NCBI GenBank assembly: GCA_002633005.1
Contig: NMRA01000923.1
Coordinates: forward strand, 34,805 to 98,804
Direction: 5' to 3'
Length of the DNA: 64,000 bases
Source of the DNA: Phoronis australis
Taxonomy: Eukaryota; Animalia; Phoronida
Below the pieces are notes generated by a model, which was not told the origin of the DNA, did no database searches, and saw only the letters and a program-made list of their open reading frames with translations. Below are positions 1 to 64,000 of this stretch, piece by piece. Made by a program: the position numbers and the translations under genes. Within the stretch, counting starts at the first letter, position 1, and every line of letters starts with the position of its first letter.

Positions 1-564
1 AATTCAATCAGGCCTGGGCCACTTCATGTTTAAGATACAGTACAGCTGGAGAGTAGCAGCACGATTCAGTCACGTGGAATAAGTTCATGAATGGTCACAG
101 CAAGGGATGTTTTATTTACGGTAACATCTAACCAATTTTAGAAATAAATAATAGCCAAAATTACACTTTTTCATTTTTCAAAGGCGTCTAACTTTGTTGC
201 AACTGCCCACAATTTTTTCACAATATTTGTCTGTCAGCAAGTATAGCAAGAAAAAAACTTGTACATGGCAAAGCACTATTTTGGTACTTTGTATCACTTA
301 AGGAAAACTAAAAGTTCACCTCAGTGTCTGCCATATGGTAATATTTTACCGTATTGTACAGAATACCATACGGTACAAACTACATCGCCACCTATTGTAC
401 AACGTGGAACTACTAATACAGTACAACTCATATGACACTGAACTACATAAAGGAAGTCTTAAAGGCAAGTAGCATCATATGCTGTTTCACACAAGATGCC
501 CCTCCCACTTTTGCATGGACACATATAGCTAAAAGCATAAGTAGTGACACCGTGAATCACTTAC

Positions 565-689
565 AGACGTCCTGTAACTCTTTGTGCTGGTACACTGGTC
601 GGTGACTCCAAAACAGAAACACCTCTTACACTGGCTGCGGTCCAGGGCGTTATCATTGTACAGCGGTGCTGGACAGACGGCAGTTTCAC
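565..689 (-). CDS. HSPG2: First laminin-EGF (domain III) exon
   Basis: ttgtcag|[42 protein letters not shown]|gtaagt; CFCFG motif. Confidence 0.94.
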
Positions 690-3600
690 CTGACAACACA
701 GTATATCAGTGACTAGATTACAAAGCACAAAGTTTGTTGCAGTTTTTGCATACTCTCAACAGTTGTTTGAGGCTACACTTCACCCTTTTAGCTGGCTAAA
801 ACGAAAATGAAATAAGGCCTTTTACTCCCATGATATCGATATCATGAAGCAGGATTCCATTTCCAATACCAAGAAGAACATCAAAACCATGAGCGATTTG
901 AGAAAACGCTTCAAAATTTTAATTAAAATTTCGTATTGTAGCCAGCTACTCACGGTGAAACGCAATAAATCTGCACCTTCCCACAAAAAAACAAAACAAC
1001 TTCTGAGTTAGACCTTTCTTTGTTGTGAAATCGATGTCACCTTCTCCCTTAGGCTAGAAGAGATTTCTAGGCTTGAAAAGAATTGACATGTTGCTATTGT
1101 TTCAGACTAGCCCCATTTAGTTCCTTGTGACGGCGGGTAAGTTTCCAAGACAGTATCAATATGGACATTTAGTTATTATAACCAATTTCAATCATAACAA
1201 AGGATAACATGGTCATGTTGCTTCAGAAGACCAAGTGCACAATTAAAAAAGTAAAGTTTAAAAAACGAGAGCGCTCGGAAGAGCGACACTTGGCGGAATT
1301 AATCGAAAAGACGACAATGAGAGCGACGACGACAATCATGACGATCAAGGCGGCAATAATGGATAACACGGTAACATTCATGTGACTAGTGACGAAATCA
1401 AATAGAGAGCATACAATGAACTACAATAAAGAACAATCGATGGCGCCACATGACTGTCCAGTCTACAGTAGAACAGTGCTGGCTGGGTCAGTCTGGGTCA
1501 ACTAGGCATAATCAAAACAAAGTGAACTGAAAGCCAGCCAGCTGAGTGCATACGTGACCGATGGAACAACGGTATCCGAAAATCTCGAATAATTCAAAAA
1601 GTAGACGTCGCAGCGCAAAATGGAAATTATCATCTGAAAGCCCGTTCAAAACTATCTAAAGTGGTAGTTTGTCAAACACGATAACATTCATGTGACTAGC
1701 AAAAAATCAAATAGAGAGCATACAATCAACTACAATAAAGAACAATAGATGGCGCCACATGATGGTCCAGTCTACAGTAGAACAGTGCTGGCTGGGTCAG
1801 TCTGGGTCAACTAGGCATAATCAAAACAAAGTGAACTGAAAGACAGCCAGCTGCGTGTGACCGAAGGAACAACGGTATTCGAAAATCTCGAATAATTCAA
1901 AAAGTAGACGTCGTAGCGCAAAATGAAAATTATCATCTGAAAGCCCGTTCAAAACTCTATCTAAAGTGGTAGTTTGTCAAACACGATAACATTCATGTGA
2001 CTAGCAAAAAATNNNNNNNNNNNNNNNNNNNNNNNNNNNNNNNNNNNNNNNNNNNNNNNNNNNNNNNNNNNNNNNNNNNNNNNNNNNNNNNNNNNNNNNN
2101 NNNNNNNNNNNNNNNNNNNNNNNNNNNNNNNNNNNNNNNNNNNNNNNNNNNNNNNNNNNNNNNNNNNNNNNNNNNNNNNNNNNNNNNNNNNNNNNNNNNN
2201 TTTTTTTTTGAAATTCAAAGTCAAATAACTCGAAAACGGTAAATCTGAGAAATACGCTCTCGCAGACTTTTTGAAAGGCCATACTTCAAGGAATCCACAT
2301 GCAAAAATTCACGTCATTTGCTCTTCCCATAAAAAATGCGACACGAAAGCGATTGAAACCGTGTGAACATGCGCCACAGCCGCCATCTTGAAAGTGATTT
2401 CCGGTTCAATAATTTTTTATATAAGCTTATTAAACTCAACAAACACGTGACCAGTTTGAAAGTGATTGGTTTGCAATTGCGCCCTCTACAGGAGAAAACG
2501 TTTTTAGCCATATTTCGGAGTGCGCATGCGCCACGTCCAATATTTCCGCCATCTTTAACCGGAAGTCAACGATTTTCTGCACAATTGTAGCACATGCGTT
2601 CTAGTATATTCGTACTGATTTTCAACCATGTAGGTCGAAAAATGCGGCCTCTACGAGTATTTGACTGTGAAATCAGATACAAAATGGCCGCCACGTCCGC
2701 CATTTTGTATCCGATCATGACCAAAAACAATAGCGTTCCAGTGATTCCCGATCTAAATGTTGGGTGCAAATTTCGTGAAAATCGGACCAGAATTGCGACC
2801 TGTAAAGAGCGAACAAACAAAAAAAAAAAATTGCTGTCAGAGCAACATACTTGGCGAAAGAATTCCGCCAAGTAATAAAATAATTGCAGGTGGTCCGGCA
2901 CACGTTGTTCCAGATATGTACAGTCCGCTCAGGTGGACCCACTACACCAATCACCTGGAACCATTTTTATGCTATATTAACGTACAGTTAAAATGAGATG
3001 AGGAGCTACAGACCTGACTAAAGGGTCTAACAGTGTGCCCCAATGGGACTTGAACCCACGACCTTGAGTAAAAGGAAGCAGAGACTTATCCCACACTGCT
3101 TCCTGCCAGAAGTTCTTAACATCAGAATGCATTTTTAAGGTTTTAAAAGTAAAGAGATAAAGTTTCTATTACTTCAACAGTCTTTACGTATAATCTTAGA
3201 GCAGTATAAATGTGCAGTACAACAACTTACAAAATCACAACCTCAGTATGCAATTACGAGAGTATAATAACTTGCTTAAAACAAATGTTCGCCAATGGGA
3301 TTGCTGACCCAACTGGGTGAGACAGGGCTCGATAGAAATCCAATTAAAATCAGTGTGAACCTATACATACTTTTTACGATCAAGATGGCATCAGGCTGTG
3401 CAAAAATGCTTCCCTTCCCGTTGATTGCCTCGCACGTGTATGCGCCTTGATCAGTCAGTCTAGCCTGCCTGATGGTTAGTACCCCACGACCATCCTTACT
3501 CTCCTGAGTCACCCGAGGTTCCTCTCCCACATGACCCCAGTTTAACCTCCATGTGATCAGCGGTGGGGGTGTGCCAATGGCCTCGCAACTGATGGTGACG

Positions 3601-6600
3601 GTGGCGCCAATGAACACCTCTACAGTGGGGTCAGGGGCCTTGGTAACCTGGGGACTCACTGCAAGAGGGAGGGTGACCAGATAACTATATCATCGTCAAT
3701 AACTAAATATCAATCAGTTAATACAGCTACAAATGTAACAAGAGCAAGATAAAGCCCATTACAGTAGTCTCTATTCAATTTGCCTATACATAGAAATTTT
3801 TCTGTTTTTCAAATACAGAATACAGTTATTATAAAATGAATAAAATTCTTACCCAAATATTGTCTTGAGTCACCAGTGCAGAACAAATCAAGGAACAACA
3901 ATTTAAGCACAATGTCAATATAAAATTCCCTTGTCAACATTGTGTTCTAAATCGTTGTGAGCATTTACCCTATGGTATGTGAATTAAGAGATGCAATAAA
4001 GCGTAGATTACACTTCGTCCCAGCTGACAGATACACTTACAGCATCCCCTCTCATCCGATTGATCATCACAGTCTGGTTCCCCGTCACAATGGTAACTTT
4101 TGGGTATACACTTGCTTCTATCAGCACAGCGGTACTCATCACTGCGGCAAGGTGAACCAGGCGGAGCGACAGCTGAAACATACAGTAAATACACACAGGT
4201 TTAAGGCGGGTCTAGAAATTAAGGTTCACCACCTCTTTGAACCAAACTATCCAATTGGCCAATAGCTAACCATTACGTTAACTTAACACAACTCATCCCA
4301 GTAACTTGACAACACCATAATTATGTTTTAAGTGAACACAGTATCAAATCTATTTGGGTTAATGCCTAGGTACTCTAAATTGAACCTTAAACTTAGGGGG
4401 TGGGCTTCATTCGATTACAACTGAGCATAGGTGTTCAATAATTGAAACTTCGGGGGTGGGTTTTTGTCAAATATGGGCACTTGCATCGGATGGCGTAAGC
4501 CTTTGAATGTGAGAATGATAACTTACGACAGTTGAGTTCATCTGAGTTGTCACCACAGTCATTATCTCCATCACAGCGCCAGACTTTGGATGCACACTTG
4601 CCATTCCTACATTTAAATTCATTGGGCTCGCACATATTGGGCGTGCCTGAAAAAGATGCCAAGCTCTCTATACAGACTCACTATACTACAACAATGGCCA
4701 TCAAACATCTGTTTACTTTAGTTTGTATTAGTCAAGTCCATACAAAGGTTTGCCTGTTGGTTACCAAATCTAAGTATTATGTCAAGAGGAACCCACTAAA
4801 AACGGAACCACATTTCATGTCATGGTACAATGATTTTCTCTGCTATTTCTAATTTGGGAAGTTCAGCTGACTGATGATAGCACTGTCTGCTCCTATCAGT
4901 TATGTGTGCATAAAACATAAAAGTTTGACAGGGACTACATTCTGATGACGCGAAAATCTTATGAGCAAAGCTAGTGTGATCACGATTTCTTGTAATGCCT
5001 GCATAGTCTTGTGTATTTGCAAGTATTCAGTGCCACTGCAAGTATTCAGTGCCACTCTACAGAATAAAAACCTGGTTAACGTACATAAATAGCTCAACCA
5101 GAATAAGCCTTTATCATCTAAGTATTCTCAAAGAATTCAGATTAGAACAAGGGAGCATTACATGAAGTGAAGAGATGGTATGTAGAGTGAACCCAACTAA
5201 GTCATCAAATGTACCCGTAATGGAAAAACACGGACCATCTCCAAAACATGACATTCACACACAAAGTTTTAGTAATCAATTAATATGACCTCTTTGTGAC
5301 ATGACACAGCTCAAATATATATAAATAAAGACAGCCTACCACAGGTTCGTTCATCGGAGTTATCATTGCAGTCCGTGACACCGTTGCATAAGGCAGATCG
5401 TGGGATACACTTGCCATCTCCGCATCGTGCCTCATCTGCACGACAATCTGTGGTTGGCGGCCTCGTAGCTGCAATACAAGGAGAGGACAGTGTCACATAA
5501 AGAACTGCTTAATGTAACAAGTCCTCAGCTAGCCATGGTTGACCTCTTACTTAATCCTGCATTTTGCCTCGTTGTGGTGTTTAGCTGGCAAAAACAAAAA
5601 TCACTTTAGGCCCGTTTCTCTCATAAAATCAGTCTCAAAATATTCCTAACCATTATAGGATTCTATTTCTGATACCAACAGGTGATGCATACATGTGCCA
5701 TTTGTGAATTCGTAATTTTGGGGTTGGCCCAATTAACTATGAAGTGTTTTCTCGAGTCGCTGACGGTTTCGATGTTCCTCCAAAATAGAAGCCTATCACA
5801 GTAATGAATATTTTGAGACCGATTCTATGAGAGTAAAAATCCTGAAATGATTATCGTTATTTGGCCAACCAAACAGGGCGAATGAAGCTTTTAAAAAAAT
5901 AGAAAAACCAGTTCAACTTTTAAATTAGTTGTTGATGGTCACACACCATACAGATGCTGCTGAAAATGAATTAAAATTTCTAATTAATGATCCTGATGAC
6001 AATTAACAATCTTAATCTCACTTACTTCAACTTAATTTTCAACTATTGTCAAACCAATGACAAACACAAGACGATCATTAGACAATTGTCAATATTAACA
6101 TATATCGCGTACGTCTTGTCAAAGGATCAACTGAGAGTCTGACGTTAACAGAGCCACTCTGGGGTGATCCCTGGGCTTCACAGGAGTACACTCCGCTGTC
6201 ACCGGGAGACACTCTGGCAAAGTAGAGTCGCCCATTGACATCTGATGCACCAGCTGGAAGGGCCTGCAAAATGGGAGGGTTTACAGTTGTATCGTCATGG
6301 TTACCGAGAAGCCAGCAGGAGGCACAGGGATTACTCATCCACGGTATCATCATAATGAATGAAGACATTGCAAAATCAGACTTAATTCTCAAACCGGAGC
6401 AATTTGCACACAACTCTCTCTGTAAATTGTGTTCATACAAAAAAATGATGGTATATTGACCAAGGTCATCATCAAGTTCTTGGCATTAGCTGCATTGTGA
6501 GCAAGTGTGTAAGACAACGTCGCAGGTGAAGAACATAAGGTGAAACTAATCACTCAAGCTGAGGATTAGAATGAAGGCAATTGAAACGTAGTTAACATCA

Positions 6601-9600
6601 ATTATATAAATAAATGTGGCCCTTAATATTAAAGCGGTATAACATAGTATTTTGTCAAGAACACACCGGGGAATAAGAAAAAAATAAAACTATTACAAAG
6701 CTGTTCTACAGTGTGTATTGAGGGGTATTTTGTTACTATATTTACAGTATAGACCATTGGATGCAAATAACCTGTACCTGTCCATCTTTGGTCCATTTCA
6801 AAATGGCAGCGCCACCTGTGGCCGAACAGGTAAAGCTAGCTACACCACCCTCATCCACACGCAGAGTTCTCGGGTCAACGCTCAGCTGAATACCTGAAAT
6901 GACCATTGCGGTTCAGTATGCACTTACATTTTACAGGTGAGCAAAGGAGCCACAGACATGGCCTGTTTAATTAGTGTTATTGAGAGTGAGTTCACATACT
7001 TAAATGAACTTTGTGACATTAGTTAAATGTGACCACAGATTTAGTAGAAGAGAACCAACAAAATAAACAAATTGTAAAGCAACCCACTTTAGATAAATCA
7101 GTGCATGCATTTATCAGACACCATGTTATAGTCATTGACATCAAGTTGAAATAATGAAAAAAACAGTAGTTTTATAAGACACAGAGCACGTGTGTTGTGA
7201 AGACTACAATCGTGTTAAAGTGAAACCTACGGCAGTTGAGTTCGTCAGTTCTGTCGATACAGTTCCTGATGCCATCACATTTGCCAGAATCAGGTACACA
7301 ACGTCTGCCGTCACACACAAATTCACCAGGACGGCACAGGCTGGTGGAGGCTATAGTGGAGGGGAACATGTGATACTGAGTGATGTGAAGTAACATGGGC
7401 AGACATATCACAGTGATGGAAGAGAGGGAGATATCATACTGTGTGAAGTGATATGAGCATATACAGAGAGGTGGAGGCTGCGGTAGAGAGAGACACGTGA
7501 TACTGAGAGAATGAAGTGGTATGAACACATATAGAGTAATGGAGGCTGTGGTGGAGAGACACCTGATACTGAGTGAAGTGATATGAGTGGTGGAGGCTGT
7601 GGTAGAGAGAAGGACATGTGATAGTGAGTGAAGTGATATGAACACACACAGAATGATGGGAGCTGGGGAGGAGGGAGGGACATGTGATACTGAGTGAAGT
7701 GGCGCGAACATTATACAGAGTGATGGAGGCCGTGGTGGAGAGAGAGAGAGAGAGAGATGTGATACTGAGTGAAGTGGAATTAATATATACAGTGATAGAG
7801 GATGTGGAGGAGAGAGACATGATTGTGATACTGAGTGAAGTGATATGAACACATACAAAGTGATGGAGGCTGTGCAGGAGAGAGGGACACGTGACACTGA
7901 GTGAAGTGACATGAGCACATACAGACTGATGGAGGCTGTGGAGGATAGAAGGACATGTGATACTGAGTGAAGTGGTATGATCAATGATGAAGGCTGTGGT
8001 GGAGAGAATGACATGTGACAAGGAACACACACAAGGCAGGCTGATGAGGTCCTCTGTAATAACTGTGAATATTTTTCTTAAATGTTACACACAAATGTTA
8101 TTGTGAACACTAAAGTCAAGAACATTTGGAACACTATTAAGTAGTTAACATCTGCCACGGCATCGCTTCCGATAGTCAGGTTTCAATAAAGACCAATTTT
8201 GAAAAACATGTTTTTACATAACCCACTCATCACACACCCAACCGAGAAGTCTGTCCAGAAATGATTAGCTAAACACCTTCACCTTGCAAGTAATCTTGTT
8301 TCAAACACATATATCTGATTTTGAGATGCATGGGGCACTGCTTCGGTTAAAGCACACAAAACGAGTACAACACAACACCGAAAGGCATCACATTACAAAT
8401 AACACTACTTACCATATCCACGGAGACAGGAAAATAGATTAAACACGATAAATAAGAAACAAGTTATTTGATAAAAAATCTTTTACAAGACGGTTACAAA
8501 CAGTGCGACGAGAATCTTTAGGAATCCTCAGATTATCTATGACACATGGGAGGCACTTTGCTAAATATAAATACATAGTAGACAAATTTCTAGGAAATCA
8601 GTCCACTTACGGCAGTTGCTTTCATCTGAACCGTCAGAACACTCCGGCCGTCTATTGCACACGCTCGATTTTTCCAGACACTGACCGTCACCACATCTAA
8701 ACTGGTCAGACCGACACGCTGCAAAACACAGCTAAATATTAACAAGCAAGAATTTGTCCACAATACAACCATACCATATAAGAAAAGCAAGGGTTACTCG
8801 GTGCATTCCACAAAGCAGTTAAAATGCATGCAATCTGAAAATGAGAAATGAACGGGTTATTTAAAGATTAGAAAGGTGAAACCTAGAAAAAACGAAATTA
8901 GTTGTGGAACAAAGAATGAGGTGGCGAGGACTAGTTGAGCTGGTACTGGTTTGTCCAGCTTCATATCAACAGAACATGATCACAAGAGTAATCGTGAACA
9001 AGAACAAAATGAAGACAACAAATGAACAACACCAAGCAGCAGGTTGGTTTTCCAACAAAATGCAACATAAAATATAAGGACTATCCATATAAATGCTAAG
9101 AACGATGACGGATACTGGAATTAATAAGCGAACAGAAATGCTTACCTAATAATACTTTTGAAAATGAGTTGACATACACAAGAACTTTTGAATCAGAAAT
9201 CTAACAGGGCACAAGCTTTCAAGACTTCCAAACTTCCCCCATTCAGATAGGCCTACAGTACATCAGTGTATATCCCCTATGTGTACACCGCAGTGTTATT
9301 AGCACACATAATAGCCCACAAACAATGAGAAATGAAGCACAGCACACTAGAGGCAAGACAAAGTTTCCATTGAAGCGTCAGGTCCGCTCTCCCATCAGAT
9401 CAAGCAGGCGGGTCAGGGTAAACACGACACTTACGACAGTCAAGTTCGTCAGTGTTGTCGGGACAGTCTCGACGACCGTCACAACGCCGGCGATTGTCTA
9501 TGCATGGACCGTTCTCACACCTCCACTCATTGGCTGTACACGTCTGTTCACCTTGAAACAACATGCGGTATGTGGAACACCATCATTAGGAAGCATCAAA

Positions 9601-12600
9601 AACACACCACAATGGGAGAAGTTGCTTGGCAACAGCTGATCTCTATCACACAAAGCAGGAGGTTGTTTTCATAGTCACAAAAGACCTGGAGATGTTGCTA
9701 GGCAACAGCTGACCTCTGTCACACAAAGCAGTTTTGTTTTCATACTAGAAGACCTGACATCGAATTTTCACAAACAACCGATTTTAAATATTGAGAAAAA
9801 AATAAGGCAAAATATCACCAGTTTAGATTTTCTGCTTTTTTTTCAGCATGGCAGACAAGCAGGACCGCATTCCTTCTGCTACATAGTTATTGCTGTACAA
9901 TATTTTGAGAAATTGTGGGTACTTGTAGCACCCAAAGCACCACCAAGTAAAGAGTAACAACTTTTGGTGAGAACCCAATTGAGATTTCACTTTACATAAC
10001 ACCATCACTTAAGCATACATTATTTCAATGATGTGCACACTGTTGAAGTTGTTAAATGCATTCCTCTGTTACCTATATCACAATAGGAAACAAACACACA
10101 GTATTTCTAAGTTACATTTAGTTATCACATTGTTTATACTATATTAACATGAGTTCATTGCTGCTCATCTAAGCACAATACACTCGACTAATGAAACTGT
10201 AAATCTAAGGTCCAATGTGTTAAAGTCACTACAAACTGGCGCAGGGTTACTGTTTGTAGCTGAAGTTACAAATAACATGCAAGTCACAATTTTCTACAAT
10301 GAATATAAGCACTGTAACAACACTCGATTCCAAGGCTTCTGGAACTAAAAGGTCAATCAACATGTTAATGACTATGATGGGGGCGATGCCATCTTTTGGT
10401 TAACCTGAGCATTAGTGGATGAAGCGGGCGGAGGTTGTGCCACTTACTGCAGTCGCGTTCATCACTTCCATCTCGGCAGTCGACACGGCGGTTGCAGCGA
10501 CGTTGTATGTCTATACAGCGTCCTGAAGTGACACACCGGAACTCTCTGCTGCTGCAACGCTGTGGCTGTACAGCTACAGAAACAGTGAACATGTCTCAAA
10601 GACGGTGTTAATACACAAACTATATTTCTGTTATCGAACACCACCTGACTCACAAAATACCTCAATACATAACTGACATGTTTCATACAACCCACAGATA
10701 TTCACAGGTAATGTTGCAGTCATCAAAATATGCAATATGCAAATTTATACTCGTTCCTTGGTTCACAAACAAAAGACATGACTCAAGAGGACAGATTAAC
10801 AGTTGCACACTAAGAGGCAGCACTGCCTGCCAACCCCTTAGCACTGTCACTTGACTGAATACATGCATTGATCTCTGTTCCAACAGACAGAGAACACATA
10901 CCACAATTGTACTCATCAGAGCCATCTCGACAGTCGCGACGACGATCACAGCGACGCCTATTGTCAATACACTGACCAGAGCGACAGCGGAACTCAGCAT
11001 TGGTGCAACGATTTGATGCTAAAGGAAAAATCAAATTTACATTTCATGGCAGAACCCTGAAAGCAATACCTTAAAACACTTAAAAATAAATCTCATTTGA
11101 ACCATTTGGCAAGACGGTCACAAAATGTGTGGCATAGCTTGACTACATTTGATTCACTCTCCCGGCGTTTAAGTTAGGTCAGCCGTCAACACCACCTGAT
11201 TGGTTTGTAAGCTGGAAGTCGTCAGAGGAAACCAATGAAACAAATGTTAAGGGTAGATTCGAGTTGCAATCCGTAGACCCAGATCATTTATAAAGCGGGA
11301 AGAAATCTTCACTTATGAAATTTCTAAACGTTGAGTTCAGTATCCCTTCAACATTTCAGCCAACCTCTTCAGTGGCGGCCATTTTATTAGGGATATGCTG
11401 GTAAGCTCACAAGCATAATTCCAGAAACACTCGCCTTTTCCACAAAATGGCAGTGATAAAATCTCAGGGACCAAAAGGACCATAGCCTGGACGCTTTTTT
11501 TGTCATAATTAATTTAAGTAAGCTACCTCATCAAAAGCGTGAAAAGTGAAAATAAACATCTTGGTTCATTTGGCAGTTCTTATCTTAATGACGTCAGCTT
11601 AACATGTGTGGGCAGGAAATTGGATGTCCACTGTTAGGAGAGAGATTCCGTACTTGGGACAGTCAATCTCAACGAAACTGCATAATGACTCGTGTGATTA
11701 TGTGTAGTCTCATGTGATCTTCGTCTTAGCAAGATTCTTACGGCTACCGAAATTACGCCGGGAGAATGAACACGAGTTTATCTAATCTAACCTAATCTGA
11801 CACACGAGCCACAGTTCATTTCCAGTAGGCATATAGAACTCTAGTTTGAATGTACATTTAATATATGCAGAGTATAGAATAAACATGTTCCAGCAAAGCC
11901 ATCACCAGTGGGGTAATAACAAATTTATTTTTCATCAAAATAGTGCAGGAGCAAGCAGTGTGCCCATGACCTGTCAATCTGCGTGGACCTGTCAATCACA
12001 ATATGACAGTGCTGCTCATAAGTCACAGGATGGCCCCAAAAAGACAAAATCAAAAATTAATTCTAAACATAAATCAATTTATTTTTGGTAGGGCTAAAAA
12101 TATGCAATCTTTGGGTGATGTTTCCACAAAGTATTTAAAATCATACGAGTCGAACTGACAGAGTTTGAAACTTTACAAGAAATTTTGCAGGTTTCTTTTT
12201 GGAGTCATTCTGTTGCATATAAAGATGTGATCCCAAGCTGCAGCCAATGTATATCTATCAATCTGAATGGTCCAGCTGTCAAAGCCAGGCTACCAACACT
12301 TACATATTGTTATCTCGAACAATTCTGCTACAAATTCAGACAAATGAAATGAACACAAGACCAGACAAACACTGGACACAGTAAAACATCAACAAACAAA
12401 GCAATTACAGCAACTTAGTTAACTCAAAATAAATGAGAAATCACATTAGGATAAGCTTGAGAAATTAAGTGAAGCTATCAGGCTTATAACACAGGCACTT
12501 GAGTTTATCTGTTCCTCGATCACATCACGATCACATCACGACTGACATCACTCACTTCTAAAAAAACATAAAGGTTGGACACCCACAATCTGCTCAAAAT

Positions 12601-15600
12601 TTCCAATCAAATATGCATGGAACTCTACAAAACCAGCACTGAACAAATCTTTGAATACTTTTTTCATTTGATCTCTTCCAATTGCCTTCAAGTGGTGATT
12701 TGACGACAGAAAATGTCAAAAAACACCAAAATCACAATTTCAAGGACCTCATTTTGTGACGCAAGACGTTGATGGCAGACGAGCATCCGGGTTGTTGGCG
12801 GACGACTCCCAAAGCAATTCCAGAGCTGTTTTCGCGCACCCACGAATGTTATTTGAGTGCCCTCCACGTAATTTAGTATCAATTTGAATGTAATTAAACT
12901 CTGATTATGCAAACATTGTTTATAACCCTGGAACCACGGGTTGCTGGCTTCTAACGCCTACTGCGAAATCTGCCATTCACCAATGATGATTTACCGCGAC
13001 TAAACGTGTGGTCAGACATCGGAAATGTTCGTTGTGCTTCAACAAAGAGTAGCATATAATGTCAAGATCAAACACAAGATATGCTGGTTCTTGCATATAA
13101 GTTCTAGGTTAAGGGTTAAAATGAGCTATATGAAACAAATTACACTTAAGTGGAAGGTTAATTTTAATAACCTCAATTATTGAAATTGGGGATAAATTTC
13201 TTGACTTTGACGAAGGGGTTGCTTGCTCAAACTCGAAATTTTGTCTTCAACAGGCGTGAAAGATAAAGCAGAACTGAAATCCGCCATGTTAACTATTTTA
13301 GGTCCTTGAATTCAGAGTTGTGAGTTTGTTTTGAAAATTTCGTCGCCAATTCACCACTCACAAGGATAATTTAATGAAATCTAGGAAAAATAAGTCTACG
13401 GAGGTTTATGCAATACCAGTCTGAGAAAGATGCAGGGAGATTTTATTTGGATTTGGGACAGTTGAAGTTGGTAGCCTCGGCTCGGCAAAGTTTTAGTGTC
13501 CAACCTTTATGTTTCTTATAGATGGTTATGAGTCATCGAGAAATTCGAGTGCCTGTGGCTTATAATAGATGTCACAAAACTCTATCATCAGCACCTAGCT
13601 TTAGTACAAAGCATGTTAATATATTATACAAAAACTCATATGATTAGATTGTCCAACTGCCACGACAAAGAAATTCTAAACGTGGGGAAGGGTCGGTAAA
13701 AGGAAACCCACTTATTCAGAGAAGAGACTCAGAGAAAAGGAACCCAACAACAGGAAGTCTCCACTCTTTTGTAAAATTAATTTCCAGACACATCACCACT
13801 TCATAAGGAATAATTTCATAATCCTAACTCTTCCATAAGAGTTCCTAGACAGTCCTCTTTTTAAACACACGAAACACTTAACATGAGAAGAGGGGACATG
13901 CTGTCAAAAACGAGTACTGAACATATTCTGTAATGGAACTATTAAATACAGATGGGATCAAAAACCTGAAGTGAAGATTGTTGTTAGTAAGAAAAAGGAA
14001 TTTTCTGAACAGATTTTCTTAGTGAACCCTTTAGAAAAGAGGAAATCAAATTGGAAAAGGCATTTTTGTAAGATATTTTGTCGAAATTGCACCTTTTTCT
14101 GGGGAAAGTAGTCATGATAAAGTCACCCATCAGTGGTAGCTCCCGCACACCTCTTCTGGGAGAAACCTCCAAGTTCAAAATCTACCAAACCGACAAAAGA
14201 CATAAACCTTTTTGGGGAGGAAAAGAGGGTAAAACATCAAATAGGCCGTGAATGGACTTTAAGCATTGGTCACGTTAGATCGAGTGTTCTAGCGTTCTTT
14301 AAAATCAGCAGTCACTACATCCAAAGAATGAGCAGCTCTTAAACCAACTGGTTTATCCAGTCTCACTGCACAAGAAATTAATAATCTAAAGCTATGGGCA
14401 AGACATTTTGCTGGGAAGCCTGTGTAAGATCGCAAAGCATGAAATACACCATTAGGAGTTCACACAATTCTGTGAAAGAGCTGTCAAAGGTTAAGGGCGT
14501 GAACTTACTGCAGTCCAGCTCGTCAGACCGATCGCGACAGTGCGGATATCGATCACAACGCTGAGCTCGACTAATACAGGATCCATCTGAACAGCGGAAC
14601 TGGTCAGATCTGCAACGTCTTCTCACTGACAAGTAGAAGTAAGTGAACAGTAGAATGATGTTTTACTCCATTAGTTTACTAAGTAACTGATAGGTGGAGG
14701 CATGAGCTGGGCCCGATGTACTACCTCACGCTTATTACCGAGATGAAATGCTCGTCTATAACAGATGACACAGAGAGCAGAGGAAAAAATAAGAGAGAAA
14801 GTGAAGAATAAGTGACAAAAAGATAAATAATAACTAAAACGTAACATAATTTACTATGCTAAAGGGAGAGTTTGGAATAAAACCAGTTAGACAAAATAAA
14901 AAACTATAGAACAGAACAAAAGGAGAATACATTGGCAGACTTCAGTGACAACTTGATAGAAAAAAAAATAAGTTTCATTGTTAGGTTGATTAAAACCAAC
15001 TCCTATACTTAGTAATTTTATCTGTTCTCAGACCGATGGTGTAATTTTCCATATTATTTTGATTGCAACTTATAAGAAATGTTTGAATCTGAAACCATGT
15101 TTACACCGATGACTTCAAAATGATTTTACCGTAATTGTTTGGGGTTAATTCGATTTAGGAAGGGTAACAGTCACTTACAGGTATCCCACATTCTGAGAAC
15201 CAGTTTTCTCCACTGGATATCGGGCATCAAACTGGTTCTCAAATATGGGACCCCTATAAGTGACTATTGCCAAATGGACCTAATCAAAACCAATCCTTAC
15301 TCTGTGAAAAGTGCACAACAGAATCAATTGGACGTAGGTGGGGGAAGCCATATTTTCCGGTATACTTGCACATGTGCAGATCTAAGTTTCTGTGTCTACC
15401 TTTGGCCAAGATCGTTGGAAAACAGTAGCAATCTTTTCCAGCACCTCATCGTCATCATGAGAATATTAACCAAATAAAAACTAAACATGACCTTGAAAAC
15501 AATACAACTGCTCGTCATTTATAACAGGAAGCACTTGCCAGCGAGATGAGAAATGAGCATGCAGCACAGTCCCTAAACCAATATTGTTTTTGTAATGTAA

Positions 15601-18600
15601 ACAGAGAGATGAAGCAACCTAAGCTGATCAGTACGTCGATTCCTAATTTCATCGGTGTAAACGAGGTATGAGAAAATGCCAAAATTTTGAAACATCACAG
15701 TGTAAACGAAGTATAAGAAGTGCCAGAATTTTGAAACATCATCGGTGTAAACGGGGTATGAGAAAGTGCCAGAATTTTGAAACATCATCGGTGTAAACGA
15801 AGTATAAGAAAGTGCCAGAATTTTGAAACATCATCGGTGTAAACGAGGTACGAAAAAAGAATTTTGAAACATCATCAGTGTAAAAGACGTATAAGAAAGT
15901 GCCAGAATTTTGAAACATCATCGGTGTAAACGAGGTACGAGAAAGTGCCAGAATTTTGAAACATCATCGGTGTAAACAAGGTATGAGAAAGTGCCAGAAT
16001 TTTGAAACAAGAGGAGGAATTTTAAGTAGTAAACTGTTCCATTTCAAAACCTATAAAGCACATCATACAAAGTAGAGTGGAACAAGAGTCGTCTATCTAC
16101 TGTAGTCATTTTGACAAGATAAAAAAAATCAAATGCTTGAGGTTATCCCTACATGTATTCAAACATGATGCTGTAACATTTCTGAAATGCTCTGAGCAAT
16201 GTTTAGAGAACTTGAGCCATGTTTGTAAAGCTCAGAGTCGGGCATGTTTAAAATACAGAGCAATGTTTGAAAACCATATCCTTTTCTCCTTTACAACACA
16301 AATAACTGAAACAGTATCACATAGTGGTAATTGTACTTAATTCTAGTGTTGTAAATTGATACCAACATGCTCTGCAAGTGAAAATAATGTGCAACTACAG
16401 CTGTCTGTGTAGTGTTAGGGTATTTTGATTTACAAAGGTATTTTGGAAAAAGTGAACTCTAGTTTTAGAGGGGATAAAATTTAACCAATTGTCTACAGCA
16501 GTGCAAGTGGTTGAGAACAGGTATGTTTATCTATAAATACTATAATTTAACAAATATGCACAAAAGGAAAGTCTCTTAGTAAAGCCATGTGTACTCACTA
16601 TCATACGTTAAATGACTGGGATGAACTACTATGATGGGAAATAAAATCAAGGCAGTTAAGAACTAGTGCCAATAGTAACAGGCCTAGTAGAAGGAATGAA
16701 GACAGTGATGAAGTGAATAAGGGCCACTGGTGAGGTCGGGAGACATGCCACTCACTACAGCGTCGCTCATCGGAGCGATCAGAACAGTCAGGATACCCAT
16801 CACAGACACGACGCCGGTCAATACACTCAGAGGTAGTTTGACAGCGGAAGTAGCGATTGGATGGGAGACAGGGGGATATCCGCTTATGGCTAAAGAGGAG
16901 AGCTACAGAGACAAATCATAAGGTGATGACAATGAGCGGAATGGAGTTTCTTGCAGAAGAAGACGCAAGACATTCAGAAACAGGCAATGCTTAGAAATGA
17001 GGAAGCCTCGGATTAGAAACATTTTCAGTAGATGTACCACTAAGCTGAGGGAACAACCAACAAAGGAATTCATTATTACCATGGAACTAAATGAAAAAAT
17101 GATTAGTAATATGCTAGTTTGACATAAGCAACAGAAAAGACAAAAATGTGTTGTCAATCTCTGCATGAAAATTTTATACCCAACTTAGTGCAATGGTAAA
17201 ATGAGTAGCAGCAATGAGTAAACATCAGTTTAATTTGATCTAATAAGTAATTACAGAAGATCGCATAACTTAAAATGAGCGGTCCTTATTGGAGGACATA
17301 TTAGCTGTGTTATCATATATTGTGGTACTGTACACGGCTATAATGAAGAGTTGTGGAAAAGTCAGTTACATCAACAGAGGTGTCCGGCTAGCAGGATAAC
17401 ACAGGAAATGATTAGGTATAATGATGCCAATTGTTTTGTTTAGACAAGTTGAAGCACACTGCCACACACACATTCATACTGCATGTAATGCAACACTTTG
17501 TTTAACAAAAGCAACATCTTCAAATTAGACAAGCCTCTCAAAGCTGAAATTGAAAATAACTCTAACCATGACAAGCACAACAGACACATATTTCATAAAG
17601 CATCAAATGGAATGCACAGGAAAGATGATGTGCTTCACAACTGTGAAGCCCAAAATTGTGAAGCCCAACCCAATTTAAAACATTAAGTAGTGTGTCAGTC
17701 AAATCATAATCTATGATGTCCATGAAACCTAGTTCCTGAACATCTACTACCTTAAAGCCTTTTCATACTAACTTAACTACGCTACCAGAGGAGTGTCGTG
17801 AACTGTGAAGTTAGTTAAGCTTTCAAACCAGCTTCGGAATTTAGCGGCCACCACAGTTATCACACTGTTCGTATAATCCAAGATATCGAAAGGTTTCAAA
17901 TTTAGAAGTATCATATACTGGTTGGATAATAAAAGAAATGATTAACATCAGAATGGTGAATATTTGGAAAAATGATGAAATAACAACATGTGCCGTTACG
18001 ACACCTGTTGATAGTTCTTGCGACATCGAACCTAATTATTGATGCTGCAGCAAAAGATCAACACACCACTGGTAAATCCACCCAAGTTGTCCAGTCGTTA
18101 TTTTTGATCAAAAGACCGAAGTGAACCGTTCACAACGACCGACACTCCACAAAACACCAACGCGTTGCTTTTGGTGTGAAAGGCTCTCTAGGCTACTAAG
18201 AAAACAAAGTATGCAGAGGCATGCGTTTCAAGATGAGTCAAAACATAAAGAAGGCTGAAATAACTAATAGCACACTCCTGTTTAAATCAACAAATATAAG
18301 TAAGCTGCACATAACTAATCAGTTACAATGTCCCAATAGATGCAGCAAAGGACATTGTTAGATCAATGCAGACAGTTGTTATGATCATAGCAATGTTTAC
18401 CAGATGTTGCTTCTAGATGAAAACCTTCAGAACCAGCTACAAAAAGCAGGTAACGCTAGACAACACTGACCGCAAACTTAAACAGCTAGTTAGACTTAGC
18501 AAAAAGCATTTTAATGTTAAGAACACTTTTAACTGCATTGCTATATAAGGTTGGAGGTGGATTCGTAATACCGTACTCGTCCAAGTTATGCCCACTTACT

Positions 18601-21600
18601 AATTTTCCAAATTATATTTAAATGCAGTTGTTTGGTAACAGGCCAACTATGAACTTATGAATTTGAGACTTAAGATTCCTCAAAGCATAATAGCATAATG
18701 AATATTCATTTCACCGCCCAAAACGCATGCTTTCACTCACAAGCAGCATTATGTCCAATTTTTACTTAGTTCTTGCATGTAAATTGGGTCACATAAGTAC
18801 GACTCACCTGTCGTCGACCCTAATTGGCAGTTTGGGGAAACTGACAACACCAACTTTGCGAAATGTTTTCCTTTTAATGCTCACATTCAGCTTCAAGTAT
18901 TCAACGCGAATTTTAAGATTTTTAATTTGAACACACTAGGCAATAACCAAGAAAAGTACGATAATTATTTTACTCATTTTTGTGTAAAAAAACATGTACA
19001 AACAATAGGTTGAACTACCTAAGAATGACTATGAGTGAGAATGGCATATGGGAAGTGTCAAAAAATTTCAAGCTAATTCATGAGAATGTCATCTGGGAAG
19101 TGTCAAAAAATTCAAGCTAATTTAGTATATCTTAACTGGATGTCACCACAGGAAACTATTGGAGGGATTACAGGGATGGCTTAAAGCATATTTAGCATCT
19201 GTAAAAGTCCTTATTAGTAGACAAATGAAGAACAGAGTCTAAAAATATATGTATAAACATAATTTTACACTTATCGACTTGGTGATCACATAGCCATGAA
19301 TTCCTGGCTAACTTTTTTTCTTAAAATTTGGAAACAGTTGTATTTCAATATTTTCAAAATTTGACTTAGGTTAGACAGTAAGCTTTTGTTTTGTTGTGAA
19401 TGATAATTTTGACAATAAAATAATAAATACAAAACGATCCTTATTGCATTTGAGATAAAAGGCACAAAATACAAAAACGATTCACGAACCATAGACTTAT
19501 ACATTATTTCTCAACATATTGTAGCCAAGTGTACGAACCTCACACTCTACGTAAAAATAATCGTATGGTTGTAATTATTTTGTCACAGTTAATGCAGTAC
19601 ATACCACAGTTGACTTCATCGGAGCCATCACTGCACTGAGATGTTCCATCACACTTCTGAGAGGCAGGGATGCAAGACTTGTCACCACAGGTAAATTCAG
19701 TGTCTGAATCACACTCCTGTGTTCTGCCTGAAGCTGTACGAGGAAAACAAAGATAGGAATTAGAAAAAAGTGCAGGTGTCATAAGTTAAAATGATCAAGC
19801 AATTAATGCTATGGTGTATTAGTTTCTGATGACTATAAACATGGAATATATCGAGATTGTACATGAAACACTCATGTTATGGAAAATATAAATTCAATAT
19901 TACCCTGTTCATAATACCCCAAACCCACACCCAAGTTAAAACAGGAACAGCTTGTTCGGGTGGAAGTCCTAATGTAAACACAACTTCCTCTGGAACAACA
20001 TGACATTGCAAATCCAAGGGACATCCTGCATTCAAACTTCTCTTTTGCACAGGTACAAAAAAATTCATGAATGACTCTACCAATTGGAAAGTTTAGAAAG
20101 TTAACACACTACTGAGCAGAGTCTAACTGTATACTACAACCCACTAAGCCTTTACTTCTTTCTGTCAGCACTATAGAACACTGCACTGCAATGGTGAACT
20201 AATTTAGATGTAAACTAACGATTTGAATGGCAACAGTCAGATGAGAACGTACACTATGGATGTGCACCATTGTAAGTAAATTCAGAATTGTGCATAAATA
20301 CAATACTAACAGTAGCCCAGTGGTACTTTGGGATACTGATTATTGGATAAACGTCTCCTCCATTTGAGTGGGCAGTCTTCCATACTGACATCTTGTTGCC
20401 TTCAAAAAGTCAGAGTACCAACGTCTCTTTTCAAAAATACTAACAACAATAAAGGCAAACATGTATACATAAGTACTTCATTCCCACAAAACCACAATAA
20501 GAGACAACAGAAGAGAAATGTTTTATTTCACAGTTCAAAATATACAAATGAAAAAATAAAGAATTGAGGATAAGCAAGTACAGTTAAAGAGGCCTGAAGT
20601 GTGAAAACATGTAAATGATACCTTTTAAACAGCTTGTGGTGAACCTATTTCATTGCGATGATAAAGGGAGTTATTCACCTTGCATAATGCAAGAATTTCT
20701 AGAAAACAATCGTCAACATTCGCTACTTTTGGAACACAGAATGAACTATGCACTTTCATCCCAATAGTTTTCAAATTCCCCGCCTCTAATAATATACATA
20801 AGTGCATAGCACAAAGAATTTCCACGTAAACATTTCCCAAGTGCATAATCGCCATTGTTTTGTTTACATTAAAGGATACATTTTCCATATAAGTGAAATG
20901 TGCTAAGTCTAAGTCTTGCCAAACCAAATAAGGTGACATACTTTCGTGTTCAGCAAGAAAAATCAACGAAATGATGAGCATCTGACAGTCACTTCTTTTT
21001 TTAAATTTGAAACTAAACAAAAAATGCTTTGACACGCACAGAATTTCAAAATCTTTACAAACAAAATGCAAAAATATCTGGTGAACAGTTCGACTTGTGT
21101 TTCAGTGGCAAAGAACCACTTTGAATAATGCAATTTAGTCCATTTTCTGTGTTATGTCACTTTTAAGACAAAGACACAATCTAAGACAAATGTAACAGCA
21201 CTACCACAGCAATATTTGCAAGTTAAAATATAAATATGTTAACAGCGTATAAAAGCAGATATATTAACACTGCACAAAAAAATCAAGACACGTTAACACT
21301 GTAGTAGAAAATGAAGATATAATAACATATAGAAGCAAAGAACTGACAAGGCAGTACAAACAATAACAGAAATTTCAGCTGGTACATTGTCACACAAGAG
21401 ACTACATAGGAAACAAGAACAAGGAATACACCACAATAGAATTACTGCAACTATAACCTGTTCTTTCAGCTTGTATTTGATATTCTCTGTTTGCAGTGTC
21501 AAAATTGAATTGGAACTTGAATTCAACCTTATCTTCGTTGATGAACGTGCACCTCTTTAACTCTGGAGACTCTGAAAATGAATACCAAAATATCAATAAA

Positions 21601-24600
21601 TGGAAGAAGCACATAGGTGGATCCATTAACAAAAGATAACATCAAGGTAGACATGGGAAAGGCATCAACAAACGCCAAAAGAAAACGGACAAACTTCTGT
21701 CTCCCCATTATGATGATCAAGTCTGCCAAAAGATTTTTTTGGCTTATAAAACCTGAAAATGATGCCATGACTCATCATTCAGACTGTATCATCATCTCAC
21801 GATGTTCTGAGACCGCTACAATAGCCCATTATAATAGTGCATAACGTTGACCCAATTCCAGTGTCCATGTGGATTACACTAGGTGGCACCTTGGCAACTT
21901 TGGAAGCTGTGGAATGGCGAAGGTAAAAAAATGCAAAAAATTAAGCCAACTTTTATTAGGGCTGTTCCAGTAAAATCTGTATGGGAGGGGGGAAGGCACC
22001 TTTTTTTCACACCCACCACCCATATTTTTCATTTATTTCTTCAGCCTACCACCCGTAACTTTTTATAAGTTTGAAATGCAACCACCCGTAATTTTTTTTT
22101 GTTCTTGTGGTTGACTGCACAGGCGCTTGAATTTATCTGTTCCTCCATCACCACTAACGTCATTCATTACTAAGAAAACATTCGTTTCTTATATATGGTT
22201 ATTAACCATCGAGAAATTCGAGCACCTGTGGTTAAATGGTGTTATGGGCATGCGGATGAGGAGATCGGAGGGAATGAAAATGTCGGAGCTTTTTGCAAGT
22301 TGCATTTTTGTTTCAGTTTTTGATTCTGTGCGGATTGTTTATACAATTTACTAAAATTACCCACCATCAAACATTTATGGCCCAATGAAACAACAAAGAC
22401 CTGTAAATTTTTATTTTTTTGAAGTACGACCACCAGCCATTTTGAATTTAAATCAAACGCAACCACCCATAAATTTTTATTTCAGTTGCCTTCCCCCCCA
22501 AACAGATTTTGCTGGAACAGCCCTTAGTTAAATTGCTTTTTTCGATGGCAAGTGGCTTTAACTCTGAGTTTAAAAGAGCTGCGAGGAATTCCGCTTGCGT
22601 TCGTCCAATTTTAGGCTATAGCACCATACATAAAATTCAGCCGCAAAATTATAATAGGCCATTTGCAAAATGAATAACAGCAATGAATCATGTTTGCTAG
22701 AAGGTAACGAAAATGTCCCTTCAACAATTTAACAAGGTTGTCGGCTTATTAAAAAAAGTGCAGCCACAGTAAAATCTTAATATTCATTCTGTAATTGTGA
22801 CAGGAACATGACGCTCTCAGCTTGGCATGCGTGTAGCACAAGTCTTAGTTCACAATTTGTTGCATCTTTGTAACTTATCACAATTTTTTACACTCGAGGA
22901 AAAGTGAATTGCCTTCCCACTTCCTTAACTTCCGGAAAATTCTCCGACATTCTGTCCTGATGGTATTCAACTTGCACTCAGCTGTCATGACAAAATCCTG
23001 CTAGCAACCAGCCATCATGACAGGGCCCAGCAAGTATTTCTCTCTGCATACTTTTAGAATTTTCCTGCCTTTAGTGAATGTGCAGCAAATTAAAATCAAA
23101 ACATGAACCAAATGGAATTTTCCCATGACTTGGGATATATTTTGTCTTGATATTGAAAGACGACATCTGCGCTGCTAATGAGNTTCAGTTTTTGATTCTG
23201 TGCGGATTGTTTATACAATTTATTAAAATTACCCACCATCAAACATTTATGGCCCAATGAAACAACGACCTGTAAATTGTTATTTTTTTGAAGTACGACC
23301 ACCAGCCATTTTGAATTTAAATCAAACGCAACCACCCATAAATTTTTATTTCAGTTGCCTTCCCCCCAAACAGATTTTGCTGGAACAGCCCTTAGTTAAA
23401 TTGCTTTTTTCGATGGCAAGTGGCTTTAACTCTGAGTTTAAAATAGCTGCGAGGAATTCCGCTTGCGTTCGTCCAATTTTAGGCTATAGCACCATACATA
23501 AAATTCAGCCGCAAAATTATAATAGGCCATTTGCAAAATGAATAACAAGCAATGAATCATTGTTTGCTAGAAGGTAACGAAAATGTCCCTTCAACAATTT
23601 AACAAGGTTGTCGGCTTATTAAATAAAGTGCAGCCACAGTAAAATCTTAATATTCATTCTGTAATTGTGACAGGAACATGACGCTCTCAGCTTGGCATGC
23701 GTGTAGCACAAGTCTTAGTTCACAATTTGTTGCATCTTTGTAACTTATCACAATTTTTTACACTCGAGGAAAAGTGAATTGCCTTCCCACTTCCTTAACT
23801 TCCGGAAAATTCTCCGACATTCTGTCCTGATGGTATTCAACTTGCACTCAGCTGTCATGACAAAATCCTGCTAGCAACCAGCCATCATGACAGGGCCCAG
23901 CAAGTATTTCTCTCTGCATACTTTTAGAATATTCCTGCCTTTAGTGAATGTGCAGCAAATTAAAATCAAAACATGAACCAAATGGAATTTTCCCATGACT
24001 TGGGATATATTTTGTCTTGATATTGAAAGACGACATCTGCGCTGCTAATGAGGAGAAAATTGCCCCACACTAATAAGAAAGACTATGACGCCAATTTCAT
24101 AGGGCAGAATAAATGAGATCTGGCAAATTTAGTTACTGTACCTTCAAGTTTATCAACCACATCCACCCGTGGACACTCCTGGTCACAGGCTGTGCCACTC
24201 TTCGCAAGTTCACCAGTGCCCAGCAGGAGGCATTCAACACAGGGTTTTAACTCTCCACATTTATTACCACAGGTCTGTAATAGCAATCAACAGCAACACA
24301 TTCAGACAGACATTATACATTAGGCTAATAGACAGAGAACACAACAGTGAAATAGCATGGAAAGAGTAAAACAATGCAACTTTGACTGGAACTCATAACT
24401 ATGCTCCATGGAACAAGAGAATGTCAGCTCTGACAACATAACTCACTGGACAGTCTTCACAAAATCGCCCTCTGTAAGGCTCTTCACAGACACAAGCTCC
24501 ACAGTTACAGGTTCCATGACCACTACACAAATCCTGCAATGCAAAACAAACCTATGGCAGCACTTATGAACACAAACATAATGTAAATATTAGTAAAAAC

Positions 24601-27600
24601 TCAAAAGTTTCTCTTTCTGCATCGTTTAAAGGCTTCATAAATTGCTGCAAACTCAAACAATTTGCCAAATGTTAACAGTTGTACAGCACAAAAACTACAT
24701 AAAAGTACAAACAAAAATAAAAATTTCCAATGATATACACCAACTCCAACAAAGCACATTTTTGTGCAAGTCAGGAAATAAAATGAAAAGAATCAATCCA
24801 GCTATGTAAGTTTACATGTGTCACCCATTGTAGCATTACTATATAGTTAGAAGTTGGCTATACATACCCCTGCGCCAGTAGAAGCACGACATTTGTCTGT
24901 TGACAATGAACAGTCGCATGAAGGGCCAGTGTAGAGTACATTACATACACATTGGCCACATACGCATCTACCTTCACCATTACAAATAGCCTGCAGGAAA
25001 AGATTAGAAAAGTTACGAATTAGTTGAATGGGTAGTAGCTCAGCAGGAAACCCACACACACCTACCCTAGAATAACTCACAGCAGTGCAACTTGCCGCAC
25101 TTTTAAGTAGAGCGTCCACACATACATAAGCGCTACTCCGCGCATGCAGAACTTTATAAAAATACGATGGCATGAAAAAGAAAGGACAACTGCGCAAGCA
25201 AGCATATCTTACTTCACCTTTTCACCAGTTTTCCGGCCATGTAGTGATTAGAAATCGTGCCAGTTACCCTTTAACTGCTTATCCTACACCGAAAAGGTGC
25301 ACTAGCTAAAATAGCGTCCAGACAGTCCCCAAAACTATTGACAACTCGTTCCAGAAGTAACTAAGGTAAGTCTGAGTGTGGATGGTGTTAGACATAATTT
25401 GTTGTTGAAATGTCGCGCGTTTGGAACTACGGTAACCATGTGCATGCAAATGCGAATGATTGTTCTGTTACTGCTAGAGAATAAAAAAATCTGATGAATG
25501 ACAACTGTAATCATGAGGTTCGACATATTTGTGTTTAGACCAGAACAGTGTATAAAGCACTATGTAACTTGAGGGACTTAAATGGCGATTTGTTAGTATT
25601 AACCAGAGACAAAAGCACACAGAACCCTTCTACTAATGTAGCAGTTATCCACGGGAAACAAAAAGTGATTTTTTTGCTCACTTGACATTTTTCATGGTTA
25701 TGTTGACGGTCTGCAACTCATGTTCCTAATCTTAAAATCAATCAAAAATAAGTATGACCATGTGACCATGGACTTGACATTACATATAGAAATCATTGAG
25801 AAAATTTGAAAAACATTATTCAAAGGTAAAACCCATTCTTACCCCATTTGCAGAAGGACATTTACCATCCGGAGGGCAAATGGGTTCAACTACAACACAG
25901 AATGTAACAAAAATTAAAACATGGACAAATGATATACATGGTTATATTGGATAACAAACATTACCACTAACTACATGGCAACCCTCATGATGGTTGCCAT
26001 GGAGAATCCAATCACCAACAACAGAGGTTTCACTTTCAAAACCCATGATGACAGTTGTACACCTACTCACAGCTTATACAGACATGGAATGTATAAAGAA
26101 TATACAGTAGAGTATCCACAAATTGGGACAAAAATAAAATACCAACATCGTCATTGTCTATTTTTAAAAAAAAATACTTCATTGCTAAAAATGCTCAATA
26201 GATGATGATAGTTATATAATTCAAAGTGTGAAAATAATGAAGAAACGTTTCCTTCCAGTTTTCTAGTTGAAAATATTCATTAAGTAAAACATGACTGTTC
26301 CACCATATTCTGTTCTAACTGAAAGAAACATTACTGTAGTTCATGGACTAGTAGTGTGTGTCTCAAAATGTTCACCTGTAAATTTCAACTACAAAAAACA
26401 ACTGACTTACCTTTGACCAATTAAGTATATTTTCAGGTGATGTTTTACCTTTGGCGTTTTTTAAATAGACTGAAAACAGTGTTGTCTGTCTGATAACATA
26501 ATTAAAAATAATAGTTTTCATTTCACCACTTGTTGAACTCCTAGGTAACTCTCTGATTTTCATAAACTAAAATGCAGTCTTGTGCTGACCACAGACACAG
26601 GTTAAGTCAAAAGCTGACTGATGTATTAGGTGAGGTAATATATAGCGTCTGTCCAAAAAACGACCTGGCGAAATTCCCAAGTCGCCCACTGGGAAATGAG
26701 CTCATCAAAGGGAAAACCCATGTGCGGCAGTGCAGTGGTCCTGGCCTTCACAAACGACAGTACGAAAGATGACCGATTTGCAGCCTGTTCCACAGACCAA
26801 AGAATCTCGAGAGGAAGCCAATGTGATCACATGCTCAGCTTGCTATTAATAGCAATATCTCGCAAAATCTTGCATTTTTGCGAGGACAAGTCTTCGCTTC
26901 CACGGAATGAACATCTGTTCAGCTAAGAAAGCAGCTAATCATAAAACATTCACTTCCTGAATTGAATTCCGTAACCACAAGAAATCCGCAAGCAAAACCA
27001 GTATGATTGCCTTGCAGGTTTGTTTGTAATGCATGGTGATATCTCGCGACGACATGCATGATCTTGTGATTTTGCTAGTTTGTCTACAGAACAGGCCAAA
27101 CAACTCCAGCTTCTGTCAATTTCATAACGTAAAATTGTCGCCAGGACTTGACAGGGACCTCAGGGGTCTTACACTCCACTGATTTATCCACATTATTTTG
27201 AAATCGCTTTGCCCAGTCAAACATTGAGTGTCATAAAAGAGATAAGCATACCAGTAGAACTACTCTCTTTTATCACATTTGTGTAGACTCACAGTTTAAC
27301 TGTGGATTTCTGTAGACACCAGACCGTCCTGAGTTGCATCATATACCAACTCCGGACGGTTTCGATTAAGCGTTATGTACTTCCTGTTATACTTTAAGAG
27401 CAGGTTAGGATGTGAGCTGAGGGTGGCATATGTACTGATTTCAAGAAGTTAATCTAACATTTGTAAACCAAAGGTGTTTTATTTGAAGAAAACGATATGA
27501 CAGCTGAATTTTCTTTGTCCGACTTCTTCTGACTTTGGTTGCAAAAATCCGGTGACTTGTACAGGTTGCCAAAACAACCCCTGCAGAGGTTAACCAGGTC

Positions 27601-30600
27601 GATAGTTCAGACTTCTGCGCTTATTACTGACTGCTATGCTTCAATAGTTCAGACTTCTGCGCTTATTACTGACTGCTATGCTTGTTAACCAACCACATTA
27701 GCTGCTCACATCACCATAGTTCATATTGTAGTGTGACCCCATCACTAGCACCAATTTTTACCTTCTGTGGTGGTAAGCAATAAGGTCAATACTATTCCCT
27801 CACCGATAATATGCTCACTTGGCAATTACAGGCTAATAACAGGAGTAGGATAAAATAGTGAAAACCACCAAGTCAAATTTGACCTCTTCCCTTACAAATG
27901 ATCACATCATTGTCTTCAGTGACAAGGTGGAACTTGTTGGACATTGGATGAGACCTTACTACTAAAACCAATGTCAGTCACCAAGATGACATGGTCAAAG
28001 GCAACATAGACTTTATTACAATGCCAATGTGGTGGGGAACCTGAAAGTCAGCAAGTGGTCAACGAAGTGGACATGGTGGACCACCACATCCTGCTGTGAA
28101 TTCTGTAACTAAATCTGCCAGAAATTGCATGCTTTATCCTGCTTTTGTAGGCACTACATTTTCAACAGAAGTGCAATGATTTTATAACTACATGTCTTTT
28201 ACCTTATTACCCATCAACCCGGATATGTTAAGTTCAACAGCCTATTTTCAATTAAGAACTGTGAGCACCCAAATACCAAGCACATTTTGAGAGTAGGAGG
28301 AACAGTCAAACCACATCTGAAGTTGAGAGCATGTTCTCAAAATTTAATGAAATTCACACCAGCACCTGAGTAAAACCACAACATTATCCATTACTTGTTG
28401 GGCCTAGCAAGGTGGCCACTGGTTTTGCTTCTGAGGACAGTGTTTTAATAAACGCCGAAACAACTGTCAAGCTGATTTAAATTCATCCTTGTTTTTATCA
28501 ACATTATTCTTAAATAACTTGAGACTTTTCCAACCAGGTATCAAATAGCCAGGTTAAAGATTGGATTTTTTAACTTCAGCTTGACAAATAAAGAAACCGT
28601 TTCCCATAGTTCTAGTTCTCAGTGAGTAGTGTTTCATGTTACTTAGAGAGGGCATCTAAGTTTGACAGCAGGAAACAGAATTCTAAACAGCCTGCAAATC
28701 AGTCTTGATGATTTGGTAGCTTGGTTCTAATATTCTCAGACTTCAACCGATTACATTCCAAGCCCTTTGTCCTGCTATCAAAGGACAGATCACATAGGTT
28801 ATCATAGACAAACACATTATGATAAATACTACTCTGGTGACTGGTGAGGACAGATAAGTTGACCACCTGTAAGCCCTTCAGTAAAATTTATGATGATGGA
28901 CTCATCCAGGAGTCCTGAGACAAATGACCAAAATTTAAAGATACTACCTCCACTACATTTTAGTTACATTCTTCATGGAATAGACATCAACATAAATCAA
29001 CTTTTAATGAAAACCTCATTCACAAATGATGTTCTTCCCACACAAAAAATTGAAAAAAGAACAGAATTTAATACTTAGTGACTTACAAAGATAACAGGCT
29101 GTCATCCAAAGCTCTCACGATTAATTCGCTTACAAGGAAAACATGCATTTCTAAAGATATCCGGAAATTTTCAAAGCTGTTTGTTCAACCTTCTTCTGAG
29201 CGGCTTTCACCTGGATCAAAGAGAGCCATGCGCCAGAGTCAGACGCAGTGGTGATGACCGCATTGGCCAGTACGTGCAATGAAGTGTAATTACCCAACCA
29301 AAAAATGTAGTAAACATCTTTGCCTGTAAACACTGACGAATTTTCAAAATGCTTACACCAATAATTTTCGGTAAAAATAAACATTACGGCAGGTTTCAGC
29401 TGAAAAAAAAAACAACTTAGTTTGGTTTTCGATTTTTAGCTATTGATGAACTAATAAGCTAAACACTACAAACATCGGATATGAATTGAAGATAAAAACC
29501 TTGTGTATTGATATACTCGGAAGATTTACAAACACTGATCATAGTTAACATCATACCACATGGTTTATTCTTTTAGTATACAACTAAACTGTATTACACA
29601 AAATAGAAACAACACACAGTGACTAAATTAGATGTCAACAGGTTTTATGACAGGGCTTATCACCCAATCGTGTTGAACAACTTTACATAAGGAGTAGCAT
29701 GCTAACAAGAAAACCGTGATATTCAGCTGGCAATGAAACGCAGGTCATGTACACCAACTATGGCTAGCTTCAAAGTTAATGAGAAAATGTTAGATGAGGT
29801 GGGTCAGTGGGTGAGACCTGACTTCTAAGTTTTACTGAGGATTAAAATCTGACTCTGTTTTGGCACATAAAGTTTAAACATAAAATCAAAAGACAGCAAC
29901 CCAGCAGGAAACACAAAAACAATTACCTTTCCGCTTCATTAACATGAATACAAAGAGCGAGATAAACGGCAAACATAATAAAAGTAGTCTGAGGGCAAAG
30001 GGAATCTCAGTGGAGACCAGTGTAAGATAGAAATTCTCTACACGTTTCTTTTCAACTGCGCATGGTAAAATCTTATTAATTTAAGAGACATTATGGCAGA
30101 CAAACGCAATTCCATTTTTCAATTTTTCCCATGAAAAATTTGTAGCAGTAATGCAATGCTTTTAGATGTTCATGGTTTGTACTGTAGCTACCACCAAACA
30201 ATATTTGTAAAACTTGTGGACAAACACAACATGGTTAAAACCCTTTGAAAAAAGAAAAAGAAACACTCTTGAAAATTATTTAGTCCAAAATTGATGAGAT
30301 TTTACCGTAAAGTTTAATCACTGTAAGGTTTTACAATTTGACAAGTTTAGTTAAGGAATTTTAACTGGGGTAGCAGGAAAACGAGTGGCCCAGTTAAATG
30401 ACAGCCATCTTTACTTTTTATGAGCTTGAGAGCAAAAATCAAAAATAATTATAGAGCAGTAATTTACTAAATGCTTATACAGTATGCGACTGATTCCATG
30501 TTTTAGACTCATGAACATTAAGGAAATTGTGTCAGAGTTGACATCACATCAAAAGAGACATGCTATCATTAGCTTCAAGAGGGAAACTGGGGAACTTTAT

Positions 30601-33600
30601 TCAGGGTGGGGACATCCGCTAATGCAACCTCTTGTGGTCAAGATTAATGGAAGCAACAAATATATTCCTCTCACAGCCTATTTTGTCTGTGCATGCGCTG
30701 TCAGTTTATTTCTTGATTTAATAAAATCAAAGTACTTGTAGCATTATTTCTGTAAACCATTGTAAAACAAGTGCTCAATGAAATTAAATGCCTGCTTCCG
30801 TAAAATGTTGAGAACAGACCACCCATCAGTGTGTGCATCCACTTTCTAGTTTTTGCTCTTTTCAGTTACATTTTACCCAAGGCTGTAGTTTTAATCAAAA
30901 AAGTTGGCTTCCATTACAAAACAGCTTCTTTCCATTGACTCATCTCACGAACCCAAGAAAAAATGGTCAGTCAACTAAGACATTATGCAGTGTCCTACTG
31001 CTTTAAAGGCCATCCAAATACCAGTATGGAAGCCAGAAGGAAAATCATTTATGGCAATCTGTTGTTCTCATCATTTGACTGTGCAGAAACAAGTCACCAT
31101 AAACAATAACCATAGCACAGCAAGACATTGCACACAGAAACTCATTCATGGTTTCTTTTAAACACTCTAACCACAGTTTGAGTCATCAGAGCCCCTTTAA
31201 AATGTTTACAATCTCCATCAAACTTTCCAACAGTACTGTAAACAGATGATGTATTCAACTTAATGTATTTCTGCAGCCAGGATACATCTGTCAGCACATT
31301 CAACAGTAAAAAACACACCACCAACGCAATGAGGGTGGTAATAAAAATTAGGCACTAGTCACTTACAAGGGTCCCAATTTTGATGGCCATTTCGATACTC
31401 GATGGCAGAGGAGTAAGCTGGTTTTTGAAATGCAGGACATCTCTAAGTGAAAATTAACTGAAAGTTCAGATTTTCAATGTTTTGTAAAATGTGTTTCAAG
31501 ACTAATTTATGTACTTAGTGATGATTGTGCTTATAAAATGTGAAAAATAAGCGCTGGACTCAAATTACACATCCTACAAAAAGATTTAAAGTTCGTGCCA
31601 AGTCAAAAAGTATCAGATGCCAAATTTCACCGGTAATTGCAAGACCATCAACCACTTCCTTTGTTGGGAGTACTACCATACACTTTGGAGCAAGAATAAT
31701 TTTCCAGCACATTTACCATTCACATAAACAAGTGACTTTAAACATGATGATCAGATGAAAAATGGACATTCTCTACCTGAACAAAGGGTAAATATACAGG
31801 GGTGAATGACTCTGCAGATATCCGGACACTCGTTCAAAGCTTCAAATGTAAGCAGCTTAACCACAAACCACAATCAAAATAAATAAAAGTAACTGTGTGT
31901 AACTTTTATAGACTTGGCATTCATTGTAAGACATCTAGTGAAAAAAGAAACCATAGCCTGGGTATTGTCTGGGGAAGGCCAACAAAATATCACTTAGGCA
32001 AACACCAACAATGTTGATTTTCCATGTAAGCTGATCTGTGAGTTCAACTGTCTTAACAGCAGATGGATCTAAAAAGCTTTTTACTGTTGAACAATACCTG
32101 ACAAACAAATTCATTTCAAGACCATCACTGCAGACTATTAGATAAATTGTATTATGTAACAGGTCATTTACGGAAAGGTTCCCATCAAACTTGATACTCA
32201 ACCTGAAAAGAGGAGTTTTAATGAACTGTGCTAAGTGAAATAAAATCCTGGCTTAATGAATAATTGCAAACGTTGCCATTTTCCATTTTTCAACAGTTAA
32301 CTCCCTGCTACAGCAGCAGCAAGGAATATGTTCTCTCCATGTGCACTGCAAACAGCAGGTTAATGGGAAGCCCATAACTTCAGGTTCTATTACTACAAAA
32401 TTATAGTTTAATTTTCTCTAAGACTTAAACTTAACACAGCCAAGAACAAAATTAATTAAGATTGCATCAGAAGTTGTGTCAATTCGAACAAGACACAGAA
32501 ACTTTGAGAACAACAAGACATGAAAAAGTGTTCCACCTCGTGAAACAACAGTGAGTGTTCTGAAACCAAAATGGCCCATCTGGTGTCAACACTGATAATT
32601 GACTTACCTCAGTAGGAACACACTTAAACTCATGGCTGCACTTTGGGAGCAAGTTTTCGGTTACGCAGAATTTGTTAAACGCAAGACACTTTTCATTGTT
32701 CACAGTCCTTATTCCGTTACGTTCATACTTTTGGAACAAAACTCTACTCTCAACTGAACATAGATACAGTAACTGACCTAGCGACATAATTAAAAGACAC
32801 ACAATATTTAAAAACCCGAAACAACAGGCCAATTAGACATTCTCATTCGCCAGATCTCGTGCAAAATTTATTGTTACATTTGAAAACTAGACTCCTATAC
32901 TCAAGATTCATTTGAAAAAAACAATCATGGCAATTCACTGTTTACATTTTCACATTCCTGGAACCATCAACCCTCTTCACTTCTAGATAAGATAAACACC
33001 CACACCACAAACCTGTAGTCAAGATCATCTGAAACAGTCAGGTTAATGCCCTGGGCATTGAAGTTGGGCGGTTCTGGAAATTGGAAGATGGGCGCTTAAT
33101 TAACCCAGAAATGGGTGCTTAAATCGGAAATTTTAAAAGAAATTAGGGATGGGTATTTTCCCAAACTTGGGCGCTAACATTAACCCGCACCAGACAGGTG
33201 TATTCGCCACATGGGACATCATTTAACTTGGTACATATGTTTTATGGAAAAACAGTAAAATAAAATTTCACTTCTCGGCCATATCATGTCCTGAACTGGT
33301 GAGATCTAACCATTAATGCACATGCAGACACAGGCATATGCACCCATGTACAGGAGCACGTGAACACACAAACACGTAAGTCCCGTCCACACAGCGCCTA
33401 CCCTAGAACAACTTGCACTAGTGCAAGTTATCACAGTTTTAGTGAAGCATCCACGCATACACATATCCGATAACTATGGTAAGACGTAAGTTGTCGCTCT
33501 GAGCATGGCAATGAACGGCTAAAGCGAATACAGGGCGCAAATAAGACCACTCTGTATGTAACCGCAGCTAATTACTTCCGCCATGCCCCAGGTTTGCAAC

Positions 33601-36600
33601 CACAAAGGAATTAGAAGTGGCACAATTTACCCTAGAAAAAGTTACCTCAATAAGGTGGAGTAAAATGTCAGAAGTGGGGTAAGTTGCACTAGACTAGCGT
33701 CCAGACAGCACGCAAACCTAGCGACAGACAACTCGCTCCAGGAGCAACCTGTTCTTGGGTATAGTCTGTGTGTGGAGGGCACTATAGATTCGTTCATGTT
33801 GTATACTGTGCAGTGTTGATATGTAGCACCTATCCATATTTACTATCAGGGTGTCAGGTTTATTTATTTACTTAAGTAGTTGATATCATACATCAGTCTT
33901 TCAAAGTAAGTCCAGTGTATGCATAGTGCATAATAATTACCTACTTATATCTTCTATTGCTTAGTTGTATTGTACTATATTGTATTGTATCCTATTGTAT
34001 TGCACATTAGGGTGGTCCTCAGTGAAGTGGCTTTTGCTTTTAGGTCCTTTTCCCTTCAGTTAACTTTGGCTACTACTGAAACTTCAATGTTAACTAATTC
34101 GGAGTTAAAGTTCAGCAAAACTATCACAAGGCAGCACTAACATGACCTTTGCTGTTTTTGACAGTGCTTGCCATCAAAAATAGCAAAGACCTCTCCCTTT
34201 CTCCAGATGGAAACTAGAACATCACCTCCAAAAGGCAGCCAATGGTTGCCACATTGGGATGATGACGATACACAAGAAAATAACATATTGAAGAATTTGA
34301 CTCTTGAGCAGGCTTAAGTGCATGGAATGGTGGGAACGCGTTTTGCGTAAATTACATGTTCAGTGATTTTTTTAAAGTAGAGAATCCAGCGAATACCTGG
34401 ATAAATTGAAACAGAATGCTTAAACCGGCAAAATAATAATTATTAGCACAAACTATTACCAAATACTAACCAGTCACTGCCTACCGTTCGCAAACGTAGG
34501 CAGTGACCCCTGGTGATAACTCCGATGGCATCGAAGTTAAGTGTTTCCAATATAGCAAAGCCTCCACTTTGCTGTTAAATTCATCTCTTTACTTGTACAA
34601 GTAATTTTCATTCAAGACCGAAGCTAAGTGTTAAGTGACATTTGAATTGGAGGTACGTGTGACCTTAACAGCACTTGCAAGCATGATTTGACAACTTTCA
34701 AGATTATTTCAAACAACACTGAATTGTTTTGAGAAGTCACACATGTCTGAAGAAGAAAACATCCAAGTGAAGTTTCTGGCTCACACCCAGCAGACGACAC
34801 CAGGCGTACCTTCAGTAACGCTAGGATCTACGTTAGGACCTAGCTAAAATCTAGCCTACGTCACGTGTTCTCAGTTAAAATATACCGCAAAATTGCACGT
34901 GATCTCGCGAAGTCTTGCTTTTTAGCGAGGTCCTAGCATTACTGAACGGGAGGCAGGTTTAAAGTATCATTTCACATTACAATGGGAATTTATAAAGCAA
35001 CTGACTTCACAATAAGGGAGAAAATGAAGAGAACGTGTCACACTACAGATAACAGAGTTTTATTTCAATATTCAGGATTTTGACTCCACTATCAAGCAAA
35101 CAAAATTCCAGAATGCAAACACACCAGCCGTGTACTCAGGGTAAATAAATCTATTAGAAAGGTATACCTAGAGGTCATAAGCTGAATGAAATGATAATGA
35201 ACAAGTGAAGTCAGGTGTACAAGGATTACTGTTAAAAAGGTGGAAACCACTGCAGACGAGAGTACCTTTGGTACACCTCATTTCATGATCAAAGCATTCC
35301 ATCTTACAATGGAAACATATGACAAAATACCAAAGCAGTATCAATCAACCAATAGTTCATGGACTACACCCTCAAGTGAGAGTAGTCTCAATCACCCAAT
35401 AGTTCATGGACTACACCCTCAAGTGAGAGTAGTCTCAATCAACCAATATTTCATGGACTACATCCTCAAGTGAGAGTAGTCTCAATCAACCAATAGTTCA
35501 TGGACTACATCCTCAAGTGAGAGTAGTCTCAATCAACCAATAGTTCATGGACTACATCCTCAAGTGAGAGTAGTCTCAATCAACCAATAGTTCATGGAGA
35601 GTAGAAACTTTGACTCAGGTACTATTGACTATGTTTATTCTTACCATTAGTACCACCAGAAATACCTTCCCTTCAGCATCATCAAAAAGCAATGCAAAAT
35701 TGCTCCAATCGTAACTAATATTTCTCAAGTTTATTATTACATCAATTGGGGCATCTTACCACGTGTCAAAGAAATTACCAACATATTCTTGTAAAACATC
35801 CACTGGGTGTGCAAGATACTGCTTCATTTTTACTCAATAAATATGTACTCACTGGTTGCCGTACTTGCGCAGTTGAGCTCATCCGAACCATCGGTGCAAT
35901 CTTTATTTCCATCACACATCCACGAACCAACAATACACTGACCACTGGCACACTCAAACTGATTCGCAGCACACGGCCTGGCTGTTACCTTAGGTGGCTC
36001 TGTGGTGACAAGCAACAATACAGGAATGTAGAGTAACCGTAGCAACTCCATGGCAACCAAAGAAGGAATAAAACTCAAGAAGGCAATTTCATTGAAACTA
36101 CAGTGAGATCTTCCTAGCCTCTCCCAGTGAAGTTGAGCGGCTGTCTTAACACCACTCAGACAACTGGACAGATTTTTGCCAGCCCAGCTCCGTTTTTTTA
36201 TGCAAGGAAAACAGTCAGTGATAATCACTTCCAGTTGCAGGACATTAGAAATTCCAAATGCTAAGAAGCTTATTAGTTTCCAATCCTATGAGTATCACTG
36301 ATGAACTCAAGGCCAGATTGTTGCGTGACCTCACTGATATTTTGCTAGCGTTCCAGCAAAAATATCCAGGTGAACACTGCTGTAGATTATCAATGGACAA
36401 CCAGCTTAGAACCTAGGCTTTTTAGTGAGGCATCACTTGACACAGGGTCATGGACTGGAGCTGGTGATAGGTGGCGACTTCACTCATCAGACCTGTCACA
36501 GCCACTTGAGACTGACCAATGAAAACAAACACATTGTTTTGGGGCAGCCCTATTGGACCAAAAAGGGTTAAGGATCCCAGCAAAAACTAGATACCAGCAG

Positions 36601-39600
36601 TATAAAGAGTTATTTGCATTTAAATACAACCAAAACAAATATACAATGAGAGAATAGCATTACCAGACATGCCTGTTGAACAATATAAGAAACACTATCA
36701 TCACCCCAAATCCCGTGTCAGTGACAAAAACAATTTTGTTATTGGTGAATTGAATCAATTATTACTAATTTATTCATTATTACTAATTTCTTTACCAGAA
36801 AGAGTTTGACTGAAAAAAAACAAAATCACGTGAAATCCTTCGCTTATTTCAAAACAAAATAATCGTCATTTCCAAAGGCAGATTGCCTAGCTACAAACGC
36901 TGGAGACTTACCCTAGTTTTGTGACATCTACACTGCACAAAACACGCTAATTTTCAGACTTATACTCATTAGGTCACGTGGTGTGGCCAACAGATGGCGT
37001 GCTGGCAAGACTTAAATGTTTGCAAGCTAATTAGAAGTTAAAAGCTTTTTATTTGCCAAGAATTTTGACAAAATAAATGTTTTATCATCGCTCATATTGA
37101 GTGCTAAATAGGACAAGAACTACGGTGGGGCAAATGGTTTTAAAAAACAACAACATGTACCTTAACTCTCTACAAAAATACATACAACAACCAGGTATTT
37201 TCATAGTCTAAAAACAAACACCGATCAACTGCTGTTTTTTCGTTGCTGACACACAAAAACGACAGAAGTCAAACAATATTTTAACTATCTCAGCATGTAT
37301 TATTCATTTTTACAAAACGGACAACAAGAAGCACCATCATGCAAGACAATTTCAAACATTTGTCCTTTTAAGAAAAAAGCTTTTAAAACATAGCGCAACT
37401 TTTTTGAACACTGCTCAAAGGCTTTTTAAACACAGATTAGTTCCAAGCTTAAATACAAGTGGAGCCCCCTCCTACCACTCCAATCTACACATTTTAATTT
37501 ATCGTATACGATGCGGATTGTTGTGCACAACTTTGTATGTGACTTAGGTAACAGTCATGTCAAATCACATAATTACGGTAAAAAGTCTCCAGTTTCGGAA
37601 ATCTCTAAAATTTGAAACATGAAAATTCAAGCAAACATAAATTTTCTAGATTCTGAGGTTTGGCACATATTTCATTTTGGTATACCTCAAATTTCTCAAT
37701 TTTCGGACACTGCATTTTTGTATCTTGGCAGTTCACAAAGTTGTCACTAATAGCTGCCAATGCAACCCTTTATGCACATTAACAGTTACTAACATCAAGT
37801 TCAATGATTGTTTGTTAATGATCATAACTCTTGGATTTGGGATGACAAATATTGCCTATTTCTAAAACATGCTACAAGTTCTAACCTCGAGCAAATTACT
37901 CTTTTAACTGTCCCAAACCGGAGAATTTTTAACCGCACTGAAGAAAGTCTTGAACAAAATTAAAAATTACACAAAAAATCATAGAGTGTAAAAGTAGCTT
38001 AAGAACACTCAAGGGGTCTACACAGAGCACCACAGATCAATTTATAACTTGGCTACTCACCTGTTGACGTAGCACAGTTCTCTTCATCTGACCTGTCTCT
38101 GCAGTCCACAGCTCCATCGCACTTCCACTCGCCGACAATACATTGACCATTATTACACCGGAACTCATCACTAGCACAGACACTGGGTATTACAACAGGA
38201 GGCTCTGGAACGTACAACAAAACATAGATGGCGCTGAACAAATGCAACAAACGAAATCATAAGCACAACAGAACATTAAAATATCTCCAATATAAGAAAT
38301 AACATGGTAGACAATATTTCACATTCCTTTTTGATGAAAACGTAGCGTTAAATATAAATTATTTATGGTCTTTCAGTTCAAAGTTCATGCAATTTTGTTT
38401 AGAAATTGTGGACAATCTCAACAATTGTAAGCCGACTTTGAAAACAAGAAAAAAAGAAGTTTTGGTAAGTACTTTTGTTCGAATATGAGAATTCATCTTC
38501 TGTTCACTTGCAGACAAATGATTGCTATTTGAAAAACACTGGTCATGTTGATTAGAAAAAAGTTCGTTTACCTTCAATATTAAACCAGTGATGGTCAACT
38601 TTTTTCTTAACTAGGTGAGAAAGTTCTAAGCTTTTCAATAGCATCAGTTTTCACTAAAAGGTTGATGAAGCTTGAGAATTTGCCAGACATAATCTTAACA
38701 GAAACAAACAAGTAATTAAATTCTAAAAATTTAGAAACTAAAGAAAAGGGATTACTAAATAGTCTACAGTGGAAACTAGTTGTCAATTGAAGCTTGGCTG
38801 TAAGTTTGTGTTAAACCTAAAATACTTGCAGCTAAACCAAAACCATGACTTTTCTCCAAGATTTTATGAATGGTATGAATAACCCCAGGAACTAGACACA
38901 GACAGTGTTACCACTACATCGGCTGATCGGAGCACTTCTTCATTCAAACCAAAATATCTCTTACAGATAATTTAAGACATTGACATCCGAGGTATCGTTT
39001 TCTTGAAACTACCACAGCCAGTACAACCTATCATTAGGACATACCAGTGTAACAGGCCTGTCACCCTGACATGGATGAAAACTGACCTACAGTAATACAT
39101 TTGAGGAATGTTGAAGGAGATTGTTCCAGTTCAATAGCCAAACCTACTATTTTAAGCTTACATCAACTACTTAAAAATACCAACGCATTTCTACAGATAT
39201 AAACATGTTCTCTTAAAATCTATTTAACAGACTAAGCTTAAAATGTCTTCTGAAGCACAGAACAAAGTCTTTAGAAATTACAAATGATAATCTATAAGTT
39301 AATGTTTAAGAAAACATTCACATTATCACTTAACTCAAATGCCTATAACACTTACGTAGGTTACAAAATTGAACATTTTTACAGGTAAATAATTGACAAA
39401 TATGTTAATATTCACCTGGTTAACAATAAAAATACAAACTATATAAAACTGGCAGTTACAAGTAGCGAATGGTCCATTTACTTATAAATCCGTTTCTACC
39501 TTAAATAATATTAAAATACAGTTATCTAATCACAATTCATCGACTGAATTAGCGCTGTTGAATTAACACAACATGGACTTCCTTGTCAGATAAAATAAAC

Positions 39601-42600
39601 AGATTACATCTGAATACTATTTTTGTAATGTGCATTCTAATTGACTAATTTTTGCAATGAATTACACTTTCAATGTCTGGAAGAAAATTTGGCACTCTTC
39701 AATATATAAAAGCCCCTGGCTGCAAAACCGAAACATTTTCCGTTTCCTTTTATAATCTACCACTAGATGGCGCAGCAATGAAATAAGAAATTACAATGTC
39801 TATTCTTTAAACACATCAATTTCAAACACACCTCAGATCTTATTTGCATTTTGGACAAAGGAAGAAGCAAATTACAATTGAAATAATAATGTGATCTTAT
39901 AACCAGTTTAAGACTCCAGTCACTTTTACCTGTTGTCATTTCATAGTCTAGTATAGCTTGTAAATCATATGTCCGCATGTCAAAATTTCCACCACTGTAT
40001 TTAAAATTGTACACTTTACTGGCAACCAAGTCATCTTGGAAGTATTCAAGATTGAAGTTCTGAAAGAGTTGGTCATCCGGCACAGCCCCGTCACTCTTCT
40101 GCGTGTAGCTAAGCACACCCGAACTGATGCTTCTTGGGTAATGGACTCCCAGGAAATCTCCCTTCAGCACAGGCAACGCCTCTGACATGGTAACTGAGTG
40201 TATGCCGACGGGAGCTGGTGGAAACTCGATGAGACGCAGCAGCTGATATGTACGATCACCAATGGGCCGCCAAACACCCACGTAAGCACTGCCATCTGCT
40301 GAACCGCGACGATATATGAACCGGAGAATAGATGCATCGCATGGCAATGCGTTATTGATCATCAGGTTACTCCAGTTGTTGCCTAGGCGAGGCAGGTTAC
40401 CGGGGTAACGGCCGATCTCGCCAGGACACGCAGGACCACCTGCAAGACGTAGATAATGTGCTGAGTCAGCACGTTTGAAGCAGCAGCAGCAACACACTCG
40501 AGGCTGTATTAGCAGGTCTTCACTCACAAAGCAAGGCACAGAAAAGACGGCAGCAGTAATGTGGTTATAAGTCGATCGCAGAAAGCACAGACGCTAGAAC
40601 AGCCGGTCAGGTGATGTCCACAGGTTCAAATTTATCCGTGGCTTGCATGGTTAGGTGGAGGAATATCTCCAAACGAGATGGTGCACAAAGTTTACAATCT
40701 ACTTTTCGGGTTTACAGTTCTGCTACTTCACAAGTTGAAAAGAATCTACGTTTATGATGAACATCAGGTTATGCAGTGAAGTTAATACTACAAGCTCGTA
40801 CATATCTAATTTTCTTGAAACAACAGTGAAGTCAAAAAGTATCACTAAGCTAAGAAATGAGATATTACCTTGTTAAAGAGAAACATTGTTAAAGAGATAT
40901 GTTGCCTAGCTTGACAATACTAGTCACATCCAAAACAAAGGTTTTGATAACAGATTCAAGGTGAGTGTCTGTCTTGAAAAAGGTAAAAGAATACAGAATC
41001 ATCTCAAAGAAAGCTCTTCTAAGCGGTGACATGAGAAAATGAAGGCCACACACATAATAATGGTGCTGCTGTCAATGTCAGGTACATTTTCACTGGTCGC
41101 GTACCAACTGTTATTCAACTTTCTTGCATTGCTATTATGGCCCGTTTGTTGGTATTGAAATGATGAATTTCAATAAACTTAATGCAATGAAAACCGTGAC
41201 CTCTATAGGTCAAATTTGAAAAATACCAGACAGACGAGAAGCATCAAGGGTAAAACAGATTTTTATTTTCAAGAACTCAAAATGAAGCCTTACAAGAATA
41301 TGAACCTACCCGATATATCATATAACTTTTGCAGAACAATTTGTGCAAACAAAACAACAAGCTATAACTCTACATGTACTAAACTGCAATAAGGCCAGAA
41401 AAACAGTGCTAAGTCTCTTTCAAGGGTCCCGGATTTTGAGAACCAGTTTGACGCTCGTTATTCACTGGAGAAAACTGGTTCTCAAAACGAGGGGACCCCT
41501 ACAAGTGACTACTAGAAAACCAATACGACAGTAGTTAAAATCTCAACAGAGAAAATCACAATGTGCATTGGTGTCACAAATGAACCACAGAAGATCATGA
41601 ATAGTATGTCACTTACTTAAGTGGCCAACTTATGGACCTCTGTTATAGTTCACAAAAGAAGATCTAATACCCTGTTCACATCAAAGCAGTTACAACTGAT
41701 TTACAGTTTTAACTTTCTAGTCTGAACACTTCAAAACCGGTTGTAACTGTAGTGCGGTTATAACCTTCCGCGAGGGTGGTTTAGCGAGAGGTTATAACCA
41801 TTGTAATTGTTTGAACACAGCCGTTTCAAAAGTCACACTTCAGAAGGTGGCGCTGCTGTCGAATCTAACTGGAAACAACGGCACAACAAGCACTAACTGG
41901 GGTAAATCAGAAAGCAATAGCACTGACGACCAGCGACTAAAACCATGAACTAGAGTTACAACACTTTGAAATGTGAGTGTGTAGGGTATAATGAAATGTG
42001 AGTGTGTACGGTAATTATTACAATTATAGAAAGAGTTACAATATTTTTAGTTGGTCTGAACACAACTCAACTTTACTATTGACAAAGACCCTTGTTGCGG
42101 TATTATACTAATCCAATGGAATTGTTCAATTTTAAAAACAAATCCACAGTAATTGACCTTAGGCTTATCACCAGAAACACAAGGCTCACATTATAAAGTA
42201 CAGTAATTCTCCACTTGACTTTGCACAAAAACAATTGCCAAAATGTTTTTTTAATTTTTTAGCAGATGCTTACCTTTTTTTGCAAATAATGGGAAATTTA
42301 ACAAATGTTGTTTCATGACATCTAAATACTGCAAACCATGCTAACAATAAAATAAAATATTTGTATTCTTTATTTTTGAGAAGAAATTTGGCAAAATAGA
42401 ATTTCACAAGTCTGACCACATTGTGTGCTAAATAAGTGACGAATTACTGTTAACTATAAGATATTTTCCAAGAATTTATGGACCCAGACAGAAAGCAATA
42501 AAAGAGGGCCTAATGGACAACAGGTGTCATAGATGTCTATGTTCAAGAAAGGATGAACAGGAGTAACAAGATAGGAATTAGAAAGGATGTGAGCTCAGTG

Positions 42601-45600
42601 ACTAAAATATTAGGGAACTGATGAACGGGAAGGGAAGAAGAGAAAACGTTGAAGTCGCAAGAACAAAACCAAATGTACGTTAAGGTTTGATGAAAAATGG
42701 CAACTTGAAATATGAAGTAGTGGAAACAAAGATTGAGGTTTTTCTACAATAGCGCTGCATGTTGTTTTAATTGCCACGTGCCTTTAAAACAGTGGCCAAA
42801 TTTGGAGTAAAATTTTTAAAGTTAAGAAATGTTGCTTAAAATCATAAACAGGTTCTAGTAACATTGAAATGGTTATGTTGGATTTCTATTGGAGTTCGTA
42901 CTGAAGAAAGGAACTAAAAGACAGAACAAACATTTTTAAGAGAAAAAGGAACAAACATGAAGACTTAACATATGTTAGTTACAACCACACCTACGTCTAT
43001 TAAACTCTCTCAGTTAGGTTTGTTAATACACACCTCAACATTAACAACTAATGACAACACTAAGTGTTGGATGTTAAACATTGTTGACAAAACTGACAAA
43101 GTTGACACTAGGTGGCGACACATAACAGCACCATGTGAATCATGCTGCCTCTGAATCATGTCATATGTTTGTTTTGTGACCCATGTATGTGAGGAAAGCA
43201 TCAAAGGGAGTTCTCTTTCCCCAATTCTACAAAACTTTGCCTATTCACACTCAAAGAAACTATTCTCGGATGAAGATTAAATGATTAAAGCATTATTCAG
43301 AAGTGATAAGAAACAGAAAAATGCATGGATTCACAGGATAGTCCATGGTAAGGTAGCATTTCAGGAGCTTCGACACTGCGGTGACGAACTGGGCAATACT
43401 TACCAGACACTACACTAGGTGTCACCCCGGTATCTGAGCGTGAAAAGAAACGATATCAATGACACTGGTCGGCTGTGCAAGCTAGCGGAAATGCTGTCAC
43501 ACAGCGGTTAAGCCAGGGTTACTGACAGTTGTGAGCTCACACCAAATGGCAGGTTATTCAATTAACATTAAGTACGAAAATCGATCCAGTCAATGAAATA
43601 TAACATTAGCCTAAAGTGTGCTCAAAAAAGTTATGAAAAATACAAAATCGGAAAACAGGTAGAGCATGAATTGGCCAGGCACATTCCTACACGTCTTCAG
43701 TTTCAAAATTTATAACCTCGATTAAGCAACTATCATGCAGAGACAAATTACACAGACACACATTACACAGAGCCGCATCAATAGAATAAAAACTGCAGAG
43801 GCAATTCTAACATTAAACATTTCGTGCTCTGCTAGAAAGTATGAGACTTTATAGTATGCTACTGGTAGCTAGCAGTATTGAGTGACACAACCACTTGGTA
43901 AACCATAAAATCACTGGCACATATCTTAGTAATATCGAACCATTCGGTGAACCATAAAATCACTAGCACATATCTTAGTAATATCAACCATGCGGTGAAC
44001 CATAAAATCACTAGCACATATCTTAGTAATATAGTGCTTACTTACTACTTGAACTCCAGCTAAATTAGTTCTTATGAGAGTCAACATTGTTCAATGCTCA
44101 ACTGAAAGATATTGTCCTTAAAAATGGAACCAGTACCCACTCATACAGGGTCAGACGTGACAGAAATATTGGCAAATTATTTCAGCGAAAACGGTGTCAT
44201 TCGTCACTTCATTCGCTGGGCTATAAAAACACCTCAATCAACTCGCACAGGTTTAACTATTTGACAAGTTATGTATATTCTACACACAGGTAGGTGCATT
44301 TGTCAACCTGCAGATGGAATGTACATCATCCTACTCTAACTCAGTCAATGCCCAATAGATGTCGTTACACACTTGCCATGTTGTGACCTCTTGTTGACAA
44401 CACTGTGGTAAGTGAGCCACAATAGCATGGCTTCAACCCCAGGCTCAGCCATGAATCCAAAAAGGAAAATTGTGACTACACACATTAAGGATTCTTGAAT
44501 CCACATTTTAAATAGTTGAACACTCTCCCTGGTTCAAGAAATTTAAAACGGAAGAAAACGATAATCATCACACATATCCACTTGTTGATTCCCATGTTTC
44601 TCGCAAACTGTAAGTTTTCAAATCAGTAACAGAGTTTTCTCGGTTATTTCTTGACGCCTGACCATTTTTGTTTTCACCTGAGGTGTCCTAACGGACTTTC
44701 GGAGAACTCAAGTTGTATTATTACGTACACTATTTCTTAGTTGGCTATTCAGTTCAATATGACTAATGGGAAGTGTCGCTTGAAAAACTTGATTATGAAA
44801 CGGCAAAATTCTCATAAAAGATCTTTTTTGGACTGTTTGGAATTGCAAAGTTTCAATGCATGACACAGTGAGCGCAAGTGCTTTGAAAAAACACATCTAC
44901 AGACTCATTAAGGCAGAACTTGTTGGATTGTCCGTGTGCCTGTTTGTTGCTTGTTGTTGCTGCCCAAGGGACATGTGTCCAAACTGTGACAGCATATTTA
45001 TGTGTCTTGTGGCTATTCAGTGTTTACATGTGTGTGTCATAGGGAAGATAGTATTTATAAATATGCATTGACAGAGAATGTCTGATCTTGTTCAGATAGG
45101 AATGTTTGAAGCAAGTAAAACAGTCTGTGAAATGCCTTAGTTTAAAGGGGAATGCAACCGATTTTTATGTTTTTGTGTATGTTTTTGCTTGTTATTTTTT
45201 GACGTTTGGTTTAATAATACCTATAACCGTTATCTTGCCCGTTATCTTGGGGATATATTTTCCCTGTTAATTGCTTTTTCCCTAGTGTGTCTTACCATCA
45301 ATGGATCAGTAGCAAGGGATGTGAACAGCCAAGCTCTACACTAACGCCCAAACATCAAACACAATGTTCCACTTGCTCTAGAACAATGTCTGAGTCAGTT
45401 ATTTGTGTTTGCTCAATGGAGGTGAATGGAAACCAAGATGTGGGGGGCGGGTCTTTTGTTGGAACCTTTATGTCATTTTCTTTTCATGGATAGTAAGTAC
45501 CTGCTAAGGCAACACTAATTAACAAGGGAAAATTCTCCCTAAGGCAACCAAGGACCTTTATTACTAAAAGTAATATCAAAAACAGTAGCTTACCCTTAAA

Positions 45601-48600
45601 GCAGAAAAAGTTTGTGATAACTGCTATGTACCAAAATCACTAAGATTTCTTCAGCACGAAACTGTAATCCATGAAAGCAAATTTCTGAGGCAATCTTAGT
45701 TTCATTCTAGTTTTCACTTTTGAGGAGATCTTTTTAACAGTTTCTCTTGTGTCCTACCCTCACAAAAAATCATATTGACAAAAATTACCCAATCAATGAC
45801 AAGATCATCACAGAGATAATGTCCACCAACCCAATCTACAGTAGATCACCATTTCCTTGACTCTTTTTCTCAAATCTTACGACTGAAGGAGTAATTTACT
45901 CCTACATCCTCCTACTTAATAAATGCACAACAAAACTTGACAAAAGCACAGCGATAAACTGCGTACATTTTAATCATTTCATTTAAGCGTAAATAAATAT
46001 GCTTAATTGGAAAAGGCATTCACTTCGTACTATTCTCCAATGAACCATCCTTATGCTATATAAAATACTTATGGGATGATTATAAAATAACTTTAAAATG
46101 AATGGCTGTTTTGGTCAAGAAGCAGACATACCAGTTGCACCCAACACAAGCAGTCACATTCCACATCAAAATTTGATGACCTTTCCATTTGCTCAAAAAT
46201 CCTGGCCCAAAAATGCTATCGCTACTGAAGGAGGGGGTGGCCACTAACTGGGTGAATATTCTGCTTAAATGATAATTTCAACTTGAACAGGATGCTTTTT
46301 GCACTATTTTAAGACTCTGCAGGCAGGGTGGTACTTCTCCTGGGTTCTTTTTCACACAAGCACTCTTCAGATATCAGATCAGTTGGTCTTGGCCTTTAAA
46401 ATGGTTCATAACCCTGAATATCACAAAAAAACTCTTGAACATGTGAGACATGGCACAAGACATGTGAACCAAAACCTGATGATATCTTCAAGCTAATTTC
46501 ACATCAAGCTAATTTCACCTAAATTTCCAGACCTAAGACAATGTGATCTCATCAAACAGTTTACTGTTAAACAGCCAACCTTCTTTGGTACCAACATTTT
46601 GAAACCAAGGTTTATACACATTGTAACATCAGGCAACTGTTCCACATCATAATTACATAACAACTGACTGTGAATGGGACCTCTTCAAACAACTATTCCT
46701 GCACCTTAACCATTACTAGTAGCCCAGGTCAAAGTTCAAGTCAGATTTTAAGGTCTTTAATTTCTTAGTGATACAGTTATTAATCAGGTACTTTTAGGAA
46801 TCACATATCAGAGGGTAAATATGACCACAGACGGAATGCAATTAAGAAAGTAAAAAAATTTAGGTATCAACTCAGCTAAGGGTCATGCATTACAATCTTA
46901 TCTCTTGAAAGAAAATCCAATTTCCTTTAAACTTCCAAAATTAAGATGTTGCGCGTATGCTACAAAACAGGTGTTTCAAGCTTTGCAACAAGTCAATGAA
47001 CGGAGAGTATTTTAGACTGGACCCCAAGGCATCCAACATGTCAATGGTCTGCCATGTGGTTTTACTATCAGGGGGCAGAGTACTGTGACAGCATTCAGAG
47101 TGTGGCTATAAAATGTTGAGGAAATATTTGCACCCACACAAGGGATGTGGTGAGATAACCACATCTTTATTAATAACCTAGGGGAATTCTGTAATAGTCG
47201 ACTTTTCATGACGGTGCTCTCTAGAGTAATGAGAGCACGAAAGCCTGCTTCATACCGACTCTCAATCACTACATAATTGTCCATTCATTTACCACAGTGG
47301 TTCATTCATCAAAAAATACAAGAATAAATGCCACTGTCAGCCTCTCCCATTATTTGATTAGGTGGATTCACTAATTTGCTGTAAGTTTTTGACATCAGCT
47401 GGGATTGAAATCTCCCGCAGTCAATAGGAGCTGACTTCGCACACGCGGATTCTTCTTCTCAGGGGGAAAGTATGGAGCATCAGTGGTGTCTTTCAGGTAT
47501 GGATATTTCAAGGGCTTTGTCTTTTTTGTGAGCCATTATGGCGTCAGTGGAAATTTGCAGGCATTATGATAGTAGGAAAGGTGTTAAAACGTTGTTCATG
47601 CCAGGAAGTTAAAACCTCCCATCCGCATAACATGGGACCAAATTAAATGCTTCTCCAAGTTCAAGTTTTGTACAATAGCTACTGTCAGAAAAAGTTTTGA
47701 AAAATTGCTGGCATTCACAGTTACGACAGAAGCCAATGAAAAATGAAAAAAAAAACATGTTTGACAATTACTTTTGTCCGAAATTGGCAAGATTTTAGGG
47801 GTAACTCAGAAAACTGGAATCTGAGTTGTGAGAGATTCCGACAGCACAAGATGGTTAGAGTCCAGTGAACTTAGTGCAAGTATAACACATCGGTGTCTGC
47901 AACCATGCCACCTGCACCTGTTCTCCATTAGCCAAGGAATGCACAATGACCATGGCATCATGACTCTGGACAACATACCTCCCACAAACAAGTCTGATGG
48001 TCCAATCCTTGATATGCTGGAGTGCACAGAATGGTCATGATGCAATTGTGGGCAGTTCAGGGGCTATAAACAGGGCACTGTATAAATCATTGCTTTCCAC
48101 AGATTACTGGGTCAAAAGCTACTTTCGCATTATAGCCAGAGTTAGTCCAGACTAGTTACCAGGTCCAAACATATTTTAGATCACCTTTTCCACAAGATGG
48201 GATTAAGGTTCCGCTGTCCTAACATTAAAGCTAAAAGTTAAATACATTGACATGCCAACTCCCTCCAAATACTGCCATCAGGGCAGTCTGGAATTTAGTT
48301 TAGAAAACCAGGCAATCACTTGAGAACAGGCTCATTATTCAGTTTAAAATTGTAATAGAGAAAAAAAATTAGTGCAGGGTTCTAAATCTAAATCTAAATG
48401 TGTAACACAAAAGATCCTAATAGAGTGAGAAAGTGAAAAATGTCTTCATTTTTAAGCCACTCTTGTCTGAACACCATCAGCTTAATTTGTAGGACCATAA
48501 AATTCCATCCACCTAACAAAGATGTGTGGTTTACTTAGGAATTTTGACTGTCCCACAGTAAGTCAGCTGTCTAATTGAGAGACTAGTCTCAGTCAGAGGA

Positions 48601-51600
48601 ACCTATCTATTGAACACAAAAGAATGGATAAAGCTTGGACTATGCACCAATATTGGTAGAAACAAAAACTTATTTATAATCCAATGCATGTTTTGTCCCT
48701 CCTAAGTACAAACTAACACATTGCTTATGATATGGTAGCTATCATGAATCACACCACAATCACAAAAATCCTTGTTGACTCATCCTGAGAAGGTGTCATG
48801 CGTGTCGTACCTGGTAATCAGGTGAGAATTATTTTAGCCAAGTTATGATGTCTACAGATTTCAGCAAGACAAATAAAGGATGCACTTCTATGTTTGTAAA
48901 TAGGATGATTGAACACACTGCATTCTTGAACCAAGAGATTTAATGGTTGCCTAAAATCACATGTCAGTGTTTGTTTAGTGTCAATGCTATGTTTACTAAT
49001 TGCTAATTTTAATGTCTAATTGTGGCACAGATAGGGGCTCTCAAGGCGGGAGTCCAGCTGCAGTGAGATAGTGTTGAGAAGGTAAACATAACTGAAATGA
49101 CCCTTACTGATTAGGAGCTAATTAATGTTAGTAAAATAAATAAACTTTCATTTGCTACAGGCAATAACTGAGTTGGAAAATTGGAAAATTGGATAAGACG
49201 GATTAAATAGTCGAGCTGCCACAAATAGTACCAACTAAAAGTAGATTATGAATCTCAAAAAACTTGGTGACAAAAACACTGTAATTCAAACTACAGTCTG
49301 AAAGTCTTCACTTTTTTCTCTAAACCCGCGGCCACGGCAGGAGATACAGGTAATGTTTGAGGGACTTTAGGGAGCTCATTCATTTTACTGCCATAATAAA
49401 GAAAATTATTAATTTTTAGTTTCCATAAGATCTTGTGTTGTTTCATTGTTTTGTGGAAGATTCACCACATAAAAACATCATCATGCCATTACTTCATAAG
49501 ATGGCCACTGGACAGCATCACTGCTGACCACTCCACTTTCAGTCACTTACGGTCTTCTTGAGACTTGAAACGGAAAACAAGTGAGGCTTACCACGTACCC
49601 ATACATCCAAAAAGAGGTTCAGAGGGATCGCAGAAAACACAAGACTTGTCCTTAAATTCACGTGATTAGGGTGATTACATTAAAGTAACAAAATGCCAGA
49701 TACAGTCTTCTGACATCTACATATCATAACTTTACATATATGGATCATAACTAGCCCACTTATGCAACTTACAATTTATTTCCATACATGTTCCAGGTCA
49801 GAATTTTCAAGTTGAAGCAACATATCACGAAGTGGATTGTAAACTCCCATGTACTAAGTTGTTTTAGACCCCTAAATCAAGTCAAGTGATTGATGTAAAA
49901 ACAACGGAAATTAGCAAGTGGTTAAATTAAGGATATGCCACTAGAGAACTAACAGAGAAAATAATGATAGTTTAAAAAACCACAGACATAAGACAGGTTA
50001 CCCCCAGATGTCAGAAAACAGGAGAATTTAAGTGAGACCATGTTGAGAAGAATCACTGGGATAATTGAATTAAAACATCCTGGAACCCCACATGAAGAAC
50101 ACCTTGGGTATTAAACTGCAAATTGGGGTGGATTCCAAACCAATGATCCATGTGTTTCATATTTTGTATGGCTTCAAAATCACCCTGAGCAATGTTGCTG
50201 ATTGTTTTCAATGTTGACCTAGCGAAAACCTCACAGACAGTGAGAAGTTTGATGTGTTTACAAAAGGGTAGTGCAGTATCAGCAGTTATCTCAATAAAAA
50301 ACAGTTTGTGTGAAAGGAACTGTTATCAAATGTTCAAAAAATCCACTTAAGGTGTAAGCGGACAATGCGAGGGAAACACTAGCATCTATCTTTTTGGTTT
50401 ACAGTAACTGAGCTAGACAGTTACACCTGATGAATTTAGAGCGAGATTTACAGTCTAAACTGTTCACCAAGGTTTACATCACTCTAACACCTTAAAATAT
50501 TTAATACTGGTTCACCATATGGTTATGTCATTAGACCCAATACAACCTAGGCTACCAGCAGTTTGTCCGAATGTATTTTATGGATGAACATGAAGCTGTA
50601 CATGTTTGACGAAAGGCAAGCACGCTTTTCATGCCTTTCAGATCAGCCCCACTGCCTTACTGCATTGGAGCTTTCACTGCTACGAGATGCTATTTTTGCA
50701 ATGCGTGAAGAAAAAACACCATTAAGGGTTAACCAGTCACGCACACAATATATGATGTACTCTTAGTATAAACGGAAATCGTATCAACATTTTCACAAGT
50801 GTACAAACCACTTTTAAGCATTCCCCCACCCCTAGTCCCACCTGGCTATGCACTCCCTCCCCAAAACTGCACAAGAAAACACTGACAACAAGCTCCACTA
50901 GAGGTCTGAAACTTGGCGCCAGTCTCAAGCCTCTCAAGCCTGTATAGGCATAAATAACATCACATTATTGTTCAATTATTGTGCAACGGGATTATAGTGG
51001 AATGCCATTTTGTGAAACAGTCACAGGACGAAGGCCAGTCAGGTGGATCCACTCACATTTTCCTAGGTGTCCACATTGTTCAATTTTACACTAGAAATCA
51101 ACACAAGAGTGGTGGAGTCTCCCACACTTTGTACTGACCAAGAGTTCACTAGTGCTTTTTACAACATTTTCACACAGTGTTTGTTGCCCCATTAACACAG
51201 TTTGTACACTCGTGAAAATTTCAGAATCTGCCTTTTTGATAAACAAAAACATCAAAATACTGATTGGACGACGGTACATACCTCCCAATTCTTGTAGAGC
51301 GAACCCTTCATCACTAACACCCAAATCACCAAGGCGACCTCTCTGGACAGCATCCTTTAAAATCCCACTTACTGCATCTTTGCTATTGCCACCAACTGAC
51401 CCTAAGTCAAAAGTGACCATCACAGATCCTTTGCTGGAAAACAATTAAGTCAATAAGCCTTTTATCCTCAACAACTTAAAAACATTTACAGTCAATCAGT
51501 TTTAACACCAACGGTTTAAATGTTGGAGCAGGCAAAAAAAATAGAATTGCCACTACTGGGCACCATACCAGTTGGATTTGCACGAAATTCACCAACAGCT

Positions 51601-54600
51601 GTGCTCTGCGGTAACAAGAACTCCAAATTTCATAAAGACCCATTATTGAACTTGGTTGATAATGAGGTATAATTACCAGTAGGAAGACCTCCAAGATTTG
51701 TACATGATTTTTCAAGCAGGGTAGACACCAAAAAACGAAAACATATTTAAAAAGGGCTACTAGGGGGTGAAGAAAGAAGACAAATCCATCTAAAACTGAG
51801 CAGGTGTCGTCACCTCCTTCATAAAAACTTATCTGCCATATTTCATGAAAATCTATTGAGAACCTTGGTAAATTTTGAGGCCTACACAAAAGAAAACCTT
51901 AATTGCCACTAGGTGACGCCACAGTAGAAGTAGTAGCCCAAACTAAACATCAGCTGTGCTCTCAATAGGAACAAACATACCAATTTTCAAGAAAATACAT
52001 CAAGGAACTTAGTGAGGCAGAAACAAAATTGGCACTAGGGGCTGCCAGAGTAGACCTGTCCAAATAAATCAATTTTAGCCCAGTACGAGCACATACACAA
52101 AATTTCATGAAGATCTGTTAAAGAAATCCTTAGATATTGAGGCAAAGACAAAAAAGAAAATGAATTGCCACAGTGGTCAGATCCTATCATAGTGATAATT
52201 TGAGCGGCTTAGCAGATAGAGAGGTGGATGACACAGACAGACTCAAAACCAATACGAGAGCAATACGAAGCGTTGAAATGCACCTCCGACTGCACCGTAT
52301 ACAGAATGCTTCTAGGGGTGTTTAATAGTACCACAGAAATGACAACAAGATGGAAAGGCATCGCCGCCTCCCAAATAAAAAACTAATTGCCACAAACATA
52401 CGGAGGCAACTACACATTATTTGGACCTGTGCAAAAAATCAACATCAGCCATGGCCTTCACATCTGCCAATTTTCATAATGATCACTTGAGCATGTTGAG
52501 GGATAGACACCAAAAAAATGGATTTAAAATATGCCACCAGATGGTGCCGAATATGCCATATTCTTCTAAAAATGGAATGGCAACACCATCGAAGCCTGTT
52601 CATGACGATCCATCAAGGAAGATAGACGCGAATGCAAAAAAATAAATTGTCAGTAGGGCGCACAGCCGTAGTTGGTTGGATTGGTCGAAAACTCACAGTC
52701 ATCTGTTGTCAACTTCATAGGCGCATAAATGTCATTGAGATCCTGCAAGGGGTTTAGAAAATACAGCAATGGATGCCAATGGACATAAGACACCCAGAGA
52801 GAGATGGCTATTACGCACCCACGTGTGTACATGTGGGTGCATCAAAAATGACCACTAGAAAGCACAGATTACATGCAATTCATGGAATTCACTTGAAACT
52901 GGAAATGTGTCATCAAAAATAGAAATCTATTTGCTAAATTTCATAAAAATCCGTCAAGGAACTTGGCAGACACAGAGGTAAATGTACACAAATATAATTG
53001 CAAATATATTAGTAATTGCCACCAGAGGTGATCAGATGGATGCAATGTCATAGTCATCTATCGCCAGCTTTATACAAGGAACACGTCTCCCAAATTTCAT
53101 ACTGATCCTACAAAAGACTAAGGAGATACAGCAGTGGACGCTGGGCCAGACGTGGAGCATCTAACATGGGTGGCGACAATATATGTAGTGCATATGCACG
53201 CACACACATGCATATCGATGAGGGACTAACAACACCACGAGGTCAGCAAGGCTGTCTCACCTAAATGACAACACAGTGACAGTCTGTTCACCAGGAACAT
53301 CAGCATATAGGTCCTCTATACTTTTCTTAACTTGCCCAGCTCTGTTCCTAAATTCACTGCTGCTTGTGTCGAGTAATGATGGAGTGAATGGGAAGCTGGT
53401 GACGTTTACTGTAGCACGGAAAAAATCTGCAATGGAGAGAAAACATCAACTAGACGTGCAATTTCTGGAATTCCGACACTACCATAAAATCTGACCGATT
53501 AAGGATAGAATGTTGAGGACAAGTGAAATTTTATTTAACACTTTTTTCATAAAAAAACTTGCACCAAAGTGATATCTTACCATTTTCAAGCCCTGTACAG
53601 TATTTTGAAATACTGTGGGCATTCACGGTAATAGTCGGACATACATGTAAGGTGTCTGCATTTTGCGAACCAGTTCTCTCCACTAAATAACAGGCATCAA
53701 ACTCAGGTCTTCAAAATGTGGGCACATTTTATCCGACTAATGTCGACATTCACAACTTTAAACGTTTTTGAAAAACGAGTAATAGACAATTCTGACAATT
53801 ACTTCGTGGAAATGGGATTTTACTGTAAGCCCAAAATATGACGTATGTGTTGCCTTTCTAGTACCCCAAAATATAAGCCCGGGTGTACTTTCGAAAACCA
53901 GGGAAACGGAGAAGGTGCCCATGACACTGACATGTACCAATATGTGTAGCTATAAGTGCCTGACTGACATGTACCAATATGTGTAGCTATGAGTGCCTGA
54001 CTGACATGTACCAATATGTGTAGCTATGAGTGCCTGACTGACATGAACCAATATGTGTAGCTATGAGTGCCTGACTGACATGGACCAATACGTGTAGCTA
54101 TGAGTGCCTGACTGATTGACATGACCAATATGTGTAGCTATGAGTGCCTGACTGACATGGACCAATATGTGTAGCTATGAGTGCCTGACTGACATGTACC
54201 AATATGTGTAGCTATGAGTACCTGACTGACATGGACCAACACGTGTAGCTATGAGTACCTGACTGATTGACATGACCAATATGTGTAGCTATGAGTGCCT
54301 GACTGACATGGACCAACACGTGTAGCTATGAGTGCCTGACTGATTGACATGACCAATATGTGTAGCTATGAGTGCCTGACTGACATGGACCAATGAGTGT
54401 ATAGTATACTAATACTGATACTATCACTTTTGATTTTAGAACAGTCAAGAAACTGCTGATATAAACTATGTTCTGCTTCTCATGAAGCACTGTTTATTAC
54501 TTGACACTTGCTGCCACTAATCATTTTAGGGAACCCTACAAGCCATAGTGTTTAAAATCGGCAATTTCATATCAAAAACACCAAAAAGCTAACCCGCCAG

Positions 54601-57600
54601 TCTGCAGCTGTCAAATTAGAACACCTGTATTTCCGCAAACACTATCTGACGATATGTTAATTAGCTGATCTCGAGTTACAAGCATTTATTGGTCGATACA
54701 TATATTACGTATATTACGTAGAATCAGGACCACCAATCACAGCATTAGTCATCCTCCATTGCATTCAGTGTAAAATGTTGACACATTAAGCTGCTGTTTT
54801 CCCCCTGGTTTGTGGTATAATACAGAATGGCGTGGCGTTGCCATTGTTTTTGACAACTCAGCACTTGAGTACAGTGTGGTTCTTTTCACTTTGCAGTGGG
54901 ACATCACAGAAGTGTAGATATGACACAAGTTTGTACATACAAGAAACTCGTGTGTTGGTAGACATGACACACTGGTGCTGGGTACATTCGTACACCACAC
55001 TTATGTCCATAGAGCTAAGAAACTTTTGTTCTTCTATTTTCTAGATTTTGGGACATTGAATTCCCGGTTGTGCTATAACTGTAGTCACTTGTCAAAGCAC
55101 TTTAATTATGGCTCAGATTCAGTAATTTTTATTGTTTCAATTGCTAACGAATGGACGATGGTGAATATATCAACAAGTATGTTTATCTGTCATATTTATT
55201 TTGTGCAGTGAATTCATTAACAGGTAACTATGTCATCCTGTGTTCCAGTACTTGCATACTAACTGGTGAACCAGATCCAAACTAGAAATTTTTGGTTATA
55301 TGGCGAGTCCTTGCCATGTGTTTGAGCACTACATGTGTATCTTTAATTTCCTGAGAAAGAAAAATTTGCTAACAGCTGCTGAGTGACCATTCCTTAAAAT
55401 GGGCATAACGTGAGTTCGTTGACCAGGAAAGGGCAAACAATAGGGGCGTGTACAAATAATGAATGGGGCTTGTGAATAATGATAATGACCAGTTCCCTAC
55501 ATTGGGCCCATATTCCTCCAGTGAAGTTAACCAATGGGTCAACAAGACAAGAATGAGAATGCTACCAAGTTTACAAGTTGCTGCCACCAAGATCCCCAGA
55601 CATTACACAACTTTCAATCTAGAAGATGAACCAAGGTATACTGTCCATAAATGCATCATATAATTTGCAAAATATCCCCCCAGGCTTATGAATAGACCAT
55701 CCAATCTGTGATGTGTCCACATGTTTAGTTTGTTATAGACAGATCAAGTAATGTTGGTCTATGGAATTAAACTCAGAGGGTCTAGTCTAGGATAAAAAAC
55801 ACATTGGTTTTTACAAGAGGAAATGCCGGAAGGCAACACCCTTTGTGGAAGTACTGTGCCAAATATTTATCAACTGACTTCTCACCAGGGTGAAAAGTGT
55901 TGCAAAATATACCAGTACATCGTTAACTTTGTGATGGATTAGCTCGCTTTTTATAGTCAAAACAAAAAGCTCCAGACAAGAAAAAACAGTTATGAGAAAA
56001 AACACCCCAAAGTTATTGTTTTTCTGGTCACTTAAAAACTTTCAACATAAAAAAAGCGAGCCAGGCTATCTACCTGACACAACTGAATGTACCAAAATAG
56101 TATAATTTTTAGCTAACTTCAAACATTAGCTAGAAACTTTCAACCAAAGACTCCTCGGTCACGCAAAGTACAGATACAGTTACAGTGGCCACAAAAAATG
56201 ACAGGACATAGACAAAATCCGACTTTCGAAATGAAATTTTAAAATTTGTTTTGCCTAAATCTTTTTTCTCAGGTGGAGTGATGTCAATCATAAGATGAAA
56301 TTGACAAGGACATCTTTGGTTATGAAATTTATATTTACACAACTACATGTAAATGTCAGAAAAGTTTCATAAGAATGAGACTTTAGTCTAACATATTATC
56401 TAAACATACACTTTTGTTAAGCAAAGCTGTTGATGCCAGATTCACCCTTATGACACCCTATTATCAGTACATATTGAAAGGATCCAATTGACAGTTCACA
56501 GAAAGAAATAAACTGTCTTGGAAACTAACCTTCAAAATGTTATCAGGTGCCACCACTTTGGTCAAACTTACTTTAAGATGTAGACCAGAACAAAAACTTC
56601 AGAACCTAATGTAATTTGGTAATGCAGTATCCACTGAGTTGAACTTTGAATGAAAAGTACCTTGACATGGACTACCACCCAATGTTAGAAACAGAAAGGA
56701 TGGAACAGGTGCACATGATTGTGAAACTAGACACACATGGGCTGAGTTGGGTTATAAGCCAGTTAACCTGTGTATGGTAAATGTCTGAATGTGTCAGGAG
56801 AGTTTGCATTCCCTCGCTGATTGTGCATACAGTATGTTCACATGTTTTTGCATTTGTTCAAAGACATTTGACTGAGCTGCTATTATTTAGACTGTAACAC
56901 TACCTCTGCCTACTACAACCACTGGGTACAACCAGGCACACGTGTAGAATGATGTGCACACTATGGTTATCCTGAAAAAATTTCCCAAAGAGCAGCTTGT
57001 CGAGAACCTACACTTGACACACAACACAGACACCAAGAAAGTCACCACTATGTTCATTCCGAGCATTTAAAACTGTGCATTTTTGGATAGCTGTCCATCT
57101 TGTGCAATGCCAGCAGAAGATGGTTTGTGTTGCTACTGAAGGGATGAACAAAATTTGTTATGATTAGAAATTAGTGTAGCAGTATAGTGAAGGCACTGTA
57201 CATAGATGATGGTATGCAAATGTACAGGTGGGGGATAGGCTACTCATCAACAGGTTTGCCATCACACTGCCACTTGCACCGAGGCAAGTTAGCCCAGACC
57301 CTGGTTTAATAATGGAAAACGGAAGGAATTCACTGAATCTCGACTGCATTCACAAAATTAATAAGAGATTTTGAACGGAATTTATAGAATTCAATAGCAG
57401 ATATGATAATTCTAGAATTTTTGGTTTGTAATTACGAAAATTTAAGAATATAATCCATGGAATTCCTAAATATTTTGGAAACAAATCAATCACGATGGTT
57501 TTGCAGCAAACATGTTCAAATAGTTGTTCTTTCTTCCTGAAGTTGGCGCTGTTCTTTTACCGGTTTTGAGAAACAATAAACATGGCCTACACCAAGATAT

Positions 57601-58237
57601 CAATAAAATGGAGCTGCAGCAAACCGTTCCCAGTCCATTTTCAAGTTATTAATCACTTAAATTTGATTATTCAAAACACGGAAAAATGGAATTTAATGTT
57701 TGCTTAAATGTATTTCTCCGTTTTTGAAAACAGAAAACCAGAATCTGCACCAAACCTAGAGACAACTCATTCTAGGAGTAAGTTGTCCAAGGGTAACTTG
57801 TACTCTAGAGGGAAAATGCATAACAGACTAACAAACTGAGACATGGGGTCCCTGTTTTACACGATTAATAAAAACAATCATCATGCACGTTGTTCTGAAG
57901 GGATTAGATGCCAAGACATGTCACCTAGTGGTTTATTTTAACTTAAAATGAATTACCGACACATAAACATTCTACTACAATACAATACAATTACTTTACA
58001 AGACACATTTTCAGTCCAGTCAAAAGCACCTCAAAAATTATCAGGTATGACTGGACTACTAAACTTGCCAACAAACTCAGTGATAACCTTCGGCCTTGAG
58101 GTTTTACCTGGATATCCTGATGTGACAGCTCCATCCCCACTTGAATCACCTGAACCCAAGAATGACTCATCGTCTTGAAATGTGGATGCTAATGATTTGT
58201 CTTTTACAAGTCGTGAGGTATCTTCAAACTCAAAGTC
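565..58237 (-). CDS. HSPG2: Perlecan (basement membrane heparan sulfate proteoglycan core protein), partial multi-exon gene, 28 predicted exons, domain I to start of domain III
   Basis: Domain order SGD motifs, SEA, LDLa array, Ig with WRLNWGH...DQGAYTCEA, laminin-EGF CFCFG matches perlecan. All exons are GT-AG bounded and phase-compatible (manual reconstruction). Confidence 0.96.
1262..2880. mobile_element. Non-autonomous Helentron/HINE-like element with internal tandem repeats (spans N gap 2013-2200)
   Basis: Subterminal inverted repeat cttggcggaatt (~1289) versus aattccgccaag (~2861); terminal hairpin tacttggcg-N9-cgccaagta at 2848-2874; same 5' end recurs at ~63925. Confidence 0.6.
1363..2012. 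repeat. Tandem repeat, ~305-310 bp unit, at least 2.1 copies running into the gap
   Basis: acattcatgtgactag recurs at 1374, 1684 and 1989 with near-identical intervening sequence. Confidence 0.92.
3030..3105 (-). mobile_element. Degenerate tRNA-derived SINE head
   Basis: Minus strand reads ggtcgtgggttcaagtccc, a B-box/T-arm-like motif; no full cloverleaf. Confidence 0.4.
3371..3658 (-). CDS. HSPG2: Perlecan Ig1 domain exon
   Basis: SPQVTKAP...[20 protein letters not shown]...GRGVLTIR...[11 protein letters not shown]...[15 protein letters not shown] is characteristic of perlecan Ig1. Confidence 0.97.
4041..4172 (-). CDS. HSPG2: LDLa repeat exon 13
   Basis: [43 protein letters not shown]; phase 1-1. 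Confidence 0.96.
4527..4646 (-). CDS. HSPG2: LDLa repeat exon 12 (conserved perlecan CEPNEF repeat)
   Basis: [40 protein letters not shown], like human perlecan [23 protein letters not shown]. Confidence 0.96.
5340..5468 (-). CDS. HSPG2: LDLa repeat exon 11
   Basis: [42 protein letters not shown]; phase 1-1. Confidence 0.94.
5579..5872. mobile_element. MITE-like long inverted repeat; related fragment at ~788-880
   Basis: ctcataaaatcagtctcaaaatattc pairs with gaatattttgagaccgattctatgag; tttagctggc-aaaac start shared with position 788. Confidence 0.55.
6113..6263 (-). CDS. HSPG2: Extra Ig domain, second half
   Basis: ttgcag|[50 protein letters not shown]|gtacgc. DSGxYxC motif; phase 0 to 1. 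Confidence 0.9.
6778..6893 (-). CDS. HSPG2: Extra Ig domain, first half
   Basis: tttcag|[39 protein letters not shown]|gtacag. Ig B-strand Cys and C-strand Trp; phase 1 to 0. Confidence 0.9.
7231..7350 (-). CDS. HSPG2: LDLa repeat exon 10
   Basis: [39 protein letters not shown]|gtaggt; acceptor lies in the last unit of a minisatellite. Confidence 0.92.
7345..8020. repeat. Minisatellite, ~60-65 bp degenerate unit, ~11 copies
   Basis: Recurring catgtgatactgagtgaagtg...gatggaggctgtggtggagag. Confidence 0.92.
8611..8718 (-). CDS. HSPG2: LDLa repeat exon 9
   Basis: ttttgcag|[35 protein letters not shown]|gtaagt; phase 1-1. Confidence 0.94.
9435..9551 (-). CDS. HSPG2: LDLa repeat exon 8
   Basis: [38 protein letters not shown]|gtaagt, translated by hand; phase 1-1. 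Confidence 0.93.
10448..10573 (-). CDS. HSPG2: LDLa repeat exon 7
   Basis: [42 protein letters not shown]; phase 1-1. Confidence 0.95.
10902..11018 (-). CDS. HSPG2: LDLa repeat exon 6
   Basis: [38 protein letters not shown]; phase 1-1. Confidence 0.95.
14509..14625 (-). CDS. HSPG2: LDLa repeat exon 5
   Basis: [38 protein letters not shown]; phase 1-1. Confidence 0.95.
15169..15265. mobile_element. ~100-bp palindromic MITE-like element (relatives at ~31357, 41421-41511, 53631-53740, 59800-59880)
   Basis: Ends agtcacttacagg...cctataagtgact; internal tgagaaccagttt/aaactggttctca stem; shared core cagttttctccactg. Confidence 0.7.
15650..16008. repeat. Minisatellite, 46-bp unit, ~8 copies
   Basis: aaacatcatcggtgtaaacgaggtatgagaaagtgccagaattttg repeated head to tail without spacers. 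Confidence 0.95.
16756..16902 (-). CDS. HSPG2: LDLa repeat exon 4
   Basis: [49 protein letters not shown]|gtgagt. Acceptor tctctgtag chosen because it gives phase 1; 5' boundary less certain. Confidence 0.88.
18808..18840 (-). CDS. HSPG2: 33-nt microexon candidate ([11 protein letters not shown])
   Basis: gttgtcag acceptor, CAG|gtgagt consensus donor, symmetric phase 1, open. Confidence 0.5.
19605..19733 (-). CDS. HSPG2: LDLa repeat exon 3
   Basis: [43 protein letters not shown]; phase 1-1 (alternative acceptor 6 nt downstream). Confidence 0.93.
21458..21571 (-). CDS. Integrin-beta cassette exon e (beta-tail domain, second half)
   Basis: ttttcag|[38 protein letters not shown]|gttata, compare beta3 CTYKNEDDCVVRFQY. 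Phase 1-1; an alternative in-phase donor would end the exon at 21446. Confidence 0.82.
21959..22523. mobile_element. PIF/Harbinger-type (Tourist-like) MITE
   Basis: TIRs gggctgttccagtaaaatctgt / acagattttgctggaacagccc flanked by TTA on both sides. Confidence 0.75.
22312..24052. repeat. ~870-bp near-identical direct duplication split by a single N at 23183 (probable assembly overlap)
   Basis: 22312-23182 versus 23184-24052 differ only by a few SNPs and small indels. Confidence 0.9.
24142..24274 (-). CDS. Integrin-beta cassette exon d (beta-tail domain, first half)
   Basis: ttacag|[44 protein letters not shown]|gtacag. CPTC...CVEC signature; phase 0 to 1. Confidence 0.9.
24447..24533 (-). CDS. 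Integrin-beta cassette exon c (I-EGF4)
   Basis: ttgcag|[29 protein letters not shown]|gtgagt; phase 0-0; absent from the ORF track. Confidence 0.92.
24868..24990 (-). CDS. Integrin-beta cassette exon b (I-EGF3)
   Basis: cctgcag|[41 protein letters not shown]|gtatgt. Integrin EGF CxGxGxCxCGxCxC pattern; phase 0-0. Confidence 0.92.
25052..25385. mobile_element. MITE-like dispersed repeat, copy 1
   Basis: ccacaca...cctaccctagaa...tagcgtccagacag...gtctgagtgtgga, shared with 33381-33780. Confidence 0.6.
25843..25889 (-). CDS. Integrin-beta cassette exon a (start of I-EGF3-like domain)
   Basis: tgttgtag|[16 protein letters not shown]|gtaaga; phase 1 to 0, continues in frame into exon b. Confidence 0.8.
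33381..33780. mobile_element. MITE-like dispersed repeat, copy 2
   Basis: Inverted ends cccgtccacacag / ctgtgtgtggaggg; internal blocks match copy 1. Confidence 0.6.
34811..34947. mobile_element. Short palindromic element
   Basis: ttcagtaacgctaggatct pairs with aggtcctagcattactgaa. Confidence 0.5.
35341..35597. repeat. Minisatellite, 47-bp unit, ~5.5 copies
   Basis: tcaatcaaccaatagttcatggactacaccctcaagtgagagtagtc repeated. Confidence 0.95.
35853..35999 (-). CDS. HSPG2: LDLa repeat exon 2
   Basis: [49 protein letters not shown]; phase 1-1. Confidence 0.95.
38061..38204 (-). CDS. HSPG2: LDLa repeat exon 1
   Basis: [48 protein letters not shown]; phase 1-1. Confidence 0.95.
39930..40439 (-). 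CDS. HSPG2: 510-nt exon encoding an unassigned ~170-aa globular domain inserted in perlecan
   Basis: cttgcag|[12 protein letters not shown]...YVGVWRP...GDFLGVHYP...DYEMTT|gtaaaa. Symmetric phase 1, fully open, coding-like composition. Confidence 0.85.
43404..43433 (-). CDS. HSPG2: 30-nt linker microexon ([10 protein letters not shown])
   Basis: tttcttttcacgctcag acceptor, G|gtaagt donor, symmetric phase 1, no stop. Confidence 0.65.
43900..44032. repeat. Tandem repeat, ~49-bp unit, ~3 copies
   Basis: aaccataaaatcactagcacatatcttagtaatat occurs three times. Confidence 0.9.
51282..51433 (-). CDS. HSPG2: SEA domain exon 2
   Basis: ttccag|[51 protein letters not shown]|gtatgt; phase 2 to 1. Confidence 0.93.
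51530..53232. mobile_element. Old Helentron-like element with degenerate internal subrepeats
   Basis: Recurring aattgccact...caaatttcat(g)aaaatcc...gaactt blocks fill the SEA intron; boundaries approximate. Confidence 0.4.
53261..53426 (-). CDS. HSPG2: SEA domain exon 1
   Basis: ttgcag|[55 protein letters not shown]|gtgaga. Resembles perlecan SEA (YFRALVNFT...SREFREVS...IPGDQVVSV); phase 1 to 2; not in the ORF track on this strand. Confidence 0.93.
53926..54395. repeat. Minisatellite, 37-bp unit, ~12 copies
   Basis: ctgacatgtaccaatatgtgtagctatgagtgcctga repeated, with recurrent variant units. Confidence 0.95.
58108..58237 (-). CDS. HSPG2: Perlecan domain I exon with glycosaminoglycan attachment sites
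   Basis: tttcag|[44 protein letters not shown]|gtaaaa. Acidic stretch followed by SGD motifs; phase 0 to 1. Confidence 0.88.
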
Positions 58238-60554
58238 CTGAAACCAAAATATACTTGTTGAGATTGAAACGCAGGGTGTAATACTCAGCTCATACATGTC
58301 CACCCTCACAACGCATAAACTAAGATGGGTACCTTTTAAACACAAGTCTATGAAATAGATTTTGTTTTCACATAAAAAATCTACTTATCGTTTTTTAAAT
58401 AATGAGGTAGTTCAAAATTCACAGACCACAAACACCTGCCAGCCAATGAACAGCTTTTTGTTCATGATACGTTCAGAACACAAACAATTTAGTGGCAATA
58501 TCAACTTCCATAATTTACAGCACTATCTCTGATTCTGCGGTATTTACCCACAATGTTGCGCATCCATGAGTCCATTTCATACAACCCCTGAAATAAGTGC
58601 TGTAGGCACTGATAGCATATTGAGCACTGCTTTGGTAACATAACTACTGGGTACTACCTTGGGACATCCCGTTTACCAAAATGAATATTGGTTACCAAAA
58701 ACCGAATCATGAAATAAGGCATGTTAATATGTCTTGCTTTAAAATGCTATGGTTATATACTGTGGTCAAAATGAACCCAGGTGTTATTTTTAGATAAATA
58801 TGCCACTGGCCATTTTTGACCCCACGGTGCAGCATTTAATATAATAAAGTTAAAACAAGTAATTAGCAGAAAATTGATCGCTGAAATTCTATTGCTTTGA
58901 TGTTTTAGCTGTTGTCCAAATTGTAATGCTGATACTGAGGTATAGATTAAAAACAGAAGAAACGCAATGCTGTTACTGATTTGCACAATTTTGGTATAAG
59001 CTTCCACTTCCATTAGGCCTGTTCTGAAAATTGAAAATCTGTAATTTTTTGACTGGTTCATTTACAAGAGACAATTTCTTCTACAAGATATTGCCATCCT
59101 TGTCAAGACTCTCCCATTGTCACAGACAGGACTGATTAGTGGCCAGACATAATTCTCAATTACCTTACAATCACAATGCATATACCTTAAACTGAAATAC
59201 TGAAAGATACAAGAGTCAATGATTTTGCATCCACATGATGCAAATGCATAACATCTCGGAATAATAAAAAGGAGGGAAGACTTCAACTAATGACTAGTAA
59301 CTTCCCAAATTAAAAAGGCAATAAGGGTCACTATAGGTCAGAATCAGCCTGTCCTTCTTGTAATTAAATGTTGGGGCAAAATTTTTGTGGTGAAACTCAA
59401 TGGGACTTTCACTTTTAACCTGGTAAAATAAGTTCAGTTGGGGATTAACAACACATGGCGACCAAGCCCCCCTCCAAGCAAGCTTGAGGTCTGGAGCTTG
59501 GGCAATCTCTAGATTGGTCTATCTAATTTTTTGTAAAGCATTTCATCATGTCTGACCTTGTTTTGACAAATGACTACATGATGATCAGCATATTAAACCT
59601 TCCTTTGTAGCATTGCATATCACAATCGTAAATCAAATAGCCTAAAAAACGAGGAAATTGAACAAAACGTCATTTCAATTAAAAATTTCTTGGATCCACA
59701 GGCATGACTGTGATGTATGAACATATCCGCCACCAGAACGTTATTTCAAGTATTTGTTCTATGAGCCGTTGTGTATGAACATGTGTCCAGACAGGTACCA
59801 TAGTCATAGCCTAGCAGTTTTCTCCACTGAATAACAGGCATAAAACAAGTTCCCAAAATTCAGGACCATGCAAGTGACTATTGTCCATAAAATAAAGTCT
59901 AAAGATAAGGTGTATAAAGATGTTATGGCTAATGAAAAGGAGAGTTTATCACATCATTACATGTGAGGTCGACTATCTTGGGCAACAGACAGAAACCTTA
60001 GACAAGGTAAATGCGATAGAATTAAAAAGAGCAAAGGACTATTACATATATAGATGAAAAAATCATAAGTACATCTTACACTGATGACAAGTAGTTTATT
60101 TTCTACAACAGGACTGTGTTTCCGCCTGATCATTTGAATATCCCTAACATTAAGTTTACAAATGTAAAATAAAAAAGAATGTCAACATTTAATACAATGA
60201 CGTGTTTGCTGTAAAACACACTTAAAAAACAGTGGCACTTGACGTATAAACAGAGAACATGACACTGCAGGCAAATGGAATAAACAGCAGAGACCCTGTG
60301 ATAGACTGGCCAGGATTGCATTGACAATGACATGCCTGTTGATGGTGACTTTAATAACAGATGTAACCTGAAATGTATTTGAAGCAGTCATGTGTTGTCT
60401 ATAGATCAGTACTGTAGTGAGGCTCCATCAGCTGGACATTATTTAATTCATGAACAATTTCACATGCTAGAAAATATCAGCTCCAACCTACATAGCATGT
60501 ATATGCTAAATAACATCCTCTTCTAATGCCTATGTAATACTTTGATGGAATATG

Positions 60555-60900
60555 AAAATGTAATTAAACTTGACTGCAACTTTTCCTGGAGACAAACTCT
60601 AAAAGTCTCACTCAACAGGAAAATGTCTTTTCAACCACTCAAGAGTAGACTCCCAGACGAAGTAATTGCATAATTGCAGAAAAGTTACAATAATTAAAAT
60701 TTGTCTGAGTGGTACATCCCTGATTGTTTATGAAAATTCAATTAAATTTGACAGCAACTTTTCCTGCAGACAAAATCTAAAAGTGTCACTCAACAGGAAA
60801 ATGTCTTTTCAACCACTCAAGAGTAGACTCATAGATGGAAGTAATTGCATAACCTTGTAGAAAAGTTTCAATAATTGAAATTTGTCTGAGTGGTGCATAT
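60555..60900. repeat. Tandem duplication, ~180-bp unit, 2 copies
   Basis: ctcaacaggaaaatgtcttttcaaccactcaagagtagactc at ~60611 and ~60789. Confidence 0.88.
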
Positions 60901-63900
60901 CCCCTATTGACTGATTAACATTTATAGGAAATTGATTATATCATATCCTTTAGCAGTATTACAACAAAAGCGCATTCAGGCCAAATTGTAGAAAAATTTT
61001 TACAAGCAGTGTTCTGAATCAGATTATATAACAAGACAACATAATCACCATTGACCACTGTGACTATTATAAATCTGAGGTATGATCAATGAGGCTAGTT
61101 CCTAATAGTTTGATGAGATCATACAGAATTCTTCCTAGCAGTTATCTACATACTCTGATAAGTCACAAACAACTTTGTGTGACCCATTGTCATAACAACT
61201 AATCTGAGTGTGAAAACATGTGTCCAAAATGACTATTCAAGCTAAAAGATATGGGTTGCCAATCACTGCCTCATGTTAGAAATACCAAGTGAAACCTGCG
61301 AATGGATTGCAACATATATCACCAATACGTACACTGTGGCAAATCCACAAATGTTCCCATTCAGCGACATGTACAAAAACCAGAGGGAAATTGGGGCTTT
61401 AAGCCCACACTCTGATAACTTGTTTGAACGGCTTTGCATCAACCTTGTAGATAATAATCTTGATCATTCAAATGTGCACATCGGTCCAAGAGCTGTATAC
61501 AACCTATGAGCAACATGCTACTTCAATTGCATAAATCGTATAGCTCAGTCAAATCAAAACTCTTCTCTAAACATTCCCAATTAGTCGCATACAACATTCG
61601 ATTACTAAACCGTAAACAAAAACAACAAGATACTACAGTAATGAACCTCTTGGATAACCAACATGAACGGTATGATCTCACCAATTTTGTGCAAAAATAT
61701 AGTCCTATTCAAAGTCTTCCAACAATGCCCTAAGTGCCCACAACTTTTCGAAATACTTTCTGAGGGTAGCTATGGGGCAGGACCAGTAATCTGATGCAAC
61801 TTATCTTTCAGTGAAAAAATGACAATAATTCCTTTTCGTGTCCTAAATTCCGTTTGTAATGGTCATAGCCATATTTTGAATAATTAATGGCCAAGACCAT
61901 GTCACTTCAAACAAATTGCTAATTATAGGTATAGAAATTTCCGTTTTGTTCCATATTCAAAGTTCCACAAAAAAATAAGGTTACACAGGACCCTACAAAA
62001 CGTCCAATTTAGGCCAACTTCAGAACACCGTATCTCACAAAAGGCTGATCGGATTCACATGAAACCCTCAGATACTACGCCTTATACACAGTTTTCAAAA
62101 TGCACTTAGGATTTTTTTGTTTTTTAAAATGTTACACTTTTGATTGAGGGGCTATCAAAAAATAGGGCTTATATGATTTTTATGAAAAAAATTAAATTTG
62201 CCTGAAATGTAAACGAAACAATTCAAACACATGCAGCATCCTTTTGAGGTTTCCCACTACACCCAAGTTTCAGTGACAACCGAAGCTTCGCTTCTAATTT
62301 CTTCTATTTTTAGGAAAGTTTCACAAGAGTTAACCTTTCCCACATACCGGAATTTTTCTGAAAGTGAAGCTTTGCATCTATTGGGAAATCACTGTTAGTT
62401 CTAAAGAATTCAGTATATGTAACTGGGTACACACCCAGTCAGCAGCCCAGTGGGCATCACTTAACTCCTGCAGAGAGACCAAGGAGAATTTTCCCAATGT
62501 GATCGAACCAAAAGGTCCAAAAAACCTTCTGAATCTAGACAGACTGGGTGGTAGAGTCTTGCCAAGCTTTTTATAGGCTAAGGAGCAACCTACTGGATGG
62601 CACTGTTACATGCCTACAACATATAGTGCATGGCAACGAATGGAAACGTTTGTCCGTTTTCCTAAAGGAGACTTGCAGACTTGAAAACTTCCTTCACGAA
62701 GAGCCATAAATAATTGGGCTCTCGTGCTTTGCTGAGGTGTTTTGTGCAATGGGCCCGACCATGAGGCCTGCGCACGTCTGATAACATCAAATGACATCAG
62801 GCCACCTACACTTTTTTTTAAAGAATTCAGCCCAGGAGATATGATACCTGACAAGATAATTAATCACAACTTAGAATGGGGTAACATTAGCAACAACTAT
62901 AATTTTCGCAACAGACATAGGCAACCATGTTTAATGCTATTTAACATTTTAAAAACCTTTGCCCCAGTTAAAAATTAACACCAGACGGAGTTTAATTTAA
63001 AAAACAGGTGTAAAAGTGTGCAGTGAAACTCAGTGAAAGAGTTCACAAGATGCCTTTTTCACATGTCAGTTACTATTCCAAACAAGTTTCAGACAACATG
63101 TAAGTGTTGTACAAATATTTTACACATCAAGCCAAGACGTGTTTGTCTAACAGGAAAAGGACAACAGCAAATTTCAACTTATTATAGGAAATGAGACTCC
63201 TGAAATGTCTCGCCAAACACCTGTGGTGCAGACAGGTAACACAATCTGCAGGTAGTGTAGGCCTGATATATAAATCTGTGTGTACATGTACTTATTGATA
63301 AGGTAGGTATGATGGCAAGCCAGGTCATCACCTCTGTTTGTACACCCACTGTATTGACATGAGCGACCTGTGGACTCACAGAGGGGCTATCAGCATGAGC
63401 AAACCCAGACACTACGCGAGAACTACATCACACTGATACATTAGTAGAACCCTCAAAAGCATAAGGGACCATGTAGGATTGCAGCCAAATTTTCACAATC
63501 AGACTGCATTACACCAGGGAAAGAACTTTCAATTTCACTAACAAAGTTTTTGCTCTAACTTCTGAAACTACAAGCAATACCAAAAAAGCAATAGTTTACA
63601 GATTTAAAACAAATTCCTCCCTCCCCCCAGGTCATTTTGCTCTTTGCCATAACCTATACTGATCCCTGCATACAAAAAGAGCTCAAAATAACGCTTACTA
63701 GATTATCTTATTAGTCCTGTTCAACAATTGTTCATGGAAGACACACTTTCTTTGACTCTCCAGGAGGTCACTGATGATCAAGCAGACTAGCATGTGTAGG
63801 TTATTTCCAAGGTGAAGTTAAGGTGTCCTTCAAATGTGTTGTCCACACTTAATAATTTAGAAAATAAAAGCATGCAAGGCATCACTCCACATGAGTACCT

Positions 63901-63922
63901 GTGCATAAGTGGTTCAACAAAG

Positions 63923-64000
63923 AAATGAAAGCGCTCCGAGGAGCGAACCTTGGCGAAATTAACCAAAAAGATGACGATAAAGATGATGACGAAGATGACG
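63923..64000. mobile_element. 5' end of a second, diverged copy of the element at 1262 (truncated by window edge)
   Basis: agcgctccgaggagcgaaccttggcgaaattaa versus agcgctcggaagagcgacacttggcggaattaa. Confidence 0.65.

Follow-up and report, generated by a model that had tools for sequence, protein, structure and literature searches.

The beta-tail is an integrin domain, and ITGBL1 is a secreted protein of ten I-EGF repeats, without a beta-tail, that is encoded by a gene of its own. Human perlecan domain II comprises four LDLa repeats and one Ig domain, according to PMC6266596. Invertebrate perlecans are more varied in this region: FN3 domains lie among the LDLa repeats of Sinanodonta and Mya perlecans, a PKD domain among those of Mya, thyroglobulin-1 repeats among those of perlecan P0024, and Ig-sized inserts with two cysteines among those of scallop, oyster and abalone. 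Domain II of invertebrate perlecans is thus a site of repeated capture of foreign modules, which makes an integrin insert less surprising; the process of capture is known, and an integrin as donor appears to be undescribed.

The window analysed here, the whole 64,000-nt stretch of Phoronis australis DNA, contains a minus-strand gene that occupies 565–58237 and continues beyond the window, where the rest of domains III-V would lie; its 26 modelled exons provide 3801 nt without a stop. They encode, in order, a Ser-Gly-Asp region, an SEA domain, an unnamed 164-aa domain, LDLa1-2, the module that is the subject of this report, LDLa3-10, an Ig domain, LDLa11-13, a further Ig domain and the start of a laminin-EGF region. 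The glycan region is represented by two SGD motifs in the exon at 58237-58108, and the SEA domain that follows it scores below the Pfam cut-off (E 5.8e-5; 23.6 bits against 26.4) but is also indicated by tblastn with mollusc perlecans. The 164-aa exon gave no match in a word-based protein search, which covered only proteins of up to 2000 aa and is weak evidence. An LDLa-like fragment near 36,500, lacking an intact repeat, was treated as chance.

The evidence supports this gene as perlecan/HSPG2, the identity already assigned to it by an earlier reading made from the sequence only: tblastn gives the domain order of named perlecans, Pfam recognizes the LDLa repeats, of which there are 13 exons leading to the domain II Ig and the laminin-EGF start, and the Ig is 52-62% identical to that of named perlecans. 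Over the conserved block, identity to perlecan/HSPG2 records is 49-61%. Searching cluster representatives with the Ig query returned mostly multi-Ig proteins, with the perlecan motif in 12 of 150. A tree of 33 perlecans groups 20 rows, most of them named molluscs, in one clade (99/98); the host falls outside it, at the end of a long branch, and its position is not firm.

Between the LDLa2 exon (35853–35999; Pfam Ldl_recept_a E 2.2e-14), its predicted upstream partner, and the LDLa3 exon (19605–19733; E 5e-10), its downstream partner, both on the minus strand and of phase 1-1, the module is encoded by five minus-strand exons, every one bounded by AG and GT, which together form a single open frame of 504 nt. 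Exon 1 (25843–25889, 47 nt; phase 1 in, 0 out) carries the first two cysteines of I-EGF3; exon 2 (24868–24990, 123 nt; phase 0-0) the remaining six, Cys3-8, and Cys1-2 of I-EGF4; exon 3 (24447–24533, 87 nt; phase 0-0) Cys3-8 of I-EGF4 and the first cysteine of the CPTC linker; exon 4 (24142–24274, 133 nt; phase 0 in, 1 out) the first half of the beta-tail; and exon 5 (21458–21571, 114 nt; phase 1-1), the counterpart of ITGB3 exon 13, the second half. The internal phases are therefore 0,0,0,1, and phase 1 at both entry and exit makes the block a class 1-1 module, removable in frame: the 26-exon model remains open with or without it. The phase symmetry with the flanking LDLa exons, noted in the sequence-only reading, thus holds.

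Identification of the domains rests on several kinds of match. Exons 2 and 3 match Pfam EGF_2 above its cut-off (E 2.9e-6 and 9.2e-7, respectively); for I-EGF_1 and EGF_integrin their scores reach the family cut-off at most (exon 3 to I-EGF_1, E 9.2e-6). Exon 4 by itself hits Integrin_B_tail with E 1.3e-6, aligning to positions 2-35 of the 88-position profile and scoring 29.2 bits where the cut-off is 33.6; exon 5 alone matched no integrin family in the Pfam scan, and exon 1 is too small for such a scan. Among solved structures in the PDB, exon 2 scores best against the third I-EGF of integrin beta-1 (E 1.2e-8); with exon 3 alone reelin outscores beta-3, though integrin betas are matched too; exons 4 and 5, each alone, matched none, and exon 4 had no usable match in the Atlas. 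All 24 cysteines fit the integrin pattern of 8+8+2+6, giving two I-EGF repeats of eight cysteines each, and the beta-tail cysteines are spaced 6,3,15,4,18, compared with 6,3,14,4,20 in beta-3, with three of the four disulfide pairs present; this order and near-matching spacing argue against a chance resemblance. Together, Pfam, PDB match and cysteine pattern support the initial proposal that the five exons encode integrin-beta I-EGF3, I-EGF4 and beta-tail.

Such exons might belong to an integrin gene nested in the perlecan locus, or have been misassembled into it. A contig join does lie within the module: a single N at 23183, in the intron between exons 4 and 5, is surrounded by an 873-nt direct duplication (22312–24052) whose copies are 98.7% identical, and which we read as two overlapping contig ends. 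That very overlap speaks for a correct join, and on either side of it the exons are tied to the host, exons 1-4 by a gap-free stretch shared with LDLa2 and SEA, exon 5 by one shared with LDLa3. Nor did other integrin exons appear: in agreement with the original claim, scanning of 232 minus-strand frames revealed no PSI, beta-I, hybrid, membrane or tail exon, a search that short exons could escape; no I-EGF1-2 exon was found for the module, and no integrin exon in the ~10 kb upstream or the 1.7 kb downstream of it. NPx[YF], which we take as the cytoplasmic-tail motif of integrins, occurs six times on the minus strand, never between exon 5 and LDLa3. Instead of leading to a membrane helix and NPxY tail, exon 5 is spliced in RNA onto LDLa3. 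On its 3' side the nested or misassembled reading is largely refuted, and overall we regard it as very improbable. Exon 5 was also considered as an integrin terminus; read-through yields a short tail and a stop, without a membrane helix, and this candidate was rejected.

The RNA evidence comes from three raw-read runs, X1-X3; a run of contigs, X4, gave no coverage of the exons. The joint 21458-19733, predicted beforehand, is present in two of the three, with GT-AG ends on the gene's strand, in 7 reads: one in X2, six from five different starts in X3, and none in X1. It is the only one of the module's six junctions seen in RNA, by these few reads; neither a joint of LDLa2 to exon 1 (35853 to 25889) nor one that skips the block was seen. 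Depth is near zero in the bins on either side of exon 5, and estimated depths of exon 5 and LDLa3 in the three runs are 3.7/12.2, 1.0/11.8 and 12.0/16.8, so that exon 5 reaches ~8-70% of LDLa3 depth, apparent inclusion being low in X1 and X2 and about 70% in X3. Since exon 5 lies below LDLa3, inclusion of the module looks partial.

In this analysis no module exon but exon 5 has RNA support, and, being of phase 1-1, that exon keeps the frame by itself; eight partial combinations of exons remain open. Transcripts might then include no more of the module than exon 5, or some other set of its exons that holds the frame, or begin within the LDLa2 intron. Exon 5 alone, however, would encode just half of the beta-tail and leave one cysteine without a partner, and exons 1-4 are intact, the module's acceptor scores falling inside the span set by host exons; we give such partial use little credence.

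The introns bear on origin. The intron 3' of exon 4 lies 11 codons past the C635 equivalent and that 3' of exon 5, at the module's boundary, 31 codons past the C655 equivalent, both in phase 1; these are the positions and phases of human ITGB3 introns 12 and 13, as given in PMC3865572 and PMC13146540 and with a numbering offset from the beta-3 match. This coincidence points to capture as genomic DNA, and the module was likely taken, introns included, from an integrin-beta gene. Phases, intron positions and RNA joint all support the initial suggestion of an integrin leg shuffled into perlecan. For the 5' boundary intron, literature on invertebrate integrin intron positions provided no source, and a word-based search with exon 2, weak evidence as it covered proteins of up to 2000 aa, found no donor integrin.

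The beta-tail lacks just one of the four disulfides, 663-687; neither of its cysteines is present, and Val occupies the C663 position. We infer that the last beta-tail cysteine stayed behind in the membrane exon; replacement of its orphaned partner by Val, leaving 24 pairable cysteines, suggests selection after capture. The pair may already have been absent in the donor. When 5% neutral change was simulated, the frame, the splice sites and the full set of 24 cysteines came through intact in 3 of 4000 trials, a result that bears on selection only if capture is old. A recent, tolerated capture, as yet functionless and included at low level because its frame happens to hold, would fit how little inclusion X1 and X2 appear to show, the weak donors (exon 4 lowest of all 25, at -1.2; exon 5, 1.4), the GC3 of 0.34 against 0.46 in host exons, and the absence of I-EGF or beta-tail from all 170 fetched N-terminal parts of perlecans, none from a close relative. 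It sits poorly with the loss of one disulfide on both sides while the rest can pair, with flanks free of leftover integrin exons and with the apparent inclusion in X3, and we think it unlikely.

Our preferred reading, which we hold to be probable, is that a module in domain II, its last exon spliced to LDLa3, was likely captured with its introns and likely serves, as one optional cassette, as a disulfide-stiffened spacer. Recombination within phase-1 introns would have moved the block into perlecan, leaving the membrane exon with the last beta-tail cysteine in the donor gene, and the orphaned cysteine would have been replaced afterwards. Inclusion may differ by tissue or stage; in the included form, the distance between the rest of the LDLa array and the N-terminal parts (glycan region, SEA, jelly-roll domain, LDLa1-2) would be larger. 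The most likely function would be that of a rigid spacer, but the whole module could instead bind, attaching at the cell surface to the legs of integrin alpha subunits or to other molecules that partner the leg. ITGBL1, a secreted I-EGF protein, reportedly acts on integrins. According to PMC13146540, the tail of beta-3 touches alpha calf-2 and is a binding partner of protein disulfide isomerase; the same text describes the strained 663-687 disulfide, lost here, as allosteric, and the module contains no RGD, KGD or LDV motif. Binding seems unlikely, as does its corollary, a splice-switched regulatory leg in a proteoglycan through which the matrix would tune integrin activation by receptor mimicry.

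A beta-tail and two I-EGF repeats, with introns of their own, now reside in an expressed core protein of basement membranes. Exon shuffling is clear in this case, and a later step can be seen as well, in that a cysteine was lost after its partner had apparently stayed behind. The locus also offers a natural test of whether the lower leg of an integrin can fold and bind when no alpha subunit is present. The module shares with the beta-1 and beta-3 lower leg the order I-EGF3, I-EGF4, CPTC linker, beta-tail, the cysteine spacing and the positions and phases of two introns; it differs from integrin beta subunits in that no head, I-EGF1-2, membrane or cytoplasmic exons were found, in lacking the 663-687 disulfide and in sitting within a secreted protein. 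Like ITGBL1 it has EGF repeats of the integrin type and belongs to a secreted protein, but its repeats number two, come with a beta-tail and lie inside perlecan. With the perlecan/HSPG2 of molluscs, annelids, arthropods and vertebrates the host shares the order Ser-Gly-Asp, SEA, LDLa, WRLNWG Ig and laminin-EGF, and among the perlecans examined its integrin-leg insert is unique. Other domain II inserts are likewise foreign modules amid LDLa repeats; those are widely shuffled single domains, whereas this one is a three-domain, five-exon block of a receptor.

The integrin-derived module in this perlecan gene is real and expressed, and its inclusion is probably alternative. Its five minus-strand exons, all AG/GT-bounded (25889-25843, 24990-24868, 24533-24447, 24274-24142 and 21571-21458), lie between LDLa2 (35999-35853) and LDLa3 (19733-19605) and form a single open frame of 504 nt, as the sequence-only reading had it; that reading was also right that the block is entered and left in phase 1 like the flanking LDLa exons, a phase common to all 13. 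The 26-exon host model (58237 to 565) comprises 3801 nt with no stops, and stays stop-free with the five module exons removed. It encodes, in order, a Ser-Gly-Asp region, SEA, a 164-aa domain, LDLa1-2, the module, LDLa3-10 (of which LDLa4-10 are arginine-rich), Ig, LDLa11-13, Ig and laminin-EGF, that is, perlecan domains I-II and the beginning of III; the signal-peptide exon is not among the modelled exons, and the remaining gene lies beyond the window. Minisatellites occupy introns at 53926-54401 (period 37), 35337-35598 (47), 15649-16009 (46) and 7421-7980 (66).

Family scans were run on each exon separately with Pfam: exons 2 and 3 matched EGF_2 and the integrin EGF families, and exon 4 matched Integrin_B_tail (E 1.3e-6, under the whole-domain cut-off), in line with the proposed integrin identity; exon 5 alone matched no integrin family. 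Among solved structures the top match of exon 2 was the third I-EGF of beta-1; exon 3 scored slightly higher with reelin than with beta-3. Across the joined peptide, 24 cysteines follow an 8+8+2+6 arrangement, the beta-tail spacing being 6,3,15,4,18 against 6,3,14,4,20 in beta-3.

A nested integrin gene, of which these exons would be part, is very unlikely. No further integrin family was found by Pfam in 232 minus-strand stop-to-stop frames (135 + 97; at least 36 aa in 16,900-24,100 and 25,900-38,100, at least 45 aa in 38,200-64,000), three of the 135 being module controls that all scored; within these frames the claimed absence of other integrin exons thus holds. In a search of the whole minus strand with integrin head and tail motifs, NPx[YF] matched six times, never between exon 5 and LDLa3. 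Misassembly is likewise very unlikely: the 873-nt duplication (98.7% identity) on either side of a single N at 23183 is read as two overlapping contig ends, and one gap-free stretch holds exons 1-4 with LDLa2 and SEA, another exon 5 with LDLa3. Elsewhere, 1365-2200 contains a gap of 188 N that follows a duplication of roughly 340 nt at 93% identity.

Expression was assessed over 16,100-22,300 in three raw RNA runs of the same species label (X1, X2 and X3; roughly 18-19% of every run sampled), together with a contig set. The predicted joint between exon 5 and LDLa3 (19733-21458), with GT-AG ends on the gene's strand, is present in 0, 1 and 6 reads respectively, 7 over X2 and X3, with five starts in X3. 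Depths estimated from bins, rough values from few reads of individuals other than the genome's, are 3.7, 1.0 and 12.0 on exon 5 against 12.2, 11.8 and 16.8 on LDLa3, and near zero beside exon 5. Since exon 5 falls below LDLa3, LDLa3 in X1 and X2 is likely spliced to a different upstream exon in most transcripts, and module inclusion likely differs between samples. LDLa4 (16902-16756, minus) has depths of about 0.8, 0 and 1.4 against 12-17 on LDLa3, and no LDLa3-LDLa4 joint is listed in the runs; it is probably a second, mostly skipped exon. Intronic repeats at 21955-22300 and 20780-21150, with many reads on both strands and loose ends, are multi-copy elements transcribed elsewhere.

In simulation (4000 trials), frame, splice dinucleotides and all cysteines stayed intact in 4.7% of trials after 2% neutral change and in 0.075% after 5%, which argues for selection only if capture was not very recent. 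Against selection stand the weak donors of exons 4 and 5 (scores -1.2 and 1.4 on a matrix built from host exons, whose donors span -0.2 to 11.7) and a GC3 of 0.34, lower than the host's 0.46.

The route of capture can be approached through introns. Exon 13 of human ITGB3 has a length of 120 nt, its last base being c.2134 (PMC3865572); the protein numbering of that paper (621-660) is 26 below the mature numbering used here, and the offset between beta-3 precursor and mature numbering is 26. PMC13146540 gives the beta-tail disulfides as 608-655, 614-635, 617-631 and 663-687. From these data, introns 12 and 13 fall 11 codons past C635 and 31 past C655, both in phase 1. The phase-1 introns of the module lie exactly 11 and 31 codons past the matching cysteines, the same positions and phase. 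The module thus retains introns of an integrin gene, and its transfer was likely by way of genomic DNA; a retrocopy is disfavoured by their retention. In this numbering, the codon for C687 is the first complete one in the following integrin exon, which bears the membrane segment and which the module lacks; in place of C663 the module has valine. Most simply, the membrane exon was left behind and the orphaned C663 was lost after capture, though the donor integrin may already have lacked the 663-687 pair. For the module's 5' boundary the literature searched offered no source.

The search of other perlecans drew on 346 fetched proteins, 171 with the perlecan Ig motif, many being isoforms of one species. 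Neither blastp nor phmmer matched any of 170 perlecan N-terminal parts to the module, and none of these parts contained the I-EGF core pattern, of which the module has two copies. In a 33-row perlecan tree the window has a long branch that falls outside the clade with named molluscs, and no row exceeds about 60% identity to it; by sequence, the host would be lophotrochozoan without a close relative in the set compared. The 164-aa domain, one phase 1-1 minus-strand exon after SEA (40439-39930) with no Pfam match, is common to 52 of the 170 parts (19 of 122 perlecans in a smaller earlier set, the named carriers being molluscs). Its predicted model (pLDDT 77) is an all-beta sandwich; phage tail and capsid chains and the Cwp84 lectin-like domain are among the best VIA-align rows (Z 10.5-8.0, rmsd about 3-3.6), Foldseek gave no matches at E 0.001, and Atlas neighbours are unnamed eukaryote clusters (0.96-0.98). 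The domain is possibly a carbohydrate-binding fold.

An optional block between LDLa2 and LDLa3 would most simply alter the reach of the N-terminal region; it might also dock on integrin alpha legs or other leg partners. No paper listed in the literature searched (subscription journals largely outside coverage) describes an integrin beta-tail within perlecan, and the word 'integrin' does not occur in the main-text passages of a perlecan evolution paper (PMC4398486). Human perlecan domain II is given as four LDLa and one Ig (PMC6266596). In invertebrate perlecans foreign modules in domain II are common: among eight proteins given a domain scan, three carry inserts, FN3 in Sinanodonta and Mya (P0217, P0224), PKD also in Mya, and three thyroglobulin-1 repeats in another perlecan (P0024). 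Several bivalve and gastropod perlecans have Ig-sized inserts with two cysteines, and one perlecan (P0245) has a short cysteine/tryptophan domain with no Pfam hit. Exon shuffling between matrix proteins is textbook (PMC3308698); the capture process is thus already known, and the integrin donor is the unusual part.
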